Positions 1 to 64,000 of a stretch of DNA of 64,000 nucleotides are shown here, in pieces (positions within the stretch are counted from its first letter, which is position 1; each line of letters starts with the position of its first letter). The notes under the pieces were generated by a model. It saw nothing but the letters and a program-made list of their open reading frames with translations, searched no databases and was not told where the DNA came from. The translations under genes were made by a program, and so were the position numbers. Source of the DNA: Dehalococcoidia bacterium (lineage in GTDB: Bacteria; Chloroflexota; Dehalococcoidia; Lucifugimonadales; Australimonadaceae); assembly GCA_965219845.1 (NCBI GenBank), contig CBDCOP010000007.1, positions 335,640 to 399,639 of the forward strand, in the 5' to 3' direction.

Positions 1-287
1 CAGTTTCGCATGCCTACGACGTGGGGGTCATCATGTCCGTCGACAGTGACCTGCGCCCTGCTCTTGAATTCGTAAACTCCCAACCTTCCCAGCACCAACA
101 TGTTGCAGTTGCGGCGTGGCGGAGCTCTAGTAATTCCCAGCGACTGACAGTACCTGGGGCAGCTATCCCTTGCCATTGGTTGAACAAAACCGATTACGAC
201 GCGGTCGCCGATCTGACCAACTACGTCCGATAGAGCGCGGTTACGTCTGCTACAATGTGATGCGGTTCACAGACCGGCGCAACACCC

Positions 288-800
288 ATGCAGTACACGC
301 CCGCAGAACAGCCCATCCAGCCCATCGGAACGGCCGCCGGCGCGCCCTCGTTCCTCACGAAGCAGCGCAAGCTCATCATCGTCGGCATCGTGCTGCTGGC
401 CGCGTTCGGCTACTTCGGCTTCACCGCGTTCCAGGCCGCGACGTCGTTCTACCTGACCGTCGACGAGCTCGTTGCCCAGGAGCCTGCCGCAGGTGAGTCG
501 CTCAAGGTGAAGGGCGCGCTCGTCGAGGGCAGCTTCGACCGCGCGAGCACGGAGAACACCATCGCGATGTTCCAGCTGCACGAGAACGGCGCGCAGATCG
601 ATGCGACGTACGACGGCGTGCTGCCTGACCTCTTCTTCAATCCACACTCGGAGATCGTGCTCGAGGGCACCTACGAACCGGGCGGGGTGTTCATGACTGA
701 CCGCGTCTTCGTGAAGTGCGCCTCCAAGTACCAGTCGCTCGAAGGCGAGCAACCGTACGACTACGAGAACCCGTACGCCACGGTTTCCGACCCCGCCTGA
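288..800 (+). CDS. ccmE: Cytochrome c biogenesis heme chaperone CcmE, Cys-type (CxxxY) variant
   Basis: 170-aa ORF. N-terminal membrane anchor (KLIIVGIVLLAAFGYFGF) followed by a CcmE-like body (LKVKGALVEGSF...IVLEGTY). The C-terminal VKCASKY sits where canonical CcmE has HxxxY. Confidence 0.8.
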   Translation: MQYTPAEQPIQPIGTAAGAPSFLTKQRKLIIVGIVLLAAFGYFGFTAFQAATSFYLTVDELVAQEPAAGESLKVKGALVEGSFDRASTENTIAMFQLHENGAQIDATYDGVLPDLFFNPHSEIVLEGTYEPGGVFMTDRVFVKCASKYQSLEGEQPYDYENPYATVSDPA

Positions 801-1279
801 TGACCCAGCAACCGCTCATTCGTCCCCCCCAGCAGTTCCGGCACGGCGCCCGCCGACAAGCCGACGCGCAGTGGCTCGCGTACGTCGCCGGCACCGGCGA
901 CGTGGGCGACGGCCCGGCGCTGGCACGGTCTGAGCTGCTGCTGCGCGGCGTCGCCGAGTTCAACGAGGGGCGCTTCCGCGACAGCCACGAGACGTGGGAG
1001 GAGTTGTGGAAGGACACGCCGTACCCTGAGCGGCTCTTCCTGCTGGCGCTCACGAAGCTCGGCGCGGGTTTCGCGCACGCGCTCCGTCGAAACGACAAGG
1101 GGATGCGCAGCCAGCTGACGGAGGCGGTGCGCATCCTGCGCGCGTTCGCTCCGGGTTACGCAGGCGTGGACACGCAGCGGCTGATAGCCGACGTGAACAC
1201 CAGGCTCGCTCCCGGCGACGGGCACTTCGGCCCGCCGTTCCCCGTCATAGCCAGGACGCACCTCCGTGCCCAGGGGTAA
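800..1279 (+). CDS. DUF309 domain protein
   Basis: FNEGRFRDSHETWEELW matches the DUF309 signature. The ATG at 800 overlaps the ccmE stop (TGATG). The longer 716 start would overlap ccmE by 85 nt. Confidence 0.6.
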   Translation: MTQQPLIRPPQQFRHGARRQADAQWLAYVAGTGDVGDGPALARSELLLRGVAEFNEGRFRDSHETWEELWKDTPYPERLFLLALTKLGAGFAHALRRNDKGMRSQLTEAVRILRAFAPGYAGVDTQRLIADVNTRLAPGDGHFGPPFPVIARTHLRAQG

Positions 1280-1284
1280 GCGAA

Positions 1285-1314
1285 CGCCCCGCCTCTCTTT
1301 CGAAAGGCGGGGCG
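1285..1314. terminator. Hairpin between convergent genes (possible bidirectional terminator)
   Basis: CGCCCCGCC (1285-1293) pairs with GGCGGGGCG (1306-1314). The loop contains the palindrome TTTCGAAA. It lies between the DUF309 stop and the stop of the minus-strand Zn-ribbon gene. Confidence 0.4.
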
Positions 1315-1355
1315 CCGGGTCCGCCAGGTGCCGCGAGAAGAGCAGTCGCTTCGTC

Positions 1356-1544
1356 TTACGCTGCCGCCCTAGCCGCCACTTTTGCCGCCCTGAGAGCGCG
1401 CCCTTCCGCCTCGGCCCTGGCGATTCGTCCGTCCGGCAGATCGATCATGTGGCCGCACTGGATGCACTCCAGGTACGGGCCGTAGATGTCGGCTGCGTCG
1501 TACAGGTCTCCGTTACACCGCTTGCAGGCTTTGAAGAGTATCAT
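1356..1544 (-). CDS. Small zinc-ribbon protein, hypothetical
   Basis: 62 aa from the internal ATG at 1544, preceded by GGAAGGAGGA. Two CxxC pairs (CKRC...CIQC). No family recognised. Confidence 0.45.
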   Translation of the reverse strand: MILFKACKRCNGDLYDAADIYGPYLECIQCGHMIDLPDGRIARAEAEGRALRAAKVAARAAA

Positions 1545-1652
1545 CGGTGTCCTCCTTCCCCACTCACCTTCATAGAGAACTACGCTGGCGGGGCGGGTCC
1601 GGTTCTCTGCGTTTTTCGGCGTGCCCTGCCGCAACTGGCGGCATGGTAAGAG

Positions 1653-1681
1653 TTGACATGAGTCGTGTCAATCCATATCAT
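1653..1681 (+). promoter_or_regulatory. Putative hspR-grpE-dnaK promoter overlapping a HAIR-like inverted repeat
   Basis: TTGACA (1653-1658), 17 nt, TATCAT (1676-1681). The -35 hexamer is the left arm of a perfect inverted repeat, TTGACA-N7-TGTCAA (1653-1671). This is the same geometry as HspR operators (7-nt spacer). Confidence 0.45.
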
Positions 1682-1780
1682 ACGGATTGTCGACAGAGAG
1701 GTGGAAACGAGTACCCTCATCCCCGCGTGCACTAACACGCGCTCCCTCTTCCCTCGTAGGAAGAGGGGACAGTCGAGGCA

Positions 1781-2296
1781 GTGAATATGCAGCAGCGACG
1801 CAGACCGATCGCAACCGACCAGGTCCCGCCGTTCTTCCGAGTGCCCGGCCCGCCGCGCCGCGCCGCACCGCCTCCGCGTCGGCCGCAGCCTCCGGCGGCA
1901 GAGCCTCGGGGCGCGCCCGTCCCGGAGGAAGGGCTGTACATCATCAGCGTGGCGGCGCGCATCCTGCGCATGCACCCGCAGACGCTCCGCAAGTACGAGC
2001 GCGTGGGGCTCGTGCGGCCGTCGCGCACGGTAGGGATGCTGCGCCTCTACTCGGAGCAGGACATCGCGAAACTGCGCATGATCAAGCACCTCGTGGACGA
2101 GATGCGGCTGAACCTCGCGGGAGTCGAGATGGCGATGGCCGTCTTCGACCGCCTGTCCACGGCGATGGAGGCGTCGCAAGCCCCGGTAGCGCGGCCTGCG
2201 CGCGCAGTTATGCCGTTCGAGCAGGCGATGCAGGACATCATGGAACTGTTCCTCGGCACGGGCAGACAGACTCCCCGCAAACCAGGAGAGCGATAA
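1781..2296 (+). CDS. hspR: MerR-family heat-shock repressor HspR
   Basis: MerR-type HTH (YIISVAARILRMHPQTLRKYERVGLVRPSRT...RLYSEQDIAKLRMIK). Immediately upstream of grpE-dnaK. Pro/Arg-rich N-terminal extension, so the start is uncertain. Confidence 0.8.
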   Translation: MNMQQRRRPIATDQVPPFFRVPGPPRRAAPPPRRPQPPAAEPRGAPVPEEGLYIISVAARILRMHPQTLRKYERVGLVRPSRTVGMLRLYSEQDIAKLRMIKHLVDEMRLNLAGVEMAMAVFDRLSTAMEASQAPVARPARAVMPFEQAMQDIMELFLGTGRQTPRKPGER

Positions 2297-2302
2297 GGCC
2301 CC

Positions 2303-2872
2303 ATGGTCACGAACGAAGAACACGAACAGGCCGAAGCTGGCCAGCCGGAGGCCGACGACGAGCGGGCCCCGGAAGACCCCATCGCGCTGCTGGAGCACGA
2401 GCGCGATGAGATGAAGGCGATCGCCCAGCGCGCGCAGGCCGACCTGGTCAACTACAGGCGCAGGGCGGAGGAGGAGCGCTTTGCGCTTGCCCGCAGCGCG
2501 TCGAACGGCATTGTCAGCAAGCTGCTGTCCATCGTCGACGACCTGCAGCGCGCCGTTGACGCGCTTCCCGACGACGCGCCGGAGAGCTGGAGCAACGGGC
2601 TGCGGCTCGTCTCCCAGAACATGCACGCGCTGCTGGAGTCGGAGGGGGTGACCCGGTTCGAGCCGGGGCCAGGCGACCCGTTCGACCCCATCGAGCAGGA
2701 GGCGCTCGCCTCCCAGCCGAGCGCCGAGCACCTCTCGGGGACCATCCTCATGACCGTCAGCGCAGGCTACCGCGGCAGGGACCGCGTGCTGCGCGCCGCG
2801 CAGGTAGTCGTCTCGCAGGGCGCGGCGGGCGCGCCCGCCGTGGCGGAAGACGACAAGACAACGAACGAGTAA
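2303..2872 (+). CDS. grpE: Nucleotide exchange factor GrpE
   Basis: GrpE-like coiled-coil N-terminus and C-terminal block (FDPIEQEALASQPS...GYRGRDRVLRAAQVVV). Sits between hspR and dnaK. Confidence 0.9.
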   Translation: MVTNEEHEQAEAGQPEADDERAPEDPIALLEHERDEMKAIAQRAQADLVNYRRRAEEERFALARSASNGIVSKLLSIVDDLQRAVDALPDDAPESWSNGLRLVSQNMHALLESEGVTRFEPGPGDPFDPIEQEALASQPSAEHLSGTILMTVSAGYRGRDRVLRAAQVVVSQGAAGAPAVAEDDKTTNE

Positions 2873-2893
2873 CAACCGCAAGGAGTGACCGGA

Positions 2894-4804
2894 ATGGCGA
2901 AGGTAATAGGCATCGACCTCGGAACGACCAACTCGGCGATGGCCGTCATGGACGCGGGCGAGCCGCTCGTCCTCGAGAACACGGAGGGCGGACGCACGAC
3001 CCCGTCCGTCGTCGCCGTCAACCCGAAGAACGGCGAGCGGTACGTCGGCATGGTGGCGAAGCGGCAGGCGGTGACCAATCCCACCAACACCGTCTACTCC
3101 GTGAAGCGACTCATCGGCCGCAAGCTCAACGAGACCGAGGCGGAGCGCAAGACCCTCGGCTACGTCACCAAGCCCGGCAAGGCGGGCGACGCCGCCGTCG
3201 TCATGAACGACCGCGACTACTCGCCGCCGGAGGTCTCCGCCATGGTGCTCCAGAAGCTGAAGGCCGACGCCGAGGCGAAACTGGGCGAACCAGTGAACCA
3301 GGCCGTCATCACGGTGCCGGCCTACTTCAACGACAGCCAGCGGCAGGCGACTAAGGACGCCGGCACCATCGCGGGGCTGGAAGTGCTGCGCATCATCAAC
3401 GAGCCCACCGCGGCTGCGCTCGCCTACGGCCTCGACAAGCACCAGGACGAGGTCATCGCCGTCTACGACCTCGGCGGAGGGACGTTCGACATCTCCATCC
3501 TCCACATCGGCGACGGCGTGTTCGAGGTGAAGTCCACCAACGGCGACACGCACCTGGGCGGGGACGACTTCGACCAGCGCATCATCGACTGGCTGGCCGA
3601 CGAGTTCAAACGCGAGCAGGGCATAGACCTGCGCGGCGACCGCATGGCCCTCCAGCGCCTGAAGGAGGCCGCCGAGCGCGCGAAGATCGAGCTCTCCAGC
3701 GCGCAGCAGTCGGAGATAAACCTGCCGTTCGTCACGGCGGACGCTTCCGGCCCCAAGCACCTCGCGATGAGCCTCACCCGGTCCAGGCTGGAACAGCTGA
3801 CCGTCGACCTCATCGCCCGCACGGTCAGCCCGTGCCAGCAGGCGATCAAGGACGCGGGCGTCACCGCGGGCGACATCGCGGAGGTGGTCCTCGTGGGCGG
3901 CATGACGCGCATGCCCGCCGTCATCGACAGGGCGAAGGAGCTGTTCGGCAAGGAGCCGCACAAGGGCGTCAACCCGGACGAGGTCGTCGCCGTCGGCGCG
4001 GCCATCCAGGCCGGTGTCCTGCAGGGCGACGTCACCGACATCCTGCTGCTTGACGTGACGCCGCTCACGCTCGGCATCGAGACGCTCGGCGGCGTGGCGA
4101 CGGCGCTCATCAGGCGCAACACCACCATCCCCACGTCCACGAGCGAGATGTTCACCACCGCCGCGGACGGCCAGCCCAGCGTGGAGATCCACGTGCTGCA
4201 GGGCGAGCGCACGATGGCCGGTGAGAACAAGACCATCGGCCGCTTCAACCTGGACGGCCTCGCGCCCGCGCCGCGCGGCATCCCACAGATCGAGGTGACG
4301 TTCGACCTGGACGCCAACGGCATCCTGAACGTCTCCGCGAAGGACAAGGCCACCGGCAAGGAGCAGCGCATAACCATCACCGCCAGCTCCGGTCTCGCCA
4401 AGGACGAGGTCGAGCGGCTGGTGAAGGAGGCGGAGGCGCACGCCGAGGAGGACGCCCGCAAGCGGGAACAGATCGAGGCGCGCAACATCGCCGACACCAG
4501 CGCCTACCAGGCCGAGAAGACGCTAGGGGAATTCAGCGAGCAGATCGACGCCGAGTTGAAGAGCGAGGTCGAGGCGCGCATCGCGGACGTGCGGAGCGTG
4601 CTCGCACAGGAGGACGCGGACGCGGCGTCGCTGAACGCGGCCACCCAGGCGCTCTCCGCCGCCGTCCAGAAGATCGGCGAAGCGGTGTATGCGCGCCAGC
4701 AGTCCGAAGCCGCATCCTCCGGACCGGACGACGACGCCCCGCCGTCGGACCCCGGCTCCGGCGGCGACGACGACGCTATCGAGGGCGAGTACCGCGAGGT
4801 ATAA
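2894..4804 (+). CDS. dnaK: Molecular chaperone DnaK (Hsp70)
   Basis: Canonical Hsp70 motifs [18 protein letters not shown] and [15 protein letters not shown] lies 8 nt upstream of the ATG at 2894 (a GTG at 2885 is less likely). Confidence 0.97.
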
Positions 4805-4830
4805 GCAACCGACAGCGCACGTGCATCGCA

Positions 4831-4853
4831 AGGGGCGGCCTTCGGTCGCCCCT
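4831..4853 (+). terminator. Hairpin downstream of dnaK (weak terminator candidate)
   Basis: AGGGGCGGC / GTCGCCCCT stem (9 bp including one G-T) with a short loop. Only a TT tail follows. Confidence 0.35.
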
Positions 4854-5025
4854 TCTCGACTCCTCCTTTACCCCAGGGCCGGCCCCGCCGATTACCCTGT
4901 CAGTAGTCATCCGGCGACCACGAAGCGGATTCAAGAGGCCCAAGGCTGCAAGCGGGACAGCTATCATGAACGCGTCATCCCTGTGATACTGGACTGAATA
5001 CGTCTCGTCGAAGTAAGAGCATCAG

Positions 5026-8000
5026 ATGCGGCATCTCATGCGGAATCCGGCCCCGGTAATTGCGGCGCTTGCGGCCGTGGGATTTGCATTGCTCCTGCTG
5101 CTGCCCGTGTCCGGTCAGACCTACGACCGCACCTATGGGCAAACCAGCAGTGGGGGAGGATTGGCCGTCGGCGTATTCGCGAGCATCTCGGACGCGCAGA
5201 TCGCCAAGAACGCGGGCCCCAATTCATACGGGGCCTACGTTCCCGTCCACCCCGTGCCTACGACGCCAACCCTTGGGACCACGCGCACGGAGCTCACCAC
5301 GGGCGACTCCGCGTACCTGGGTAACCCGTTGGTACAGCCTCAGTACACCTACTTCGGCACCACGCTCTACGTCTCCAACGATCCCGCCGCCTTCAACACG
5401 ATACTCATCACGGTGGAATCCTCCGAGGCGACGGCGAACGCCGATGGCTGCGCCGAGGCTACGGTGCGCAGTGGACGCGGCTCCATCACGGTGCAGATGC
5501 CGGTAACTGCCGACACGGGAGGGCAGACGTACTACCAGGCCTTCGTCCGTATCCTGGACCCGCGCGCGGAACTGCCGGCGGGAACACCGGACTACGAGTC
5601 GAGCAACGGCCCGGCGTGCGTGAGGGACGACACTAACACCATGGACGTTCCCCCCAACTACCGGGATGGCATCGCGCAGGCGGCCCTGCCCTCTCTCCTC
5701 GCGCGGCACGGCGAGAGCGTCACCGTCAGCGTGCAGGGCGCTGGGCAGGTGTCGGTCAGGATCGACGGCGAGGGGCCGGAGCTGCGCGACATCAAGCCGG
5801 AGCATGAAAGCGCTTCCCGCACCAGCCGCGTCGACTTCTCGTTCGAGGTACGTGACGACGACTCCGGCCTCCGGCACGACGGCGAGCTCGTGGTTTCCGA
5901 TGACGGCGACCTCAAGCAGGTCAATGGGGACCGCGACCACAACACCACCGGCGAGCCGCTTACCGTCCGTTCCAGCGGGCAGATCAACGTTAACGGGCGT
6001 ACGCAGGACATCGCGGTCAGGGTGGGGCGCTCCGTCAGCACCTCCTCCGGACCGGACATCACGGACAGGGGGCGCTGGACGCTCGTCGGAAACCGCCCCG
6101 GCGTCGCCTACGCATTCTCCGCGCCCGGCAACAACATGGACGAAGGCAAGTACCGGATGCGGATCGCGGCCCGCGACCGCACCGGCAACGAGACCGTGTC
6201 CTACGCATCGTTCGACGACAACGATGTGGGGCAGCCGTACACGTTCACGCTGGACGACACGGAGCCGACTGTCGTCCAGGTGTGGGCGGGTGTCGGGTAC
6301 GACACGCGCGAGGAGAAGGAGGTCCCTGACCGCTCGTACATCATGGTGGACTTCGGCGAGCCGTTGCGGCCGGGTGCCGACCCGGAGAAATTTACGGTAT
6401 CAGGGCACCGCGTGGTGCGCATCGTCCATCCGGGCCGCGCGTCCGAGGACGACGACCCCAGGGACATCAACGGCGACCGGATATATGACCCACGCAGCCG
6501 CATCTACCTGGAACTCGCGCGCGAGCTGGAGTCCGACGAGACGCCGGACCTGCTGCTGTTCGGCGGGATCGTCTACGACCTGGCGGGCAACCCCAACGAT
6601 TCCATCGACGTTACCACGGTGCAGGACAATGTCGCGCCGCGCTTCTCGGTGGGAATCGCGGCGCTCTCGGAGGACTCGACCCTCACCGCGGGCCCTGCCC
6701 CCGCTACGAGGGAGGAAGATGACCCGCGGCCGGTGGTGAACGGGCGCGGTGAGTTCGTGGTGGACGTGCGGTCGGACGAGGAACTGCGGCGCAGGCCGAC
6801 AGTCTACTTCGTGGGGATCGAGACAGAGGAGGGGCAGGACAGCCGCGGACGGGACACCGGTGAATACGTTTACTCGATACGGCTCCTGGAGACGGGCAGC
6901 TCGCTCACGGAGCAGGAGGACCCGCTCCACTGGCGCAGGGCGTACAAGGCGTCCGGCCTGACCGGTCTGGGAGAGATGATCGGCGTGATCGTGTACGCGG
7001 TCGACGAGGAGCGCAATGCCGTCGCGAGCCCCGGCTGGTCCCCGGAAACATTGCAGGGCGGGCCGCCGAGCGTGGACGACCCCCTGGATCTGGCAGCGAT
7101 GCACAAGGCCGGGTTGCTGGTGGAGCTGGACCGCGAGTTCAACGACGGCGCGAAGCCGGAGTTGCGCGTGACACCGCGCCGTGGACAGCAGGACAACGAG
7201 ACGGAGAGCGCCCGCCCGTTGGTGAGCATCCTGTTCGCGGACGAGGGAGAGGAGTACGCGGCCTGTCCGGTCGGTGACTGCGGCGACGACAACCCGGACG
7301 CGGAGTTCTCCGACTCGCACGGGATGGTGCGCATCACGGAGGTCACGCTGAACGGCAGCGACGCGTCGGACCGGCTGAGCAGGGTGGACGACGCGCAGTT
7401 CGCGCTCGTGGCGGGGAACCTGTCGCAGGGACGCCACGAGGTCGCCTACACAGCCGTCGACGAGGCAGGCAACGAGGTTGAGGGCGAGTTCGCCTTCACG
7501 GTACTGGCGCGCGGCGCCTACGAGGTAGCGTTATCGCCGGGCTGGAACCTGATCTCGCTGCCGGGGACCCCAGCGGACCCATCGCTGAGCGCCGTCATTC
7601 CGCCCCGCGGGGGCGTTTCCGTGGTGATGGCGTACCAGGACGGCAACTGGCTGACGGCCACCGTGGACCAGGGCGGCTCCTGGCGCGGCAGCCTGAACCG
7701 GATCGAGGCGGGCTATGGGTACTGGGTGTTCGCGACGTCGTTCGCCACCCTCGCTCCGCTGATCCCTGAGACCGACCCGACGTCGGTGCCACTCACGATC
7801 CGAGTGAACCACGGGTGGAACCTCGTGGGCGTCGTAGACCTGTTCCAGAACGAGTCAGGCAAGGCGCCGGGGGCGGAAGGCGGCGGCAACGGCGAGGCCG
7901 ACAACTACTTCGGCAGCCTCGACTGGCGCGTCGCCTACACCTTCAACCCGCAGTACAGCCGCTGGGTGCGCATCGCTCCGGAGGACGACAAAGACGACGC

Positions 8001-8088
8001 TGACACGGACGACGACGAACCGCCGGAGATCGTGAACGGCAGTGGCTACTGGGTGTGGTCCGCGGAACCGGGCACGCTCGTGCCGTAG
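5026..8088 (+). CDS. Large secreted surface protein, family unnamed (paralog of 58696..62367)
   Basis: 1020 aa with a signal-peptide-like N-terminus (PVIAALAAVGFALLLLLPVSGQ), Asp/Thr-rich. Blocks shared with the other paralog: TLYVSN..AFNT, LLARHG, FEVRDDDSGLRHDG (nt 5842-5883), LDDTEPTVV, and a C-terminal GWNLISLP...GYGYW...GWNLVG...WRVAYT...NGSGYWVW. Confidence 0.75.
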   Translation: MRHLMRNPAPVIAALAAVGFALLLLLPVSGQTYDRTYGQTSSGGGLAVGVFASISDAQIAKNAGPNSYGAYVPVHPVPTTPTLGTTRTELTTGDSAYLGNPLVQPQYTYFGTTLYVSNDPAAFNTILITVESSEATANADGCAEATVRSGRGSITVQMPVTADTGGQTYYQAFVRILDPRAELPAGTPDYESSNGPACVRDDTNTMDVPPNYRDGIAQAALPSLLARHGESVTVSVQGAGQVSVRIDGEGPELRDIKPEHESASRTSRVDFSFEVRDDDSGLRHDGELVVSDDGDLKQVNGDRDHNTTGEPLTVRSSGQINVNGRTQDIAVRVGRSVSTSSGPDITDRGRWTLVGNRPGVAYAFSAPGNNMDEGKYRMRIAARDRTGNETVSYASFDDNDVGQPYTFTLDDTEPTVVQVWAGVGYDTREEKEVPDRSYIMVDFGEPLRPGADPEKFTVSGHRVVRIVHPGRASEDDDPRDINGDRIYDPRSRIYLELARELESDETPDLLLFGGIVYDLAGNPNDSIDVTTVQDNVAPRFSVGIAALSEDSTLTAGPAPATREEDDPRPVVNGRGEFVVDVRSDEELRRRPTVYFVGIETEEGQDSRGRDTGEYVYSIRLLETGSSLTEQEDPLHWRRAYKASGLTGLGEMIGVIVYAVDEERNAVASPGWSPETLQGGPPSVDDPLDLAAMHKAGLLVELDREFNDGAKPELRVTPRRGQQDNETESARPLVSILFADEGEEYAACPVGDCGDDNPDAEFSDSHGMVRITEVTLNGSDASDRLSRVDDAQFALVAGNLSQGRHEVAYTAVDEAGNEVEGEFAFTVLARGAYEVALSPGWNLISLPGTPADPSLSAVIPPRGGVSVVMAYQDGNWLTATVDQGGSWRGSLNRIEAGYGYWVFATSFATLAPLIPETDPTSVPLTIRVNHGWNLVGVVDLFQNESGKAPGAEGGGNGEADNYFGSLDWRVAYTFNPQYSRWVRIAPEDDKDDADTDDDEPPEIVNGSGYWVWSAEPGTLVP

Positions 8089-8236
8089 CCGTCGGCGTCG
8101 CAGGAGGGGTCGGCGAGAAGCAGCCACCAATGCTGTGGGCCGTAGATGGTCCGCGGCGCTGCGCCGCATCGCATTCCCTGATAGTGTTGTCAAGGTACCG
8201 GGGCGCTACAGCGCCCGCCGGGGCTGAAGCGGCTGT

Positions 8237-8875
8237 ATGAGGAGGACTGACATGGGACTTCAGGAGAGGCATGTGGTCAGGAAGCACGACGGCTTGGCGG
8301 TGGTCTTGCGGGAGGGACAACTCCTGCGGTTGACGCAGCCGGAGGGCCCGCAGGTCATCGACTTGAACGCGTTCAACCTGGACAACCCCTGGGAGCACTT
8401 GGGGTCGTCCGTGACGCGCCGCAGGGAGACGATCCATCCCAGCACGGGGAACACGCTCTGGACGCGGCAGCCGTTTGAGCGTCGGATGCTCGAGATCACC
8501 GCAGACACCGTCGAGCACCAGGCGTCACCCAGTGGCGCGGTCACGCACGACATGCTGAGCGGGCGGTGCAACGCCGTGCTCAGGGCGGAGCGCTACGGCA
8601 TCGACTCGCCGGGGTGCCAGGAGATCCTCACCAAGGCGGTGGAGGCATTCGGTCTCAACGGGAACTACGTGCACGACCCGTTCAACATCTTCATGCGCAC
8701 AGGGATCGACGAGAACGGACGGACGTTCTGGGAGGACCCTTTCGACGTGAAGGAAGGCGACTACATCGACATGCGGGCGCTGATGCCGTGCATCGTCGCA
8801 GTCTCAGCCTGTCCCGGCGCGTCGAGCGGGCCCGGTGAGCGGGCGTTGGGCCTCGAGATCTACGAGGCCGAGTAG
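8237..8875 (+). CDS. DUF1989 / urea-carboxylase-associated family protein
   Basis: 212-aa ORF with a pattern typical of DUF1989 (QVIDLNAFN...HPSTGNTLW...GDYIDMRALMPCIVAVSACP). The start could be the ATG at 8252. Confidence 0.6.
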   Translation: MRRTDMGLQERHVVRKHDGLAVVLREGQLLRLTQPEGPQVIDLNAFNLDNPWEHLGSSVTRRRETIHPSTGNTLWTRQPFERRMLEITADTVEHQASPSGAVTHDMLSGRCNAVLRAERYGIDSPGCQEILTKAVEAFGLNGNYVHDPFNIFMRTGIDENGRTFWEDPFDVKEGDYIDMRALMPCIVAVSACPGASSGPGERALGLEIYEAE

Positions 8876-8896
8876 GCGCGGCTCTGCGAGCCTGCC

Positions 8897-9280
8897 TCAG
8901 TTACAACCGCACCTTATGCCCGCGGCAATGCCCGCCTCCGACAGATGTGTGGGATGGCCATCCCGCTTCCACCAGTCCAGCCCGCCGATGAGTTCGCGCA
9001 CCTGGAACCCCAGCGTCAGGAGCTTCATGGCAGTCTTCGTGGATGCATTGCACCCGATGCCGTCGCAGTAGCAGACGTACAGTTTCGACCTGTCCAACGA
9101 GTCGGTCGTTTCGGCGCTGATCTCCCTGTGCGGGAGGCTGATCGCGTCCGGGATGTGCTCCTGAGCATAGGCAGCCGCGGCGCGTCCGTCGATCACGACG
9201 ACAGGTTCGCCCTCTTCGATGGCCTCGCACAGGTCCGCCGAGTCCATCTCATAGGCCAGCTTGCTCTGGTAGTAGTTCAT
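8897..9280 (-). CDS. Rhodanese-like sulfurtransferase domain protein
   Basis: Rhodanese pattern: VVVIDGRAAAAYAQEHIPDAISLP plus active-site loop CYCDGIGCNAS. Start taken at MNYYQ (ATG 9280). Confidence 0.75.
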   Translation of the reverse strand: MNYYQSKLAYEMDSADLCEAIEEGEPVVVIDGRAAAAYAQEHIPDAISLPHREISAETTDSLDRSKLYVCYCDGIGCNASTKTAMKLLTLGFQVRELIGGLDWWKRDGHPTHLSEAGIAAGIRCGCN

Positions 9281-9401
9281 CTGATCGGTGCTCACGAAGC
9301 TTCTCCTGTGACGTTCACGCGGATGCCGATTGGAGCATTGTGCCCTGTGCAACCGGCGATGCCAACATTTTACATGGACGCGGGAGCGGAACAGGCGCGG
9401 C

Positions 9402-9941
9402 CTACCGCTGCTCCCAACGCTCGCGGGTCACGCCGAAGAGCAGCGTGTCCCAGTCGCGGCCCTTGAAGTGTTCGGAGGCAGGGAGCCTGCCCTCCCGCGA
9501 CATCCCGAGCTTCTCCAGCACGCGCGCGGAGGCAGCGTTCTCCGCGATGCACCACGACGAGAGACGGCGCACGCCCAACTCGCGGAACGCGAACCCCGCC
9601 ATCGCAGTTGCCGCCTCGGTTGCGTAGCCGCATCTCCAGTGCTCGGGCGACAGCTCGAAGCCGATGTCCGCCTCGGTGTCGTCGTCCGGTTTGCAACGCA
9701 CGCCGCAGCTGCCGATGAGCGCGCCGTTCTCCCGCAGCAGTACGGCGAGTTGGAAGCGGCGTCGCGGAGACTCGGATTGCCAGTCGATGAACTGCCGGAC
9801 GAACCGCCGCACGTCGTCCGGCGTGCGCTCTTCCCACGGATAGTAGCGGAGGTAACGCGAGTCGTTCTGATAGACGAGGACCGCAGCGGAGTCGTCCTCC
9901 ATGTACTCGCGGAGGACGAGGCGGGGCGTCTCCAGGCGCAC
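9402..9941 (-). CDS. GNAT family N-acetyltransferase (RimJ/RimL-like)
   Basis: N-terminal ETPRLVLRE motif and an acetyl-CoA-binding-like segment (WRCGYATEAATAMAGFAF...SARVLEKLGM). Confidence 0.8.
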   Translation of the reverse strand: MRLETPRLVLREYMEDDSAAVLVYQNDSRYLRYYPWEERTPDDVRRFVRQFIDWQSESPRRRFQLAVLLRENGALIGSCGVRCKPDDDTEADIGFELSPEHWRCGYATEAATAMAGFAFRELGVRRLSSWCIAENAASARVLEKLGMSREGRLPASEHFKGRDWDTLLFGVTRERWEQR

Positions 9942-9945
9942 GTGT

Positions 9946-10302
9946 CTACGCCTGGCGCCCGTAGTCGTCCTGGAGGCGCACGACGTCCTCCAGCTCGGTC
10001 GTGCTCACTTCGAGGATCACAGCAGGCTCCCTGGAGAAGCCCTCGATGCGGTGCACCGTGCCCGGCTCGATGGCGTACGCCTCGCCGAACCCCATGGCGA
10101 TATCGTGCTCGCCCGTCTCGTCGAAGAGCGACAGGACAGCGGCGCCGCGCACCAGCAGCATAGTCTCGCGCTTGCGCTCGTGGTACTGCTTGCTCAGCCG
10201 CCTCCCGCGCCGGATGCGCAGGTACTTCACGCAGTACGCATCATTCAGGTCAACGATGTGCTCGCTGCCCCACGGCTTCGGTATGACGTCGCCGGACTTC
10301 AT
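9946..10302 (-). CDS. Cupin domain protein
   Basis: 118 aa. KPWGSE...KQYHERKRETMLLVRG...GTVHRIEG resembles the type II phosphomannose-isomerase-like cupin core. Confidence 0.7.
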   Translation of the reverse strand: MKSGDVIPKPWGSEHIVDLNDAYCVKYLRIRRGRRLSKQYHERKRETMLLVRGAAVLSLFDETGEHDIAMGFGEAYAIEPGTVHRIEGFSREPAVILEVSTTELEDVVRLQDDYGRQA

Positions 10303-10337
10303 CGCGCTTCGATTCTACGCGCTGCCCGACGACTGGC

Positions 10338-11422
10338 CTAGAGCGCGTCGGCAGCGAGCCGGGCTTCGTCGAACCGCAGGCCGAGGCCGGGCTCGTCCGG
10401 CATCACGAGGCGTCCCGTCGCGGCGTCCAGTTGCGGCACTTCCTCGAACAGCGGGAACGCCCACGGCATGTGCTCCACGTAGAGACCGTTCGGCGCGGCG
10501 GCCAGCGCGTGGCCGAGTATCTCCGGCGCGAGGTGCGTCACCACGGGCAGGTTGTACGCCTCCGCCATGTGCGCTGCCTTCATCCACTGCGTGATGCCAC
10601 CCACGCGCAGCAGGTCCACCATGACGATGTCGATCGAGCGCGCCTCCAGCATGTGGCGGAACGGCCCGACGCCGTAGTGGTACTCACCCGCGGCGATGGG
10701 CGTGTCCAGCGCGTCGGCGATGCGCGCAAGCCCGGCGTAGTCCTGGAAGTGGACGGGGTCCTCCAGCCAGAAGAGGCCGTATTCGGCCATGCCGCGCCCC
10801 ACCGCGATGGCGCGGTTCACGTCCCACCCCTGGTTGATGTCCACCATGAGGTCGACGTCCGGGCCGACGGCCTCGCGCATCGTGCGCAACCGCACCAGTT
10901 CCGCCTGCGCCGACGCCTCGGCGCCCATGCGGAACTTCATGGCGCGGAAGCCCTGCGCAGCAAGGTCGGCCGCTGTGGTGGCGAGTGCTTCGAGGTCGTA
11001 GTGCCGCCAGAGGAATCCGCTGGCGTAGGTGGACGCCGCTCCGGAGCCCGCGCGCCGAGCAACTTCCAGACCGGCATGCCCAGCGCCTTGCCGCGGATGT
11101 CCCAGAGCGCCACGTCTATCGCGGAGATGGCGCGCGTTACGAGCCCGGCAGGCGACCCACCGCCCGCCTTGCGTGCAAGACCGCGCCCGATCGCCTCAAC
11201 GGCGTGCGGGTCCGCTCCGACCGTCTCCGCGGCGAGCGCGTCGACCGTCTCCTTCAGCGCCTTGGTCACCAGCGGCGACGCGAACCCCGCGTAGGCGATG
11301 CCCTCGATGCCGTCGTCCGTGCGCAGGCGCAGCGTCACGTAGTCTGCCTCCTCGCGCGGCGCGGACGGTCCCGGCTCGCGCGGGATGCGGACTGCCATCG
11401 TCTCGAACGACGCGATGCGCAT
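10338..11422 (-). pseudogene. Enolase-superfamily (mandelate racemase/muconate lactonizing enzyme-like) gene interrupted by a frameshift
   Basis: The N-terminal capping domain (MRIASFETMAVRIP...AIDVALWDIRGKALGMPVWKLLGAR) reads in one frame down to about 11045. The barrel domain (STYASGFLWRH...MKFRMG...VDINQGW...FWLEDP) continues in another frame from about 11039. RBS GGAGGA lies before the ATG at 11422. Confidence 0.75.
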
Positions 11423-11433
11423 ACGTGTTCCTC

Positions 11434-12567
11434 CTACGCGAGCCCGTGTACGGGGAAGATGAGCCGCTTGATCTCCGTGACCTGCTGCTGAACGAAATCG
11501 CGAGCCCTCTCGCGCATCTGCGCTTCCACGTCCGGCGGCGCGGCGTCCCGCAGGCGCGGGCTCGTCAGATAGGCGTCCGCGCGGGGCGGCAGGTCGTCCG
11601 GCCACTCGCGGCCGAGCATCGCGCCATAGGCGAGCGTCCAGCATCGCGCCGTTGCGTCGAGGTCGTAGCCGCCGCCGCCGAACGCGAGCATCGGGTAGCC
11701 CATGCTGCCCACGCGGCGCACCAGCGCCTCGTAGCCGTGCGTACTGAGCGCGAGGTGGGTCAGCGGGTCAGTGACGTAAGCGTCGGCGCCCATCTGCACG
11801 GCGAGTACGTCCGGCGCGAACGCCTCGATGAGCGGCGGCACGACGCGCTCGAACGCCTCGACGTAGACGTCGTCGCTCGTGTAGGGGAAGAGCGGCAGGT
11901 TCACGGAGTAGCCAGCGGCGTCGCCCGCGCCGACCTCGTTCACCGCGCCGGTGCCGGGGAAGAGCCAGCGTCCGCTCTCGTGGACGGAGATCGTCATCAC
12001 GTCCGTGTCGTGGTAGAAGGCGGCCTGCACGCCGTCGCCGTGGTGCGCGTCGACGTCCACGTACACCACGCGCAGGCCGCGCTTGCGGAGGATGTTGATG
12101 GCGACGACCGGGTCGTTGAAGATGCAGAAGCCGGACGCCCACCCGCGCATCGCGTGGTGCAGCCCGCCCGCCGGAGCGAATGCCGCCGACGCTTGGCCGT
12201 CCGCGATCAGCTCCGCCGCCTGCACCGACGCGCCTGTCGATAGCAGCGCGGCCTCGTACATGCCGGGGTAGACGGGGTTGTCGCCGTGGGCGGCGAAGCC
12301 GTGCCGCTCGCCGTCGGCCTCCTCGCCGCTGCTCAGGCGGCGGACGGTCTCGACGTACTCCTCGGTGTGGAACGTCGTCAGCTCGTCGAGCGTCGCGGGG
12401 CGCGGCGGGACGAGCAGCGCGTGCTCGTCCTCGAACGCTCCATAGGCCCGCAGCAGGGCGTAGGTGTGCCGCAGGCGGACGGGGCGCATCGGATGGCCCT
12501 CGCGCAGCACGTGGCCTGAGAGCACGTCGTCGTAGACGTAGGCGGCTTTGCCCGTGGGCGTCGTCAT
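11434..12567 (-). CDS. Histone deacetylase-family / acetoin utilization AcuC-like deacetylase
   Basis: HDAC motifs GGLHHAMRGWASGFCIFND and YVDVDAHHGDGVQ. Start taken at MTTPTGK (ATG 12567). Confidence 0.85.
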   Translation of the reverse strand: MTTPTGKAAYVYDDVLSGHVLREGHPMRPVRLRHTYALLRAYGAFEDEHALLVPPRPATLDELTTFHTEEYVETVRRLSSGEEADGERHGFAAHGDNPVYPGMYEAALLSTGASVQAAELIADGQASAAFAPAGGLHHAMRGWASGFCIFNDPVVAINILRKRGLRVVYVDVDAHHGDGVQAAFYHDTDVMTISVHESGRWLFPGTGAVNEVGAGDAAGYSVNLPLFPYTSDDVYVEAFERVVPPLIEAFAPDVLAVQMGADAYVTDPLTHLALSTHGYEALVRRVGSMGYPMLAFGGGGYDLDATARCWTLAYGAMLGREWPDDLPPRADAYLTSPRLRDAAPPDVEAQMRERARDFVQQQVTEIKRLIFPVHGLA

Positions 12568-12624
12568 GGGCCGCAGTCTACCAGCGTGGGGTGGGGTGGG
12601 TGTCGTGGTGTGACGGGGTTCAAC
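12457..12624. repeat. Direct repeat copy 1 (deacetylase 5-prime end plus upstream region)
   Basis: About 85% identical by eye to 19263-19429, same orientation. Covers the first ~37 codons of the deacetylase gene and ~57 bp upstream. Confidence 0.85.
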
Positions 12625-12745
12625 GCGAAGCGGAATGATGCGGATGAGCAGGGGTGAGGCCTGTCGAATCCAGAGGAGCAGAGGAGACCATGACTTGCGC
12701 GGAGGGATACACACGTACTACGCTGCGCCCGCAGAGGCGCGACTG

Positions 12746-12961
12746 ATGACGACGGAAGTGACACTGAGGGACGTGCTTGACCGGATAGACCGGTTCGAGC
12801 AGGACAACGCCGCTCAGCACAGGCAACTGGCAGAGTCCATCGCGGGGATGCGAGGCGAATGGAGCCTCTTCAAGTGGGTGGTGGGGATCTTCGTCGCTCC
12901 CATGTCCGTGGCCGTCGCAGGCGTCGTGGCTTACGCGCTCTTCCAGGTATTCGCCGGCTGA
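12746..12961 (+). CDS. Small tail-anchored membrane protein (distant paralog of 56636..56860 and 57742..57966)
   Basis: 71 aa: MTTE start, helical segment F-x-Q-D-N-A-A-Q-H-x-x-L-x-x-x-I-A-x-M, then a C-terminal hydrophobic helix. Same architecture and core motif as the two downstream copies. Confidence 0.5.
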   Translation: MTTEVTLRDVLDRIDRFEQDNAAQHRQLAESIAGMRGEWSLFKWVVGIFVAPMSVAVAGVVAYALFQVFAG

Positions 12962-13165
12962 CGCCGTACTCCCCCCAACAGCACCCGAAGCAGTTCCGCC
13001 GCGACTTCCTCCGGCGATATCCGGAGAGACGACACATGCTATGCTCCTCCTCGCGGTTTGAGGGTCCTCGCCCATGACCGGGCGCGCCGTTGGGGTCGAC
13101 GGCGGACGGACAGCGGCAGCATCGGGTCCGGCATCGTTCTCTGAAGGTGTGCCAGGAGGCAGGGC

Positions 13166-14287
13166 ATGGTCATCGAGAAGCGCGAGCTCCAGAAACACAC
13201 ACCATTCGAGCGGTGGGTCGCCTCGGAAGGGCTCAAAGTCATCCAGCAGCAGGTCATCCCCGACATCCGCGCGGTCGACCTGGAGCCGTGGGAACGAACG
13301 GGCTGCGACGGTGCTCTGCTCGATCTGACTCCGTATCCGATCGAGGAGGGAGACGTTCTCACGAACGCCGGAACGTCGCGCTACCTGTGCGACATCCCAC
13401 CCGGGGGCACCTTCAGGGCCGAGCGGCACATGTACGAGGAGATGTTCTTCGTCGTGTCGGGTAGGGGCGCCGCGACGGTCTGGTGCCCCGACAGCCCGAA
13501 GCAGACCTTCGAATGGCAGGAGGGCAGTGTCTTCTCCATCCCACTGAACACGTGGCACGAGCTGTACAACGGCAGCGGCGACACGCCCGCCAGGCTCTAT
13601 GCGGCCTTCAACGCCCCGACGGTGTTCAACCTCTACAACAGCGAGCAGTTCATCTTCAACTGCGATGCGACATTCCCCGAGCGGTTCGATCCGTACGACG
13701 AGACCTACTTCAGCGGCAAGTCCGAGAAGATCAGGGAGCGCCTGGTGAGGACCAACTTCGTCTCCAACGTGCGCAACATGACCCTGGACCGCATGCAGTA
13801 CCGCGGTCCCGGCACGAACATGCACGCGCTCATGGCAGATGGCCACTTCGTCTGTCACCTCTCCGAATTCCCCGGCCTCACCTACAAGAAGGCCCACACC
13901 GCGACCAACAACCGCACGAGGGCCGGCCTCAACTCAGAGGTCGCCTACCTCTTTCTGAACGGCGAGGGGTTCGACCTGCAGTGGGCCCCCGGGGTCAACC
14001 CTGCGCCCGGCGTGCCCTTCGAACGGATCGACTACCACGCGTGGTCGTTGCTGACGCCGGGCAACGGCTACCACCAGCACTTCAACACCGCGCAGGAGCC
14101 GATCCGCTACGTGGTCCTGCGCCGCGGCAATCCGGAGCTGGTGGGCGGCGGAGGACGTGATACCAACCCACAGATCGAGTTCGGGGAGGAGGACCCCGCC
14201 GTTTGGGAGGTATTCGAGGCCGAGCTGCGCAGGAAGGGCTACGACCCTTCGGAGATGGACGCGTACCGCAGCAACGAACCGGAGTAG
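13166..14287 (+). CDS. Bicupin protein (gentisate 1,2-dioxygenase-like fold)
   Basis: 373 aa with two cupin-like halves (GGTFRAERHMYEEMFFVVSGRG...NTWHELYN and HTATNN...GNGYHQHFN). Paralog of 15576..16742. Confidence 0.65.
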   Translation: MVIEKRELQKHTPFERWVASEGLKVIQQQVIPDIRAVDLEPWERTGCDGALLDLTPYPIEEGDVLTNAGTSRYLCDIPPGGTFRAERHMYEEMFFVVSGRGAATVWCPDSPKQTFEWQEGSVFSIPLNTWHELYNGSGDTPARLYAAFNAPTVFNLYNSEQFIFNCDATFPERFDPYDETYFSGKSEKIRERLVRTNFVSNVRNMTLDRMQYRGPGTNMHALMADGHFVCHLSEFPGLTYKKAHTATNNRTRAGLNSEVAYLFLNGEGFDLQWAPGVNPAPGVPFERIDYHAWSLLTPGNGYHQHFNTAQEPIRYVVLRRGNPELVGGGGRDTNPQIEFGEEDPAVWEVFEAELRRKGYDPSEMDAYRSNEPE

Positions 14288-14322
14288 CCGCCGGGAGGAG
14301 GGGGCCTGCAGTCTATGCTCGG

Positions 14323-15519
14323 CTACCCTCCAAGTATCATCGTCTCAGGCAACATCATGCCGGAGGCGCCGGCGGGAAGCGCCCACTCCTTCAGGGGCCG
14401 GCCTTCCTCCAGTGCTCTGATCTCTCGATTGAATATCTTCCTGATGAGGATGTTCTGCACGTCGACCCGTCCCAGGTGCTCCATCTCGCGCGGCGCGACA
14501 CGCCCCTGGCCAACGATGGTCACGTAGTCCTCGATGCGGAAGGTCTGATACATCGACAACGACCTGTCCAGCTCCTCGAGCGTCATCCTGCCGGCCAGGA
14601 CCTCCTCCGCCATCTCCTCGAGGGGTGCGAACCCCAGGTCCAGCTCCACCTGACGCCGCTTGCGGTACGCTTCGGCGTCGTCCCCTGTGGCATACACGAA
14701 GTCCACCGTGTAGCACACCATCCGCTCGTCGTTCACCGGCAGGTAGTACAGCAGCCGGTCCTGCCTGATGATGCGTTCGTCGCCCGGGATACCCAACAAC
14801 CGTTGGGCAGGGTGGTCACTGCAGATCATCGTGCAGATGGGCCATATCTTCTGGTTGTAGAAGCGTCCGCGGTCAACGCCCACACGCACGCCGTAGTCGG
14901 TCTCTTCGGCGATGATGGCGCCGATGGCCCGCGGCCTCCCCCCGGCCCGCAGCGTGGACTCGCGGTGGGTGTAAGGCGGATGGGCAGGATCGTTGTCCAT
15001 CCGGCTGAAGTAGTTGCATGGCCAGTCCTCCGGCAGACCTGGGCTGACCACGCCTTCGGAGGCATCGAAGTCCGGGAAGCGGGGCAGCGGAGGGGGGTCT
15101 CCTTCGCCGAGGTAAGCGAAGACGAGCCCGAGGTAGTCCTCTACCGGGTAGCTGCGGATCTGCACCTTGGCGGCGAAGGAGTCGGACTCGCCCGGTTGCT
15201 CGACGCACTGGCCGGAGGAGTCGTACTTCCAACCGTGATAGCGGCACCGGATCGAGTCGCCTTCCACCCAGCCGCTCGACAGCTGAGTCCCGCGGTGTGC
15301 GCACCGGAAGGCGACGAGGTGCGGGTCGCCCTCTTCACCCCGGTAGAGGGTGAACTGCTCGCTCATCACCTCGATGGGTACGGCACGCCCGGGCACGACA
15401 TCCTGTGAGCGGTACACCGGCTGCCAGAAGGTCCTCAGGTAATTCCCACAGAGCGTATCCGGCCCCGTGTGGACGTAGTCGATCGGTTCCGTCGCGGCGG
15501 GAGTCGTCGTCATCGTCAT
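14323..15519 (-). CDS. Rieske [2Fe-2S] non-heme iron oxygenase
   Basis: Rieske motif CAHRGTQLS...CRYHGW. RBS GAGGAG before the ATG at 15519. Paralog of 18007..19230. Confidence 0.85.
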   Translation of the reverse strand: MTMTTTPAATEPIDYVHTGPDTLCGNYLRTFWQPVYRSQDVVPGRAVPIEVMSEQFTLYRGEEGDPHLVAFRCAHRGTQLSSGWVEGDSIRCRYHGWKYDSSGQCVEQPGESDSFAAKVQIRSYPVEDYLGLVFAYLGEGDPPPLPRFPDFDASEGVVSPGLPEDWPCNYFSRMDNDPAHPPYTHRESTLRAGGRPRAIGAIIAEETDYGVRVGVDRGRFYNQKIWPICTMICSDHPAQRLLGIPGDERIIRQDRLLYYLPVNDERMVCYTVDFVYATGDDAEAYRKRRQVELDLGFAPLEEMAEEVLAGRMTLEELDRSLSMYQTFRIEDYVTIVGQGRVAPREMEHLGRVDVQNILIRKIFNREIRALEEGRPLKEWALPAGASGMMLPETMILGG

Positions 15520-15575
15520 AACTCCTCTTGCGGTACAAGCCGGTGCGAGATGCGTAGCCTGGGTTGTGCTCCCCG

Positions 15576-16742
15576 CTAGACCCTGGAGAGCAGTGGCTCG
15601 GTCCGGTATTGCACAGCCGGCATGGCGGGCTCCACGCCCGCGGCCCTGCACCTGAGCTCCCATTGCCGCCGGACCTCCGGGTCTTCGTCCTCGTAGTCGA
15701 TGAGCTGGCCGCCCTCGCGGAGGCTCGTCATCACACCGGACCCCCCCTCCAGTTCATGACGCGACTCGCTGACCGAACTGAAGGAGAGCGGGTCCCCGTG
15801 GATCGCCCAGTGTCGTGCGGGTTCCTTGCCCGTGCTCATGTGCTGGTGGAACCAGGCGTCGGGCGGGGCATATATGCTCCTGGGTCCCCAGTCCACCATG
15901 ACCACCTCATCCTCGTAGCCATCCTGGAACGGGTGGATACCCAACTCCTTGGGCCACAGCACGACGAATCCCTTGCCGCTGAGGCCGACGATGATGGCTC
16001 CCGGCCCGTGATAGTGGGCCTTGTGGTACCGGCCAACGGGCCAACTCGAGATGTGACCGTGAGGAAAGCCATAGCCCATGCTGAACGACGTCAAGTCGCC
16101 GCCCGCCACCTTCATCTCCATGGGGTCGAGGGCTGCGCTGGCAACGTCGGGTATGAAATTGGTGAACCAGGTGACGGACTGGTTGCGGCTCCCGGGAGTC
16201 CGCGTCTCCGAGGCGTTGAAGTAGTCGCTCTCTCCACCGTAGCGTTCCAGGAACTTGTAGTCGCTGTTGAAGATGAAGTCGGGGTTGTTGAACAGCTTGA
16301 ACAGCCGCGGCGCACGCGTGAACGCAAGGATCAGGACAGGCTCGATCGAGCCGTTCACGAGCCGGTGCCACACGTTGATGGGAATGGGGAACACAGATCC
16401 CGGTCCCCATTCGAAGATGCTCTTGCCCTCGCCCTCCTGCCAGATCTCGGTGAGCCCCCGGCCTTCCAGAACGTAGATCACCTCATCGTACAGGTGCTTC
16501 TCGGGGTTGAGTGACCCTGCACCCGGTATCTCGACCAGGTAACATCCACGATCAGCCTGGCGGATACCGTTGAGTTGGATGAAGGTGCCCTTGCCCCCCA
16601 TCCGGGGCCACGGCTCCCGGGGCAGTTCCGCCACGTCGGCGACGGCAGCCTTCGCTGCATGAACGGGAATGCCTTCGGACGCCATCCACGAGTCATACGC
16701 AAGCCTGATCTTGTCGGATTCCGTTTGGGGTCGTTCGGTCAT
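15576..16742 (-). CDS. Bicupin protein (paralog of 13166..14287)
   Basis: 388 aa from MTERPQ (ATG 16742). Cupin blocks EKHLYDEVIYVLEGRG...NVWHRLVN and HKAHYHGPGAIIVG...WFHQH. Confidence 0.65.
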   Translation of the reverse strand: MTERPQTESDKIRLAYDSWMASEGIPVHAAKAAVADVAELPREPWPRMGGKGTFIQLNGIRQADRGCYLVEIPGAGSLNPEKHLYDEVIYVLEGRGLTEIWQEGEGKSIFEWGPGSVFPIPINVWHRLVNGSIEPVLILAFTRAPRLFKLFNNPDFIFNSDYKFLERYGGESDYFNASETRTPGSRNQSVTWFTNFIPDVASAALDPMEMKVAGGDLTSFSMGYGFPHGHISSWPVGRYHKAHYHGPGAIIVGLSGKGFVVLWPKELGIHPFQDGYEDEVVMVDWGPRSIYAPPDAWFHQHMSTGKEPARHWAIHGDPLSFSSVSESRHELEGGSGVMTSLREGGQLIDYEDEDPEVRRQWELRCRAAGVEPAMPAVQYRTEPLLSRV

Positions 16743-16880
16743 GATGCCCTCCTGCCCTCGCGTCCTTGCGAAGACCCACGCCTGCAGTCCCAATCGTGAC
16801 GAGACGCCACGCCCGCGAACGTACCACCAGCCAGGGTCAGCGTCAATCGCTCCGCATTCGCCAGCCATTCGACAGTGGAA

Positions 16881-17729
16881 CTAGATGTCCAACCCGCCGC
16901 CTGACGCGGGCGGGAAGAGCTGCTGCAGCAACGCTGTTGCCGGCAGGCCGACGCCCAACTCCCGCGCAAGCTCGATCGCGGGGGTCAGTGTCAGCAGCAT
17001 ACCCGCGAACTGCTGCCGCGACATGCCCTCTCCACCCTCAGCCCCATCCACGAGGCGAAAGCGGTCCACCCAGTTGTCCGTTGCGCTGCTATGGGCGTCG
17101 GTGACCCGAAGCACCTCCTGGACCTGTCGCAGGTCCAGACCGGACGCCTCGGCCAACTCCATACCCTCCCTGGCCGCAAGGATGTGCAGGCATGCAATGG
17201 TCTGGTGGACCGCCTTCATCGCCGACCCCTTCCCGAGCCCGCCCATGTGGCGGAGTTGAGTCCCCGAGGTGGCGAAGAGCGGACGGCACCGCTCCAGCAG
17301 GGCCTCGTCGCTTCCTATCATGTAGCACAGTGTGGCGGCCTCCGCTCCCCGTTGCCCTCCGCTGATGGGAGCGTCTATAACCTCGACACCCTGCTCTTTC
17401 GCGGCCTCAGCCATCCGCAGTACCGTTCCCGGTTGCACCGTGGTGTGGACCGCGATGACGCTGCCCGATCGGGCAGCCTGCAGGATGCCGTCCGGGCCCG
17501 TGATGACCTCAACGACGGCCTCATCGCCCTTGACCACGATGCCGGTTATATCGGCCGCAGCCGCGACCTCCTTCGGGCTTCCGGCAGCGGTGGCGCCGAG
17601 AGCCGAGAGCTCGTCCACCGGCTCGGAACGGAGGTCGAAGACGACGGTCTCGAAGCCGCCCCGGAGTGCGTTCCTCGCCATGGCCTTCCCCATCCTCCCC
17701 AGTCCGACGAACCCGGCGATCGTTGCCAT
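16881..17729 (-). CDS. NAD(P)-dependent 3-hydroxyisobutyrate / 6-phosphogluconate dehydrogenase-like oxidoreductase
   Basis: N-terminal Rossmann GFVGLGRMGKAMARN. Central VIDAPISGG and GxGxAxK-like GLGKGSAMKAV motifs typical of the HIBADH family. Confidence 0.8.
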   Translation of the reverse strand: MATIAGFVGLGRMGKAMARNALRGGFETVVFDLRSEPVDELSALGATAAGSPKEVAAAADITGIVVKGDEAVVEVITGPDGILQAARSGSVIAVHTTVQPGTVLRMAEAAKEQGVEVIDAPISGGQRGAEAATLCYMIGSDEALLERCRPLFATSGTQLRHMGGLGKGSAMKAVHQTIACLHILAAREGMELAEASGLDLRQVQEVLRVTDAHSSATDNWVDRFRLVDGAEGGEGMSRQQFAGMLLTLTPAIELARELGVGLPATALLQQLFPPASGGGLDI

Positions 17730-18006
17730 CGTGCCACCCCCCGGATATGCGTTGAGCAAGCTGGTCCGCCTGCTTACCGTTCGTTCGACGTGCCCACACA
17801 CTCCCGTCCCGACCCACACCCCGCAGTTGAGGACGGGGTTTCCCACATCCCGGCCAGTGTCGCCCGATGCCGATACTCCTGCAAGCCCTCGCCTGGAACC
17901 TGGTCTCGCCGGTCGTCCGGGTCCTGCTGCGCCTGTCGTTCCGCGTTATTGACCTTGGGAGGCTTGGTAATATGATGGCCGAGGCCGTTACCGGCAAACG
18001 GGACCC

Positions 18007-19230
18007 ATGGAACGGGAGGTGGTGACCATGACGACGGAGTTGGACTACACGGACTACGTTCACACCGGCCCGGACACACTGGCGGGGCGATACCTCCGGC
18101 GGTTCTGGCTCCCCGTCTATCGCTCTCAGGACGTCGCGCCCGGACGCGCAGTCCCCATCGAGATCCTGAACGAGAAGCTCACCCTGTACCGTGGGGAGGA
18201 CGGAGAACCCCACCTCGTGGCGTGGCGGTGCGCTCACCGGGGCACGCAGCTTTCGAACGGTTGGGTCGAAGGCGACGCCATCCGCTGCCGCTATCACGGC
18301 TGGAAGTACGGCCCCTCCGGGCAGTGCATCGAGCAGCCGGGCGAGTCGGACTCCTTCGCCGCCAAGGTGAGCATCGAGAGCTATCCGGTGCGGGACTACA
18401 TCGGCCTGGTCTACGCGTACCTGGGCGAGGGCGAGCCCCCCGAATTCCCGCGGATGCCCGCTTTCGAGGGTGAACTCGGCGTCCTCAGCGTGGGCCTGCC
18501 CGAGGTATGGCCCTGCAACTACTACAACCGGATGGACAACGACCCGGCCCACCCTCCGTTCACGCACCGGGTGTCGACCCTGCGGGCCGGCGGAACGCCC
18601 AGACCGGTGAAGATACTAGACGCCGAAGAAACGGAATACGGCTTCCGGGTCGCCGTCGACCGGGGGCGCTACCACAACCACCGGTTCTGGCCGGTCATCC
18701 TCTACCACCGGAACGAGGGCCCCAGGGGCGGGGAGCCGCCCAAGGGCAAGAGTACGGCCGGACCGGGATACGACGGCGCCGCCAGGCGGGACCGCAACCT
18801 CTACTACATGCCGGTCAACGACGAGAGGATGGTCTGCTTCACGGTCGACTTCGTACACGTGACGGGGGAGGCAGCGGAACGCTACATGGAGCGCCGCCAG
18901 GAGGAGCTGGAACAGGGGTTCGATGCCCTGGAGGAGATGGCGGAGGAGATCCTGGCGGGCAGGATGACGATAGAAGACATGCCCACCTCCCTGACGACCT
19001 ACCAGACGTTCCGCATCGAGGACTACGTGACGATCGTCGGGCAGGGTCGCATCGCGGACCGCAACGCCGAGCACCTGGGGCGGATCGACCGGCAGAACAT
19101 CCTGAGCCGCCAGATATGGGTGCGCGAGTTGAAGGCGCTTGCGGAGGGCAGGCCGCTGAAGGAGTGGCAGGTCCCGTGGGATGCGTCGGAGATGATGGTC
19201 CCGGAGTCGGTCATGCTGGGTTCCGAGTAA
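18007..19230 (+). CDS. Rieske [2Fe-2S] non-heme iron oxygenase
   Basis: Rieske motif CAHRGTQLS...CRYHGW. Colinear with 14323..15519 over most of its length. The start may be the ATG at 18028. Confidence 0.85.
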   Translation: MEREVVTMTTELDYTDYVHTGPDTLAGRYLRRFWLPVYRSQDVAPGRAVPIEILNEKLTLYRGEDGEPHLVAWRCAHRGTQLSNGWVEGDAIRCRYHGWKYGPSGQCIEQPGESDSFAAKVSIESYPVRDYIGLVYAYLGEGEPPEFPRMPAFEGELGVLSVGLPEVWPCNYYNRMDNDPAHPPFTHRVSTLRAGGTPRPVKILDAEETEYGFRVAVDRGRYHNHRFWPVILYHRNEGPRGGEPPKGKSTAGPGYDGAARRDRNLYYMPVNDERMVCFTVDFVHVTGEAAERYMERRQEELEQGFDALEEMAEEILAGRMTIEDMPTSLTTYQTFRIEDYVTIVGQGRIADRNAEHLGRIDRQNILSRQIWVRELKALAEGRPLKEWQVPWDASEMMVPESVMLGSE

Positions 19231-19262
19231 ACGAGCCGACGCAGGCCGGCTGGCGCAGATGG

Positions 19263-19373
19263 GGCGTAGGTGTGGCGCAGGCGCACGGGACACATCGGAT
19301 GGCCCTCGCGCAGCACGTCGCCGGAAAGCACGTCGTCGTAGACGTAGGCCGCATTCCCGGTGGGGGTCGTCAT
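19263..19373 (-). pseudogene. Truncated duplicate of the deacetylase 5-prime end (direct repeat copy 2 extends to 19429)
   Basis: Encodes MTTPTGNAAYVYDDVLSGDVLREGHPMCPVRLRHTY, nearly identical to the first ~36 residues of 11434..12567, then loses similarity. The upstream 56 bp is also duplicated. Confidence 0.8.
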
Positions 19374-19442
19374 GGGCCGCAGTCTATCAGCGCGGGTGGG
19401 ATTGGGTTGCGTGGGGAGACGGCTCCAACTCGACCAGCGAGT

Positions 19443-20312
19443 TCACCCGGTTAGCTTCGACCGTAGGCCTTGCTCGAATTCGGCCAACGTAACCGGATAG
19501 CCACCCGTCAGCCCATCGGTAGCCCTCTCAAGCGTCGTGATATGGACACTGTCCCGGATGAGCTTAAAGCGCTTGGCTGTGTAATCTTCTTCGAGGTCTA
19601 CGATGAACCACGCTATGTCCCCATTGGAAAGATCTCCAACCTCTTCCATATGCCCAAGGGGCTCAAAGAAGTGTTTATCAACTACTACTGCCATCTTCTT
19701 GCCCCATCGACGAAGCGTGGGCACTTTTATTTGCAGTTGGGGCATTAGGCGTTTCGGTCCGCTACTCCGATAGTCGGGCCGCCGTGTCTTACTTGGGAAG
19801 GGAGGCTGTTCCCCCTGGAAGCCCGAGATACTGCGGAACTCTTCAGTCATACTTGGCCCAGAGAAGTAGACGGCTTGAATCTCCAGAGCGCACCAATTGA
19901 GCGTTGCCGTATCCGTCTCCTGTTTCGCAAGAACCATGTCTATCCGCCCAACATGTGCGTTCCCATCCTCTGCCCTCAGAAAACTAATCTCGGTGGCTAC
20001 GTCGGGTGTCGGAGTGCCTAAGATGGTCTCGCCTACCCACCGAAAGATCGTCATGTCTTCTTCAAATCGCCGCGGGCAAAGAATCGTCAACCCGCCCTCA
20101 GCACCTGCTACAGGGAGAGCCACCCCACCACCATCCTCATATAACCTGAATGAACAGACGCCACCTGCCTTCGTGCATTTTCCCCCTCCGGTGCGAAAGG
20201 GGCATTGGTAAGAACCAGTTCCTGCCGCGTACTTGCGCCGTTCGTCCCGAGTCAATCCGGTGAAGGACTGTCCGTACCATTCCCCAATCCCAAAGCGCTG
20301 GTTGGGAGTCAT
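19443..20312 (-). CDS. Putative type II restriction endonuclease, NotI-like family
   Basis: 289 aa, with a 4-nt ATGA overlap with the upstream methylase gene. The N-terminal Cys cluster (QCPF...GKCTKAGGVCS...LCPRRF) and the ALEIQAVYFSG block resemble NotI-type enzymes as I remember them. Region GC is clearly lower than the flanks. Confidence 0.55.
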   Translation of the reverse strand: MTPNQRFGIGEWYGQSFTGLTRDERRKYAAGTGSYQCPFRTGGGKCTKAGGVCSFRLYEDGGGVALPVAGAEGGLTILCPRRFEEDMTIFRWVGETILGTPTPDVATEISFLRAEDGNAHVGRIDMVLAKQETDTATLNWCALEIQAVYFSGPSMTEEFRSISGFQGEQPPFPSKTRRPDYRSSGPKRLMPQLQIKVPTLRRWGKKMAVVVDKHFFEPLGHMEEVGDLSNGDIAWFIVDLEEDYTAKRFKLIRDSVHITTLERATDGLTGGYPVTLAEFEQGLRSKLTG

Positions 20313-21385
20313 GGTGTCAACTCGTGCGATGTGATGAGTAACTCGTACATCACTGCATGGTGCGTATTCTTCATCGGAACCCTAGCAAGGTGAAATCCTT
20401 GGCTGCGCGCCATCTCTATAACATCAGGGCTCTCGTCATAAGTCATCATGAAGACACCCTTGACCCGTGACATCCGCTCAAACAGGTCTTCGTGGTCAAT
20501 CTCGTTATATGTATACAGGCGCCTTCCCGCCCGTTTGCCGGCTGCGGTGTAAGGAGGATCGATGAAGAACGCCGCCGATCTGCCATCCTTCCCTAGCTCC
20601 AAGAGGCTCACGCCATCCCCTTGAAAGAAGTCAAACTGCTTCGCGTACCTTCCGATGGTACGAATGCGTCTAGCAAGCGTCTCGGCGTACCAGCGGGAGG
20701 AGATTCCATTGCCATTCTCTCCCCACTTCATCACCGAGGCCCCCTTCGCCATGATGCCGCCACGGCTAACCCTATTCCGCAGCAGGGTTCGAAATGCGGC
20801 ATCCATACCGAGCGCTCCATCATCCGCGAACACGGTGCTCACGTTCTCCGGAGTCGCTACGAAACTCTCGACCCGTCGAGCCAATTCCTCTGAATCGTGC
20901 AGCATGCATCGCCATAGGTTAGACACATCCGGGTCCCTCTCGCAAAGCACTGCACGATCCACATAGCCGTCCATGACCGCAGTGAGGGATGCGATTCCGC
21001 CACCGGCGAAGGGTTCGACGAATACCTCTGGACGAAAGTCGAGCCCTGCCAGATATTTCCGAATCTCCGGCACGAGCCATGTCTTGCCTCCCGGGTAGCG
21101 CAAAGGACTCCGCTGCGGGACCGACGCAACATTGACTGCCCTGTCGGATAGCACGGCAATCCCTTGCGCGAAGTCCCCCTCAGGGCAGCCGTTAGCCTCC
21201 TTATCCCAAAGGCCTGGGGCGCCGGTTGGCAGCAACGACTCGCTGCTTTTGCTGACTGTGGGCTTGTCCATTCGGGTTACTGTCATCGACGATGTCCCTC
21301 TATAGCTGTTCAGTGGCATTTGACCACTGCCGAGGCCATGTTTGCTAGCCCCTCCTGTCATCGGGAGGCATGATGCTTGGTTCAA
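20309..21385 (-). CDS. Dam-like (D12 class) N6-adenine DNA methyltransferase
   Basis: Motifs RYPGGK, EPFAGGG (SAM binding) and FFIDPPY (catalytic DPPY). Start uncertain (internal ATGs at residues 34 and 39). Lower GC. Confidence 0.85.
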   Translation of the reverse strand: MNQASCLPMTGGASKHGLGSGQMPLNSYRGTSSMTVTRMDKPTVSKSSESLLPTGAPGLWDKEANGCPEGDFAQGIAVLSDRAVNVASVPQRSPLRYPGGKTWLVPEIRKYLAGLDFRPEVFVEPFAGGGIASLTAVMDGYVDRAVLCERDPDVSNLWRCMLHDSEELARRVESFVATPENVSTVFADDGALGMDAAFRTLLRNRVSRGGIMAKGASVMKWGENGNGISSRWYAETLARRIRTIGRYAKQFDFFQGDGVSLLELGKDGRSAAFFIDPPYTAAGKRAGRRLYTYNEIDHEDLFERMSRVKGVFMMTYDESPDVIEMARSQGFHLARVPMKNTHHAVMYELLITSHELTP

Positions 21386-21403
21386 ATGTTCACCGACTGA
21401 ACC

Positions 21404-23695
21404 CTACTCTCCCCTCCCCAACAGCCCCCGCAGCAGGTCCGCCGCGACGCGCTTGTCCAGCGGGTAGTTGTTGTTCCCGCACTTGGGCGATTGTATGCAC
21501 GACGGGCAACCGTCCGTGCACGCGCACTCGGCCACCGCGCCAAGCGTCGCGTCCAGCAGCTCCTCGATCACGGCGTAGGCGTGCTCCGCGATGCCAACGC
21601 CGCCTGGATGGCCGTCGTAGATGAACACCTGCGGCTCGCCGGTGTCCGGGTGCAGCGCCGTGGAGACGCCGCCGATGTCGTTCCGGTCGCAGAGCGCGAA
21701 CAGCGGCAGCACGCCGATGGCGGCGTGCTCCATCGCGTGCAGGCCACCCGGCAGGTCGACGCGCTCCTTCCGCGCGCGGTCGTGCAGTTCCGGCGGCAGG
21801 TCGAACCAGACGGCGGCGGTCGAGAATGCGCGCGCGGGCAGCTGCAGCGCTGTCTCGCCCAAGCTGTCGCCGCGCCGCTGCGCGCCGTCGTAGAGCGGAC
21901 GCTTGCGGTAGCCGATCACGTGCCGCGAGACATCCACGTCGCCGAAGCAGACCGTCGCGCCGTTCAGCGTCTTCGTCGCGCGCGTCTCCGCGATGCGTAT
22001 GTCGGTCAGCTCGTGCACGTCGGTGTAGTACGCGGGCTCGCCGCGCGAGAGCCAGGCGACGTGAGCGTCGAGGTCGAGGTCCTCAACGACGTACGACTCG
22101 CCGAGGTGGAGGTAGACCGCGCCGGGGTGCAGTTGGCTGAACGCGGAGTACTCGTCCACGTGCTCCATGACGCGGCCCGACCGCGCCTCGACGACCGCGT
22201 AGTCCACGTGCGACGTGGAACGTATGTTGACCTCGCCTGCGGGGTAATCGACCGTCGGCGCGATGAACCAGCGCCCGTTGTGCTCCTGCAACGCGCCCTC
22301 GCTGGCGAGCGCGGCCACCTGCGACTCGAAACCGTTGCCGAAGAGCGCGCCCTCCTCCGGCGCCAGCGGCATCTCGTACGCGGCGGCCTCCAGGTGCGGA
22401 CCGAGCACGTACGGGTTGTCCGGCCGTACGCGTGCGTGCTCGTGCGAGCGTCCGAAAACGAAGTCCGGGTGGCGCATGAGGTACTGGTCGAGCGGGTCGT
22501 CGCGGGCGACGAGGATGCTCAGCGCGCCCTCGTTCGTGCGTCCGCTGCGCCCCGCCTGCTGCCAGGTGCTCGCGACACTCCCCGGGTAGCCGGTGAGGAC
22601 GGTCGTATCCAGCCCGCCGATGTCGATGCCGAGCTCCAGCGCATTCGTCGCGACAACGCCCATCAGATCGCCGTTGAGCATCCCCTGCTCCACCGCGCGG
22701 CGCTCCTCCGGCAGGTACGAGCCGCGGTAGGGGCGAACGCGCTCCGCCAGTTCGGCGTCGTCGCGGGCGAGGCGTCTGCGGACGTCCATGCAGACGACCT
22801 CCGCCTGCCGCCGCGTGCGGACGAACACGAGCGTCCGCGCCTCCCGCTTCACGAGCATCTCCAGCAGCGCAGACGACGTGCTGCCCGCCCGGATACGTAT
22901 CCCCTCCGGGTCGACCGGCGGGTTCCAGAAGACGAAGTGCTTCGCCCCGTGGGGCGCGCCGTCTTCCTCGATCACCTCCACGGGTTTGCCGGTCAGGCGC
23001 TCCGCAAGTTCGCCGGGATTGGCGATGGTGGCCGAGCAGAGGATGAAGATGGGGTCGCTGCCGTAGTGCGCGCACAGCCTGCGGAGCCGCCGCAGCACGT
23101 TGGCGACGTGCGAGCCGAACACGCCCCGGTAGACGTGCATCTCGTCGATCACGATGTAGCGCAGCGACTGCCATAGCCGAGCCCACGTGCGGTGGTGCGG
23201 CAGCATGCCCACGTGCAGCATGTCCGGGTTCGTGAAGACAGCCTGCGCCGAGCGGCGCACCGCGCTCCGCTCGCCGGTTGGCGTGTCGCCGTCGAATATC
23301 GCGACGCGAGCCGCCAGTTTCGTCGGCAGAAGGCTGCGCAATCCGCGCAGCTGGTCCTGCGTGAGCGCCTTGGTGGGGAACAGGTAGAGCGCGCGGGCCG
23401 ACGGGTCGGTCAGCATCGCCTGCGCGACCGGCACGTGGTAGCAGAGGCTCTTGCCGCTCGCGGTGGGGGTGGAGAGCGCCACGTCACGCCCGCTCAGCGC
23501 CGCGTCGACGGCCCGCGCCTGGTGCGAGTAGAGCGGGAGCAGGCCGCGTTCATCGAGCGCCGCCTCGAGACGGGGGTCGAGCGCCTGCGCGAGTTCGCCG
23601 TGCGCCGCCTCCCGCTCCGCCATCTCCTGCACGTGCTCGACCTCTCCGGCGAGGCTGCCGGTGCGCAGGTGCTCGACGAACCGCGCCGCGTCCAC
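21404..23695 (-). CDS. DEXH-box helicase with C-terminal DUF1998 zinc module (MrfA/YprA-like)
   Basis: Helicase motif I TPTASGKS, motif II VIDEMH, motif VI QQAGRSGR. C-terminal Cys cluster CACTDGCPSCIQSPKCGNNN, typical of DUF1998. Confidence 0.85.
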   Translation of the reverse strand: MDAARFVEHLRTGSLAGEVEHVQEMAEREAAHGELAQALDPRLEAALDERGLLPLYSHQARAVDAALSGRDVALSTPTASGKSLCYHVPVAQAMLTDPSARALYLFPTKALTQDQLRGLRSLLPTKLAARVAIFDGDTPTGERSAVRRSAQAVFTNPDMLHVGMLPHHRTWARLWQSLRYIVIDEMHVYRGVFGSHVANVLRRLRRLCAHYGSDPIFILCSATIANPGELAERLTGKPVEVIEEDGAPHGAKHFVFWNPPVDPEGIRIRAGSTSSALLEMLVKREARTLVFVRTRRQAEVVCMDVRRRLARDDAELAERVRPYRGSYLPEERRAVEQGMLNGDLMGVVATNALELGIDIGGLDTTVLTGYPGSVASTWQQAGRSGRTNEGALSILVARDDPLDQYLMRHPDFVFGRSHEHARVRPDNPYVLGPHLEAAAYEMPLAPEEGALFGNGFESQVAALASEGALQEHNGRWFIAPTVDYPAGEVNIRSTSHVDYAVVEARSGRVMEHVDEYSAFSQLHPGAVYLHLGESYVVEDLDLDAHVAWLSRGEPAYYTDVHELTDIRIAETRATKTLNGATVCFGDVDVSRHVIGYRKRPLYDGAQRRGDSLGETALQLPARAFSTAAVWFDLPPELHDRARKERVDLPGGLHAMEHAAIGVLPLFALCDRNDIGGVSTALHPDTGEPQVFIYDGHPGGVGIAEHAYAVIEELLDATLGAVAECACTDGCPSCIQSPKCGNNNYPLDKRVAADLLRGLLGRGE

Positions 23696-23698
23696 CGC

Positions 23699-23992
23699 TC
23701 AGTCCTCGACCGCGACGCCGCGTTCGACGTCGACGAGCTCGGCTTCGGAGCGGTGGTTGTCGGCGAATGCGACGGCCTTGTCCAGCATCTCCTCGGCGTG
23801 GGAGTACTCGTTGCTGACGCAGGCGATGCCGATGATGAGGCGCTGGTGCTCGTCCATCGCGCCGACCTCGGCGGCGGCGAGGTTGAACCGCTGGCGGAAG
23901 CGCTCGATGAGCGAGCGCGAGACCTGTCGCTTGCCCTTGAGCGAGTCGTTGCCGTGCAACCGGAAGGTGAGGCGGCAGGAGCCGATGTACAA
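23699..23992 (-). CDS. DUF503 family protein
   Basis: YIGSCRLTFRLHGNDSLKGKRQVSRSLIERFRQRFNLAAAEV... matches the DUF503 pattern. TTG start at 23992 is proposed, as the longer ORF has an implausible N-terminus. Confidence 0.55.
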   Translation of the reverse strand: MYIGSCRLTFRLHGNDSLKGKRQVSRSLIERFRQRFNLAAAEVGAMDEHQRLIIGIACVSNEYSHAEEMLDKAVAFADNHRSEAELVDVERGVAVED

Positions 23993-24162
23993 GGGACTGC
24001 ACCCCGCGGAAGGAGGATGCCAGTCACTATAGCACGCGCCATGACGGGCGCCAGTGGCGGGTGACGCATCGTCCTCGCCTACCCAGGAATGGCACCCCGT
24101 TGGCTTTGCTGCTAACTTGCAGCCCACTGACCGGGGGGCGAGGCCGCTCCGAAGGAGGCGCT

Positions 24163-25377
24163 ATGGCGACGCAGACGCAGGAGATCCGCAACATGCGGCT
24201 CATCTCCCACCACGACCTCAACGGCTTCGGCAACATCGGCGAGGGCGTCCACCTCCATGTAAACCGGGATGGCCGGCGCATCCTCTACCTGGCCCACGAG
24301 AGCGCGCCCAAGGACATCACCAGCGTCGACGTCACGGACGTCGCCAACCCTCGTGTGGTATCGCAGACGGAGCTCGCCTACCCGCACCTGCGCTCCAACT
24401 CGCTGGCCATCGTGGACGACGTGATGCTCGTGGCCTACCAGTCGCAGCAGCCGGGACAGCCGGGGACAGGGATGGGCGTCTACGACATCAGCAACGCGGA
24501 GGAGCCCCGGCGCATCGGCTTCATGGACCTGGGAAGTCCCTACTCGCGCGGCTGCCACTGCCTCTGGTGGGTGGACGGGGAGTACGCCCATCTCTCCACC
24601 GGCGCAGCCGACTTCCAACCGCGCGACCAGAAGGACGACCAGTTCTACATGATCGTGGACGTGCGGGACCCCGCCAATCCGGTGGAGGCCGGACGCTGGT
24701 GGGTCCCCGGCGCCCGCGAAGGGGACGACGCGCCCCCATTGCCGCGGCACCCCCGGTTCGACTCCGGCCACCGGCTGCACAACGCCAACGTTTACCCCCA
24801 GCGCCCCGACCGGGCCTACTGCGGTTACCTGGACTCCGGTGTGTTCATCCTGGATATCTCCGACAAGGCAGCCCCCTCGGTCGTCGGCAGCATCAACGTC
24901 GCGCCTCCCTTCCCGGGGTTCTGCCACACGGTGCTGCCCCTGTTCAGCCGCGACCTGATGGTGGTGACCCACGAGGCGGTGCGGGAGAAGGGCGAGGACC
25001 ATCCCAAGCTGATCTGGATGATGGACATTCGGGAGGAGACCAACCCAGTCATCATCAGCACGTTCCCGATGCCGGACACCGGCGACTTCTTCAACCGCGG
25101 CGGACGGTTCGGCGCGCACAACATCCACGAGAACCAGCCCGGCCCCACATGCTCCCGGTCCGACGCGCTGATCTTCGGCACCTTCTTCAACGGGGGCGTC
25201 AGGGTGTTCGACACGAGCGACCCCTTCAGGCCGGAGGAAGTGGCCTACTTCGTGCCGCCCGTCCCTGAAGGCGCGCCGTCCAACGGCATCAACGACGTCT
25301 ACGTGGACGAGAACGGCATCATGTACGTGGTGGACCGGCTGAAGGGCGGGCTCTACATCCTGCAGCTGACGCTCTAG
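24163..25377 (+). CDS. LVIVD-repeat beta-propeller protein
   Basis: Repeated hydrophobic-D motifs (LAIVDDVMLVAY, GVYDIS, FILDISD, GLYILQL) typical of LVIVD repeats. GAAGGAGG before the ATG at 24163. Confidence 0.6.
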   Translation: MATQTQEIRNMRLISHHDLNGFGNIGEGVHLHVNRDGRRILYLAHESAPKDITSVDVTDVANPRVVSQTELAYPHLRSNSLAIVDDVMLVAYQSQQPGQPGTGMGVYDISNAEEPRRIGFMDLGSPYSRGCHCLWWVDGEYAHLSTGAADFQPRDQKDDQFYMIVDVRDPANPVEAGRWWVPGAREGDDAPPLPRHPRFDSGHRLHNANVYPQRPDRAYCGYLDSGVFILDISDKAAPSVVGSINVAPPFPGFCHTVLPLFSRDLMVVTHEAVREKGEDHPKLIWMMDIREETNPVIISTFPMPDTGDFFNRGGRFGAHNIHENQPGPTCSRSDALIFGTFFNGGVRVFDTSDPFRPEEVAYFVPPVPEGAPSNGINDVYVDENGIMYVVDRLKGGLYILQLTL

Positions 25378-25402
25378 CAGCGCGATCTTTCGAGGTACGA
25401 AA

Positions 25403-25431
25403 GGGGCTGGAAGTCTGTGCCCTCCAGCCCC
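25403..25431. terminator. Hairpin between convergent genes
   Basis: GGGGCTGGA (25403-25411) pairs with TCCAGCCCC (25423-25431), with an 11-nt loop. Confidence 0.4.
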
Positions 25432-25456
25432 TGCATCCTGAGATGTCGTTGAGACC

Positions 25457-26419
25457 CTAGCTGCCTGCCGCCGCAGGCGTTGCGACCGGAGGCCAGTACG
25501 CCCAGCCCAGCCCGGTTACCGCGTGGTTCGCGGGGATGTAGTCCACCACGGTTGCACTGCTTCCCACCTGTTCCATGGCGCCTGCCACCGTGATCCAGGC
25601 CCGTATCTCGCCCGTTCCGCCCCGCATGGTCATCGAGTCGAACCGGTAGAGGGCCGTCGTGTCCTGTCCGCGCCCGGCCTCAATCTGGCCGAGGAACCAA
25701 CGGTCCAGCGGCGCGTCCACCCAGCCGGAGCGGGGCCCTCCGGGGTCGTGGGAGAGTCCGCCGGAGCCGTAGATCGCTATCTTCCGGGGGTCGCGCGCGA
25801 ATATGCGGGCGAGCGCCTTGCCCAGCTCGTAGCAGCGGGAAGCCGAGAGCGACGGCGGGTCGTAGGTGTTCTCGTAGAAGAGGACGACGGGGATGTTGAA
25901 GTTGGGGTTCAGGAGCGGCATGGGACGGGCGAACGCATGGGGTAGCCCGCGCTCGGGACGGCCCAGTGCATCCTGCTCGCCGCTGATGGCTATGTCGAAC
26001 CCCTCTTCACGCACGAGACGGTCAAGGAGCCATTCGGAGGTCTCGACGTCGACCTTCAACCGGACGATATCGGCCTCGGAAGGTTGCTCGCCTGCGATGC
26101 CATTGTTGTTGTGGCCCCAGGCGATGTCACCGGTGTAGATCATGAGGTTCGGAACATTGCTGCGGTCGAACATCTCGGACTGGTCGCCGCCGATGATGAT
26201 GAGCAACTCGGTCCCGTATTCCTCGATCTCCCGCTTCAACGTGTCGAACGAGCTGTTGATCCGCTCCACGTAGTCGGTAATGACTTCAGGCGTCTCTTCG
26301 GAAGCCTCCGGCGGCTGAGGAACGGTGCGCGTCAGCCGCTGATAGATCGACGGCCACACTTCTACAGGTGCAACCAGAGAAGGCGCGTGTGACGATGCCA
26401 GACCCAGTCCGATAGGCAT
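25457..26419 (-). CDS. Class III extradiol ring-cleavage dioxygenase (LigB family)
   Basis: 320 aa. N-terminal GLASSHAP, and a central GSGGLSHDPGGPRSGW... block typical of LigB/protocatechuate 4,5-dioxygenase-type subunit B. Paralog of 36261..37196. Confidence 0.75.
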   Translation of the reverse strand: MPIGLGLASSHAPSLVAPVEVWPSIYQRLTRTVPQPPEASEETPEVITDYVERINSSFDTLKREIEEYGTELLIIIGGDQSEMFDRSNVPNLMIYTGDIAWGHNNNGIAGEQPSEADIVRLKVDVETSEWLLDRLVREEGFDIAISGEQDALGRPERGLPHAFARPMPLLNPNFNIPVVLFYENTYDPPSLSASRCYELGKALARIFARDPRKIAIYGSGGLSHDPGGPRSGWVDAPLDRWFLGQIEAGRGQDTTALYRFDSMTMRGGTGEIRAWITVAGAMEQVGSSATVVDYIPANHAVTGLGWAYWPPVATPAAAGS

Positions 26420-26655
26420 TCCAGCCTCCTTCCCGCCGGATAACCTCCGCGCGTGCTAACTGGCTATGGGACGTGACGAGTATAGCACCGGCGCATGATC
26501 GCGCACAGGACCGCCGGTCAAGGGTTCACAGCGAACAAACAGTCAAGATTGACCGTTTCCAACGGTAATGTTACTGTGCGGTTACGAGAAACATACAGCC
26601 AGACGAGCGGCAAGCGTCAGCGCTTGGACCATCGGAAGGGAGCGGAGGTGATTCG

Positions 26656-28047
26656 ATGGCAACCCTGGTGCAGGAAGGCGCGGTAAGGCGACAAGGCAGC
26701 GAAGGCTCGCGGCCCAGATACGACTCCAAGGTCTATGACGAAGCCGTACTGGGATTCAAGAACTACTGGTACCCGATCTTCTCCTCCAGGTCCGTCGGCA
26801 GGAAGCCCGTCGGCATCACGGTCATGGGCGAGGGGATCGTCCTCATGCGAACGCCCAGGGGTGTCGCAAGAGCGCTGTCCGACGAGTGTGCGCACCGAGG
26901 TACGATACTGTCGATCGGCGAGGGCTGCCTCATCAAGGGTTCGGACACCATCACCTGCCCCTACCACGGCTGGACGTACGACCTGAACAACGGCATGTGC
27001 GTTGCAGTCCTTCCCGAGGGCCCCAGGAGCGAAGTCCCTGGCAAGATCAGGATCCGTTCCTATCCCGTGGAGGAGCGCAAGGGCATCATCTGGGTCTGGA
27101 TGGGCAAGGGCGCCCCCGTCCCGATCGAAGAAGACATCCCGAACCTCATGCAGCGGGACGACGCGATCGTCAAGTTCCGGCCGAGAGTGCAATACGGCAA
27201 CTGGCGGTGGCACAGCGAGAACACCGCTGGAGGCCACGCCCAGATGATCCACAAGAGTTCGTTCCGAGTCTGGCTCACGAGGCCGCGGCCCATGAACCTC
27301 CCGTCGCAGCCCCACGTCACCCATGACGTCGATGGCACTGGCGTCGACAACGGCTTCATCCCTCGCGGCAAGCCCCTGCCGGGCGAGCCAAAGCCCCCCA
27401 TACCGCCCATGTACACGGAGTATCCGGGGCTGGGGACCTGGAGCCCCCAGCCGAAGTGGCGGCAGATACTGCTATGGCCGTGGCTGAGACGGTTCCGCAA
27501 GAGCCTCGGCTCCGACGTGCACGGGGTCAGCAAGATGATGATGATGTTGCCCGGCGTCTTCAGGGTCCCGAACTTCCCGAGCGCCAGCAACATCTACTAC
27601 GAGTGGTACGTGCCCGTCGATGAGGACCACTACCTCTACGCACAGGTCTCGTGTCTGTGGGGCTCCAACCCGCTCCAGAGACTGTGGAAGAACGTGTGGT
27701 ACTACGTCTGGGGAAAGCCGACGGGACTGGTCCAGTTCAACAATCAGGACCTTACGTTCACCCGTCAGACGACCAACTACACGAAGCGGCACGGTATCGC
27801 CTCGTACCCGCACACGAAGCTCAGCCGGAACGACGACTTCCACCGAACGTGGCGTCAGTTCGCCTCAGAGTTCGCGCGCGGCGAGGGTTACGCCTACCAG
27901 GACGGCTACATCCCCGCGGAATCCCCGTTGCTGGGCATGGTGCCCCAGCTTCCCTGGATGGAGGATGCGGTAGCTGAAACCGAAGACGAGAAGGAGTCGA
28001 CAGAACTTCGTCAAACTGAAACTGTTCCGGCAGGCGGGTCTGACTAG
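26656..28047 (+). CDS. Rieske [2Fe-2S] oxygenase
   Basis: Rieske motif CAHRGTILS...CPYHGW. Paralog of 28217..29431 (shared YWYP, RSYPVEERKGI.WVW, YGNWRWH). Confidence 0.85.
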   Translation: MATLVQEGAVRRQGSEGSRPRYDSKVYDEAVLGFKNYWYPIFSSRSVGRKPVGITVMGEGIVLMRTPRGVARALSDECAHRGTILSIGEGCLIKGSDTITCPYHGWTYDLNNGMCVAVLPEGPRSEVPGKIRIRSYPVEERKGIIWVWMGKGAPVPIEEDIPNLMQRDDAIVKFRPRVQYGNWRWHSENTAGGHAQMIHKSSFRVWLTRPRPMNLPSQPHVTHDVDGTGVDNGFIPRGKPLPGEPKPPIPPMYTEYPGLGTWSPQPKWRQILLWPWLRRFRKSLGSDVHGVSKMMMMLPGVFRVPNFPSASNIYYEWYVPVDEDHYLYAQVSCLWGSNPLQRLWKNVWYYVWGKPTGLVQFNNQDLTFTRQTTNYTKRHGIASYPHTKLSRNDDFHRTWRQFASEFARGEGYAYQDGYIPAESPLLGMVPQLPWMEDAVAETEDEKESTELRQTETVPAGGSD

Positions 28048-28216
28048 GGCTTCCATCCGGCGCAGTCCATGCACACCAACCGTAACCCTGGGGGCACGGT
28101 TTCCGTTGATTCCTGCGTGTTCTTCCCCCATAATCCGAGACGTCGGTTCGGAGCAGGAGGGTGTTCGGTAGCTGTCGCTGAGATGTGCGGCGGCGAGTCG
28201 TAAAGAGAGGGTTGTC

Positions 28217-29431
28217 ATGGCGACGAGTACACGTTCGAACGGTGTGGAGCACGCGAAGGCCCAGTCTCCTTATGAGGCGGCTGTCCTCGGCTTCCGGAAC
28301 TACTGGTACCCCGTATGCACCTCGAATGAGATCGGCACGAAGCCAACAGGGATCAAGTTCTTGGGTGAGCCTGTGGCGCTGCTGCGAAGGAAGGGCAAGG
28401 CCTACGCGATCGCAGACCAGTGCGCTCACCGGGGAACCCAGTTGTCCCTCGGCAAGTACGAGTTCCCCGGCACGGATACCCTCACATGCCGTTATCACGG
28501 CTGGACCTTCGACGTTACCAACGGTATGTGCGTCGCCAACCTTACGGAGGGGCCCAACAGCGCAGTCGTCGGGAAGGTCAGGGTTCGCACGTACCCCGTC
28601 GAGGAACGCAAGGGGATCGTATGGGTGTGGGCGGGGAGAGGCGCCCCGGTCCCGCTCGAAGAGGACGTTCCGGCGCTGATGCTGCGCGATAACGAGGTCG
28701 TCAAGGTACGATCGGGGATCAAGTACGGCAACTGGCGCTGGCACGCCGAGAACGTCGGCGGCGGGCACGCGTCGATGCTGCACCGCGACACCATCGGCCT
28801 GTTCTTCAACCAATTCCCCGCCCACCCCATCGAGCCGTTCGCCTACAACGGCACGCCCGAGGACGACGACGGCAAGTGGATCTTCCAGGGTTCCAAGGGA
28901 TCATCCCAGTTCGACGAGTATCCCGGTCTTGGAAAATGGCCGCGGCCCCGCCTGTGGCGTCGTGGACTCAGGCGTCCGCGTCCACTATTCGGGCTCAGCT
29001 ACTTCGGGGCGGCGATCCGGTTACCCGGAATCACACGCGTCATGCACTTCCCGATGGTCGGCTGGTTCTACTACGAATGGTATACGCCCGTGGACGAGGA
29101 CCATTACATCTACTTCCAGGTCTCCACGTTCCACACCAGGAACCCGGTGAAGAGCCTCTGGGAGGGGCTCAAGTACTGGATCTACGGAAAGCCGTTCAAG
29201 GTAACGCTGTTCAACAACCAGGACGTACGGATGGTCAGGCAAACCACGGACTTCGTGAAGCGGCACGGCATGAACTACCTGACGCCCTTGTCGATGCAGG
29301 ACTCGCTCCACTTCGAGTGGCGGCGGCAGGCCAACGCGCTGGCCCGGGGCGAGGGACGACCGGAGGAGCCGGTGGCAGCACCGGAGAGCGAGCCCGAAGC
29401 GGAACCCGCGGCTGCGGTCACGTCCGCCTAA
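28217..29431 (+). CDS. Rieske [2Fe-2S] oxygenase
   Basis: Rieske motif CAHRGTQLS...CRYHGW. Colinear with 26656..28047. Confidence 0.85.
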   Translation: MATSTRSNGVEHAKAQSPYEAAVLGFRNYWYPVCTSNEIGTKPTGIKFLGEPVALLRRKGKAYAIADQCAHRGTQLSLGKYEFPGTDTLTCRYHGWTFDVTNGMCVANLTEGPNSAVVGKVRVRTYPVEERKGIVWVWAGRGAPVPLEEDVPALMLRDNEVVKVRSGIKYGNWRWHAENVGGGHASMLHRDTIGLFFNQFPAHPIEPFAYNGTPEDDDGKWIFQGSKGSSQFDEYPGLGKWPRPRLWRRGLRRPRPLFGLSYFGAAIRLPGITRVMHFPMVGWFYYEWYTPVDEDHYIYFQVSTFHTRNPVKSLWEGLKYWIYGKPFKVTLFNNQDVRMVRQTTDFVKRHGMNYLTPLSMQDSLHFEWRRQANALARGEGRPEEPVAAPESEPEAEPAAAVTSA

Positions 29432-29452
29432 GCCTGCTCGGCTCGAGCAGGC
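29432..29452. terminator. Hairpin between convergent genes
   Basis: GCCTGCTCG (29432-29440) pairs with CGAGCAGGC (29444-29452), with a 3-nt loop. Confidence 0.4.
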
Positions 29453-29461
29453 CGGCACGGC

Positions 29462-30340
29462 TTACTGCTCCAGTTCGTCGATGGGGACACCGTACTTGGT
29501 CTGAACGGCGTTCTCGTAGTACTCCTGCGCGTCGATGCCAGTGAACTGACCGGGCACCCATGCCCAGTACTTGGTCCGCGCACCGCCGTCCAGCGGTATG
29601 TCGCTGCCGGTCATGAACGTGGACTCATCGGAGCCCAGGAAAATCGCGGCATTCGCGATGTCGCTTGCGCGGCAGAACCGCCCCAGCGGGATGCCCTTGA
29701 GGAAGTCGTCCGCCGTCACACGGTGCCTCGTGCGCAGCGATGCAACGCCTCCGAACCGCCACATGTTGTGCTCGACGTAGGTGGGGCTGATCGTGTTGAC
29801 GCGGATACCCAGGTGCGCGAGGTCCATGGCCGCCGCCCGGCAGAAGTTGAGCAACCCGCCCTTCGCCGCGGAGTATCCGGAGTTGCCGGCCTCGCCCTGG
29901 TGTCCGGCGTCGGAGACGATATGGATGATCGAGCCACGGATCCCCTTGTCCATCATGACACGGGAAACGTACTTGGTCGTCAGCATACCGCCGGTGAGGT
30001 AGCCCTTGAGCTGCCGCTCCCAGTCGTGGATGTTGACGTCCCAGACGGCCCACCTGTACTGACGGCCGGCCATGTTGACCAGGATGTCGATCTTCCCGAA
30101 GTGTTCAACCGCCTGGTTGACGACCGATTGCACCTGCTCGGGGTCGGACGCATCGCCAGGCAAGGCGATGGCATCGTAGCCGCGCGACCGGATGAATTCG
30201 GCCGTCTCCTCTCCCGACTGCGGCACCAGGTCGTTGGCGACGACCTTCGCCCCCTCACGCGCCATGAAGTGAGCGGTCGTGCCTCCGTTGTTAGGACTTG
30301 CTCCGACGATCAGCGCAACTTTCCCCTCGAGTCGCCCCAT
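29462..30340 (-). CDS. Short-chain dehydrogenase/reductase (SDR)
   Basis: Start at MGRLEGK (ATG 30340, RBS GGAGGAG). Glycine-rich LIVGASPNNGGT and catalytic YSAAK. Confidence 0.85.
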   Translation of the reverse strand: MGRLEGKVALIVGASPNNGGTTAHFMAREGAKVVANDLVPQSGEETAEFIRSRGYDAIALPGDASDPEQVQSVVNQAVEHFGKIDILVNMAGRQYRWAVWDVNIHDWERQLKGYLTGGMLTTKYVSRVMMDKGIRGSIIHIVSDAGHQGEAGNSGYSAAKGGLLNFCRAAAMDLAHLGIRVNTISPTYVEHNMWRFGGVASLRTRHRVTADDFLKGIPLGRFCRASDIANAAIFLGSDESTFMTGSDIPLDGGARTKYWAWVPGQFTGIDAQEYYENAVQTKYGVPIDELEQ

Positions 30341-30381
30341 ACGTGTGATCTCCTCCGCTGTGTTCCAGCGCGCCCGGACTG

Positions 30382-31431
30382 CTACTTGACCTCGAAGATG
30401 GTGGTGACGAAGTCGTCGTTGAAGAGCCAACCGGCCTGGAAGTCCGTGTGCACGATCTTGGCGCCAACCTCAGTCATCGCCCCTGCGAGGATGATCGTGA
30501 CGAGCAACTCCCATTGAGCGTGCTCTTCCATCTCTTCGAACGTCCAGTTGTCGCCCCACTCCGTGAATTGGTTCTCTTTCCACTGCGCGAATCGTGCCTC
30601 GTCCGCAGCCACGTCCGGGTGCAGTCGCTCAAACTCCAGGCCCGAATCGTTGGCGTGGGACCAGTCGACGCCGGCGACGAGCGCCACGCGCCACGGGCTG
30701 GCCTTGTAGGTCCTGGCGATGGCGGCGCCCAGGTCGAACGCCTCGCGGGGAGTCAGCGGCCTGGGAAGGCTCTTGTCCCACTCCGTCAAGCCCTCGTTGT
30801 TCCGGACCCGGGTGAACCCGAACGGGTCCACGGCTATCGGGACGATAGGCGTCTTGAACTCGCGCTTGTCCCAGTCCATGTGCACCGTGGTCGCGAGGGC
30901 GTTATGCCCCAGCCCGTTCGCATGCATGGACTCGAGGGAGTACATGGGGTTGAGACCGGCGTCCTGCAGCCCGCGGATGAGATGCATCGCCCCTTCACGA
31001 TGGCCCTGGAGGACGTCCTCCCTGTCGGGGTCCTCCTCGAAGTAATTCTCCCGGTTCCCGAACACCTGGAAGAGCTTCGCGGTGACCTGCTCATGGGCCT
31101 CGACCCAATACGTCGGCCGGGCGAACGTGCGGAACGTCTCGCCCAGCTCCCTGAAGAAGATGACGATGAAGTCAGGCGCAAAGTCGTCGAGCGCCGCTCT
31201 TACCTTGCGGAACTGCTCGATCTGCAGCTCCTGCGCGGCTGTGCCGGCGGCCAGGCCCTGGTCAGCTGCCCAGAGCGTCCGCATCTCTTCCGGCCAGTTG
31301 TTGGGGTCCTTCAGGTACGGTTTGTCCACCCAGCCACGGCCGATGTTGCCCGCAACCACGCCGGGCATGTTGTGCGGCTTCATCCGCAGGAACGGGAAGT
31401 CCGCGATGGTTAGTCCAAGGATCTCTGCCAT
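30382..31431 (-). CDS. LigB-like (class III extradiol dioxygenase-related) protein, tentative
   Basis: 349 aa. Overall layout and the VAGVDWSHAN block resemble LigB-superfamily members. Weaker than the other two LigB calls. Confidence 0.45.
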   Translation of the reverse strand: MAEILGLTIADFPFLRMKPHNMPGVVAGNIGRGWVDKPYLKDPNNWPEEMRTLWAADQGLAAGTAAQELQIEQFRKVRAALDDFAPDFIVIFFRELGETFRTFARPTYWVEAHEQVTAKLFQVFGNRENYFEEDPDREDVLQGHREGAMHLIRGLQDAGLNPMYSLESMHANGLGHNALATTVHMDWDKREFKTPIVPIAVDPFGFTRVRNNEGLTEWDKSLPRPLTPREAFDLGAAIARTYKASPWRVALVAGVDWSHANDSGLEFERLHPDVAADEARFAQWKENQFTEWGDNWTFEEMEEHAQWELLVTIILAGAMTEVGAKIVHTDFQAGWLFNDDFVTTIFEVK

Positions 31432-31441
31432 GAGTTGCTCC

Positions 31442-32284
31442 TCAAGAGTTGGCCAGGAAGTCCATCACCAGCCGATTGAACACGTCCGAATGCTCGTACT
31501 GGGCCCAATGTCCGCATTGATTGAGGACGACCAGGCGCGAGTTGGGGATGGAACTGACCAGCCGCAGCCCGTTCTCCAACGGCACGACCCGGTCGTTCCG
31601 TCCGTGCAGCACCAGCGTCGGCGCCCCGATCCCCGCAAGTTGCACCGAGACGTCACGTTGCGTCGTCACCGAGTTCCGGCGGGCAGTGAGGTGGTCCGGG
31701 TTGTCCATGATCGTCTTGAAACGCTGCTCCAGTACCTCGTCCGGCACCATGGACCCGTCAAACAGCATGACGTTGATCAGACGCCTCAAGCCCTCAACGG
31801 AAGGGGTCTCGAACACCTCGTTCAAGATCTTGATCCCTTCGGTGGGAGACGGGGCGAACAGCGGCGGACTCCCGCCACCGCCGGAGCCCATGATTATCAG
31901 CTTGTCGATACGGCCCGGGTAATCGATGGCAAACGTGATGGAGGTGGCGCCGCCCATGGAATTGCCGATCAGGCTCGCCTTCTCTATCCCCAGCGCGTCC
32001 ATCAGGTCCTTGACGGCGCGGGCGTTGACCGTGTTTCGGGGTTCCGCCATCGTCACGGAGTCGCTCTTGCCGAAGCCTGGTTGGTCGACCAGGAGGCAGC
32101 GGTACTGCTCCGAAACAGCCCCTACATTCTTGAAGAAGTTGCTCCACGACGTAGCGCCCGGCCCGCCGCCGTGGAGGAAGATGACCGCATCTCCTTCCCC
32201 GACCTCGTTGTAGTGGACCCGGATATCGCCTGCCTGGGCGTACTTGCTGGTAGCCTCCTCCGAAAACCGAACGGCCGTAGTCAT
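31442..32284 (-). CDS. Alpha/beta-fold meta-cleavage product (C-C bond) hydrolase, BphD/MhpC-like
   Basis: VIFLHGGGPGA oxyanion region, nucleophile elbow GNSMGG, C-terminal CGHWAQYEH. Confidence 0.85.
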   Translation of the reverse strand: MTTAVRFSEEATSKYAQAGDIRVHYNEVGEGDAVIFLHGGGPGATSWSNFFKNVGAVSEQYRCLLVDQPGFGKSDSVTMAEPRNTVNARAVKDLMDALGIEKASLIGNSMGGATSITFAIDYPGRIDKLIIMGSGGGGSPPLFAPSPTEGIKILNEVFETPSVEGLRRLINVMLFDGSMVPDEVLEQRFKTIMDNPDHLTARRNSVTTQRDVSVQLAGIGAPTLVLHGRNDRVVPLENGLRLVSSIPNSRLVVLNQCGHWAQYEHSDVFNRLVMDFLANS

Positions 32285-32715
32285 AGCCCGTCTCCTTTCA
32301 GGAACCAGATGCGATACGACACCGGGCGCAAAGACCAGTCCCTGGAGCAGACAGACGCCCGGAACTCCCCTTTAGATGGCCATAAGGTAGCATCGCAGCA
32401 CGGGTTGTCAAGTGCACGGCATGATTCTGGATTCCTCCAGGTTTGTCATCGTTAGAAGAGCCAACAGTACGGACTAGAAACCACGGAAATTCCGGTGACC
32501 ATTAGCCACGGCCTCTCGTACGGAATCCGTGCACTTGACGTACGAAATCCGGCGACTTGACGCACAGGCCTCACTGTGTAAGATACGCCTGCTTACGCTC
32601 GGGAAAACCGCCACTCTGAATGCGGTTCTGTTTAAGCAGAGCAACACGCGGATGTAGGTCGGGGAAAGCCCCGTCAGATAGAACGGTGGGAACCCAATCC
32701 CCAAGGAGGCCGGTC

Positions 32716-33960
32716 ATGGCACGTCTCAAATGGCTTCTCGGTGTAGCTCTGTTGGCAACCACGTTGGTGTTTGTCTCCTGTGGAGCCGATCCAACACCAA
32801 CCCCTCCCCCTCCTCCGACAGCAACGCCGACTCCGGTGCCGGCTGAAGCGCCAGCCGAGGAGATGGAAAAACCAACTCCGACGGCGATGATGGAGGAGCC
32901 GACTCCAACGGCGGTGCCGCAGGAGCCGGTGACCGTCAACCTCCTTGCTACGCTCTCCTTCATGGCTGAGATCGTCGAGCCCATGCGGCGGATCCTGGAA
33001 GAGCAGGGATCTTTCGTCAGCATGACCGTCGAGGACACGACCGGCGGCCCTGCAGCCGGGTGGGTGATCTTCAACCAGATCGAGGAAGCGGAACGAAAAT
33101 GGATGATTCCCTGGACGTTGGAGAACGACCACCATCTCGCCGAGTCCAAACTCAGCCCACGGTTCCCGGATGGTGTGGCGGGGCCTCCATTGGTACTGCT
33201 GAAAGTCGGGCCACTGGGCTGCTCAGGCGTTGGCACTCTCGACCCTGACATCGTCACCTTCGCCGATCTGGACGGGAAGACGTTGCAGGGCGGCAGCCGC
33301 CCGTCTTTGCGGCATATAGATGCAGGCCTGGCGTTGGGTATCGAAGTCAACCACGTTGAGCACGGCGGCGACGACGTGACCGTGCGTGAGCTCAAGAACG
33401 GTCAGATCGACGCGAGCTACTACCACATGACCGGCCACACCCGGCCCGTGCCTCAGCTGCTGCAGCTGCTGCAGGAGCGGGACGGCGCGTTCTACTTCGT
33501 GGATGTCAAGCCGGCCATTGAGGCGATCCAGGAGAAGTTCCCCGGGAAGTGGCCGTACATGTTCCCGGTGCCCCTGTTCGCGGGCGAACTGAAGGAGACG
33601 TTCAACCTGGACACGGACCCGATCCGCGGTGCGGTAAGTCACTGCTTCGGCGGCCAGAACCCGTACTTCGCGGTCAGCGCTGAGATGGACGAGCACGTCG
33701 CCTACGAGATCGTTTACCAGACCGTCAAGAACCGCGCGGACTTCGGCCGCTTCCTCTCCGGTGACATAGATGCCATCGTCGAAACGCTCGGCATGACGTA
33801 CCGGCCGCAGCGGGACTACCACCCCGGTGCCCGCAAGGCGTTCGAGGACTTGGGTTACCCGTACGGACTCGAAGCAACCATCGAGTACCAGAAGGAGCGT
33901 GCTGCAGAGCATGGCCAGGATTTCGAACCGCCGCAGTTCTTCCTGGACCTGATCAACTAG
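32716..33960 (+). CDS. TAXI-family TRAP transporter solute-binding lipoprotein
   Basis: AAGGAGG before the ATG at 32716. Lipobox VFVSCG followed by a Pro/Thr-rich linker. C-terminal YHPGARKAFEDLGY is typical of TAXI receptors. A fused 4TM/12TM permease gene follows. Confidence 0.7.
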   Translation: MARLKWLLGVALLATTLVFVSCGADPTPTPPPPPTATPTPVPAEAPAEEMEKPTPTAMMEEPTPTAVPQEPVTVNLLATLSFMAEIVEPMRRILEEQGSFVSMTVEDTTGGPAAGWVIFNQIEEAERKWMIPWTLENDHHLAESKLSPRFPDGVAGPPLVLLKVGPLGCSGVGTLDPDIVTFADLDGKTLQGGSRPSLRHIDAGLALGIEVNHVEHGGDDVTVRELKNGQIDASYYHMTGHTRPVPQLLQLLQERDGAFYFVDVKPAIEAIQEKFPGKWPYMFPVPLFAGELKETFNLDTDPIRGAVSHCFGGQNPYFAVSAEMDEHVAYEIVYQTVKNRADFGRFLSGDIDAIVETLGMTYRPQRDYHPGARKAFEDLGYPYGLEATIEYQKERAAEHGQDFEPPQFFLDLIN

Positions 33961-34051
33961 TAAGCTGGCATCTCGGAGTACCGGCTTCACGCCTCATCGC
34001 GTATGGGAGCGTGGAGCCGGTGCCCCTTGTGGTGGTGTGGAGTCCTGAACC

Positions 34052-36088
34052 ATGGCCATCAGAACACGTCTCGGAGCGGTAACGAAGGTCCCCTGGCAGA
34101 AGCTCAACCGGGACCTGATCGTACGCATCGGCTCCGCCAACGTCATGCTCGCCATCGCGATCCTGCTGATGGTGGGGTTCCAGATGGGTCAGCGATGGTG
34201 GCTGCCAAACGGTTTCCGCTTCGGCGTACTGCACATCGCCCTCGCCGCGATCATCGTTGCGCTGCAGCTGCTGACCACGCTGCGCTCGTCGAAGAGATCG
34301 GCCAGCTACCTGCCTTGGCTGTCCATCATTGTCACCATCATCTGGTTCGCGTACTTCTATCCGCTGGCTGATTTCGAAGTACAGGACCGCCTCGGCTATG
34401 CGACGCGTCCGGACATGGTGATCGGTGGGCTGCTCGCCATCCCTGTCTTCTTCCTCGCATGGAAGGCTTTCGGCCCACTGTTCCCCGCGATTGGGCTGGT
34501 CGCCATCGGTTACGGCTTCTTTGCCGCTGACGTGCCCGGGCACTTTCAAGGGCCGCCGATACCGGCTGAACGGGTCATGTCCCGGTACGTGCTGAACAGC
34601 AGCTGGTCAGGGCTGGTCCAGCTCTTTGCCAACTTCGTCTGGCTGATCATGTTCTGGGGGATGCTTCTGGAGGTTGCGGGCGCTCGCAAGCTCGTCACCC
34701 GCCTCGCCCAGAAGCTCGCGGCGAGATTCTCGTCCGGCCCGGGACTGGTAACGGTGGGAACGAGCGGCGTGGTGGGGTCGTTCACCGGGGGCGGCGCTTC
34801 GGACGTTGCCATCACCGGGCCCATCACCATCCCCATGATGCGCAGGGCCGGCTACAGGGGCGCCGAGGCTGCCGCGCTCGAAGCCGCAGCGTCGACAGCA
34901 GCAGCCGTGACGCCGCCTATCCTCGGGGCCGTTGCGTTCATCATGGCAGACCGTCTCGGCGTAGCGTACAAAGACATCCTGGCGATGACCATCATCCCGG
35001 CCGTACTCTGGTACGTGGCACTCATCGCCTACGTTGTCTCGTCGAGCAAGCTCCGCGCGATCCGCCTGGCACGGCAAGGCGGACCAACCGATGCGCAAAT
35101 CTCAGAACCCGCTGCGAGTGGTCCTGGGCTCCTTACGTCTACTGCGCTACCGTCGACGGCCAACGCCCAGCCAGACAGTGCCCGAACGCTCATCTACGCG
35201 GCCATCACAGTGGTTCTCCCGCTCGGGGTGCTCCTCGTCTTGGTGCTGAATGATACCGAGCTCTTCACCGCGGTCTTCCAGGCGCTGGTTGTGCTGATCG
35301 TGCTCGCCGTGCTCCTCCGAGCCGAGAAGAGCTGGGTAACATGGTGGCGCGGCATCGTCCGCGCAGCCACTTTCGCGAGCTCGGTCAGTGTCACGATCGT
35401 CATCGTGAACATCATCTCCGACACCATCAAGTTCACGGGACTCGGAAGCCGGATGGGGGACATCGTCTACGACCTGAGCGGCGGACACCTGCTTCTGGCG
35501 TCGCTGCTGATGCTGGTGTTCGGCATCTTCCTGAGCGCGGGGATGCCGACACTGGTCATCTACTTCATCATGGTGTTCACCTTCCAGCCGGTGTTGATCG
35601 AGTTCGACGTACCCGTCGAAGCGACCCACTTCGTCGCCTTCTACATGGGTGCGCTGAACCAGCTGATCATGCCGGTGGCGGCATCCGTTCTGGTCGCGGC
35701 AGGCATAGCGGGCGTCCGTTACTGGGACGCAGGAATGGAGGCGGCGAAACTCATCCTTCCGCTTGTCCTGCTTCCATTCCTCTTTGTGTTCGCCCCGCAG
35801 CTCCTGCTGGGGGTGGGCGAAGACACATTCGGGCATATGACCTTACTCGTTGGGTCGGTCATCGTGTCGTTCATCGTCATCAACGTAGCCATGGGAGGCT
35901 GGCTCGGCAGACCTCTCGTGCCGGCCGCTCGTGGTGTGCTGCTCGTAATCGGAGGTCTGGTATTCGTAGGGGTTTACCGTTCCGAGGACGCGTTCCTCTG
36001 GGTGGGACTGATTGCCGGGCTGACGGCGTTGCTAGCGGGAGCCGGCCTCTCTTTTTCTCGAAGATCTCCGGCACCTGAACAGGCCTAG
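34052..36088 (+). CDS. TRAP transporter fused permease (4TM/12TM fusion, TAXI-associated)
   Basis: 678-aa polytopic membrane protein, adjacent to the TAXI receptor. Length and hydrophobic pattern fit the fused DctQM-type permease. Confidence 0.8.
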   Translation: MAIRTRLGAVTKVPWQKLNRDLIVRIGSANVMLAIAILLMVGFQMGQRWWLPNGFRFGVLHIALAAIIVALQLLTTLRSSKRSASYLPWLSIIVTIIWFAYFYPLADFEVQDRLGYATRPDMVIGGLLAIPVFFLAWKAFGPLFPAIGLVAIGYGFFAADVPGHFQGPPIPAERVMSRYVLNSSWSGLVQLFANFVWLIMFWGMLLEVAGARKLVTRLAQKLAARFSSGPGLVTVGTSGVVGSFTGGGASDVAITGPITIPMMRRAGYRGAEAAALEAAASTAAAVTPPILGAVAFIMADRLGVAYKDILAMTIIPAVLWYVALIAYVVSSSKLRAIRLARQGGPTDAQISEPAASGPGLLTSTALPSTANAQPDSARTLIYAAITVVLPLGVLLVLVLNDTELFTAVFQALVVLIVLAVLLRAEKSWVTWWRGIVRAATFASSVSVTIVIVNIISDTIKFTGLGSRMGDIVYDLSGGHLLLASLLMLVFGIFLSAGMPTLVIYFIMVFTFQPVLIEFDVPVEATHFVAFYMGALNQLIMPVAASVLVAAGIAGVRYWDAGMEAAKLILPLVLLPFLFVFAPQLLLGVGEDTFGHMTLLVGSVIVSFIVINVAMGGWLGRPLVPAARGVLLVIGGLVFVGVYRSEDAFLWVGLIAGLTALLAGAGLSFSRRSPAPEQA

Positions 36089-36260
36089 CCCCGATCGTGT
36101 CCTCAGGCTGCGGCCCCGGAGCCCCCAAGAAAGGGCCGGGGCCAGCGGCACGGAACGCTGGGAGAGTCAGGGGATCACCTCGTCGGGGCCCATTTCAAAC
36201 GCGGATTGGGCCCTTGCAGCCCGTCCCAACTATAATCCGTTCCTTGGAGGCAAATAGACA

Positions 36261-37196
36261 ATGCTCGGACTAGGCCTAGCAGCCCCTTACGCTCACGCCA
36301 TGTACCGCGACCCCGCAGAGTGGATGGCGATCCACGATTGGTCGGTCGGAGATGCTCCACAGCCGCTGGAACTCGCCGACGAGACGGATGCCGTCATCCG
36401 GGAGCACGCCGCGCGCGTCAGGGCGAACCTCGACAAGCTCCGCGCCGAACTCGAGGCGTACAAGCCTTCCGCTCTCGTGGTATTGGTCACCGACGCAGGT
36501 CGGATGTTCAGCCGCGTCCAGGTCCCGCAGTTCTGCACGTTCCTCGGGGCGAGCGCCTGGGGCAGCGCACGGCTGGAGGGGTTGGGAGAGGCGGCAGACG
36601 AGGACGTCGTGGAGCTTTCGTGCGATACCGAGCTGGCCGCCTTCGTGCAGGAAGAGCTCGTGGCCCATGGGTTCGACATGAGTTACAGCAGGGAGATGAA
36701 CCCGCAAGGCCAGCCGGAATACGGCATGCCCGCATCGCTCGTTACGCTGGTGCGCGCGTTGGACCCCGGCCTCGATATTCCCATCGTTCCGGTCCTGGTG
36801 AACTGCCACGTTGCGCCACCGCCGCCCGGCTGGCGATGCAGGGAGTTCGGGCTAGCTCTCGGCACGATCCTGGACGAGCCTGAGCAGCGCATCGCACTGG
36901 CGGTTTCGGGCGGCCTGTCTCACGATCACCACGGCCCCCGGGCAGGCTGGATAGACTTTCCATTCGACCAATGGATGCTGAAGCAACTCTCGCGCGGGCG
37001 AGGCGCAAACCTGGACCCCATCTGGAACGTGGAGTCGGACAGCGTCCACGGAGGCACTGCCGAAGTACGTCTCTGGGCAGCCTTGGCAGGCGCCTGCGAA
37101 AGCCGGGGCGGCAAGGCAGTCGTGGACGACTACTTCCCCGCTTACACGGCAGCGACCGGTCTGGGGTTCGCGCACTACCCGCTCCACCAGAGATAA
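36261..37196 (+). CDS. Class III extradiol ring-cleavage dioxygenase (LigB family)
   Basis: 311 aa, colinear with 25457..26419 (GLGLA..YAHA, LVVLVTDAGRMF, SGGLSHDHHGPRAGWIDFPFDQW). Confidence 0.7.
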   Translation: MLGLGLAAPYAHAMYRDPAEWMAIHDWSVGDAPQPLELADETDAVIREHAARVRANLDKLRAELEAYKPSALVVLVTDAGRMFSRVQVPQFCTFLGASAWGSARLEGLGEAADEDVVELSCDTELAAFVQEELVAHGFDMSYSREMNPQGQPEYGMPASLVTLVRALDPGLDIPIVPVLVNCHVAPPPPGWRCREFGLALGTILDEPEQRIALAVSGGLSHDHHGPRAGWIDFPFDQWMLKQLSRGRGANLDPIWNVESDSVHGGTAEVRLWAALAGACESRGGKAVVDDYFPAYTAATGLGFAHYPLHQR

Positions 37197-37325
37197 GCGG
37201 TGGCCCGCCCCATCTCCCCGGCAGCACCGAAGTCCGCGACTCTCAAAGCGATATCATCATCCGTCAGGACAGATTCCTTTAGCAGCAGTATTGAGTTGGC
37301 TCACTGAGGACGGCACAGCTCGCAG

Positions 37326-38612
37326 ATGAACGCTAACCCGCCAATCTCCAGCCGCATCGGTCGGCTGCTCGAGGTGTTCAGCCCCCTCAGGTACAGGAAT
37401 ATGCGTCTGTTCTGGTCCGGCCTGTTTGCTCAGGTGGCGGGACAGCAGATGATGGTGGTCACGATAGGGTGGCTCGTGTTCGAGTTGACCGGGTCGCCGC
37501 TGACGCTGGGCATCATCAACCTCCTGCAAGCGGCCCCACGCATCATCCTGAACCTCCTGGGCGGAGCGCTTGCCGACCGGTGGGACCAGCGCACCCTGAT
37601 CATCCTTAGCCAGTTCGCTGCGATGCTCGTGCTGTTCGGACTCGCCACCCTGACGCTGACCGGGCATATCGAGGTCTGGCACCTTGGCGCCGGAGCACTG
37701 CTGATCGGCTTCTTCCACGCCTTGGACGAGCCCAGCCGGGCTTCCCTGTTCCCCCATCTGTTGCCGCGGCGGGACCTGCTGCCGACGGCTGTACCGCTGG
37801 TCAGCATGGCCTGGCAGATGAGCCGCCTCACCGCCCCCGCGATCGCGGGCTTCGTGATCCATGCAGCCGGCGCCGATGTCTCGTTCTTCATCTCTGCAGC
37901 CGGCGCGGCTCTCATGATCACGACGATCCGCCTGCTCCAGGTCGACCGGATACCGCGCGCCAAGCAGGGAAGCATCCTGCAAAGCATCTCCGAGGGCATG
38001 AAGTACGCATGGGGTTACGACGTATTCCGCATCGTCATCGGCATGGCGTTCTTCAACAGCCTGCTGGCCATGGGTTACATCCTCATGCTGCCTGTCTTCG
38101 CAGCGGACGTCTTCGAGGTCGACTCGCGGGGGCTGGGGCTTCTCTACTCGTTCGGTGGCGCCGGGGGGATCGTGGCCTTACTCACCGTATCGAGGATGAT
38201 AGCCAGGTTCGGGTCGGGCAAGGTCATCCTGGGTGGCATCCTCGTTCTGAATTCGTCCCTTATCGCATTCGCCCTGAGCCCCTCATTCGCGCTCGCCGTG
38301 GCCTTGATGACCCTCGCCGGCTTCGCAGGACATGTCTATCTGACCGGCGGCGAAGTGCTGCTCCAGACGCTCGTTCCGGACGAGCTTCGCGGCCGCGTGA
38401 TGGGCCTCTACCAGTCTCTCTGGAGCATCATGCCGCTGGGCGCGGCCATCCTGAACTCGATCGCCGAGTTTTCCGGCGCTCCCCTCGCACTCGCGGGCGG
38501 GTCCACGACCGTCCTCTTGTTCGCCCTGGTGGTCGGCGTTCCCAACAAGGCGCTCCACTCTTCACACGCTGAGATGGCCCGGTCTGAGTTTGGCCGGGCA
38601 AGCCAGGACTAG
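37326..38612 (+). CDS. MFS transporter
   Basis: 428 aa, about 12 predicted hydrophobic helices. GGALADRWDQR matches the MFS motif A position. Confidence 0.8.
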   Translation: MNANPPISSRIGRLLEVFSPLRYRNMRLFWSGLFAQVAGQQMMVVTIGWLVFELTGSPLTLGIINLLQAAPRIILNLLGGALADRWDQRTLIILSQFAAMLVLFGLATLTLTGHIEVWHLGAGALLIGFFHALDEPSRASLFPHLLPRRDLLPTAVPLVSMAWQMSRLTAPAIAGFVIHAAGADVSFFISAAGAALMITTIRLLQVDRIPRAKQGSILQSISEGMKYAWGYDVFRIVIGMAFFNSLLAMGYILMLPVFAADVFEVDSRGLGLLYSFGGAGGIVALLTVSRMIARFGSGKVILGGILVLNSSLIAFALSPSFALAVALMTLAGFAGHVYLTGGEVLLQTLVPDELRGRVMGLYQSLWSIMPLGAAILNSIAEFSGAPLALAGGSTTVLLFALVVGVPNKALHSSHAEMARSEFGRASQD

Positions 38613-38680
38613 CCGGGGATAGCCACGGCAGCCGGCGGTCAAGGCCGTCTTACGAGGCTCAAGAACGCGGACCATAAGCG

Positions 38681-38710
38681 AAGCGTCGAGGCGTAAACGC
38701 CTCGACGCTT
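38681..38710. terminator. Strong hairpin between convergent genes (bidirectional terminator candidate)
   Basis: Perfect 13-bp stem, AAGCGTCGAGGCG-TAAA-CGCCTCGACGCTT, followed by GTTGGTTG. Confidence 0.6.
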
Positions 38711-38736
38711 GTTGGTTGCCGGGTGCCCCAGAGCTG

Positions 38737-39729
38737 TCAGCGCCGCATCGCGGGGGTCTGAATCCCCATGGCCGGACGACCGGCCGGCATCGCCTCCTCC
38801 GCCTTCGCGTACATCGCCTCGAGGTTCTCGGGGAAGGTGTGATCGGTCCAGTCCACGTACTTCCCGTAACCGTGATCATGGTTCCAGTCCGGTACCGGGT
38901 ACAGCATGCCGGTGACGCCGCTCCCGTCCTGCCCGGCAAGGAACAGCGTGATCGGAACGAGGTGGTCAGATACGACCGGGCGGAACCCGTAGACCACGCC
39001 CTTCTCCTGCCAGGCGTTCGCGGTCGTATCGAACCAGGACGCGCGAGTGTGGCCCGGCATGATCGCGTTCACGGCGACGCCCTGCGCTCGGACCTCGTCC
39101 CCCAGGTAGAAGGTCATCGCCATGATGGCTGCCTTGGTGGACTGATAGGGCATCTCCAGGGTGAACGGCCGGAGACCGAAGTACCCTCCCCCGCCGGCCA
39201 CCGGCAGTATGCCGCTGCTCACGACGTTGACGATGCTGCCGCTGCCTTTCTCGATCATCGGCTGGATGAAGTGACGGATCGCCTTGACGACACCGAAGAC
39301 GTTCACCTCGAACATCGTCTTCCAATCGCTGTCCGTGGTATCGAGCATCCGGACGCGTCCCGTGGGCGCAAACAGCGTCTCCGAAACCAGCGCCGCATTG
39401 TTCACCAGGACATCGGCGGGACCGAGCGCCTGCGTTATCGCGGCCTGGGCGGCCTCGATCTGGCCGTCGTCCGTCACGTCCATCTCCACCGCGATCCCGC
39501 GACCGGAGGATTCCAGCTGCCGCCGGAAGTCGTCGGCGCCTTCCAACGTCTTGTCCGCGACGGCTACCTTGGCGCCTGCACGCAGGAGCCCCTCCGCCAT
39601 GGCTTTCCCGATACCTCGCGCGCCCCCGGTGATCACGACCACGCGGCCCTCCACGTCCTCTCGTGAACGCTCGATGGCGCGTTCGACCATCTCGGCCTGA
39701 AAACGCTCCCTGTCAATGATCTGAACCAT
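38737..39729 (-). CDS. Short-chain dehydrogenase/reductase (SDR)
   Basis: VITGGARGIGKA cofactor motif and catalytic YQSTK. Upstream of the RHD genes on the same strand. Confidence 0.8.
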   Translation of the reverse strand: MVQIIDRERFQAEMVERAIERSREDVEGRVVVITGGARGIGKAMAEGLLRAGAKVAVADKTLEGADDFRRQLESSGRGIAVEMDVTDDGQIEAAQAAITQALGPADVLVNNAALVSETLFAPTGRVRMLDTTDSDWKTMFEVNVFGVVKAIRHFIQPMIEKGSGSIVNVVSSGILPVAGGGGYFGLRPFTLEMPYQSTKAAIMAMTFYLGDEVRAQGVAVNAIMPGHTRASWFDTTANAWQEKGVVYGFRPVVSDHLVPITLFLAGQDGSGVTGMLYPVPDWNHDHGYGKYVDWTDHTFPENLEAMYAKAEEAMPAGRPAMGIQTPAMRR

Positions 39730-39774
39730 CTGTTGCCCTCTTTGCTTTCCGCCTCCGCTGAGCGAACAGGAGGC

Positions 39775-40263
39775 TTAGAAGAATATCGAGATGCCGCGAG
39801 GCAGAACGATCGAGTCCAGCAGTATTTCGCGCCGCGCGATCTTCCATCCACCATTCTCGCGCCTCAGCACGTCCTTCCTCCGCCCGGCCCACCAGGCTTC
39901 CTCTCGCAGCTTCCTGGCCTGGCGGACCAGGAAGTTACTGAACACGCGCAGTTCGTCGTCGTTATCGCCGTCCTCGATCAGGATGTTCGTGACCATGTGC
40001 TCCGTCAACGAGCGGGGGATCTCGACGTGCGAGAGCCCGGTGTCATGCTTCTTGGCCCGCATCGTCAGCATGAGTTTGTCGTCCTTCATGATGGGATGCC
40101 CGGGCGGGTCGACTTCGCCCTGCGTCTGCTCACGCAGGGGCATGACGTACTCGATGTCTTCGGACAGCATGTCGAGCCACTCGTCAAAGCGCATCTCGTC
40201 CAGCAGAAATGCCTCGCGATAGAGGAACTCCTCTACTTCCCGTTTCTGTTCCAGGGTCAGCAT
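39775..40263 (-). CDS. Aromatic ring-hydroxylating dioxygenase beta (small) subunit
   Basis: 162 aa, NTF2-like. EEFLYREAFLLDEMRFDEWLDML is the typical RHD beta N-terminus. Directly downstream of the alpha genes. Confidence 0.85.
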   Translation of the reverse strand: MLTLEQKREVEEFLYREAFLLDEMRFDEWLDMLSEDIEYVMPLREQTQGEVDPPGHPIMKDDKLMLTMRAKKHDTGLSHVEIPRSLTEHMVTNILIEDGDNDDELRVFSNFLVRQARKLREEAWWAGRRKDVLRRENGGWKIARREILLDSIVLPRGISIFF

Positions 40264-40268
40264 GATTC

Positions 40269-41603
40269 CTACGCCTCCATGAGCTCGAGCCAGAACCGGT
40301 AGAAGTTCCGCTGGTTCACTTCGCTCGGGTTCGGACCCATCTGTCCCGGAACGCCCTGCGGCGCTTCATCCTCGTGGTTCAGCTGCAGCCGGTAGTTGTG
40401 CGGCCGGCGCCAGTTCCGCGGCGCGCGCATCGCTTCCACTATCCGCTCCTGGTTCTCAACGTCGTCCGGAGCGATCGTCCCCGCCATGTGCTGGCCGCGA
40501 TAGGCGTACTCAGCCGCAACCTCCTTGACGATCGCAGGGGCTTCCTTCTCCACCATCGTCCACTGCCACTGCTCCATCTCCGTGACACCGCGGGGGTGGA
40601 ACAGGAGGAATTGGCGGCCTGCCATCGGTGAGAGGAAGCCCATGAGCCCCAGGTTCGGGAAGATAGCGCCGTTCTGGAAACTGTAGGGGGCTATCTCGTA
40701 GTCTTTCATCTGCTCCTGGAACTGCCTGTGGCGGTGCTGCACCCACTCCACGGCTTCCTTGCCCAGTGTTTCGGCCAGCCCCAGGTCGCTCTCATAGGCC
40801 TGCTCGCCTATCGTGACGTTTCCGAAGCCTATCGGGCAACCCTTCAGGTAGCCCGTGGTTGCCTCATACCTCCTATGCCCCCCTGCGGCGGCCCTCCGTA
40901 TCGGATAGCCCTTCTGCGCGAATTCCTGCACTACCTTGAGCCACGACACGTGCGTCGCCGCGATCACGTGGTAGTCGTCGCCGATGAAGTTCTCCGCAAG
41001 GTGCTTCCAGTTGCCCGGCGTACTGTAGCGGTGCCAACCCGGCAGCGCCTCCAGTCCACCGATGTGCTCCACCAGCACGTAGTTCCGCAGCCACCAGCAC
41101 CCATCCTCTCCAAGCCACTCCTCCAACCCCGTCGCAGACTGGTCGAACGTCGCGAAGATCAGGCCCTTGTAGCTCGCAACCCGCGCTTGTTCGAGTCCCC
41201 AGTTCTCGTGGTCGATCTCATCTCGATACAGTTCCTTCTCCATCGGAACGCCGATCAGCTTCCCGCTGATCTCGTACGTCCAGCCGTGGTACGAACACGT
41301 GAACGCCCGTGCATTCCCCCTGTCGAAGAGGCATACCTCGTTCCCTCGGTGCACGCACCTGTTGACCAGGACGTGGAGCTCTCCCTGCATGTCACGGGAT
41401 ACGATGACCGGCACTTCGCCCATGTAATTGGTCACGTAGTCGCCCGGCTTGCGGAGCATGTCCTCGTGACCTACCACCAACCAGGCTTTCTCGAAGACTT
41501 TCGTCTGCTCTTCGCGGTACAGCTCCTCGTCGAAGAGGACGGTGGGCGAGATGAGCCCTTCCCTCCAGTTCACCGCATCGCGCAACTCACTCACACCGAC
41601 CAT
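40269..41603 (-). CDS. Aromatic ring-hydroxylating dioxygenase alpha subunit (copy 1)
   Basis: Rieske motif CVHRGNEVC...CSYHGW plus the catalytic domain. Near-identical N-terminal half to 41642..42982. Confidence 0.9.
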   Translation of the reverse strand: MVGVSELRDAVNWREGLISPTVLFDEELYREEQTKVFEKAWLVVGHEDMLRKPGDYVTNYMGEVPVIVSRDMQGELHVLVNRCVHRGNEVCLFDRGNARAFTCSYHGWTYEISGKLIGVPMEKELYRDEIDHENWGLEQARVASYKGLIFATFDQSATGLEEWLGEDGCWWLRNYVLVEHIGGLEALPGWHRYSTPGNWKHLAENFIGDDYHVIAATHVSWLKVVQEFAQKGYPIRRAAAGGHRRYEATTGYLKGCPIGFGNVTIGEQAYESDLGLAETLGKEAVEWVQHRHRQFQEQMKDYEIAPYSFQNGAIFPNLGLMGFLSPMAGRQFLLFHPRGVTEMEQWQWTMVEKEAPAIVKEVAAEYAYRGQHMAGTIAPDDVENQERIVEAMRAPRNWRRPHNYRLQLNHEDEAPQGVPGQMGPNPSEVNQRNFYRFWLELMEA

Positions 41604-41641
41604 GGCTCTGCCCCTTTCTTCCGGCGCCTTGCGTCCCGGAT

Positions 41642-42982
41642 CTACGCCTCCATGAGTTCGAGCCAGAACCGGTAGAAGTTCCGCTGGTTCACTTCGCTCG
41701 GGTTCGGGCCTACCTGTCCCGGGATGCCCTGCGGCGCCTCTTCCTCGTGGTTCAGCTGCAGCCGGTAGTTGTGCGGCCGACGCCAGTTCCGCGGCGCGCG
41801 CATCGCTTCCACTATCCGCTCCTGGTTCTCGACGTCGTCCGGAGCGATCGTCCCGGCCATGTGCTGGCCGCGGTACACGTACTCAGCGGCCACCTCCTTG
41901 ACGATCGCAGGCGCCTCTTTCTCCACCATCGTCCACTGCCACTGCTCCATCTGTCCGACGCCACGGGGGTGGAACAGGAGGAAGTGCCGGCCTGCCATCG
42001 GTGAGAAGAAGCCCATGAGTCCCAGGTTGGGGAAGATAGCGCCGTTCATGAAGCTATAAGGGGCTATCTCGTAGTCCTTCATCTGCTCCTCGTACTGCCT
42101 GCGGCGGTACTGCACCCATTCCACGGCTTCCTTGCCCAGTGTTTCGGCCATCGCCAGATCGCTCTCATGGACGATCGGGTCCATCGTGACGTTCCCGAAG
42201 CCTATCGGGCAGCCCTTCAGGTAACCGGTCGTTACCTCGTATCTCCGCGTTCGAGCAACCGAGGAGTCGATCCGCCGCAACGGGTAGCCCTTTTCCATGA
42301 ACTCCTGCACTACCTTGAACCACGAAACGTGCGTCGCTGCAAACACGTGGTAGTCGTCGCCGATGAAGTTCTCCGCAAGGTGCTTCCAGTTACCGGGTGT
42401 GCTGTAGCGGTGCCAACCCGGCAACGCCTCCAGTCCACCGATGTGCTCCACCAGCACGTAGTTCCGCAGCCACCAGCATCCGTCCTCCCCAAGCCATTCC
42501 TCCAACCCCAGCGCAGACTGGTCGAACGTCGCGAAGATCAGACCCTTGTAGCTCGCAACCCGGGCTTGTTCGAGTCCCCAGTTCTCGTGGTCGATCTCGT
42601 CTCGATACAGTTCCTTCTCCATCGGAACGCCGATCAGCTTCCCGCTGATCTCGTACGTCCAGCCGTGGTACGAACACGTGAACGCCCGCGCGTTCCCCCT
42701 GTCGAAGAGGCATACTTCGTTCCCTCGGTGCACGCACCTGTTGACCAGGACGTGGAGCTCTCCCTGCATGTCCCGTGACACGATGACCGGCACTTCGCCC
42801 ATGTAGTTGGTCACGTAGTCGCCCGGCTTGCGGAGCATGTCCTCGTGACCCACCACCAACCAGGTTTTCTCGAAGACTTTCGTCTGCTCTTCGCGGTACA
42901 GCTCCTTGTCGAAGAGGACGGTGGGCGAGATAAGCCCTTCCCTCCAGTTGACCACATCGCGCAACTCACTCACGCTGACCAT
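41642..42982 (-). CDS. Aromatic ring-hydroxylating dioxygenase alpha subunit (copy 2, tandem duplicate)
   Basis: Rieske motif CVHRGNEVC...CSYHGW. The two proteins diverge mainly in the segment after HVSW(L/F)KVVQEF. Confidence 0.9.
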   Translation of the reverse strand: MVSVSELRDVVNWREGLISPTVLFDKELYREEQTKVFEKTWLVVGHEDMLRKPGDYVTNYMGEVPVIVSRDMQGELHVLVNRCVHRGNEVCLFDRGNARAFTCSYHGWTYEISGKLIGVPMEKELYRDEIDHENWGLEQARVASYKGLIFATFDQSALGLEEWLGEDGCWWLRNYVLVEHIGGLEALPGWHRYSTPGNWKHLAENFIGDDYHVFAATHVSWFKVVQEFMEKGYPLRRIDSSVARTRRYEVTTGYLKGCPIGFGNVTMDPIVHESDLAMAETLGKEAVEWVQYRRRQYEEQMKDYEIAPYSFMNGAIFPNLGLMGFFSPMAGRHFLLFHPRGVGQMEQWQWTMVEKEAPAIVKEVAAEYVYRGQHMAGTIAPDDVENQERIVEAMRAPRNWRRPHNYRLQLNHEEEAPQGIPGQVGPNPSEVNQRNFYRFWLELMEA

Positions 42983-43271
42983 GGCTGTTGCCTCCCTTTC
43001 CGGCGCCCTGCGTCTCCGAGACTCTGCTCTGCCTGGTGGCTCACACTACAACGAGCCTGCGTCGATAAACGGGTTCAATGATCGAGGCTGCCGACTGCAG
43101 ACACACTTCAACGCGCGTACCTTACTGCACTCTCATTCGATGTCAAGTTGAGGCAACCCACGCAGGGATTCACGCGCGTCTTTCTTCATCGGATGGGGCC
43201 TGCAGGCTGAGCATTCACGCATTAAGTTGCCCCGATGCAGGAACTGAGCCATGGACTCGCAATAGCTCCGC

Positions 43272-43321
43272 TTGACGCTCGATTGTGAATGTTACTACTA
43301 TCGTTTCACAAACGTTTCACA
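43272..43321 (+). promoter_or_regulatory. Putative rex promoter with Rex-box half-sites
   Basis: TTGACG (43272-43277) and TACTAT (43296-43301). TTGTGAA (43283-43289) plus two TTCACAA copies (43305-43311, 43315-43321). The half-sites match the Rex consensus arms, but the spacing is non-canonical. Confidence 0.35.
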
Positions 43322-43338
43322 ATCGGAGGACGGTGCAT

Positions 43339-43998
43339 ATGACCACCGAACCCCAGGTCCCCGGAGTGGTCGTCGAACGCCTTCCCCAGTACCTCCGGGC
43401 GCTGACGCACCTGCAGGAGATCGGGTTGGAGGTCATCAGCTCCCAGCAGTTGGGCGAGTTCCTGCAGGCCACGCCCGCGCAGATACGCAAGGACCTCAGC
43501 TACTTCGGACGCTTCGGGAAGCAGGGGCGCGGCTACAGCATCCCCAACCTGCTGCTGCAACTCCGGCGCATCCTCGGCCTCGACCAGACGTGGAACGTCG
43601 CCATCGTGGGCGTCGGGCGGCTCGGCAGGTCGATCATCAGCTATCCGGGGTTCGAGCCAGAGGGCTTCCGCGTCGTGTGCGCGTTCGACTCCAACTCGCA
43701 GGTCATCGGGCAGATGGCGGGGGGATTGCTCGTACACGACTTCGCGAACTTCCGCGAGGTAGCCGACGCCGACGGCGTGAAGATCGCCATCGTCGCAGTG
43801 CCCGCAGGGGTCGCGCAGGACGTGATCGACCAACTCGTGGAGGCGGACGTGAAGGCCATCCTCAACTACGCGCCGAAGTCTGCAATCGTCCCGAACGGGG
43901 TGCGGATACAGAACGTCGACCCCGTCGTCTCACTGCAGTCGATGACGTACTACCTGAACCCGCACGCGGACGGAGAGGTAGCCGAAGACGAAGAGTAG
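43339..43998 (+). CDS. rex: Redox-sensing transcriptional repressor Rex
   Basis: RLPQYLRAL, QIRKDLSYFGRFGKQGRGY, and the Rossmann motif VGVGRLG. GGAGGA before the ATG at 43339. Confidence 0.9.
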   Translation: MTTEPQVPGVVVERLPQYLRALTHLQEIGLEVISSQQLGEFLQATPAQIRKDLSYFGRFGKQGRGYSIPNLLLQLRRILGLDQTWNVAIVGVGRLGRSIISYPGFEPEGFRVVCAFDSNSQVIGQMAGGLLVHDFANFREVADADGVKIAIVAVPAGVAQDVIDQLVEADVKAILNYAPKSAIVPNGVRIQNVDPVVSLQSMTYYLNPHADGEVAEDEE

Positions 43999-44007
43999 CG
44001 GACTGCC

Positions 44008-44448
44008 TCAGGCCTGGGAGCCGCGCTCCCGCTGCGGCACGCCGGCGCGGCGCCGGCGCCGCGTCACGTTTAGCCGTACCTGCGCCCTGTGCAGCGAATG
44101 CAGTGCCCGTTCGAGGTCTACGTCGCCCTGACGCTCTGCGATGCGCTGTCGAGCGCGAGAGACGGCTTCCTCGGCCCTTGCAAGGTCGATCTCGTCCGCC
44201 CGCTCCGCCGCGTCCGCGAGAACGGACACCTTGTCGCCGTGCACGTCGATGAACCCGCCGGTCACGGCGAAGCTCTCCTCGCCGTCGCCGGTGCGGTAGC
44301 GGAGCTCACCGGGCTGGAGCACGGTCATCAGCGCGGCGTGCTTCGGCAGAATGCCGATCTCACCGTCGATGCCGGGCGCAACGACGGCGTCCACGTCGCC
44401 CTGGAAGAGCACGCGCTCCGCAGTTACGATCTCGAGCCGCATGGGCAT
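44008..44448 (-). CDS. atpC: F1 ATP synthase epsilon subunit
   Basis: LEIVTAERVLFQG...GILPKHAALMT pattern. Last gene of the atp operon. Confidence 0.9.
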   Translation of the reverse strand: MPMRLEIVTAERVLFQGDVDAVVAPGIDGEIGILPKHAALMTVLQPGELRYRTGDGEESFAVTGGFIDVHGDKVSVLADAAERADEIDLARAEEAVSRARQRIAERQGDVDLERALHSLHRAQVRLNVTRRRRRAGVPQRERGSQA

Positions 44449-44454
44449 GGCGTC

Positions 44455-46762
<2,308 letters not shown>

Positions 46763-46772
46763 AGCCGGTCTC

Positions 46773-48278
46773 CTAGAACGTGGCCTTGAAGGCGGCTATC
46801 GCTTCTTTCAGCGACTCTTCAACCGCCTCGTCTATGTCTCTCTTCTCCTGGATCGCGCTCATCAACTCCGGCTTGGAAGTCTCCAGGTAGCCGATGAAGC
46901 GCTCCTCGAACTCCCGCACGCGGTCCACCGGCACGTCGTCCATGTGGCCGTTCACCGCGGCGTACATGGAGCAGACCTGCTGGCTCAGGCTCTGCGGCCG
47001 GTACTGCGGCTGCTTCAGCAGCTCCGTCAGCCGCTGACCGCGCTCCAGCTGGGCCCGCGTCGCCGCGTCGAGGTCGGACGCGCCGAACTGCGCGAAGCTG
47101 GCGAGCGCGCGGTACTGCGCGAGCTCCAACCGCATGCGTCCGGCGACGCGCCGCATCGCGCGCGTCTGCGCCGAGCTGCCCACCCGGCTCACGGAGAGGC
47201 CCGCGTTCACCGCGGGACGGATGCCGCTGTTGAACAGGTCCGCCTCCAGGTAGATCTGGCCGTCCGTGATGGAGATGACATTCGTCGGGATGTAGGCGGA
47301 CACGTCGCCCGCCTGCGTCTCGATGATCGGCAGCGCAGTCAGCGACCCGCCGCCGTGGGCGTCGTCCAGCCGTGCGGCGCGCTCCAGCAGCCTGCTGTGC
47401 AGGTAGAAGACGTCGCCGGGGTACGCCTCGCGGCCCGGAGGGCGGCGGAGCAGCAGCGACATCTGGCGGTACGCCCAGGCGTGCTTCGTGAGGTCGTCGT
47501 AGATGATGAGCGCCTCGCGCCCGCTGGCCATGAACTCCTCGCCGATGGCGCAGCCCGCGTACGGCGCGAGGTACTGCAGCGGCGCGGGGTCGGACGCGTT
47601 AGCCGCGACGATAACGGTGTGCTCCATCGCGCCGTACTCTTCCAGTGTCGCCTGCAGCGAGGCGACCTTGCTCTGCTTCTGGCCTATCGCCACGTAGATG
47701 CAGATGAGGTCCTGCCCCTTCTGATTGATGATGGTGTCCAGGGCGATGGCCGTCTTGCCCGTGAAGCGGTCTCCGATGATCAACTCGCGCTGGCCCCGGC
47801 CTATCGGGATCATGCCGTCGATGGACTTGATGCCCGTCTGCACCGGCCGGTTGACCGCCTGCCGGACCACGACGTTCGGCGCGACGATCTCGATGGGGCG
47901 GATGCCGTCCGTCTGCACCGAGCCCTTGCCATCCAGCGGCTCGCCGAGCGGGTTCACCACCCGGCCCAGGAGCGCGTCGCCAACCGGTACGCGGGCGATC
48001 TCGCCGGTCGCCTTGACCAGGTCGCCCTCCTTCACACCGGTGTCCGAACCCATGACAGCGGCGCCGACGAGGTCCTCCTCGAGGTTCAGCGCCAGACCGG
48101 CCAGGCCGCTCGGGAACTCCAGCAGTTCGCCGAAGCCGACCTTGCTCAGACCATGGATGGTGGCGATGCCGTCTCCAACCTCTACGACGGTCCCCACTTC
48201 CGTGAGGGTGGTCTCGCCGCCGAACTCCTCGATCTGCCGCTTGAGTACGGCTGTAATGTCCTGTCCGCGAGTCGTCAT
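46773..48278 (-). CDS. atpA: F1 ATP synthase alpha subunit
   Basis: Walker A GDRFTGKT. Conserved alpha blocks throughout. Confidence 0.97.
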
Positions 48279-48847
48279 GCCCGCTCCTCCGTTTCACGCG
48301 CCGTCCGGGGGAGGGCCTGGCGTTCCAGGCTCTGACGCAGACCGCTCAGGCGGGAGCGCACGCTCCCATCGATGATCTGGTCTCCCACCCGCACGACGAT
48401 TCCGCCGATGATGTCCGTATCCTCCTGAACGTCGAGGACGACCTCTTTGTCCAGCATGGCCGCGAGCGAGGCCGTCAGCGTGCTCCGCTGCTCCGCGGAC
48501 ATGGGCGCCGCGCTCGTCACCGAGGCCTGTACGCGCCCGAGGCTCTCGTTCAGCAGCCGTCCATACTCGCTGACGACCGCGCCGAACGAGCCCACTGCTC
48601 GCCGCTGCACGAGCAGCCCCACGAAGTTGCGCACCAGTGAGTCTGCGCCCTCTGCGAGTTGCGCCGCGGCTTCCGCCTTGCGAGCCGCCGGTATGCGCGG
48701 CTCGTTGAAGAACAGCGCAGCCGACGGGTCGGCCAGCCCCTTGGCGATGCCGGTAAGGCTGTCCAGCCAGGCCTCCTGCTTCCCCTCGGCCTCGGCCAGG
48801 GAGAAGAGCGCCTGCGCGTAGCGCTTCGCTATGGGCGCTTTTGCCAT
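48275..48847 (-). CDS. atpH: F1 ATP synthase delta subunit (OSCP)
   Basis: [11 protein letters not shown]-terminus and operon position. 4-nt overlap with atpA. Confidence 0.85.
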
Positions 48848-48856
48848 CCCCCGCTC

Positions 48857-49399
48857 CTAGTTCCGCCCTGCGCGGGCGTCCCCTTCCGCGAGCACCTCGT
48901 CTATCAGATCGCGGTGCACGTCGGGGTCCAGCGAACGGTGGATGATGCGCTCGGCGGCGGTAACCGCGAGCGATGCGAACTCAGAGCGTACCTGCTCGAG
49001 TGCGGCGTCGCGCTCCTGCCGTATCTCCCCGCGGGCGCGCTCGATCAGCTGACTCGCCTCGGTTCGCGCCTGCGCCGCCTGTTGTTCGCGGTAGCGTTCC
49101 GCTGCCTCGCGGGCCTCTGCCAGCACGCGCTGGCCTGCCTCGCGTCCCTCCAGCAGCGTGGCTTGCATCGCCTCCTGCTGCTCCTGGGCCTCGCGCCGTA
49201 CGCGGTCGGCCTCTTCCAGGCTGTCCCGGATCCTGCCGGACCGGGCGTCCAGCACTCCCAGGATGCGTTTGTACGCGAAGAGGTAGAGGATCACTACGAG
49301 CAGGCCGAACGTGACCAGGTAGGCCAGCAGGCTCCACGGGTCTATGCCCAGCGCTCCTATGCCGGTTGCTTCTTCGGCTAGTCTTGGTGCTGCCAGCAC
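48857..49399 (-). CDS. atpF: Fo ATP synthase b subunit
   Basis: A single N-terminal TM helix followed by a long charged coiled coil. Operon position. Confidence 0.85.
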   Translation of the reverse strand: MLAAPRLAEEATGIGALGIDPWSLLAYLVTFGLLVVILYLFAYKRILGVLDARSGRIRDSLEEADRVRREAQEQQEAMQATLLEGREAGQRVLAEAREAAERYREQQAAQARTEASQLIERARGEIRQERDAALEQVRSEFASLAVTAAERIIHRSLDPDVHRDLIDEVLAEGDARAGRN

Positions 49400-49444
49400 G
49401 TCGTCCGCCTCCTCATATGCGTTACGTTGCTCACGCCACGCCGC

Positions 49445-49678
49445 TTACGCAACGAAGATGAGCAGGATGGCCACCACGAGGCCGTAGATACCGATGGCCT
49501 CCGTGAACGCCAGCGCCAGGATCATGTTCGGCGCGATCGCGTCGCGGGCTTCCGGGTTCCTGCCGAGAGCGTTCATCGCCCCGCTGCCCAGGATTCCGAG
49601 GCCGACACCGGCGCCGGCCATGCCCAGCCCGGCCAGGCCCACGGCGAGGAACTTGCCCATCTCTCCGTATTCGTTCAT
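49445..49678 (-). CDS. atpE: Fo ATP synthase c subunit
   Basis: 77-aa two-helix hairpin with a Gly-rich helix 1 (GLAGLGMAGAGVGLG) and the carboxylate E in FTEAIGIYGLV. Confidence 0.92.
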   Translation of the reverse strand: MNEYGEMGKFLAVGLAGLGMAGAGVGLGILGSGAMNALGRNPEARDAIAPNMILALAFTEAIGIYGLVVAILLIFVA

Positions 49679-49752
49679 TCCCCAAACCTCCTTGGTCTGT
49701 TACGGCGGCGCGGTCCGCGTTCCGCCTCGTTCTGCCCGCGCGGTGGCGGGGT

Positions 49753-50625
49753 CTAGTGCTGTCCGGCCTCTGCGTGCTCTTCCCTGTGACCCTCATGCGG
49801 GGCCACCGCAAGCACCGTGAACACGAGCGTCAGGCCCATGAACACCAGCGCCTGCACGCCCCCGACCAGTATCTCCAGCCCGTAGAAGATGATGGGCGTC
49901 ACGAAGAAGGTCAGGAACGTCATCATGAACAGGACGATCTCTCCGGCAAGCATGTTGCCGAACAGACGGAACGTGAAGCTGATGATGCGGATGAAGTGGC
50001 TGATGAGCTCCAGCAGCCCGATGAACGTCTGCACCGGGTTCCCGAACCGGAAGAACTCCCGCAGGTACCCGAACTTATGGACGCGGAAGCCCCACACCTC
50101 GATGAAAACGAACGCGATGAGCGCCAGCGCCAGCGGCATGTTGATGTCCGTGCCCGCGCTCCGCAGCAGGTGCGTCGTGACGTGGTCGGCGCCCTCGGCC
50201 TTGAAACCCACCGTGGGGTAGATGGGCAGGAGCGCCATCCACGCGTTGAACGCGACGAACACGAAGATCGTGGCGAGGAGCGGGAAGAAGCGCCGGGCGT
50301 AGCGCTCTCCTGCCATGCCCCTGATGAAGCCGTAGAGCGCCTCTATCAGCATCTCCAGGAGCCCCTGCAGACGCCCCGGCACCATGCCCATCCGGCGCGT
50401 GCCCAGCCCGAACAGGAGAAGGATGACGATGCAGGTGAGCCACGCGGAGAGGAGCGTGTTGGTAACGGTGAACGCGCCTATGCTGAAGATCTTCTGCGGC
50501 GCCAGGTGCACCGCCGGAGCGTCGATCAGGCGCTCGAAGCCCAAGAGCTTCGCGCCTATTGGACCCAGCGCCAGGCCAAGTACGGCCAGCGCCAGAACCG
50601 GCAGCAGAATCAAACGACTCTTCAC
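49753..50625 (-). CDS. atpB: Fo ATP synthase a subunit
   Basis: Polytopic protein with the conserved FRLFGNMLAGE arginine motif. Confidence 0.92.
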   Translation of the reverse strand: MKSRLILLPVLALAVLGLALGPIGAKLLGFERLIDAPAVHLAPQKIFSIGAFTVTNTLLSAWLTCIVILLLFGLGTRRMGMVPGRLQGLLEMLIEALYGFIRGMAGERYARRFFPLLATIFVFVAFNAWMALLPIYPTVGFKAEGADHVTTHLLRSAGTDINMPLALALIAFVFIEVWGFRVHKFGYLREFFRFGNPVQTFIGLLELISHFIRIISFTFRLFGNMLAGEIVLFMMTFLTFFVTPIIFYGLEILVGGVQALVFMGLTLVFTVLAVAPHEGHREEHAEAGQH

Positions 50626-50873
50626 TATCCGTCAGCCTCTTCGTCCCGGCTGCTGTTGCTGCTGCCGGTGAGGTAACCAGACGCCATCCGGTAGACCCCG
50701 TAGAACGCGAGAACGACTCCGAAGAGGAGGCCTCCCAGGAGAAAGAGAGGCGAGGTTCCCGCTTTGCCGTCGAGCCAGACTCCGCCCAGCGTCGGGAGCA
50801 CGATCGCCGTGGCGATGTACCAGCCGAGGCCGGTGAACTGCGCCGCTGAGACCCACCATGAACGGCGTTTCAT
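50625..50873 (-). CDS. atpI: AtpZ/AtpI-like small membrane protein (ATP synthase gene 1 family)
   Basis: 82 aa, two TM helices. GLGWYIATAIVLPTLGGVWLD pattern. First gene of the operon. Confidence 0.7.
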   Translation of the reverse strand: MKRRSWWVSAAQFTGLGWYIATAIVLPTLGGVWLDGKAGTSPLFLLGGLLFGVVLAFYGVYRMASGYLTGSSNSSRDEEADG

Positions 50874-50929
50874 ATGCTGGTCCGGAGCTGCGTGAATCCT
50901 ATCACAATATCCCGCGCATGCAAACCGGA

Positions 50930-51254
50930 ATCCTCTTTTGCCCCCTCTCCCTACAAGGGGAGAGGGTTGGGGTGAGGGTACTCCGTGGCGGGGCGGCGGG
51001 GACTATCATCCCAAGCGGAGCGCCGCGGAGTAGAGGCATCCTCTTTTGCCCCCTCTCCCTACAAGGGGAGAGGGCTGGGGTGAGGGTACTCCGTGGCGGG
51101 GCGGCGCGGACTATTATCCCCAAGCGGAGCGCCGCGGAGTAGAGGCATCCTCTTTTGCCCCCTCTCCCTACAAGGGGAGAGGGCTGGGGTGAGGGTACTC
51201 CGTGGCGGGGCGGCGCGGACTATCATCCCGAGCGGAGCGCCGCGGAGTAGAGGC
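50930..51254. repeat. Tandem repeat, 3 units of 108-109 bp (plus a degenerate fourth unit to about 51330)
   Basis: Units 50930-51037, 51038-51146 and 51147-51254 are near-identical. Each contains the hairpin CCCTCTCCC-TACAAG-GGGAGAGGG, a G-rich tail (GGGGTGAGGGTACTCC) and the GAGCGCCGCGGAGTAGAGGCATCC module. Confidence 0.95.
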
Positions 51255-51341
51255 ATCTCCCAAGCTCCCCTCTCCCAATGGTGGGAGAGGGTTGGGGTGA
51301 GGGTTGGCGGGGTGGGGTGGGCACGCGGGAATCAGGGCTGC

Positions 51342-52016
51342 CTATTGCGGCTCGCCCGGCTTCCCAAGGTCCTCCAGCCCCGGCAGGTCCTCCAGGAACT
51401 CCGAGAACGCTGAGAGCTTCTCGATCTCCTCCGGGGTGACCCCTTGCTGCGCCTGGCGCGGCCTCCGGCGCGGCTGCTGCCCTTCGGTACTCTCCTCCAC
51501 ACTGCCGTCCACCACGACGCCCGCGCGCTCCAGCACACGGTCCTCTACGAAGATCGGCACCTTGGAGCGCACGTCCGCCGCGTCGCCGCCGCCCTGACGC
51601 GCGAAGTCCTCCGCCTCCTGCAGCGACGAGAACCAATGGTCCTCGCCGTCCTTCCCCTGCACCAGTTGCCCGCCGCGCACCGCGATCGCTATCGCGTCGC
51701 TCGGGCGGCAGTCGATCTCCGTCTCCGTTCCGTCCGCCAGCCTCAGCACGAGCCGGGCGAAGAACGTGTCGTTCTCCAGGTCGCAGACGACGACGTGCCG
51801 GATGGACGCCCCCAGCGTCGTGATGACCCCGCCAAGCAGGTCATGCGTGAGCGGTCGCGCCGCCGAAACGTCCTGCAGCTTCAGCGCGATGGCGTCCGCT
51901 TCCGGCGACCCGATACGGATCGGCAGGTAGCGGTCGCTCTCCCGCTCTTTCAGGATGACGACGCGCTGATAGTTCATCAGGCTGACGCGGATACTGTCGA
52001 TGAGCATCTCTTGCAT
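51342..52016 (-). CDS. Bifunctional nuclease (DUF151/BFN) domain protein
   Basis: VVILKERESDRYLPIRIGSPEADAIALKL...RPLTHDLL is the DUF151 core. Acidic C-terminal tail. Start at MQEMLID (ATG 52016). Confidence 0.75.
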   Translation of the reverse strand: MQEMLIDSIRVSLMNYQRVVILKERESDRYLPIRIGSPEADAIALKLQDVSAARPLTHDLLGGVITTLGASIRHVVVCDLENDTFFARLVLRLADGTETEIDCRPSDAIAIAVRGGQLVQGKDGEDHWFSSLQEAEDFARQGGGDAADVRSKVPIFVEDRVLERAGVVVDGSVEESTEGQQPRRRPRQAQQGVTPEEIEKLSAFSEFLEDLPGLEDLGKPGEPQ

Positions 52017-52085
52017 GGCACACCTTCCGGCGGCCATTCTAGGGAGACGCCCCGCCAACGGTCAACGCAAGGGGCGAGGGATATT

Positions 52086-52387
52086 GTCATTCCGAGCGGA
52101 GCGCAGCGGAGTCGAGGGATCTCTCGGACGCCGCCCTGCGGGCCGGGGGGGTGAGGGTAATCCGGAGTGTGCGGGGCGTCTGGTCCCTTCTCCCTTGAGG
52201 GGAGAAGGCTAGGATGAGGGTGAACCGGCGGGGCCGGGGATGCACGGTGGGAGTTGTCATTCCGAGCGGAGCGCAGCGGAGTCGAGGAATCTCTCGGACG
52301 CCGCCCTGCGGGTCGGAGGGGTGAGGGTAATCCAGAGGGTGCGCGGTTTGGGATGGGAGCGGGCGTTCTGGTCCCCTCTCCCTACAA
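52086..52387. repeat. Tandem composite repeat, period 169 bp (unit 2 interrupted by the element at 52388)
   Basis: GTCATTCCGAGCGGAGCGCAGCGGAGTCGAGG.ATCTCTCGGACGCCGCCCTGCGGG... starts at 52086 and again at 52255. Each unit ends in a CCC(T)TCTCCC hairpin module. Confidence 0.85.
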
Positions 52388-52520
52388 AGGGACCTTTGCA
52401 TAACCGTGAGGGGAGGTGCGGTGCGGGGTCATTTAATCCCTTCCCCCTCGATGGGGGAAGGCTAGGATGGGGGTGAATCGGCGGGGTCTGGGGTGTGCGA
52501 TGGGATTATGCAAGTGTCTC
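52388..52520. mobile_element. MITE-like 133-bp element (copy 1) in a hairpin loop, flanked by TACAA
   Basis: Left end AGGGACCTTTGCATAACC. Right end degenerate (ATTATGCAAGTGTCTC, 13 of 17 TIR positions). TACAA at 52383-52387 and 52521-52525. Outer flanks CCCCTCTCCC / GGGGAGAGGG rebuild the common hairpin module. Confidence 0.6.
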
Positions 52521-52655
52521 TACAAGGGGAGAGGGTGCGCATCGAGATGCGCGGGTGAGGGTACTCCGGGGCCGGGCGTTCTGCTCCCCTCTCCCTCTGG
52601 GAGAGGGGCTGGGGGTGAGGGTTGGGGCGTGGGGGACTTGTGCGCCGACCGCTCC

Positions 52656-53309
52656 CTACAGCATCGCGCCCGTGGGCTGCAGCACCACAACCTGCGTCTC
52701 GTCCGGCAGGTTGGCCCGCGTCACGGTCAGACGCGCCAGCGCCTCTGGCTCGCGGACGCCCAGCTCCTGCAGGAACGGCCCCAGTTCGCGCAGCGGATGC
52801 TTGTTCCCGGCGTGCGCGTACAGCATCGGGATAACGATGCGCGGCTCGACGCTCTTCACGATCTCCACCACGTCCGCCGCCGACAGCCCCGTGTCGCTCC
52901 CCACCGGCGCCATCAGCACGTGCGGCGACCCCAGCGCGTCCACTTCCTTGTTCGTGAGCAGCCGGTCCGGGTTCCCCAGGTGACAGAGCGTGAGGCCCTC
53001 CGCCAGCACGGTGAACACCGCGTTCCACTGCTGCGGCTCCCCCTCGTGCGTGCGCCGCGTCGTGCGGAGGCCGCGCAGGTGCATCCCTGCCGCCTCGTAC
53101 TCGCCCGGGCCTTCGAGCGCGATCGGCTCGCCTGACAACGCGCCGAGCGCCGAGTGGAACGGGTCGTTGCTGCTCTGCGTCACGAGGTCCGCCTGCGCCT
53201 GCTGCGGCGGTATGCGCACCCCCAGCTCCGGCGGGAACGGGTCCATGATCAGCGTCTTGTTTCCGGAGCGCACGCGGAACGCCGCGTGCCCAAGCCAGGT
53301 GATATCCAC
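52656..53309 (-). CDS. MBL-fold metal-dependent hydrolase (UPF0173-like)
   Basis: ITWLGHAAFRVRSGNKTLIMDPF N-terminus. GTG start at 53309 proposed, as the longer ORF overlaps bioY completely. Confidence 0.65.
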   Translation of the reverse strand: MDITWLGHAAFRVRSGNKTLIMDPFPPELGVRIPPQQAQADLVTQSSNDPFHSALGALSGEPIALEGPGEYEAAGMHLRGLRTTRRTHEGEPQQWNAVFTVLAEGLTLCHLGNPDRLLTNKEVDALGSPHVLMAPVGSDTGLSAADVVEIVKSVEPRIVIPMLYAHAGNKHPLRELGPFLQELGVREPEALARLTVTRANLPDETQVVVLQPTGAML

Positions 53310-53311
53310 CC

Positions 53312-53965
53312 CTAACGCTCCCTGCGCCCGACGAGCGCCCACGCTCCGGGCAGCGCGACCGAGGCGACGTACAGCTTCGCGAGGTCGCCCGCCACGAACG
53401 GCCACAGTCCCCACTGCAGCGTGTCCGGGATGATGCTCGCGCCGGACGTCCACTCCTTGTCCACCGCCCAGTAGCCCAGCCACAGCAGCCCCGGCACGTA
53501 GAGCACCACGTTGCCCGCGAGCAGCGCCAGCAGCACGCGCCAACTGCGGTCCCAGCCGCGCTCCGACAGCCGCCCGACGACCCACGCCGCGGCGATGAAG
53601 CCGACGATGTAGCCGCCGCTGGCGATCTGCCAGACGAGGTCGCTGCTGCCCGCCCACGGCGCGATGAAGTGGAAGACCGTCCCCTCGCCGAGCGATGGCG
53701 CGAAGACCGGCAGGCCGACCATGCCCACCAGCATGTACAGCGCGAGGCTCGCGGCCCCGCGGTTCGCCCCCAGTGCGCCGCCCGTGAGCAGCACCGCGAG
53801 CGTCTGGCCCGTGATGGGGACGGGAGTGAACGGCAGCTTCACCGCGATCTGCGCAAACAGCGCCACGAGCATCGCGAACCCGACCACGAGCGCCGCGTCG
53901 CGCAGCAACCCTTCGCCGGGAAATACCGAATCTATGAGCGCGGAACGTGGTTGTGCTGCCTGCAT
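53312..53965 (-). CDS. bioY: Biotin transporter BioY
   Basis: PFTPVPITGQTLAVLLTGGALG...LYMLVGMVGLPVFA is the BioY signature region. Polytopic. Confidence 0.85.
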   Translation of the reverse strand: MQAAQPRSALIDSVFPGEGLLRDAALVVGFAMLVALFAQIAVKLPFTPVPITGQTLAVLLTGGALGANRGAASLALYMLVGMVGLPVFAPSLGEGTVFHFIAPWAGSSDLVWQIASGGYIVGFIAAAWVVGRLSERGWDRSWRVLLALLAGNVVLYVPGLLWLGYWAVDKEWTSGASIIPDTLQWGLWPFVAGDLAKLYVASVALPGAWALVGRRER

Positions 53966-54005
53966 GCAGGCAGTATACAGGATGCGCCTCTACGGCTGGC
54001 GGAGC

Positions 54006-54452
54006 CTACGCGGCGGCCAGTTCGCGGCGCACCACCTGTGCCAGGTCATGCGGAAGGTCAGCGGCGGCAGTCGGTCCCCATACTCCGTCCTTCGTCGGCG
54101 GTATGTGGAAAACCGGCTGCCAGTCCAGCCAGCCTGCAAGCTGCTTCCATGCTCCGATGAGAGTGCCCGACGCGACCTTCTTCTTGAAGCCGAGGACCTC
54201 GACGCTGAGCCAGTCGAGTGTTTCGGGGTCGGCGATGACGATGATGCTCCCGTCGAAGAGCGCTATGCCCTCGCGGGGCTCGCCCAAGGTGATGTACAGA
54301 TGATCGTCCTCGCCGAAGTAATCGATCAGGATGCCCTTCCGCCGGATCACCTGGTCCAGGTCGCGGTTCTTCCGCAGGAAACGCGCCTGCATGGCCTTGT
54401 TCTGCTTGTTAACAGACTTCCTGAGCGCCTCAAATTCCTGTTCGATGCTCAT
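54006..54452 (-). CDS. Hypothetical protein with DUF2283-like core (possible antitoxin partner)
   Basis: 148 aa from MSIEQE (ATG 54452). DYFGEDDHLYITLGEP...VEVLGF resembles the DUF2283 pattern. ATGA overlap with the upstream gene. Confidence 0.4.
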   Translation of the reverse strand: MSIEQEFEALRKSVNKQNKAMQARFLRKNRDLDQVIRRKGILIDYFGEDDHLYITLGEPREGIALFDGSIIVIADPETLDWLSVEVLGFKKKVASGTLIGAWKQLAGWLDWQPVFHIPPTKDGVWGPTAAADLPHDLAQVVRRELAAA

Positions 54453-54799
54453 GGCCCCGTCTCCCCCGGACTCCTGCGCCAGCAGAACATCTCTCCGGCC
54501 GTGATCCTTGACGTGAACAACACGCTCTTCACGTAGTGCGCCCCATTCGTGTCCGCATCCTCCACGACTCGAAACCAGCACCCTGCCGTTTTGCCGGAGC
54601 CGTACCCCATCCGGTACTTGAATATTACCCCGTGCTCATCCCGTACCGCAAAATCGGGGTCGGCGGCGGTTTCCCTGGCGCTATCGAGGCACTCGTCTAT
54701 CTCCGGCCTCTTCGTGACGTGCTTCAGCCAGTTCGACTCGTGCAGATAGCTCTCGGTACCGGTACAGGGATTATCTGTGCGCCAAGACTCTACCGCCAT
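54449..54799 (-). CDS. Hypothetical protein, possible RNase-type toxin (Barnase-EndoU-ColicinE5/D-RelE-like pattern)
   Basis: 116 aa. H-x3-W-x-KHVTKRPEI followed by DPDFAV...beta-rich core resembles small toxin families that start with the (k)H(i/v)..(r)(h/p)pe motif. Recognition by eye only. Confidence 0.35.
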   Translation of the reverse strand: MAVESWRTDNPCTGTESYLHESNWLKHVTKRPEIDECLDSARETAADPDFAVRDEHGVIFKYRMGYGSGKTAGCWFRVVEDADTNGAHYVKSVLFTSRITAGEMFCWRRSPGETGP

Positions 54800-54824
54800 C
54801 TAACGTTCCGGCTCGCGCATGAGC

Positions 54825-54915
54825 CCACCACCCCTACGACCGCCGCCTCCGAAGCGCGACAGCGCCTACTCCCACGATGGCCGCGATGCCAACGACCACG
54901 ACCAGCAGGACGATG
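54825..54915. repeat. Orphan duplicate of the 3-prime end of gene 55526..56344
   Basis: 84 of 91 nt identical to 55517-55607, same orientation. On the minus strand it still encodes AIVLLVVVVGIAAIVGVGAVALRRRRS-stop, but an in-frame TGA precedes it. Confidence 0.9.
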
Positions 54916-54935
54916 GCGCGACGCTGTCAATAACC

Positions 54936-55343
54936 TCAAGCGTAGGTGTAACCAACGCTCTCCCTACGTGCGGCAGCATCCAGTTCACCGTCGAGGGTAG
55001 CCAGTGAGGACTGGCGACGAATCGCCGTCTCAAGATATGCCGCGTCATAGAAAGTCAGGTGGTGACGATGCGCGAGGTCGAGAGTTTCCATCTCAACGTG
55101 ACCGTCATCGATCTCGATCTGGAGCTCTCCGAGCCGCCCCAGGAAGTGCATCGTCCCTTCCCTGTCGATGCGACCTCGCCATTCCGCTCTCACCAGCACG
55201 TTGCGTATCTCGTACCAGAATATCCGAGGAGTGATTCCGGGTTCGCTGATGAGGCGCATCGCAACCGCGTCGGCCCTGGACGCGCCTTCTTCCTCAGGAA
55301 AACACCAAGCGAGTGCTACGGAAGCGTCCAAGACGATAGCCAT
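54936..55343 (-). CDS. vapC: PIN-domain toxin VapC
   Basis: 135 aa. PIN acidic residues in VLDASV, WYEIRNV and FYDAAYLETA, with a C-terminal LATLDGEL. Confidence 0.85.
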   Translation of the reverse strand: MAIVLDASVALAWCFPEEEGASRADAVAMRLISEPGITPRIFWYEIRNVLVRAEWRGRIDREGTMHFLGRLGELQIEIDDGHVEMETLDLAHRHHLTFYDAAYLETAIRRQSSLATLDGELDAAARRESVGYTYA

Positions 55344-55498
55344 CAGTAACGGCCTTCGTCTCTCATCCTCCGAATCTCCTCCCGCGGAACTCTCTGTCGC
55401 TGGTCGCGTTCGGCAAGCATGCGCGAAACAACCTGCCTGCGGAGTGCTTCGCTACGGGGCGTGATGTGCTTGAGGCGCGTCTCTCTCTTGGTGGCCAT
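55343..55498 (-). CDS. vapB: Putative VapB-type antitoxin (51 aa, below the ORF-track cutoff)
   Basis: My own translation: MATKRETRLKHITPRSEALRRQVVSRMLAERDQRQRVPREEIRRMRDEGRY. Its TGA shares one nucleotide with the vapC ATG (TGATG). Confidence 0.6.
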   Translation of the reverse strand: MATKRETRLKHITPRSEALRRQVVSRMLAERDQRQRVPREEIRRMRDEGRY

Positions 55499-55525
55499 GT
55501 CCCGATTCTACACCCGCCACCACCC

Positions 55526-56344
55526 CTACGACCGCCGCCTTCGCAGCGCGACGGCCCCGACCCCCACGATGGCCGCGATGCCAACGACCACGACCAGCAC
55601 GACGATGAGTGCGCCGCCGCCACCCGAGTCGTCGCCCGGCACAGTCGCGACCGGCGTCAGCGTGGCCGCGGCATCCGCAGGGGGCGCAGGCGTGGGCGTC
55701 GCCGTCGGTGGGACCGGCGTCGCCGTCGGGGCCGGCGTGGGCGTTGCGGTCGGGATCGGCGTGGGGGTGGGCGTCGGCGTGGGCGGAACAACCAGTATCT
55801 CGCCGGCGGGCGGCGGGAGGTGTCCGCATGGCGTATCGGTGCGCGGCTCCGAGCCCGCGCCGAACCGCAGCTCGACGCTCTCCACGAAGCACGGCTCAGA
55901 CATGTGCGCGAACGGGTACGTCAGGCCAGCCTGCTGCTCCCCGTTCAGGTGGAACGTCACGGCCTCGCCGACGTAGACATAGCGCGGAGGGTCGCCGCTG
56001 AGGTAGCCCGGCGGCCCGACGAGCAGACAGCCCTCGTCGCTGGCGCAGTCGAACATGCCGTTCACTATCGGGATCCGCTTCTCGCGCTCCCAGTCGCCCA
56101 CGCGCACGACGATCTCGCCCTCCGCGACCGGCTCGCCGTTCAGCACCACGGTGCCCTCGAGGTAGACGACCGGGAACGGCGGGATGCTCTGCTGCCGCTT
56201 CTCGTCGTCGCCGCCGTCCTGCGCCGACGCAACGAGCGGCACGACCAGCGCCGCCGCAAGCAGCGCAGCCACGATGAGGAACGTTCGGGAAAAGGGGCTG
56301 AGAACGCCGGAGCCGATAGCGGAAGCGTGAGAGAAACGAGGCAT
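55526..56344 (-). CDS. Secreted PT-rich protein with C-terminal TM anchor and RRRRS tail
   Basis: 272 aa: signal peptide (FLIVAALLAAALVVPLVASAQD), a globular ~150-aa part, a long Pro/Thr linker, then GGGGALIVVLVVVVGIAAIVGVGAVALRRRRS. Confidence 0.65.
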   Translation of the reverse strand: MPRFSHASAIGSGVLSPFSRTFLIVAALLAAALVVPLVASAQDGGDDEKRQQSIPPFPVVYLEGTVVLNGEPVAEGEIVVRVGDWEREKRIPIVNGMFDCASDEGCLLVGPPGYLSGDPPRYVYVGEAVTFHLNGEQQAGLTYPFAHMSEPCFVESVELRFGAGSEPRTDTPCGHLPPPAGEILVVPPTPTPTPTPIPTATPTPAPTATPVPPTATPTPAPPADAAATLTPVATVPGDDSGGGGALIVVLVVVVGIAAIVGVGAVALRRRRS

Positions 56345-56513
56345 GCGCAGATTCTATGGGAGCGTCCGCGCCCTTGTCATGGGGCTTGTGGCACAAGCTT
56401 TCCACTCTCCCTACAAGGGGAGGAGGGCGCCGCCCCTGCGGACAAGGCGTAGACGAAAGAGCCGGGGGGCGGTGGGTGAGGGTACTGCGGCCCGGAGGGC
56501 GAGGGTACTGCGG

Positions 56514-56973
56514 CCCCTCCCCGTCGTTCCTGCGGAGGCAGGAACCCGCGCTTTAGCGCGCCGCAGCCCCTGGGTAGGAGGCTACGCTCAACATGACAAA
56601 GCGTAGACGAAAGAGCCGGGGGGCCGGCGTGCGTGTCAGGCGGGCAGCAGCCGCATGGCGGCGACCGTAAGCGACGCGATGAGCGCCAGCCCGCCGAGGC
56701 CCCGCCACATCAGGCGGGCCTCCATCTGAGCGATACGGACTGACAGCTCCTCGTGCTGACGCGCGTTCTCCTCCTTGAAGGAGTCGAACTCCCGGCGGAA
56801 GTCGGAGAAGTAGCGGGGTATCCACTCTCCTTCCGTATTGGGCTGCGGTTCGGTCGTCATGCGCTCATCCGCCTCGGTCGCTGGCAGTATAGCACGTCCG
56901 CACTATAACGGCTGCCACCACTGGCGTATGGCGCCCGCGCATGTCGGTGTAGGACAACCCCCGTCGTTCCTGC
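56514..56973. repeat. Segmental duplication copy A (carries small gene 56636..56860)
   Basis: Colinear with 57637-58080, high identity by eye, with one indel block just downstream of the small gene stop. Confidence 0.85.
56636..56860 (-). CDS. Small tail-anchored membrane protein (copy A)
   Basis: 74 aa: MTTEPQPNTEGEWIPRYFSDFRREFDSFKEENARQHEELSVRIAQMEARL followed by a C-terminal hydrophobic helix. Differences from copy B are few and mostly conservative. Confidence 0.55.
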   Translation of the reverse strand: MTTEPQPNTEGEWIPRYFSDFRREFDSFKEENARQHEELSVRIAQMEARLMWRGLGGLALIASLTVAAMRLLPA

Positions 56974-57478
56974 GGAGGCAGGAACCTCGCAGCCTGCCTG
57001 ATCCCCTCTCCCTACAAGGGGAGAGGGTTAGGGTGAGGGTACTGCGGGGCGGAGGGTGCCGCCCCTGCGGCCGGCGCGTGAGGGTACTGCGGGCGGTGGG
57101 TGAGCGTACTGCGGGCGGTGGGGGCGGGGGTGGGAGGACTGTCATTCCGAGCGAAGCCGAGGAATCTCTCACAAGACGCCCCGCCGTCCTGCGACGCTCT
57201 CCCCGAGAGATGTTTCGGCTACGCTCAACATGACAAGGCGTAGACGAAAGAGCCGGGGGGCGGAGGGTGAGGGTACTGCGGCCCGGAGGGTGAGGGTACT
57301 GCGGCCCCTCCCCGTCGTTCCTGCCTCCGCAGGAACCTCGCAGCCCTGGGGGGGCTTGTCATTCCGAGCGAAGCCGAGGAATCTCTCACAAGACGCCCCG
57401 CCGTCCTGCGACGCTCTCCCCGAGAGATGTTTCGGCTACGCTCAACATGACAAGGCGTAGACGAAAGAGCCGGGCGGC

Positions 57479-57639
57479 GGAGGGTGAGGGTACTGCGGCC
57501 CGGAGGGTGAGGGTACTGCGGCCCGGAGGGCGAGGGTACTGCGGCCCGGAGGGCGAGGGTACTGCGGCCCGGAGGGCGAGGGTACTGTGGCCCGGAGGGC
57601 GAGGGTACTGTGGCCCGGAGGGCGAGGGTACTGCGGCCC
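57479..57639. repeat. 23-bp G-rich tandem repeat, 7 units
   Basis: GGAGGG(T/C)GAGGGTACTG(C/T)GGCCC x7. Only 2 units are present at the paralogous positions 56474-56519 and 57262-57307. Confidence 0.95.
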
Positions 57640-58080
57640 CTCCCCGTCGTTCCTGCGGAGGCAGGAACCCGCGCTTTAGCGCGCCGCAGCCCCTGGGTAG
57701 GAGGCTACGCTCAACATGACGAACGCGCGTCGCCCCGCGTGTCAGGCAGGCAGCAGCCGCATTGCGGCGACCGTAAGCGACGCGATGAGCGCCAGCCCGC
57801 CGAGACCCCGCCACATCAGGCGCGCCTCCATCTGAGCGATGCGGCCGGACAGCTCCGCATGCTGACGCGCGTTCTCCCCCTTGAAGGAGTCGAACTCCCG
57901 GCGGAAGTCGGAGAAGTAGCGGGGTATCCACTCGCCCTCCGTATTGGCCTGCGGTTCGGTCGTCATGCGCTCATCCACTTCGGTCGCTGGCAGTATAGCC
58001 GTCAGCACTATACCTGTTGCCACCGATAGCGCATGCGCCCGCGCGTGTCTCGGCGTGGGACGCCCCTCGTCGTTCCTGCG
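57637..58080. repeat. Segmental duplication copy B (carries small gene 57742..57966)
   Basis: Colinear with 56514-56973. Confidence 0.85.
57742..57966 (-). CDS. Small tail-anchored membrane protein (copy B)
   Basis: 74 aa from the ATG at 57966, near-identical to copy A (MTTEPQANTEGEWIPRYFSDFRREFDSFKGENARQHAELSGRIAQMEARL...). Confidence 0.55.
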   Translation of the reverse strand: MTTEPQANTEGEWIPRYFSDFRREFDSFKGENARQHAELSGRIAQMEARLMWRGLGGLALIASLTVAAMRLLPA

Positions 58081-58248
58081 CCTTACTTGTCATTCCGAGC
58101 GAAGCCGAGGAATCTCTCAGGAGACGCCCCGTCGCGCACCAACGTTCTCCCCGAGAGATGTTTCGACTCCGCTCAACATAACAAAGAGCCCCCGTCGTTC
58201 CTGCGAAGGCAGGAACCTCGCAGCCTGCCTGGTCCCCTCTCCCTACAA

Positions 58249-58380
58249 AGGGACCTTTGCATAACCGTGAGAGGGGATGTGGGGCGGGGTTATTTGATCC
58301 CTTCCCCCTCGATGGGGGAAGGTTAGGATGGGGGTGATTCGCGGGGTTTGGGGTGTGCGATGGGGTTACGCAAAGGTCCC
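58249..58380. mobile_element. MITE-like 132-bp element (copy 2, best preserved) in a hairpin loop, flanked by TACAA
   Basis: Ends GGGACCTTTGCATAACC / GGTTACGCAAAGGTCCC (16 of 17 inverted). TACAA at 58244-58248 and 58381-58385. Internal hairpin CCTTCCCCC-TCGAT-GGGGGAAGG. Flanks equal the uninterrupted modules at 56403-56440 and 56985-57030. Confidence 0.7.
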
Positions 58381-58695
58381 TACAAGGGGAGGAGGGCGCC
58401 GCCCCTGCGGGCCGGCGGGTGAGGGTACTGCGGAGGCGGGGCGTGGGGGTGCTGTGGGAGCGAGGAAAGAGCCCCCCGTCGTCCCTGTCCTTACTTGTCA
58501 TTCCGAGCGCAGCCGAGGAATCTCTCGGGAGACGCCCCGTCGCGCACCAACGTCCGGCCCGCGCGCCCCTGGGCGGGACGCCCCCCCCCAAAGCAAGAGC
58601 CCCCGCCGTATGGCGGGGGCTCTTCCACGTAACCTTGCTTGCCTCCCCTCCCCCTCTGGGAGAGGGGCACGCGCTTCAGCGCGCGGTGAGGGTCC

Positions 58696-61600
58696 TTACG
58701 GGGCGAGCGTGCTCGGTGTGTTCGACCACACCCAGTAGCCGTTGCCGTTCACTATCTCGTCATCGCTGGCGTCCTTCGGCACGGTCTTGACCCAGAGGCT
58801 CGCGGTCGTGTCGTACGTGTACGCCACGCGCCACGGGATGCTGCTCAGGTACTCGTCGGCCTCGCCGCTGCCAACGGTTTCATCCCCTGACTCGTCCTTT
58901 GTCGTCTCGCCCGGAGCCTGACCCTGGTCGTTCTGGTGAACGTCCAGCACGCCGAGCAGGTTCCAGCCCTGCGTCACCGAGACGGTCGGCAGCGTCGACG
59001 CCGGGTCGGTCTCCGCCAGCATCGTCTCGATGGTCTCGAACGTCCGAGCGTGGATCCAGTAGCCGTAGCCGCCGGTGATCTCCGTCAGCCGTCCGCGCCA
59101 CGTGCCGTCCTCTTCCTGGATCGCCGTGACCCAGTCGCCCTGCTGGTAGCCAAGCACCGGCGAGATGTACGGGTTGTTCGCCAGCACACTGCCGATCGCA
59201 GGCTCCAGCGGCGTGGCCGGCAGCGAGATCAGGTTCCAGCCCGGCGTTACGTCGATCTCGTACGGCTGGCGCGGTAGCACGTCGAAGGTGAAGTTGCCCT
59301 CATCCGACTCGTTGCCCGCGTCGTCCGCCACCGCGTACCAGACCTTGTACTCGCCGACCTCCAGGTCGCGCATCACCAGCGAGAACTCGTTCGAGTCGAT
59401 GCGCGCCAGGTTCGCGTACGCGTCATCGCCGTTCACCGTGATCTCGACCACCTCGACACGAGAGTGCGAGTCCTTGTACTCCGCGGCAGGGTTGGCGTCC
59501 TCGCCTTCGCCGCCGCACTTGAACGGCGCTTCAGCCGTGCCGGCCGGGCAGACCTCGTACTCGCGCCCCTCGCTCGAGAAGTCCAGCTTCACGAACGGGT
59601 TGGAACTCTCCGTCTCCTCGCCGTCAGAGTCGCTGCGCGGCGTCACGAAGACCTTTCCGGCTTCCTCGACCAGCCTGTCAATCTCGATCAGCAGGTCGGC
59701 GTCGTCCATCTTGCCGGGGTCCAGCTTCTTGCCCGCGGTGGGCGCAACCGCATCGCGGTGCGACCTAGGCGACCAGCCCGCCGTCGCGCCGCTGTTGTCC
59801 TCGTCGTCATCGGTCACGACGATCACGCCCACCAGTCCGTCATCGAAGACGCTCAGGTCGCCGGAAGACACCTTGTACTTACGGTTCCAGTGGTTCTCGT
59901 CTTCCTGCGCCGTCAGCGATCCAGCCTGGTCAAGGGCGCCGATCGTGTAGTCGTAACCGTCCTCGTCCTCGTTCAACGCAGCACTGAGCGAGACGAAGTA
60001 CAGCGTTGGGCGGCTCACGTCCTCGTCAGCCGTCACGTCGACGGTGAACGAGCCGCTCTTCGCGTTCGCCACCTGGCGGTCCGGCGCCGTGCCCGTGACC
60101 GTCACGGTCAGCTTCGGCGCGATCCAGTCGTCCGCCTCGTTGAGTGTCTCCGCACCGTTGGTATTGCCCGCGAGGTCGTATACGGCCCCGCCGACCACCT
60201 GCACCGTCGGCGTCGCGTCGGACGCCAGGTCCTCGGCCAGCTCGATGTAGACGGTGGCGCGCGGCTCGGTGATGGTCTCGTCCCTGATGTCCGTGCCGGG
60301 GTTGGCGGCCTTGTTGAACGCAGCCAGGGCTTCTTCCCAAGCGGTCTCCGCTTTTTCCTCAGCCTCCACGGCTGAGTCGTACAGAGCGTCGTCGATCTTG
60401 TACTGGGTCCACCGTCCGCAGAGTTCGATGTTGTCGTCATCGGTGTCAGCAGTGGAAGCGCACTCTGTGGCCGACGGCTCCGCGGTAGCCGGCGGGGTGG
60501 GCGCCACCGTCGTGTCAGCGCTGTCAGCAGTGTACTGCTCCCAACGCCCTTGAAGGAGTAGGGTCGCATTCTGCTCAGCTGTCCGTGGGTCGGCATTCCT
60601 TGCTGCTGAAACCTCGCTGCTGCTTGGCCTGGTAGTAGCCGGTTCAGCAGCCGAGTACGAAACCGCGGTGGGCGGGAACTCATCCCGCGTCGGGGCTGCC
60701 TGGTTCCGGTTGATGGCCGGCGCCCTGCTCGGGTGGATGTAGCCGACGACGTTGTGGCCGACCACTGTGATGTTGTCCGTGTTCACGTCGCCGAGAGCGT
60801 CCGCTCCGCCGACACCGAACGAGTTGAAGGTGAGCGCGATGTAGGAGCGGTCGACTTCCTCCTCGTTCTTCTCCGTGTCGTAGGAGATGCCGGTGCGCGC
60901 CTCCACCAGGTCTGGGTCCGTGTCGTCCACGCGGAACACGAACGGCTGGTCGCCGGGCGCGAGCCGGTCGTCGTCTCCGTCGGTCTCGCTCCAGTTGCCC
61001 GCGCGGTCACGCGCCCGCAACTGGTAGAGGTAGGAGCCGTCGCTCTTGTCCGCGCCGCTGGCGGTGAAGGCGTAGGCGACGCCCGCCCGGCTGCCCGCGA
61101 TGCTCCACGTGCCCGACGCGCTGATGTCCCTCTCGTCGTTCGGCGGAGTCCCGTTCATGGGGTTGGTCGCGATGTTGACGTCGATGTCCGCGGCGGGGCC
61201 GTTCGCCGCGACCTGCGCCTCGGTATCGACGGAGAGCGGCTCGGTCTCGAGGTGCGGGTCGCCGTCCGGGTTGATCTCCTCGTAGTCGCCGTCGTTGGAT
61301 ATGACGCTCTCGCCGTCGTGGCGCAGACCGGAGTCGTCGTCACGCACCTCGAAGCTGTAGGTGAGGCGGCTGGGGCGCGTCACGTCGTTGTCCTCGGGTG
61401 TGATGGCCGTGAAGTCCGGCCCGTCTCCGTCGACCGTCAACTCCACGCTCCCGGACTGGCCGGACACCGTGATGGTGATGCGGTCGCCGTGCCGTGCGAG
61501 GAGCGTAGCGATCTCCTGGACTACCGGAGGCCTGTCCCCTCCGGTGGCTGCAAAGCCCGTGGGGTTGTACTGCGCGGCGGTGGCCTGGGTTTCGACCTCC

Positions 61601-62367
61601 ACTGGTGTCGGTTCGTCAGTGTCGTCGTCAGGGGTCGCATCGTAGTCCCGCGTCTTGTCGTTCTCGCACCAGGTCGGGCCGCCGTGCTGTGTGAACGGGA
61701 CTTCACGCGCTTCGTCCCCGGTCCCGATAGTGACTGTGTCGCCCTGCTCGACGACCTTGAAGAACGCCTGGGAGTTGGCCCCGCCGGCGGCGACAACCAT
61801 CTCCATGGTGATGGACTGGCCGGAGCGGTTGTTCCGCACCGAGGCCGTTACGTTGGCCGTGCCGACCAACCGCTCATTCACGTCCTGCGTGTTCGGGTTG
61901 TTCTGGACACAGTTACGCCCGTCGGCGTTATTGCCGGTCAGCGCCGGATCGTGCGCCACGTTGACCAGGACGGTGTTGAAGGCGCCCACGTTGTTGGAGA
62001 CGTAGAGCGTGTTCCGGAAGAAGGTGTCCTGCGGGTCGACGCGTCGGTCCGCGAGGAACGCGGGGTCACCGTCATCATGCACCCCGTTGACGCCAGCACC
62101 GATATTCGTGGGGTCTGTCCCCGCCTCAATAGGAATGTGGGGAGGGGGAACAGGCGCCGTGCCAGGCCAGTCGGTGAACGTGGTCGGCCTCAGTTTCGCC
62201 AACTGGGCATCGTTGATGTCGTCGAAGACGCCGACAGAGAGGCCGGAGCGGTCACCTCCCCTGCCGTCGGTGATGTCGGATGTCTGCGCGATAGTCGGCA
62301 GAACGATGAGCAGCGAGAGCGCCACTGCCATCAAGGTCGCTATGAGCGGAATCTTCGTGAATCTCAC
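58696..62367 (-). CDS. Large secreted surface protein, family unnamed (paralog of 5026..8088)
   Basis: 1223 aa, GTG start with a purine-rich RBS. Signal peptide (IPLIATLMAVALSLLIVLPTIAQ). Same conserved blocks as the 1020-aa paralog, including FEVRDDDSGLRHDG and the C-terminal GWNLISLP...GYGYW...GWNLLG...WRVAYT...NGNGYWVW. Confidence 0.75.
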   Translation of the reverse strand: MRFTKIPLIATLMAVALSLLIVLPTIAQTSDITDGRGGDRSGLSVGVFDDINDAQLAKLRPTTFTDWPGTAPVPPPHIPIEAGTDPTNIGAGVNGVHDDGDPAFLADRRVDPQDTFFRNTLYVSNNVGAFNTVLVNVAHDPALTGNNADGRNCVQNNPNTQDVNERLVGTANVTASVRNNRSGQSITMEMVVAAGGANSQAFFKVVEQGDTVTIGTGDEAREVPFTQHGGPTWCENDKTRDYDATPDDDTDEPTPVEVETQATAAQYNPTGFAATGGDRPPVVQEIATLLARHGDRITITVSGQSGSVELTVDGDGPDFTAITPEDNDVTRPSRLTYSFEVRDDDSGLRHDGESVISNDGDYEEINPDGDPHLETEPLSVDTEAQVAANGPAADIDVNIATNPMNGTPPNDERDISASGTWSIAGSRAGVAYAFTASGADKSDGSYLYQLRARDRAGNWSETDGDDDRLAPGDQPFVFRVDDTDPDLVEARTGISYDTEKNEEEVDRSYIALTFNSFGVGGADALGDVNTDNITVVGHNVVGYIHPSRAPAINRNQAAPTRDEFPPTAVSYSAAEPATTRPSSSEVSAARNADPRTAEQNATLLLQGRWEQYTADSADTTVAPTPPATAEPSATECASTADTDDDNIELCGRWTQYKIDDALYDSAVEAEEKAETAWEEALAAFNKAANPGTDIRDETITEPRATVYIELAEDLASDATPTVQVVGGAVYDLAGNTNGAETLNEADDWIAPKLTVTVTGTAPDRQVANAKSGSFTVDVTADEDVSRPTLYFVSLSAALNEDEDGYDYTIGALDQAGSLTAQEDENHWNRKYKVSSGDLSVFDDGLVGVIVVTDDDEDNSGATAGWSPRSHRDAVAPTAGKKLDPGKMDDADLLIEIDRLVEEAGKVFVTPRSDSDGEETESSNPFVKLDFSSEGREYEVCPAGTAEAPFKCGGEGEDANPAAEYKDSHSRVEVVEITVNGDDAYANLARIDSNEFSLVMRDLEVGEYKVWYAVADDAGNESDEGNFTFDVLPRQPYEIDVTPGWNLISLPATPLEPAIGSVLANNPYISPVLGYQQGDWVTAIQEEDGTWRGRLTEITGGYGYWIHARTFETIETMLAETDPASTLPTVSVTQGWNLLGVLDVHQNDQGQAPGETTKDESGDETVGSGEADEYLSSIPWRVAYTYDTTASLWVKTVPKDASDDEIVNGNGYWVWSNTPSTLAP

Positions 62368-62769
62368 TTCTACCCCCCTTATGGAGCTGTAGTCTTGGGT
62401 TTGGCGCTCTCTCCGAGAGCAGGGTGGTCCGTTATTCCTCTGTACCTGCGCGTGCGGCGCTCCGCTTCATGTCCGATGCACAGCATGGCAGGGATGCTAT
62501 TGTCCAACGACAGCCGCCGCCCTTGCAATAGGATGCACGGGGCAGTTCTGGCCAAACCGCTCGTTATGTCTCTGCGTCAACACGCAACGCTCTTTCTACC
62601 AGCGTCACGCCCGCCTGTCAATGCAGAGGATGCGGTACACGCACAAGGATGCACAGGATGCACAGAATGGAGGCCCCCCGTCGTTCCTGCGAAGGCAGGA
62701 ACCTCGCGCTTTAGCGCGCCGCAGCCCCTATTGGGAAGGCGAGCCCGGCCCGATCCCCTCTCCCTACAA

Positions 62770-62900
62770 GGGGACCCTTGCACAATGTGGACGGACACCG
62801 GATAGCGGGGGGGGGGGGGTATTATCCCCTCTCCCTTGAGGGGAGAGGGTTAGGGTGAGGGTGAACCGGTGGGGCTGGGGCAGGGTTATGCAAAGGTCTC
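62770..62900. mobile_element. MITE-like 131-bp element (copy 3, divergent) in a hairpin loop, flanked by TACAA
   Basis: Ends GGGACCCTTGCACAATG / GGTTATGCAAAGGTCTC (12 of 17). TACAA at 62765-62769 and 62901-62905. The internal hairpin is CCCTCTCCC-TTGAG-GGGAGAGGG. Contains a G13 run (62807-62819). Confidence 0.55.
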
Positions 62901-63247
62901 TACAAGGGGTGAGGGTGAGGGTACTGTGGGCCGGGGCGTGGGGGTGTTGCGGGAGCGGGGGAGGACCTCGTCGTTCCTGCGCACCTTACTTGTCATTCCG
63001 AGCGCAGCCGAGGAATCTCTCAGGAGACGCCCCGTCGCGTACTAACGTTCCCTCATAAAGACAGAGACCGCCACGAGGGCGGTCTCGACCCTACCGGCGA
63101 AGCGATAGGGGTGGTAACACAAATGTACACGCCTACGGCACGCGTGGCAACCGCGCCGCGCTTCCTGACCCTCTCTCCCTCTGGGAGAGGGTGCCACGGC
63201 AGTGGCAGGTGAGGGTGGGCGCGACAGCGCCCCTTCCGTCATTCCAG

Positions 63248-63302
63248 CCCACACCCGTCATTCCAGCGAAGGCTGGAATCCAGGTGGCCGGCAGGCCACG
63301 CG
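63248..63302. repeat. Left copy of a perfect 55-bp direct repeat flanking the GIY-YIG gene
   Basis: CCCACACCCGTCATTCCAGCGAAGGCTGGAATCCAGGTGGCCGGCAGGCCACGCG, identical to 63946-64000. Contains hairpins ATTCCAGC-GAAG-GCTGGAAT and GTGGCC-GGCA-GGCCAC. Confidence 0.95.
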
Positions 63303-63490
63303 GTGGGGTGGGCGTGGGGTGAGGGCGGGACGGGACGCATGGGCGACCCCGATGCGCGGCTGCGCCGCGGTGTGCGCTGCCGCGCACGTCTGGATTCCAG
63401 CCTCCGCTGGAATGACGGGACCGGGGCTGGAACGACGAGAAAGGGGATGCCCGACAGGGCACACGGCTGGGAGTGGAGGGATGGGAAGCG

Positions 63491-63805
63491 TCAGCCAATC
63501 TCATCGTAGAGGTCGCGCCATTCAGGATTCGACTCCTCTATCAGCCTGAGCTTCCACTTCCTCTGCCACGCCTTGATCGCCTTCTCCCGGGCAATGGCGC
63601 TCATCATCGTCTCGTGCTGTTCGTACCACACGAGGGTGTGGACGCCGTGCCGCTTCGTGAAACCGTCACCGAAGCCCTGCTGGTGCTGCCAGATGCGCTG
63701 GGGCAGATCGGACGTAACGCCAAGGTAGAGCGTGCCGTTGCGGCGGCTCGCGAGGAGGTATACGCAGGGACGCCTGGGTTCCCTGCGGCGGTGACCATAG
63801 GTCAT
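63491..63805 (-). CDS. GIY-YIG nuclease family protein (YhbQ/UPF0213-like)
   Basis: VYLLASRRNGTLYLGVTSDLPQRIWQHQ (GIY...YIG, R, H) and EKAIKAWQRKWKLRLIE. Start taken at MTYGH (ATG 63805). Confidence 0.8.
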   Translation of the reverse strand: MTYGHRRREPRRPCVYLLASRRNGTLYLGVTSDLPQRIWQHQQGFGDGFTKRHGVHTLVWYEQHETMMSAIAREKAIKAWQRKWKLRLIEESNPEWRDLYDEIG

Positions 63806-63831
63806 GCGGAGAGTGTACGTGAAGGCGCCAG

Positions 63832-63964
63832 CCCACACCCGTCATTCCAGCCCACACCCGTCATTCCAGCCCACACCCGTCATTCCAGCCCACACCCGTC
63901 ATTCCAGCCCACACCCGTCATTCCAGCCCACACCCGTCATTCCAGCCCACACCCGTCATTCCAG
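63832..63964. repeat. 19-bp tandem repeat, 7 units
   Basis: CCCACACCCGTCATTCCAG x7 exactly, running into the right 55-bp direct repeat. The left locus (63238-63266) has only about 1.5 units. Confidence 0.97.
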
Positions 63965-64000
63965 CGAAGGCTGGAATCCAGGTGGCCGGCAGGCCACGCG
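63946..64000. repeat. Right copy of the perfect 55-bp direct repeat (truncated by the window end)
   Basis: Identical to 63248-63302. Confidence 0.95.

Follow-up and report, generated by a model that had tools for sequence, protein, structure and literature searches.

A dense mosaic of triplex motifs and Ssn-associated hairpins in the intergenic DNA of a Dehalococcoidia genome

Triplex motifs of the TMECO/BoxC type have been linked to instability in E. coli (PMC4666352), and CGTC-tagged REPs, described by Di Nocera, De Gregorio & Rocco 2013 (PMC3733652), include Neisseria dRS3 and Rickettsia RPE-4/6. The Ssn/NTS system of Neisseria meningitidis involves SsnA (Chenal et al. 2025, PMC11893778); Ssn is known solely as a nuclease, with a demonstrated role in transformation. 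Mosaic clusters of REPs are known as BIMEs, and REP-targeting insertion sequences have been documented (PMC1525189, PMC11208160).

Here we compare these systems with a hairpin-repeat pile-up that starts after 50.9 kb of the window (the whole 64,000-nt stretch of Dehalococcoidia DNA analysed). Its repeats match triplex motifs and Ssn hairpin targets described in other bacteria, so the pile-up, though real and unusually dense, richly exemplifies selfish or structural DNA that is already known. The initial annotation knew of no described mechanism, a claim that fails, since module M1 is the triplex motif published in PMC4666352, both M2 and M4 are CGTC-tagged REPs or Ssn-related motifs (PMC11893778, PMC3733652), and both BIMEs and REP-targeting insertion sequences have been described. 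Our main reading, to which we assign a probability of roughly 0.6, is that three kinds of element are mixed here, namely tagged hairpins, M1 triplexes and parasites of M1, and that M4, M2 and M3/M5 represent the ends and gene-less derivatives of three types of ~480-bp cassette, hairpin(+) - ssn - hairpin(-), each type encoding one small Ssn-kind GIY-YIG nuclease.

Repeat density and the gene backbone

The window was profiled by blastn-short depth against its own 3.54-Mb genome, with three or more other copies counted as multi-copy. The gaps after 50.9 kb are each 44-100% multi-copy (64% of 4,251 nt in total), whereas positions 1-50 kb are essentially repeat-free, with 26946-26985 as the sole exception; by our own gene calls, 54% of the 5,072 intergenic nt in 50,880-64,000 are repeated and 0% of the 5,809 nt in 1-50,879. 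The annotated intergenic mosaic (54-64% multi-copy) and its contrast with the first 50 kb are therefore confirmed. All five modules were found where they had been placed, and the description of a few palindromic units recombining in varying copy number, with stems that vary yet stay complementary, proved correct. That the gaps consist almost entirely of modules is right as to their heavy repeat content but overstated, as the gap 62368-63490 is just 44% repeat. The second half of M5 (GCGTAGACGAAAGAGCC) is local, with four copies, all within the window. The hairpin folds of the modules beat shuffles (z -2.3 to -4.9).

The 14-mers with 8 or more occurrences make up 16.8% of the stretch, compared with 3.1% of the genome and 0.6% of the remaining window, and only 3 of 531 genome bins of 13 kb are denser, placing the stretch about 4th. 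The hot spot extends onward to about C7:460 kb. It is probably the largest in the genome, with small, structured, non-autonomous repeats superimposed on a gene backbone that is conserved, and the stretch probably forms one of its edges. The stretch holds 69 modules; window counts are 10 intact and 3 interrupted M1, 6 full M2 with 2 heads, and 7 M3. They also occur elsewhere in the genome, with genome-wide counts of 212 for M2, 48 for M4, about 101 for M3 and 183-413 for M1, with ~90% of copies intergenic.

Designation of the 13 kb as accessory is refuted by synteny, the order core-BFN nuclease-MBL-BioY-p272-1223-aa surface protein being conserved in nine congeners. Relative to these, the only extras are the repeats, a duplicated 74-aa gene and a PIN/toxin-antitoxin cassette at 54.0-55.5 kb, which had no match in the nine congeners by nucleotide comparison (query 8003-9524) or tblastn:

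54006..55500, minus strand: accessory genes (148-aa ORF, 116-aa ORF, PIN-domain toxin with small upstream partner; Pfam)

Orthologous gaps share exact borders in ten genomes and contain 69 modules here, against 1-6 in eight congeners and 27 in G012, which carries ssn1 at the same place as this genome; these counts are not independent because the congeners are related. The modules in the congener gaps are of other types. The comparison with related genomes suggested in the initial annotation for presence/absence polymorphism has thus revealed module turnover.

Tagged hairpins and their Ssn genes

Two small GIY-YIG (Ssn-like) genes are present in the genome, both inside the hot spot: Ssn1, within the window, and Ssn2, 13 kb downstream. 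The gene and the tagged hairpins of the window are as follows:

63491..63838, minus strand: Ssn1, single-domain GIY-YIG nuclease gene (Pfam PF01541, 3.9e-14; likely start ATG 63805)
63256..63418, no strand assigned: inverted M4 doublet (REPIN-like) on the 3' side of Ssn1, M4(+) 63256-63283 and M4(-) 63390-63418
63828..63981, plus strand: tandem array of M4 heads (TRF; 19-nt unit, 7.3 copies), closing with a complete M4 hairpin at 63954-63981 (SRM regex match)
56958..57047, plus strand: M2 hairpin (CGTC-GTTCCTGC-GGAG-GCAGGAAC-CTCGC) followed by M1 (fold); M2-M1 pair again at 58189-58253
57309..57340, plus strand: M2 with the loop alone inverted (CTCC), tag and tail still in plus orientation
62678..62712, plus strand: M2 hairpin
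52084..52125, plus strand: M3 left-end hairpin (TGTC tag, ATTCC/GGGAT stem, long loop) with no right end; second copy 52254-52295
57139..57236, plus strand: M3-M5 miniature with no gene (fold z -4.86); copies also at 57356-57453 and 58087-58184
62990..63030, plus strand: M3 left-end hairpin, solo

The inverted M2 loop reported at 57315 is real. Ssn1 has M4 on both sides, its 5' flank being the array at 63828..63981, whose inverted partner lies just beyond the window end, and Ssn2 has M2 arrays on both sides; Ssn1 pairs with hairpins ending in ...GGAATCCAG (M4) and Ssn2 with hairpins ending in ...CTCGC (M2). The spacing Y-11-Y-47-E of Ssn1 is that of the mutated residues Y6, Y17 and E64 in N. 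meningitidis SsnA, and the best PDB matches (UPF0213 proteins, 2e-4) are weak. Among 20 congener loci, Ssn1-like genes have tagged hairpins at 11/11 and CCAG/CAG-type tails at 10, and Ssn2-like genes have YCGY tails at 6/6, with stems differing between genomes. The ssn1 cassette forms a discrete unit of 478 bp, found at other loci too, and its site is empty in four congeners (15-16 nt between the flanks). All four modules counted within 15 kb of an ssn gene exceed expectation there (M2, 30 observed and 2.6 expected; M4, 10 and 0.6; M3, 9 and 1.2; M1, 23 and 5.1). M2 counts across the genus do not follow Ssn presence: G014, G032 and G033 have 30-96 M2 copies and no Ssn1/2-like match, and Ssn genes occur in G002, G004 and G009, which lack any M2 with the stem seen in this genome. 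For the hairpin modules we found neither a target-site duplication nor a defined target.

M3 and M5 form the left and right ends of a third Ssn-type cassette, found in congeners and across more than 10 phyla. The 99-nt M3-M5 unit, with 48 copies in this genome, is the gene-less miniature of this cassette. In congeners, all four of the four clade-3 genes lie between an M3 head and an M5 end, and the ends of the miniatures map to either side of ssn3 genes; at 47 of 80 ssn3-like loci, spanning >10 phyla, a head(+) is found upstream and a head(-) downstream, no more than 200 nt from the gene. The 5-nt stem of M3-type heads covaries with its complement in 111 of 198 cases (17.6 expected). The clade-3 ssn gene has been lost from this genome, where ~100 M3 copies occur without any ssn3 gene.

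The likeness to the SsnA/NTS system comprises a single-domain GIY-YIG gene of ~100-115 aa between CGTC-tagged hairpins, a module, M4 (CGTCATTCCAGCGAAGGCTGGAATCCAG), that comes close to the NTS and is the only one to fit the SRM pattern as published, hundreds of clustered copies seldom within genes, and clusters adjoining large surface-protein genes (PMC11893778). In contrast to that system, the host here belongs to the phylum Chloroflexota; there are at least three nuclease clades in this genus, two of them in this genome, with one hairpin class each; M2 and M3 do not fit the SRM pattern, M3 having a stem of 5 bp that varies and a loop of 11-12 nt that is conserved; the arrays are mainly head-to-tail; and the cassette behaves as a self-contained unit, with empty sites and miniatures that lack the gene, a behaviour that PMC11893778 raises only as a hypothesis. 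With the CGTC-tagged REPs (PMC3733652), the hairpins share a CGTC (or TGTC) tag that stays unpaired, a stem of 8-9 bp closed by a 4-nt loop, a short tail (CCA in M4) and the lack of a known dedicated transposase. However, dimers in that survey are mainly head-to-head, with head-to-tail negligible, whereas M2-M2 neighbours here are 45:1 head-to-tail; the M2 stem begins with GT rather than AT, and the M3 loop is long.

The M1 triplex motif and elements nested in it

M1 is the TMECO/BoxC intrastrand-triplex motif, with the architecture of a purine-motif triplex: a pyrimidine arm, a purine arm and a mirror-image third strand. It fits the exact pattern CCCTCNCCC N3-6 GGGNGAGGG N3 GGGNGAGGG (Hoyne et al. 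2000 as cited in Holder et al. 2015, PMC4666352), and, as in that study, it is intergenic, very unequal in copy number among close relatives and carried at rearranged loci. Full-length copies, ~86% identical, are present in 5,409 of 5,426 E. coli genomes. Unlike the published cases, M1 reaches 183 strict copies in 3.5 Mb (published maximum, 143) in a Chloroflexota host, proteobacteria being listed for the pattern in PMC4666352; it has two further subfamilies with co-varying stems and third strands, so that each of the three stem subfamilies has its matching mirror third strand; and it is the specific target of a MITE and an IS110. No partner gene for M1 was found. Its occurrences include:

50930..51304, plus strand: tandem array, 3.5 copies of a 108-nt unit of M1 and a degenerate M3-like hairpin (TRF, module map)
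50942, 51050, 51159, 51267, plus strand: M1 starts inside this array (module map)
52185..52222, plus strand: M1 of the GGGAGAAGG subfamily with matching third strand GGATGAGGG
52586..52622, plus strand: M1 with loop TCTGG
57478..57639, plus strand: tandem array (TRF), 7 copies of 23 nt, M1 third strand and tail (GGAGGGCGAGGGTACTGCGGCC) with no hairpin
52374..52562, plus strand: M1 hairpin, loop split by a ~130-bp MITE (about 52387-52518) bearing an M1 subfamily-B motif at 52438
58234..58440, plus strand: M1 hairpin, loop split by a MITE (58251-58379; C7:393890-394018; fold)
62753..62925, plus strand: M1 hairpin split by a decayed MITE (about 62771-62899) with an M1 motif at 62826

The gap orthologous to the 108-nt array, occupied by other modules in nine congeners, measures 134-270 nt in these, except in G003, where it has an IS110 and reaches 1393 nt. 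Nesting, which the initial annotation had also pointed out, is genuine and is explained by a 130-bp MITE that enters the triplex-hairpin loops with a 7-8-bp duplication: genome-wide, about 45 of 47 MITE copies lie within an M1 loop, whose 7-8 nt are repeated on either side, and at 58251-58379 the loop (C)TACAA(G) flanks the MITE on both sides. An IS110 elsewhere in the genome also targets the triplex motif, recombining at a CT inside M1. Both resemble REP-targeting insertion sequences (IS1397, ISPpu9/10, IS621; PMC1525189, PMC12288879, PMC11208160) in inserting at one fixed spot within a structured repeat, and the IS110 copies share the CT core with IS621; they differ in targeting a triplex motif instead of a REP, and the element that enters the loop is a MITE bounded by TIRs and flanked by a 7-8-bp duplication. 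A transposase for this MITE was not found.

Alternative explanations and array growth

In a classical REP/BIME-RAYT or IS200/IS605-type system, a Y1 (HUH) transposase would mobilise the hairpins and the GIY-YIG genes would be bystanders. As in the systems of Enterobacteria and Pseudomonas (PMC2817692, PMC3333891, PMC3116915), a few high-copy extragenic palindromes form mosaic clusters with other short motifs, inverted doublets are the likely mobile unit, and one small nuclease-type gene stands between its own repeats, like RAYT genes between REPs (PMC3333891, PMC2817692); M5 also contains CTAC (GTAG on the opposite strand). However, PF01797 (Y1/RAYT) has no match in this 98%-complete genome, whereas the same search matches six control genomes; the hairpins are tagged CGTC or TGTC instead of GTAG; adjacent copies share one orientation, whereas REPs in BIMEs alternate (PMC2817692); and the gene between inverted hairpins is a GIY-YIG gene in all cases examined, making such a system very improbable. 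It is scarcely credible that the copy numbers are an assembly artefact, with repeats mis-joined or inflated in a metagenome-assembled genome: although this is a 9-contig MAG with 97-100% identity in its tandem arrays, single-contig congeners contain the same families, tandem triplets among them, the units carry internal substitutions, and the arrays lie between uniquely placed syntenic genes in gaps whose borders are identical in the ten genomes.

It is doubtful that the arrays are selected, host-serving elements (terminators, mRNA stabilisers, insulators or nucleoid-protein sites) rather than selfish DNA. Such roles are given for enterobacterial REPs/BIMEs in PMC3733652, and the hairpins are stable and ~90% intergenic, but their orientation is not biased with respect to the neighbouring genes (M2 50:50, M3 26:24, M1 126:99), they show no preference for convergent gaps, congener gaps mostly hold few modules of other types, and tandem arrays of half-modules have no obvious function. 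Passive slippage or recombination at structure-forming G-rich DNA with no dedicated enzyme, Ssn merely restricting incoming single-stranded DNA as in Neisseria, is conceivable though unlikely. It would fit the tandem and segmental duplications, the greater similarity of near copies, the instability tied to triplex motifs in E. coli (PMC4666352), the role of Ssn in transformation (PMC11893778) and the persistence of M2 in Ssn-less genomes; yet hundreds of dispersed copies in unrelated flanks require a dispersal step, and the discrete 478-bp cassette at different loci with empty sites, the correspondence of hairpin class to nuclease clade and the same architecture in >10 phyla argue against it.

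Under the preferred reading of Ssn cassettes and their derivatives, hairpins would extrude when DNA is single-stranded, the cognate Ssn would bind and nick just 5' of the tag, and modules would be copied to nearby sites through repair or re-ligation; we infer that copying most likely involves such an Ssn-related step. Slippage and unequal exchange among direct repeats would then lengthen and shorten the arrays, and triplex motifs probably add replication stalling. Such exchange may be why neighbours are both co-oriented and similar. The varying orientation initially described was not borne out, as ~90% of modules in the stretch and 299 of 326 neighbouring pairs genome-wide (299:27, 92%) are co-oriented; this reaches 5 kb and is unexplained by similarity, which fades past 2 kb (p-distance 0.21 for copies <2 kb apart and 0.35-0.47 for distant ones). 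Arrays grow by local duplication, as seen in the tandem arrays, whose units measure 108, 23 and 19 nt, and in a 1.1-kb duplication:

56470..56893, plus strand: segmental duplication, spacing 1106 nt, first copy; second copy 57593-57999 (segment identities 94% and 97%)

This duplication contains 23-nt tail repeats, M2, a small CGCGC hairpin, an M5 end and the 74-aa gene.

Repeat load of the stretch and of its counterparts in congeners

The stretch from 50,880 to 64,000 is a real, very dense and well-resolved case of known kinds of repeats in a new host and not a new class of element; what is noteworthy is its head-to-tail grammar, its three nuclease-hairpin pairs and its triplex motifs that act as landing pads. 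A depth profile by blastn-short, with the window (C7:335640-399639) as query and its own genome (G000; 3.54 Mb, 9 contigs, 65% G+C) as target, shows almost no repeated sequence in positions 1-50 kb, whereas 44-100% of each gap after 50.9 kb recurs at at least three other genomic sites (64% of 4,251 nt overall), which bears out the dense mosaic of palindromic modules (M1 to M5) that the initial annotation had described after 50.9 kb with almost none before. Based on codon-usage gene calls, on which both totals rest, the first 50.9 kb have 5.8 kb of intergenic DNA, 0% of it repeated, and the last 13 kb have 5.07 kb, 54% of it repeated. Similarly, 14-mers with at least eight occurrences make up 16.8% of the stretch, 0.6% of the remaining window and 3.1% of the genome. 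The stretch is exceeded in density by only three of 531 bins of 13 kb, all of them its neighbours, and the hot spot extends to approximately 460 kb on the same contig (C7). The core (0-50 kb) is indeed essentially without modules, but these are not private to the stretch: they are spread genome-wide (M2, 212 copies; M4, 48; M3, about 101; M1, 183 by a strict and 413 by a broad definition). All modules fold into hairpins more than shuffled sequence does, and an Rfam E-value scan of 48-64 kb gave no genuine match.

The 13 kb had also been regarded as accessory, which does not apply to them as a whole, considering that the gene order (core, BFN nuclease, MBL hydrolase, BioY, p272 and a 1223-aa Ig-like surface protein) is kept in nine congeners, with protein identities of 84-92% for the backbone neighbours and 50-68% for the surface protein. 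Extra in G000 are the repeats, a duplicated 74-aa gene and, at 54.0-55.5 kb, a PIN toxin-antitoxin cassette with two ORFs. The PIN cassette (54006-55500; a PIN-domain toxin, its small upstream partner, and ORFs of 148 and 116 aa without Pfam match) is a small insert separating BioY from p272 that is missing at this site in the nine congeners. The two copies of the 74-aa gene (56636-56860 and 57742-57966; 94.6% identical, no Pfam match), which are also missing at the site in congeners, ride a 1.1-kb segmental duplication within the repeat array. In addition, a 360-nt segment (62263-62624) upstream of the gene for the 1223-aa protein repeats at C7:409660 and C7:416896 with 83-93% identity and is present in several congeners; judged from sequence, it looks like a common leader or promoter region of surface-protein paralogues.

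Polymorphism among related genomes, which the initial annotation had anticipated, is evident in module presence and number at fixed gaps: equivalent gaps hold 69 modules in G000, 27 in congener G012 and 1-6 in eight congeners, i.e., the repeat load at fixed sites varies more than 10-fold. G012, with the second-largest load, is the other genome that has ssn1, a small GIY-YIG gene, at the equivalent place. The gap at 50874-51341 has identical borders in 10 of 10 genomes and a different module set in each. A CGTC-tagged hairpin opens this gap at the same position in five genomes with differing stems, suggesting that in-place replacement may have occurred besides insertion.

Tagged hairpins and small GIY-YIG nuclease genes

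M4 (CGT-CATTCCAGC-gaag-GCTGGAATC-CAGG) and M2 (CGT-CGTTCCTGC-ggag-GCAGGAACC-TCGC) are both CGTC-tagged REPs, a class defined by a tag (CGTC or TGTC) left unpaired, a stem of 8-9 bp, a loop of 4-5 nt and a short tail of CCA type (PMC3733652). Searching for the SRM pattern HGTCWYN(0-2)YYVSBRHN(0-5)WNVSBRGN(0-2)RNCYNB (Chenal et al., PMC11893778) gave 126 matches in the genome versus 38-50 in five dinucleotide shuffles; M4 matches it at 63256-63283 and 63954-63981, and no match to this published pattern was obtained for M2 and M3. G000 has two small single-domain GIY-YIG genes, both within the hot spot, namely ssn1 (63491-63838), with an M4 inverted doublet on either side, and ssn2 (C7:412.8-413.1 kb, 13 kb downstream of the window), with M2 tandem arrays on either side. 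Among 20 congener loci, tagged hairpins flank 11 of 11 Ssn1-like genes (with CCAG/CAG-type tails in 10 of 11) and YCGY-tailed hairpins flank 6 of 6 Ssn2-like genes; the motif lies on both the 5' and the 3' side at 16 of 16 Ssn1/2-like congener loci, one of which (L033) was counted by eye. The Ssn2-type stems vary by genome (GTTCCTGC in G000 and ATTCCCGC in more distant species). The Y-11-Y-47-E spacing of Ssn1 equals that of Y6, Y17 and E64 in Neisseria meningitidis SsnA, the residues mutated in that protein (PMC11893778). The small GIY-YIG proteins match only PF01541 in Pfam, no NCBIfam model above cut-off, and PDB entries weakly (UPF0213).

A third clade of these genes, ssn3 (44-47% identical to Ssn1), has no member in G000. 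Because ssn3 genes are bracketed by a top-strand M3 head and an M5 end, the latter being an M3-like hairpin of the bottom strand, M3 and M5 are the left and right ends of the ssn3 cassette, and the 99-nt M3-M5 unit, of which the genome has 48 copies and the window three, is a gene-less miniature of it. A compensatory change (TCC/GGA to GTT/AAC) distinguishes M3 from the reverse complement of M5. The tag of M3 is TGTC, but its stem has 5 bp and its loop 11-12 nt. In a scan of one genome per species, 575 relatives were detected; the best 80 of the 575 span more than 10 phyla, among them Chloroflexota, Cyanobacteria, Acidobacteriota, Desulfobacterota, Clostridia, Patescibacteria, Gemmatimonadota, Bacteroidota and Planctomycetota. 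GTCATNNNGAGCG heads are found upstream on the top strand in 55 of these best 80, downstream on the bottom strand in 60, and on both sides in 47. With a stricter head pattern, most heads are no more than 200 nt away from the gene, and the unit spans 350-570 bp from head to head. In 111 of 198 heads, which represent eleven stem types, the 5-nt stem (ATNNN) is followed by its exact complement at a distance of 19-20 nt, compared with an expectation of 17.6 and a maximum of 35 when stems were swapped among heads. The M3 hairpin class lies outside the published SRM pattern; its stem is short and variable and its GAGCGNAGCGA loop is conserved. With three or more nuclease-hairpin pairs whose tails can be told apart, this one genus offers a natural panel for Ssn site reading; site recognition is the next step for single-strand DNA tools according to the 2025 paper (PMC11893778).

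The ssn1 cassette of congener G005 is 478 bp long from CGTC head to CGTC head, and matches with exactly those bounds occur elsewhere in seven genomes. The site of this cassette is empty in G033, G018, G015 and G013, where the flanks are just 15-16 nt apart. No defined target or duplication was found for it at the orthologous site, which is a hot spot for insertions in general. That the hairpin-ssn-hairpin cassette may be a mobile unit gains comparative evidence from its discrete boundaries, its empty sites and its miniatures. We also observed a slot (C7:412.3 kb in locus L001, and loci L036 and L039) located after the conserved ...GCGCAAYGGGGCGGTGTCACA and before a terminator and the 3' end of a surface-protein gene; it contains ssn2 with M2 arrays in G000 and an ssn3 cassette in G003 and G011, as if one cassette had taken the place of another at a fixed site.

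The triplex motif and the elements nested in it

M1 matches CCCTCNCCC N3-6 GGGNGAGGG N3 GGGNGAGGG, the published TMECO/BoxC intrastrand triplex pattern (PMC4666352), in 183 strict genome copies, which exceed the maximum of 143 given in that paper; at least six of them are in the window. Of 5,426 complete E. coli genomes, 5,409 have M1-like copies, which align over 93-98% of the query at 84-88% identity. Using G.G-C and A/T.A-T triads as the mirror criterion, the third strand mirrors the purine arm at 8 or 9 of 9 positions in 336 of 461 pyrimidine/purine hairpins. Stems and third strands combine as GGGAGAGGG/GGGTGAGGG, GGGGGAAGG/GGATGGGGG and GGGGAGAAG/GATGAGGGT with zero cross-pairs, a covariation that points to three M1 subfamilies but comes from no more than about three independent lineages. 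A folding energy of -10.4 kcal/mol, modelled with duplex pairs only, was obtained for the hairpin part, and the triplex is predicted from sequence. At 52536-52562, 58667-58692 and 63193-63212, the 3-nt linker between purine arm and third strand is replaced by a GC-rich hairpin (e.g., CGCGCTTCAGCGCGC or TGCCACGGCAGTGGCA), with all three triplex strands retained; some M2 copies have a similar hairpin, CGCGCTTTAGCGCGC, in their tail (56546-56562).

Two unrelated mobile elements use these triplex motifs as landing pads. One is a MITE of approximately 130 bp without coding capacity (TIR (A/G)GACCTTTGCATAAC, 15-17 bp; 47 copies of 120-140 bp, three in the window), which is inserted in the M1 loop in about 45 of 47 copies, with the 7-8-nt loop duplicated on either side, and has within it an M1 belonging to another subfamily. 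In G000, the search for an autonomous partner found none; ordinary genes lie between TIR pairs spaced by 0.4-4 kb, and the sole pair around a transposase gene was rejected as such a partner, being a MITE with an IS110 element nested inside. The other is an IS110-family element of 1130 bp, encoding a 312-aa DEDD/Transposase_20 protein, whose six copies in G000 all lie outside the window:

C1:487242, IS110-family copy
C3:23283, IS110-family copy
C4:194275, IS110-family copy
C6:333777, IS110-family copy
C6:190025, IS110-family copy
C7:1222513, IS110-family copy

Each copy interrupts M1 at a fixed position and has a CT core, as does IS621 (PMC11208160). The C4 copy, 89% identical, lies 6 nt away in the other M1 subfamily, as though its guide had acquired a new target. 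In G003 (locus L012, G003:C1:2227900-2237900, at about 430-1700), a different IS110-family element occupies the orthologue of the gap at 50874-51341, inside an M3 hairpin between GTCATT and CCGAGCG. REP-targeting insertion sequences are well known (PMC1525189).

Array growth, orientation and possible mobilisation

Tandem units of 108, 23 and 19 nt are found in the stretch and one of 46 nt by ssn2, some arrays being made of half-modules, and the p-distance is 0.21 for copies less than 2 kb apart versus 0.35-0.47 for distant copies. Neighbouring modules are co-oriented in 299 of 326 cases (92%; 27 opposite), also across families, and at distances of 1.5-5 kb the ratio is still 113:26, becoming random further out. 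Inverted pairs are found only around ssn genes and in M3-M5 units. M2 neighbours share orientation in 45 cases and oppose each other in one, the reverse of published CGTC-tagged REPs, in which head-to-head dimers dominate and head-to-tail ones are negligible (PMC3733652); the co-orientation also differs from BIMEs, in which successive REPs alternate (PMC2817692, PMC3333891). We considered several explanations for this polarity. Transcription was rejected because there is no bias relative to the strand of flanking genes, replication because orientation has no relation to GC skew in 50-kb bins, and chromosome half because '+' copies extend over the whole closed G005 chromosome. Fixed composite units were rejected as well, since spacings between module types vary; order and spacing are free, except from M3 to M5. 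All families are enriched within 15 kb of ssn genes (M2, 30 observed and 2.6 expected; M4, 10 and 0.6).

Module identities, nuclease-hairpin pairing, a discrete cassette with miniatures, MITE target-site duplications, local duplication and rapid turnover are established by these data. Beyond them, we tentatively propose, with a probability of roughly 0.35, that Ssn-type GIY-YIG nucleases mobilise REPIN-like single-strand-DNA transposons, each clade having co-evolved with its own tagged hairpin ends, that gene-less doublets and solo hairpins are miniatures, and that several such systems and the triplex element target, and compete for, the same intergenic slots. Hairpins would extrude in single-stranded DNA, the cognate Ssn may nick 5' of the tag by analogy with characterized members, repair or re-joining could spread the modules, and slippage would then reshape the arrays. 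Ssn cleavage 5' of the motif has been demonstrated for Neisseria, Wolbachia and others, and is strand-specific on single-stranded DNA, a few nucleotides from the motif (PMC11893778). A simple version in which Ssn copies the modules is opposed by the retention of M2 in genomes without a matching Ssn, of M3 in G000 without ssn3, and of M1 without a partner; no dosage relation between Ssn and M2 was seen across the genus. A REP/BIME-RAYT or IS200-IS605 system was rejected, as the Y1 (HUH) transposase is missing from G000 (98% complete; 0 matches to PF01797, with the control search positive in 6 of 14 known genomes).

The spurious database ORFs PLSLQGERVGVRV, VIPSEAEESL and SFLRRQEP now have a concrete identity. 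If the proposal of Ssn-driven mobilisation is true, the M3 class would be a widespread source of spurious peptides of the 'VIPSEAEES / VILSEAKNL' type in many phyla. One M2 (57309-57340) has its 4-nt loop alone inverted (CTCC for GGAG) with tag and tail orientation unchanged, as would be expected from hairpin-tip inversion or a template switch. Finally, the ssn cassettes and densest arrays adjoin genes of large, fast-evolving Big_13 (Ig-like) surface-protein paralogues (58696-62367, and C7:413.5-417 kb in L001), comparable to the NTS clusters by membrane-protein genes in Neisseria.

Follow-up and report, generated by a model that had tools for sequence, protein, structure and literature searches.

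From ~50.9 kb onward, the intergenic stretches of the window (the whole 64-kb stretch of DNA that was analysed) form a mosaic in which short modules recur and low-complexity G-rich repeats are dense. Within this mosaic, an intergenic site at 58234-58396 holds a 131-bp non-coding element (58250-58380), read directly from the sequence as a 97-nt interior between 17-bp inverted ends. The site starts with the 5' arm CCCCTCTCCC of an interrupted hairpin (58234-58243), an arm also found in the uninterrupted hairpins of the window, followed by a left TACAA (58244-58248) and one extra base, A, at 58249. The left inverted end GGGACCTTTGCATAACC (58250-58266, + strand) and the right inverted end GGTTACGCAAAGGTCCC (58364-58380, - strand) are complementary at 16 of 17 positions, the reverse complement of the right end showing one mismatch to the left end. 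A right TACAA (58381-58385) and the 3' arm GGGGAGGAGGG (58386-58396), to which the 5' arm is complementary, complete the site. The element splits the CCCCTCTCCC/GGGGAGGAGGG hairpin, and TACAA is repeated in direct orientation on both sides. The earlier note on this DNA had described these features correctly, an element with 17-bp inverted ends splitting a hairpin between two TACAA copies, but placed them 1-3 nt off. Inside the element lies another hairpin, CCTTCCCCC-TCGAT-GGGGGAAGG, followed by TTAGGATGGGGGTGA (58300-58322). This interior hairpin is a variant of the module type in which the element has landed, with 85-98% identity over ~40-50 nt to copies in other Chloroflexota loci. The neighbouring gene encodes 1223 aa, and the closest ortholog found for it was just 68% identical. 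No tRNA or tmRNA genes were found in the window.

Two further filled sites, also proposed earlier, were present in the window, and all three sites are intergenic. The second (52373-52535) is composed of an arm (52373-52382), TACAA (52383-52387), an extra A (52388), an element with a degenerate right end (52389-52520), TACAA (52521-52525) and an arm (52526-52535). The element at 58250-58380 is 89.6% identical to this copy at 52389-52513. The third (62755-62915) is composed of an arm (62755-62764), TACAA (62765-62769), an extra G (62770), an element with a degenerate left end (62771-62900), TACAA (62901-62905) and an arm (62906-62915). The left end of the third element has 4 mismatches to GGGACCTTTGCATAACC, and its interior, which differs from that of 58250-58380, holds a CCCTCTCCC-TTGAG-GGGAGAGGG hairpin.

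The same hairpin is also present without any insertion, with about 5-6 uninterrupted occurrences in the window against 0 expected by chance. The window has 14 intact hairpins with an all-pyrimidine 5' arm. Three empty hairpins of the same type (50943-50966, 51051-51074 and 51160-51183) lie in a tandem unit of ~108 bp, and another, CCCTCTCCC-TACAAG-GGGAGAGGG, lies uninterrupted at 57004-57027 in a duplicated segment (~56630-57200). This segment is a paralog of ~57737-58560, which carries the filled site, with 94% identity across a small gene. The left flank of the filled site (58189-58253) matched 56958-57022 with 95% identity over 65 nt. The right flank TACAAGGGGAGGAGGGCGCCGCCCCTGCGG was identical at 56411-56440, the match covering TACAA, the 3' arm and the next 14 nt (58381-58410), and the imperfect empty hairpin at 56403-56426 has a 3' side identical to this right flank. 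With one hairpin uninterrupted, the other interrupted and the flanks matching in the alignment, the two segments are a paralogous empty/filled pair, the only empty/filled pair found, as the earlier note had suggested. The site rebuilt from the window is the intact hairpin at 50943, 51051, 51160 and 57004, and the TACAA pair is the duplicated loop of the CCCCTCTCCC-TACAA(G)-GGGGAGAGGG repeat.

The apparent direct repeat at the 58-kb site exceeds 5 bp, with TCCCTACAA[A/G]GGGA repeated over 14 nt, owing to the resemblance between the element ends (GGGA.../...TCCC) and the inner stem of the hairpin. The repeat is best aligned as 5 bp, offset by 1 nt on the left side. The proposed TACAA target-site duplication is in this respect not cleanly 5 bp, and one extra base is left over on the left side, while the variable 5-6-bp repeats found elsewhere (below) speak for it. 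The extra A at 58249 and 52388 may be the first base of the element. Alternatively, the duplication may have been the 6-bp TACAAG, with its G changed to A and the change passed on to both copies; the 52389 and 58250 copies would then have been copied together with their hairpin.

The end sequence GAGACCTTTGCATAAC(C/T) bounds insertion sequences of 1.20-1.23 kb that carry an IS5-family DDE transposase of ~325 aa, mostly in uncultured Chloroflexota. The ends of the window element match the ends of these 1.2-kb elements with 1-2 mismatches, and its left end differs at 1 position from GAGACCTTTGCATAACC, which is found at the ends of the IS5-family elements of loci L044, L004, L116 and L119-L139. 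The full-length element in L044 (6350-7564, 1215 bp; ends GAGACCTTTGCATAACT...AGTTATGCAAAGGTCTC) has CAGAA on both sides and sits within the hairpin GCCCTCTCC/GGAGAGGC (CCCTCTCC/GGAGAGG). Its transposase gene is broken into two reading frames by one frameshift. The first frame scored 193.9 bits and the second 84.6 bits against NCBIfam NF033581, 'IS5 family transposase' (cut-off 140), and the frames matched Pfam DUF772 (97.4 bits) and DDE_Tnp_1 (40.7 and 52.2 bits). Intact transposase genes of 325-364 aa were present in L037 (325 aa), L004 and L116, and the overall gene range was 324-364 aa. The intact proteins of these three loci are 60-63% identical to the L044 protein, and the same ends are kept. 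Four long end pairs had appeared in the pattern-selected loci; L044 6350-7564 alone is real, and the others are unrelated ends sharing CAGAG.

To avoid selection on the ends, we also chose copies by protein alone. A search with the L037 protein returned at least 1690 relatives at E <= 1e-40, and we examined the DNA around P0191, P0128 and P0123, which have 61-79% identity to the L037 protein. The end sequence was present in all 21 protein-selected copies. Most full-length copies were 1200-1231 bp long, three were 1269-1398 bp, and the ends were 17 bp. The transposase of this IS5-family clade had no homolog in the 64-kb window by tblastn, consistent with the absence noted before. The mobile-element reading and the proposed check for a full-length element with the same ends and a transposase were both borne out, in other genomes (L044, L004, L116, L037 and L119-L139).

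Among the full-length elements, the 1201-bp one in L129-L134 is the best candidate partner for the window element, to judge from the sequences around it. The L134 copy reads ATCCCCTCTCCC-TACAAG, insertion sequence, TACAAG-GGGAGAGGGTTAGGGTGAGGGTACTGCGG, and its target has its hairpin, loop and downstream module in common with 57004-57045 in the window. The contigs with the 1201-bp element also bear the TGTCATTCCGAGCG... module of the window, which points to a related lineage.

A scan for GRGACCTTTGCRTAACC with one genome per species returned at least 117 loci. Among the matches listed, 84 loci are from Chloroflexota or Dehalococcoidia metagenome-assembled genomes, and the remaining loci include Nitrospina, Desulfatiglandales, Hyphomicrobiales and one contig binned as Thermoplasmata. 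Our own chance estimate, under uniform composition, was roughly 280 matches to the scan pattern in 596 Gb, so single unpaired matches outside Chloroflexota may be due to chance. Among the matches listed, paired ends with duplications were also present in Nitrospina, Desulfatiglandales, Hyphomicrobiales and the Thermoplasmata-binned contig. The degenerate second position was A and not G in 133 of the 136 matches listed, where chance would give about half, so the matches overall are not chance.

These data bear directly on the reading of the site as a chance inverted repeat in repeat-rich, G+C-rich DNA. The density of low-complexity G-rich repeats in the region favours such a coincidence, but the window has 4 occurrences of the end motif (<=3 mismatches) where shuffled sequence would yield 0.04, and the same 17-mer stands at element ends in more than 100 loci of other genomes. 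We consider the probability of a chance origin negligible, as it is refuted by the motif excess, the A bias, the paired ends and the protein-selected copies.

The scan also showed at least 71 non-redundant inverted pairs of ends no more than 450 bp apart, most of them spanning 121-142 bp, and among the matches listed the lengths of the short pairs cluster at 121-122 and 142 bp. Flanking direct repeats among the listed short pairs were 5 bp in 15 cases and 6 bp in 16. The repeats vary in sequence (GCTGT, TGATT, ACTAT, TAATC, CAGAA, CTCTG, TTCTG, CGAAAG and others), which places the TACAA pair outside the element as a target duplication. We rejected the explanation that the duplication is uniformly 4 bp and the end one base longer, since among the 5-bp repeats the first and the last position both vary. 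In total, 42 elements among the matches listed (40 short ones and the full-length insertion sequences L004 and L044) were flanked by direct repeats of >=4 bp that vary in sequence. Matching direct repeats were absent in 24 of the 71 listed short pairs, whose flanks were hybrid or inverted. Between subfamilies the ends are kept and the interiors are wholly different. In a metagenome scan, a 22-mer of the window's subfamily gave zero matches. An 18-mer matched 13 contigs, some of which also have a partner end and incomplete direct repeats, and the base before GGGACC varied among these 13 contigs.

The whole 160-nt nested palindrome could instead be a functional structure maintained by selection (for example a terminator, structured RNA or protein-binding site), with no insertion involved. 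The location is intergenic, the sequence 58230-58400 folds as single-stranded DNA into a long hairpin (-32.8 kcal/mol, z = -2.57), and hairpin modules of this type are 85-98% conserved across several Chloroflexota genomes. The fold z-score is, however, modest, and Rfam at gathering thresholds gave no match across the whole window. Nor would selection on a structure readily explain why the ends match, to within 1-2 mismatches, the ends of elements that carry a transposase, why the flanking direct repeats vary among copies in other genomes, or why subfamilies keep the ends but have completely different interiors. We therefore regard this explanation as highly improbable.

We examined whether insertion in hairpins is general, using both the protein-selected copies and the listed elements with direct repeats. 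With a perfect stem of >=6 bp as the criterion, the flanks of 19 of the 21 protein-selected copies pair into a stem (7-15 bp), compared with 6% of random split points. Perfect 5-6-bp direct repeats were present in 12 of these 21 copies, and the other 9 had hybrid or inverted flanks. For the 42 listed elements with direct repeats, a stem of >=5 bp centred on the repeat was present in 62%, against 5.5% of random positions in the same loci; with a stem of >=6 bp, the values were 57% and 1.9%. The target hairpins belong to two unrelated families, CCYTCTCC(C)-loop-(G)GGAGARGG and GTCATTCCCGC-GAAA-GCGGGAATGAC. We considered whether the hairpin arms merely mimic abutted element ends (GGTCTC-N5-GAGACC compared with CCTCTCC-N5-GGAGAGG), an idea that does not fit the GTCATTCCCGC/GCGGGAATGAC family. 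In the A+T-rich Desulfatiglandales loci, the sites were not hairpins. The IS5-family copies and their short derivatives prefer the centre of short G+C-rich palindromic intergenic repeats. The loop insertion of a mobile element that the earlier note had described in one window is thus a strong preference in both the short and the full-length forms.

On this evidence, 58250-58380 is very probably a non-autonomous MITE that shares its ends with IS5-family elements and was inserted in the loop of a palindromic repeat with duplication of the loop. An element like the 1201-bp one in L129-L134 would provide the transposase in trans, and this enzyme would bind both ends of the MITE. The target would be cut across the loop with a 5-6-nt stagger, and repair of the gaps would duplicate the loop and leave each hairpin half beside one loop copy. 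Recombination between copies would account for the hybrid and other non-matching flanks. The interior of the MITE does not appear to derive from the insertion sequence, and would instead be a hairpin module of the landing-site type.

A different history of the three window copies was also considered, in which the MITE origin holds but the copies are not independent, one composite having spread by segmental duplication, gene conversion or mobility of the hairpin module. All three copies lie in the same TACAA hairpin, and the 52389 and 58250 copies share both the odd extra A and an identical 21-nt left flank, CTGGTCCCCTCTCCCTACAAA (including CTGG), while their interiors are just 89.6% identical. 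Moreover, at 58232 the filled site has the G of the 52-kb copy where its own paralog has A (57001), and the region is itself a mosaic of duplicated modules. On the other side, the flanks of the three copies are unrelated beyond the hairpin, and those of the 58-kb copy match two empty hairpin sites (56958-57022 and 56411-56440). The interior of the 62-kb copy is different, and its extra base is G instead of A. In addition, no other hairpin type is as common in the window as TACAA(G), and the full-length L134 element uses this exact target, so independent insertions into the same loop are to be expected. We judge the spread of a single composite to be unlikely; some of the spread of the copies could still stem from duplication or gene conversion of hairpin and element together.

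The behaviour of this clade has precedents, although a hairpin-loop target was unfamiliar to the earlier reader. The closest parallel is ISRm22 of Sinorhizobium meliloti 1021, a REP-targeting insertion sequence with every copy within a palindromic intergenic repeat (Tobes and Pareja 2006, PMC1525189). It inserts at the palindrome axis with 6-bp direct repeats; these are non-matching (hybrid) in a third of the copies, for which the authors invoke recombination between copies, and its transposase carries Pfam Transposase_11 and is filed under IS4 (PMC1525189). Palindrome-axis insertion, short direct repeats and a part of the copies with non-matching repeats are all shared with the clade described here. 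The DDE_Tnp_1 family was formerly named Transposase_11. ISRm22 is full-length and alphaproteobacterial, with no MITE derivatives described, whereas the window carries a 131-bp non-autonomous form in Chloroflexota. In the terms of Tobes and Pareja (2006), the insertions are a 'type 1 association', as the broken palindrome is rebuilt in 19/21 of the protein-selected copies and 62% of the 42 elements with direct repeats.

A more distant relative of the clade was present on a Rhizobium plasmid, with a transposase 45% identical to L037, in the hairpin CACTTCTCCCC-GAC, insertion sequence, GAC-GGGGAGAAGTG. As this relative also sits in a hairpin, the habit of landing in hairpins may be old in this branch of the IS5 family. 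A tblastn search of plasmids (E <= 1e-60) with the Rhizobium relative returned no Sinorhizobium record. Close kinship of the clade with ISRm22 had no supporting match among the plasmids searched.

IS1397 and ISKpn1 (IS3 family) insert into palindromic units of enterobacterial BIMEs, with experimental evidence that their specificity is set by the transposase itself (PMC1525189, PMC3184786). Genome surveys add ISRm22, ISPa11, ISPpu9, ISPpu10 and others, and five families, IS5 included, target palindromic repeats (PMC1525189, PMC3184786). Specific insertion into a repeated extragenic palindrome is shared by IS1397, ISKpn1 and the element studied here, but the former two differ from this clade in belonging to the IS3 family, with two reading frames and a frameshift. 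Their ends are TG...CA and their duplications 3-4 bp, and we know of no abundant MITE derivatives of either.

The partner element belongs in the IS5 family by its DDE transposase, which scores above the cut-off, and by its size, single gene and short inverted ends. With IS5 of Escherichia coli and the IS5 group it shares the NF033581 family, a length of ~1.2 kb, a single gene and inverted ends of ~16-17 bp, and thousands of IS5-type plasmid copies match at <60% identity. IS5 makes a 4-bp duplication at YTAR sites and its ends begin GGAAGG, whereas this clade has GAGACCTTTGCATAACC ends, 5-6-bp duplications and a preference for palindrome centres. The direct repeats of 5 or 6 bp, in place of the 4 bp of the IS5 group, are a difference within the IS5 family and no ground for exclusion from it.

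The element at 58250-58380 is short, lacks a transposase gene and has terminal inverted repeats in common with an autonomous element, as expected of a bacterial MITE. Variable flanking repeats, another mark of MITEs, were found across other genomes, while in the window TACAA flanks 3 of 3 copies. Bacterial MITEs paired with full-length elements include Nezha, which pairs with ISNpu3 (PMC3184786), and MITEAba12 (PMC6382973). Like these, the window MITE is short and non-coding, has the ends of an autonomous element, direct repeats and many copies, and folds as a long hairpin. Insertion into loops of other palindromic repeats has not been reported for these two, and the interior of the window MITE, made of host hairpin modules, is a further difference from them. 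Literature searches on MITEs in sponge or Chloroflexi genomes gave nothing relevant, and the end sequence was not found in the literature searched.

The target hairpins themselves resemble REPs in being short, G+C-rich, extragenic, palindromic, clustered and multicopy (PMC2817692, PMC3116915). RAYT (Y1) transposases mobilise REP/REPIN elements without such target duplications (PMC2817692, PMC3116915). The inserted element differs from a REPIN in its DDE-type inverted ends, shared with an IS5-family element, and in its target duplications, and these two features exclude it from being a REPIN/RAYT element (Y1/HUH-mobilised).

The finding is well supported as real, but is of a known type, an IS5-family MITE landed in the loop of a palindromic repeat. 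It accounts for part of the dense intergenic repeat mosaic in poorly studied, mostly uncultured bacteria, and it provides a signature for annotation, namely GAGACCTTTGCRTAACC ends with 5-6-bp duplications inside hairpin loops. Insertion sequences that target palindromic repeats have been on record since the 1990s, so the general picture is unchanged. Points of modest interest are the size and spread of the unnamed clade, its sharp choice of target, the conservation of 17-bp ends across transposases only ~60% identical, and MITE interiors that carry hairpins of the target type. A large unnamed clade of IS5-family transposases can now be tied to the centres of short palindromic repeats as its sharply defined target, and with it the question of sequence versus hairpin shape becomes testable in a small, well-defined system.

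One speculative possibility is that the clade recognises short palindromes by their shape, as extruded hairpins or cruciforms, and no particular sequence. The idea comes from the targeting of two unrelated hairpin families and from the hairpin around the Rhizobium relative, and we hold it only tentatively. If it were true, the hairpins in MITE interiors would be a fresh landing pad planted by every insertion, and such pads would drive nested, self-amplifying repeat mosaics in the intergenic DNA of uncultured Chloroflexota. Shape-reading could also help the family to spread across phyla.

One end has decayed in two of the three window copies, and the two closest copies differ by ~10%. Given these decayed ends and this divergence, the MITE family of the window may be dead.

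The module that makes up the interior of the MITE (131-bp miniature transposon) also occurred on its own at 52173-52252 of the window, with no inverted ends around it. This solitary copy and the MITE interior at 52426-52505 were 79% identical over 80 nt, and the MITE appears to have captured a host repeat module as its interior. Hairpin modules of the form CCCTTCCCCC-TYGAT-GGGGGAAGG-TTAGGATGGGGGTGA, together with a CCCTCTCCC variant, were located at 58296-58335 and 62824-62865 and also at loci from other genomes (L091, L063, L062, L052, and L004). Between different Chloroflexota genomes these modules showed 85-98% identity over 40-50 nt, which on sequence comparison is unusually high for intergenic repeats.

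The flanks of the IS5-family insertion sequences were compared where the same locus was represented in different assemblies. The left flanking pentamer was CAGTG in L121 and CAGAG in L125, while at a second locus it was CACTG in L122 and CAGAG in L126/L128. Such differing left pentamers at the same locus suggest recent recombination or conversion between insertion-sequence copies within populations. At another locus from outside the window (L037, 2242-2551), the left part of a 142-bp MITE was present three times in tandem, in 84-bp repeats that each included the left hairpin arm and TTCTG, and one right end followed. Judged by this arrangement, element and target together underwent a partial tandem amplification.

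Duplication was also seen within the window. A 263-nt stretch at 56631-56893 recurred at 57737-57999 with 94% identity and spanned a small minus-strand reading frame of 90 and 93 aa, respectively; in the intergenic DNA on either side, the two copies differed by insertions and deletions of whole modules. Two successive units of ~1.37 kb each occupied 40269-42571, showed 91-94% identity over the two 300-nt stretches compared (repeat families D4 and D5), and are probably a tandem gene duplication.

A ~100-nt repeat running from TGTCATTCCGAGCGAAGCCGAGGAATCTCTC to GCTCAACATGACA was present at 57138-57236, 57355-57453, 58086-58184, 58494-58566, and 62989-63061, with imperfect inverted ends (TGTCATTCCGAGCG / CGCTCAACATGACA). 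In the alignment of the two paralogs, one of these copies lay in the 57.7-58.6-kb paralog and was missing from its 56.6-57.2-kb counterpart, so that the repeat is possibly another small mobile element.

The 23-bp unit CGGAGGGYGAGGGTACTGCGGCC formed a tandem array of ~8 copies at 57455-57660 and was also found at 56470-56515 and 57261-57306. Elsewhere, GGGAGAGGG-TTA-GGG-TGA-GGG, with four consecutive G-runs, came after the hairpins; four G-runs in succession are the classic pattern of a four-stranded G structure. A second tandem repeat (19-bp unit CCGTCATTCCAGCCCACAC, ~6 copies; 63236-63302 and 63839-64000) carried a GTCATTCCAGCGAAGGCTGGAATCC hairpin at its end. The terminal hairpin is related to the GTCATTCCCGC-GAAA-GCGGGAATGAC hairpin family, whose members are targets, in other genomes, of the same MITE family as that of the window.

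Follow-up and report, generated by a model that had tools for sequence, protein, structure and literature searches.

A small GIY-YIG nuclease gene with CGTC-tagged hairpins at a probable Ssn-family locus in a Dehalococcoidia genome

Gene and repeats at the locus

We analyzed a 64-kb stretch of DNA, referred to here as the window, that spans positions 335640-399639 of contig C7 in the 3.54-Mb genome of a Dehalococcoidia bacterium (65% G+C, nine contigs, 98% complete). Near the right end of the window lies a short gene, designated here ssn1, which is bracketed by direct repeats (Table 1). The only Pfam match of its 104-aa product was PF01541 (GIY-YIG; E=3.9e-14), in agreement with the small nuclease that a preliminary description of the sequence had placed between the repeats. 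An alternative GTG start codon at position 63838 would extend the protein to 115 aa but falls inside a 19-bp tandem array. Homologues of the ssn1 protein are 94-104 aa long and its relatives number in the thousands, with identities of 65-76% even in Proteobacteria and Terriglobia. Three of its residues (Y16, Y27 and E74) do not vary across 16 aligned sequences. The nearest solved structures were those of UPF0213 proteins, a weak match (E=1.5e-4), and UvrC also matched weakly; no Ssn structure was among the solved-structure matches, and an NCBIfam search with the protein returned no meaningful family.

Table 1. Coordinates of the features at the ssn1 locus, in window positions.
Feature	Position	Strand	Remarks
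Extra half-site CCGTCATTCCAG	63236..63247	+	Tag and left arm of the hairpin
Left 171-bp unit (U1)	63248..63418	+	97.6% identity to the right unit
NTS/SRM hairpin CGTCATTCCAGCGAAGGCTGGAATCCAG	63256..63283	+	CGTC tag, 8-bp stem, GAAG loop, CCAG tail; published SRM pattern; DNA fold
Second small palindrome GTGGCC-GGCA-GGCCAC	63284..63299	+	Directly 3' of the hairpin
Palindrome GTGCGC-TGCC-GCGCAC	63372..63387		Precedes the inverted hairpin of U1
Inverted NTS/SRM hairpin, minus-strand CGTCATTCCAGCGGAGGCTGGAATCCAG	63390..63417	-	Right end of U1
Spacer, U1 to ssn1 stop codon	63419..63490	.	Contains a decayed half hairpin (63426-63439) and the palindrome-like GATGCCCGACAGGGCAC (63446-63462)
ssn1	63491..63805	-	Single-domain GIY-YIG nuclease, probably of Ssn type; 104 aa from ATG
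19-bp tandem array	63828..63965	+	Perfect; 7.3 copies of CCCACACCCGTCATTCCAG
Right 171-bp unit (U2), in-window start	63946..64000	+	Reaches ~64115 past the window; contains an NTS/SRM hairpin (63954-63981) and a second palindrome (63982-63997)

The bracket had originally been recognized as two identical copies of the 55-mer CCCACACCCGTCATTCCAGCGAAGGCTGGAATCCAGGTGGCCGGCAGGCCACGCG, and these are indeed exact at both sites (63248-63302 and 63946-64000). The chance expectation for such a match is 0 (100 shuffles), and no further copy with three or fewer mismatches was found in the 64-kb window. The true repeat is longer. Exact identity covers 63236-63302 and 63934-64000 inside the window and extends past its end to 74 bp (63236-63309 versus 63934-64007). 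The full direct repeat is a 171-bp unit, and the right copy continues well beyond the window; the two copies differ by two substitutions and a 2-bp indel. Genome-wide, the unit has only these two full copies, both at the ssn1 locus, plus one copy at 72% identity, numbers on which we rejected it as a dispersed MITE. The 55-mer comprises a short flank, a CGTC-tagged hairpin and a second small palindrome, and as single-stranded DNA it folds into just these two hairpins (-14.9 kcal/mol, z = -3.3). The 171-bp unit as a whole is symmetrical, with a tag, hairpin and palindrome followed by ~70 bp of G-rich spacer and then by a palindrome, hairpin and tag. The inverted hairpin previously noted inside the bracket exists, but at 63390-63417 and not at 63380-63408. 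The order on the plus strand is U1, a 72-bp spacer, ssn1 (on the minus strand), the 19-bp array and U2. Each 19-bp repeat corresponds to the hairpin's left arm together with its CGTC tag and the flank upstream, and the array occupies most of the gap between the start of ssn1 and the right repeat. On the left, the extra half-site and the adjoining unit make up ~1.6 copies of the same 19-bp repeat.

The anatomy of the locus can be observed directly. The bracket around ssn1 is best explained by local duplication of a 171-bp hairpin dimer, and the 19-bp array by slippage that expanded the tag and left arm. In addition, U1 resembles a small version, lacking the gene, of the hairpin-ssn-hairpin cassettes of congeneric species described below. 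A recent duplication or gene conversion, as proposed in the preliminary description, is reasonable for the 171-bp unit, but the perfect identity of the 55-mer overstates how recent it was because part of the 55-mer is a functionally constrained motif.

Hairpins and ssn genes within and across genomes

The hairpins of the locus belong to a large genomic set. A simple pattern (GTCRTTCC...GGAAY) retrieved ~434 tagged hairpins from the genome, and a fixed-length hairpin pattern gave 375 matches versus 0 for the reversed pattern. Adjacent hairpins no more than 300 bp apart were arranged head-to-tail in 155 of 174 pairs. The hairpins form subtypes that differ at two stem positions, both sides of the stem changing together so that the change is compensated. 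The first varying position distinguishes ATTCC...GGAAT from GTTCC...GGAAC, and the second distinguishes TTCCAGC/GCTGGAA, TTCCTGC/GCAGGAA and TTCCCGC/GCGGGAA. An abundant second subtype has a stem that starts with GT and ends with AC. Set beside the CGTCATTCCAGC-type and CGTCGTTCCTGC-type hairpins is the canonical, CGTCATTCCCGC-type, hairpin.

The genome contains only two ssn genes of this GIY-YIG type, each of them amid its own hairpin subtype. The second gene, ssn2 (C7:412825-413121), is located 13 kb from ssn1 and encodes an intact 98-aa paralogue with 57% identity to the ssn1 protein. The CGTCATTCCAGC subtype, with 53 copies genome-wide, surrounds ssn1, whereas ssn2 is surrounded mainly by the CGTCGTTCCTGC subtype (221 copies genome-wide) and lies within an array of head-to-tail 46-47-bp units, of which six are upstream of the gene and five downstream. 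Of all 20-kb bins in the genome, the two with the highest hairpin density are those that contain the genes. Both genes also have a hairpin within 250-500 bp on either side, as do only 0.2-0.5% of random 315-bp windows. A search for a Y1/RAYT transposase (PF01797) had no match in this 98%-complete genome, and involvement of a RAYT was rejected on this ground.

The association between gene and hairpin was observed across genomes as well as within this one. We examined 80 homologous loci from named genomes of Dehalococcoidia, Anaerolineales, Alpha-, Beta-, Gamma-, Delta- and Zetaproteobacteria, Latescibacterota and Tepidisphaeraceae, the encoded proteins being 65-84% identical to the ssn1 protein. 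A GTC-tagged hairpin was present within 500 bp of the gene at 77 of the 80 loci, and on both sides at 65. Hairpin density was 3.4/kb near the gene versus 0.33/kb beyond 1 kb, a tenfold local enrichment. In the commonest arrangement the tags are outermost, which gives the loci inverted ends, and at about a dozen loci the gene is flanked on either side by a hairpin dimer, as it is at ssn1. The gene-proximal hairpins of ssn1 have the opposite orientation to the commonest arrangement, with tags next to the gene rather than distal to it.

Strains and congeneric species revealed variation on two scales. Contigs that encode an identical ssn1 protein (~97% nucleotide identity) share the gene context of ssn1 but differ from it in the copy number of the repeats. 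The upstream 19-mers number seven here and four in contig L081, and form a broken set in L082; on the other side of the gene there is one 171-bp unit here and several in both L081 and L082. An insertion sequence in L081 is absent here. Within the genus, 16 of 18 other species had 1-7 ssn matches (range over all, 0-7), including fragments and copies with stop codons, and all 18 contained hairpins (46-1239 per genome). Hairpins are fewest (46) in the genome whose only ssn matches are fragments, and no ssn gene was detected in two congeners with 135-172 hairpins, whose assemblies are fragmented. A relationship between ssn presence and hairpin count in the genus is, from these figures, suggestive only.

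Probable membership of the Ssn/SRM system and possible mobility

The pairing of a small GIY-YIG nuclease with hairpins of this kind has a published counterpart in Neisseria (Chenal et al., 2025, Nat Commun 16:2388, PMC11893778). SsnA of N. meningitidis is a 94-aa single-domain GIY-YIG protein (CDD cd10448, ‘GIY-YIG_unchar_3’) associated with the Neisseria Transformation Sequence (NTS), defined as CGTCATTCCCGCGMAVGCGGGAATCYRG (Chenal et al., 2025). Homologues of ssnA are bordered by the NTS or by a relaxed form, the SRM; 71% of them have an SRM close by and 42% have one on each side, and the typical gene arrangement is NTS-ssnA-NTS (Chenal et al., 2025). The purified enzyme binds the motif only as single-stranded DNA, and only one of its strands, and cuts a few bases upstream of the motif; Y6, Y17 and E64 are required for cutting (Chenal et al., 2025). 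Critical within the motif are the GTC that precedes the palindrome and the C that follows it, and altering the stem sequence while keeping the hairpin abolishes activity (Chenal et al., 2025). In N. meningitidis, SsnA reduces transformation by motif-bearing DNA, and three more homologues, from two other Neisseria species and from Wolbachia, each cut near their own repeat (Chenal et al., 2025).

We compared the ssn1 locus with this organization. The published SRM pattern, HGTCWYN(0-2)YYVSBRHN(0-5)WNVSBRGN(0-2)RNCYNB, matches the plus-strand hairpin of each 171-bp unit, within 500 bp of ssn1 on both sides. In its strict form the pattern had 126 matches in the genome, versus 36-58 in five first-order Markov simulated genomes, and the exact Neisseria NTS consensus had 33. 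The hairpin flanking ssn1 (CGTC-ATTCCAGC-GAAG-GCTGGAAT-CCAG) is identical to the NTS consensus save for one compensated stem pair, and it keeps the critical bases on both sides of the palindrome, GTC in front and C behind. At 104 aa and with a single GIY-YIG domain, the ssn1 protein has the size and domain content that characterize Ssn (~94 aa, less than 150 aa, single GIY-YIG domain). Furthermore, Y16, Y27 and E74 are spaced 11 and 47 residues apart, just as Y6, Y17 and E64 are in SsnA, the length being 94 plus 10 aa; judged by this spacing, the three residues are the probable catalytic equivalents. Proteobacterial proteins of ~95 aa that are bordered by canonical NTS hairpins are 65-76% identical to the ssn1 protein. 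We conclude with good confidence that this is an Ssn-family locus, in which ssn1 is accompanied by its recognition hairpins (NTS/SRM, equivalent to the CGTC-1 REP), an assignment based on residue spacing, motif identity and locus architecture. Against it weigh the tag-inward orientation of the hairpins next to ssn1, the weakness of the best match to a solved structure and the two congeners, with fragmented assemblies, in which hairpins but no ssn gene were detected. The pairing has been published as Ssn/SRM, so that the locus adds a clear further case to a known system rather than introducing an element of a new kind.

By homology with the tested enzymes, the ssn1 nuclease would recognize the CGTC-tagged hairpin when it is folded in single-stranded DNA, would do so for one strand only, and would cut a few bases 5' of the tag, sparing double-stranded DNA and RNA. 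The hairpins around ssn1 and the several hundred in the rest of the genome would be its recognition motifs, with ssn1 probably pairing with the CGTCATTCCAGC subtype and ssn2 with the CGTCGTTCCTGC subtype. Both the activity of the enzyme and its restriction to one strand are predictions drawn from the literature. That the nuclease might nick these hairpins had been suggested in the preliminary description, and the suggestion gains support from family membership, given that tested relatives cut single-stranded DNA a few bases upstream of just this hairpin, and from the 77 of 80 loci with a hairpin nearby, although for ssn1 the activity is predicted. The idea is not new because it was published in 2025 (Chenal et al., 2025). 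In this Dehalococcoidia organism, the system could restrict incoming single-stranded DNA, as in Neisseria, or contribute to repeat dynamics. The genome also encodes ComEC and DprA homologues, which are too widespread to inform on transformation here.

Could the cassette also move, or have moved? Chenal et al. (2025) likened NTS-ssnA-NTS to an insertion sequence and to RAYT/REP and left mobility as a hypothesis. In its fullest form, this explanation makes the hairpin-ssn-hairpin cassette a present or former autonomous mobile element, whose mechanism, based on a GIY-YIG enzyme specific for single-stranded DNA, would be of a new type. Ssn would then be the mobilizer of CGTC REPs, the 171-bp units would be gene-less derivatives resembling MITEs or REPINs, and Ssn activity would also have produced the head-to-tail arrays that surround both ssn genes. 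Such an explanation is compatible with an Ssn locus, adding a function to Ssn. The congeneric species provide its main support. At eight congeneric ssn loci, sequence similarity forms a block of ~460-470 bp whose limits are the outer CGTC tags, whereas the DNA outside is unrelated in most pairs, and a second palindrome of the same kind as in the 55-mer lies inside both ends of the cassettes. These boundaries and the differing contexts fit a discrete cassette that has changed position. Consistent with this, copy number ranges from 0 to 7 per genome, with fragments and stop-codon copies, and six congeners have the neighboring 84-aa gene without an ssn gene beside it. The 171-bp unit shares the terminal modules of the cassette, minus the gene. 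The lack of a RAYT in the genome, the published statement that CGTC REPs are without a dedicated transposase (Di Nocera, De Gregorio and Rocco, 2013, BMC Genomics 14:522, PMC3733652) and the insertion-sequence-like architecture (Chenal et al., 2025) also point in this direction.

Several observations weigh against mobility. No empty site was found at base resolution, the flanking DNA of the six congeners being, at ~70%, too diverged to define a junction, and no target-site duplication was found. GIY-YIG enzymes are not known to have strand-transfer activity. Dispersed, near-identical copies of the cassette were not found either: the two ssn genes of this genome are only 57% identical and the 171-bp unit is confined to one locus. 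Furthermore, the common arrangement puts the two predicted cut sites on opposite strands, a poor fit to simple single-strand excision. The congeneric cassettes have diverged to 75-84%, which is about the divergence of the species themselves, and movement, if any, must therefore be old. On balance, we consider an autonomous mobile cassette possible but doubtful.

A different kind of mobility, in which the direct repeats are the ends of a composite mobile unit and the nuclease gene is its cargo, had been put forward in the preliminary description and was not supported. Direct repeats of 97.6% identity around a single gene do have the appearance of such a unit. Yet the genome has two full 171-bp copies, both of them at the ssn1 locus, and strains with an identical protein carry one to several extra units on one side of the gene, in a local array whose copy number varies in the manner of tandem amplification, while the gene context is unchanged. 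Direct repeats of this type arise readily by local duplication and promote deletion, not transposition. With neither a target-site duplication nor an empty site found, a composite unit is improbable. Least credible of all is a coincidence, in which a small GIY-YIG gene with no relation to the repeats, for example that of a free-standing homing endonuclease, lies in a repeat-rich intergenic stretch. The surrounding 13 kb are indeed so saturated with repeats that any gene there would be near one, but 77 of 80 homologous loci across phyla show the association with tenfold local enrichment, ssn2 is embedded in its own hairpin array, and other enzymes of the family have been shown to bind the hairpin and to cut next to it (Chenal et al., 2025).

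Comparison with known systems

As a probable Ssn-family locus, ssn1 and its hairpins extend the Ssn/SRM system to a genome of the Dehalococcoidia (Chloroflexota). The two genes, ssn1 and ssn2, also provide a natural pair of paralogues for testing how very small enzymes read sequence as well as shape, a ready test because the hairpin subtypes differ at two compensated stem positions. More modestly, and only indirectly, the changes in repeat copy number among strains, which we observed directly, and the ends of the congeneric cassettes at CGTC tags bear on whether Ssn moves or amplifies repeats. If true, a mobile Ssn cassette would answer the question, outstanding since 2013, of the missing transposase of the CGTC REPs, an answer raised only as a hypothesis by Chenal et al. 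(2025). Four details may be new: the copy-number differences between strains near the gene, the limits that the tags set to the cassettes of congeneric species, the presence of two nuclease/hairpin-subtype pairs in one genome and the predominance of head-to-tail arrays, unlike the published habit of CGTC REPs. Beyond these points, the locus is an ordinary example of the published system.

The likeness to Ssn/SRM comprises a single-domain GIY-YIG protein of ~100 aa with the same catalytic Tyr-Tyr-Glu spacing, a near-identical hairpin (CGTC tag, 8-bp stem, 4-nt loop and a C after the stem), a motif on both sides of the gene and hundreds of genomic copies of the motif, clustered around surface-protein genes. 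Unlike the published cases, the host is a member of the Dehalococcoidia (Chloroflexota) and not a proteobacterium, and the activity is here a predicted one. The ssn1 protein differs from SsnA in its 10-residue N-terminal extension, and the hairpin has an A-T stem pair where the Neisseria NTS has C-G. The gene-proximal hairpins are tag-inward because ssn1 has a complete hairpin dimer on each side. This genome is also set apart from published Ssn examples by its second paralogue, whose hairpin subtype is a different one, and by the arrangement of the hairpins mostly in head-to-tail arrays.

The hairpins also resemble the CGTC-1 family of tagged REPs, to which Neisseria dRS3 and Rickettsia RPE-6 belong; its members combine a CGTC tag and a CCA tail with an 8-bp stem that starts with AT and a loop of 4 nt (Di Nocera et al., 2013). 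These features are shared by the hairpins described here, except that the abundant second subtype starts with GT, and so is the lack of a tyrosine transposase. CGTC REPs are mostly head-to-head dimers, with negligible head-to-tail pairs (Di Nocera et al., 2013), whereas head-to-tail pairs prevail in this genome (155 of 174), a departure from the habit of the family rather than from a strict criterion. No partner enzyme was proposed in the CGTC-1 paper; the later work on Ssn supplied one that binds and cuts the repeat.

The comparison with RAYT/REP systems suggested in the preliminary description had already been made in the discussion of Chenal et al. (2025). The enzymes differ, Ssn being a GIY-YIG protein and not an HUH/Y1 transposase, and strand transfer has been reported for no Ssn. 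The tag is CGTC rather than GTAG, and the genome is without a Y1 transposase. As in RAYT/REP systems (REPtron, REPIN), a nuclease gene in one or two copies is bordered by a short hairpin repeat of which the genome is full, the folded single-stranded form is the substrate of the enzyme, as predicted here for Ssn, and hairpin dimers may serve as non-autonomous units.

A second ssn gene and variation at the ssn1 locus

The genome carries an intact paralogue, ssn2, of the window's GIY-YIG nuclease gene, ssn1 (see table). ssn2 is enclosed in a tandem array whose 46-47-bp units, all containing the CGTCGTTCCTGCGGAGGCAGGAAC hairpin, run head to tail on the gene's strand. Of these units, 6 lie upstream and 5 downstream of ssn2, the nearest downstream one beginning 9 bp past the stop codon. 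At the ssn1 locus, two related-strain contigs (L081 and L082) that encode a protein identical to that of ssn1 have several additional local copies of the 171-bp hairpin-dimer unit and of the 19-mer half-sites (CGTC tag plus left hairpin arm). Thus, the repeat content of the locus varies between strains. L081 also carries a DDE transposase gene, which is not present at the corresponding place in the window's genome.

Features of the ssn loci and their coordinates
Feature	Location	Strand	Remarks
8-bp stem CGCAGGGA / TCCCTGCG	window 63763-63787	minus	ssn1 codons about 6-14
Extra local repeat copies around the ssn1 gene of related strains	L081 3400-4710; L082 2200-4540		
DDE transposase gene (PF13701/PF01609)	L081 600-1925		~1 kb upstream of ssn
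ssn2 and its array	C7:412560-413600		13 kb past window end; intact, 98 aa, 57% identical to ssn1

Hairpin or hairpin-like sequence in the coding ends of ssn homologues

An 8-bp stem falls within the 5' part of the ssn1 coding sequence, where the stem region codes for the extension RRREPRRPC. The extension is present in Dehalococcoidia proteins, absent from the 95-aa proteobacterial ones, and similar to the peptide translated from a hairpin arm (RRQEPR). In the alignment of 16 Ssn homologues, the called ORFs of P0104 and P0111 extend into the flanking hairpins, yielding the ends ...SPVIPA (C-terminal) and MDTGIRRYDE... (N-terminal). These two proteins show that translated hairpin sequence contaminates the annotated termini of small Ssn homologues.

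Distribution and orientation of the hairpins

The same-genus genomes G014 and G015 contain 172 and 135 tagged hairpins, respectively, and no ssn homologue was detected in either; because the assemblies comprise 110 and 20 contigs, respectively, the gene may merely be unassembled. G001, which has ssn fragments only, has the lowest hairpin number in the genus comparison (46). Genome-wide, the window's genome has approximately 92 copies of a Neisseria-like canonical subtype, CGTCATTCCCGC, including 33 exact matches to the Neisseria Transformation Sequence consensus, and no ssn gene adjoins hairpins of this subtype. Throughout the same genome, 155 of the 174 adjacent pairs of tagged hairpins (spaced 300 bp or less) are head-to-tail, whereas head-to-head dimers predominate and head-to-tail pairs are negligible among the published CGTC REPs (PMC3733652).
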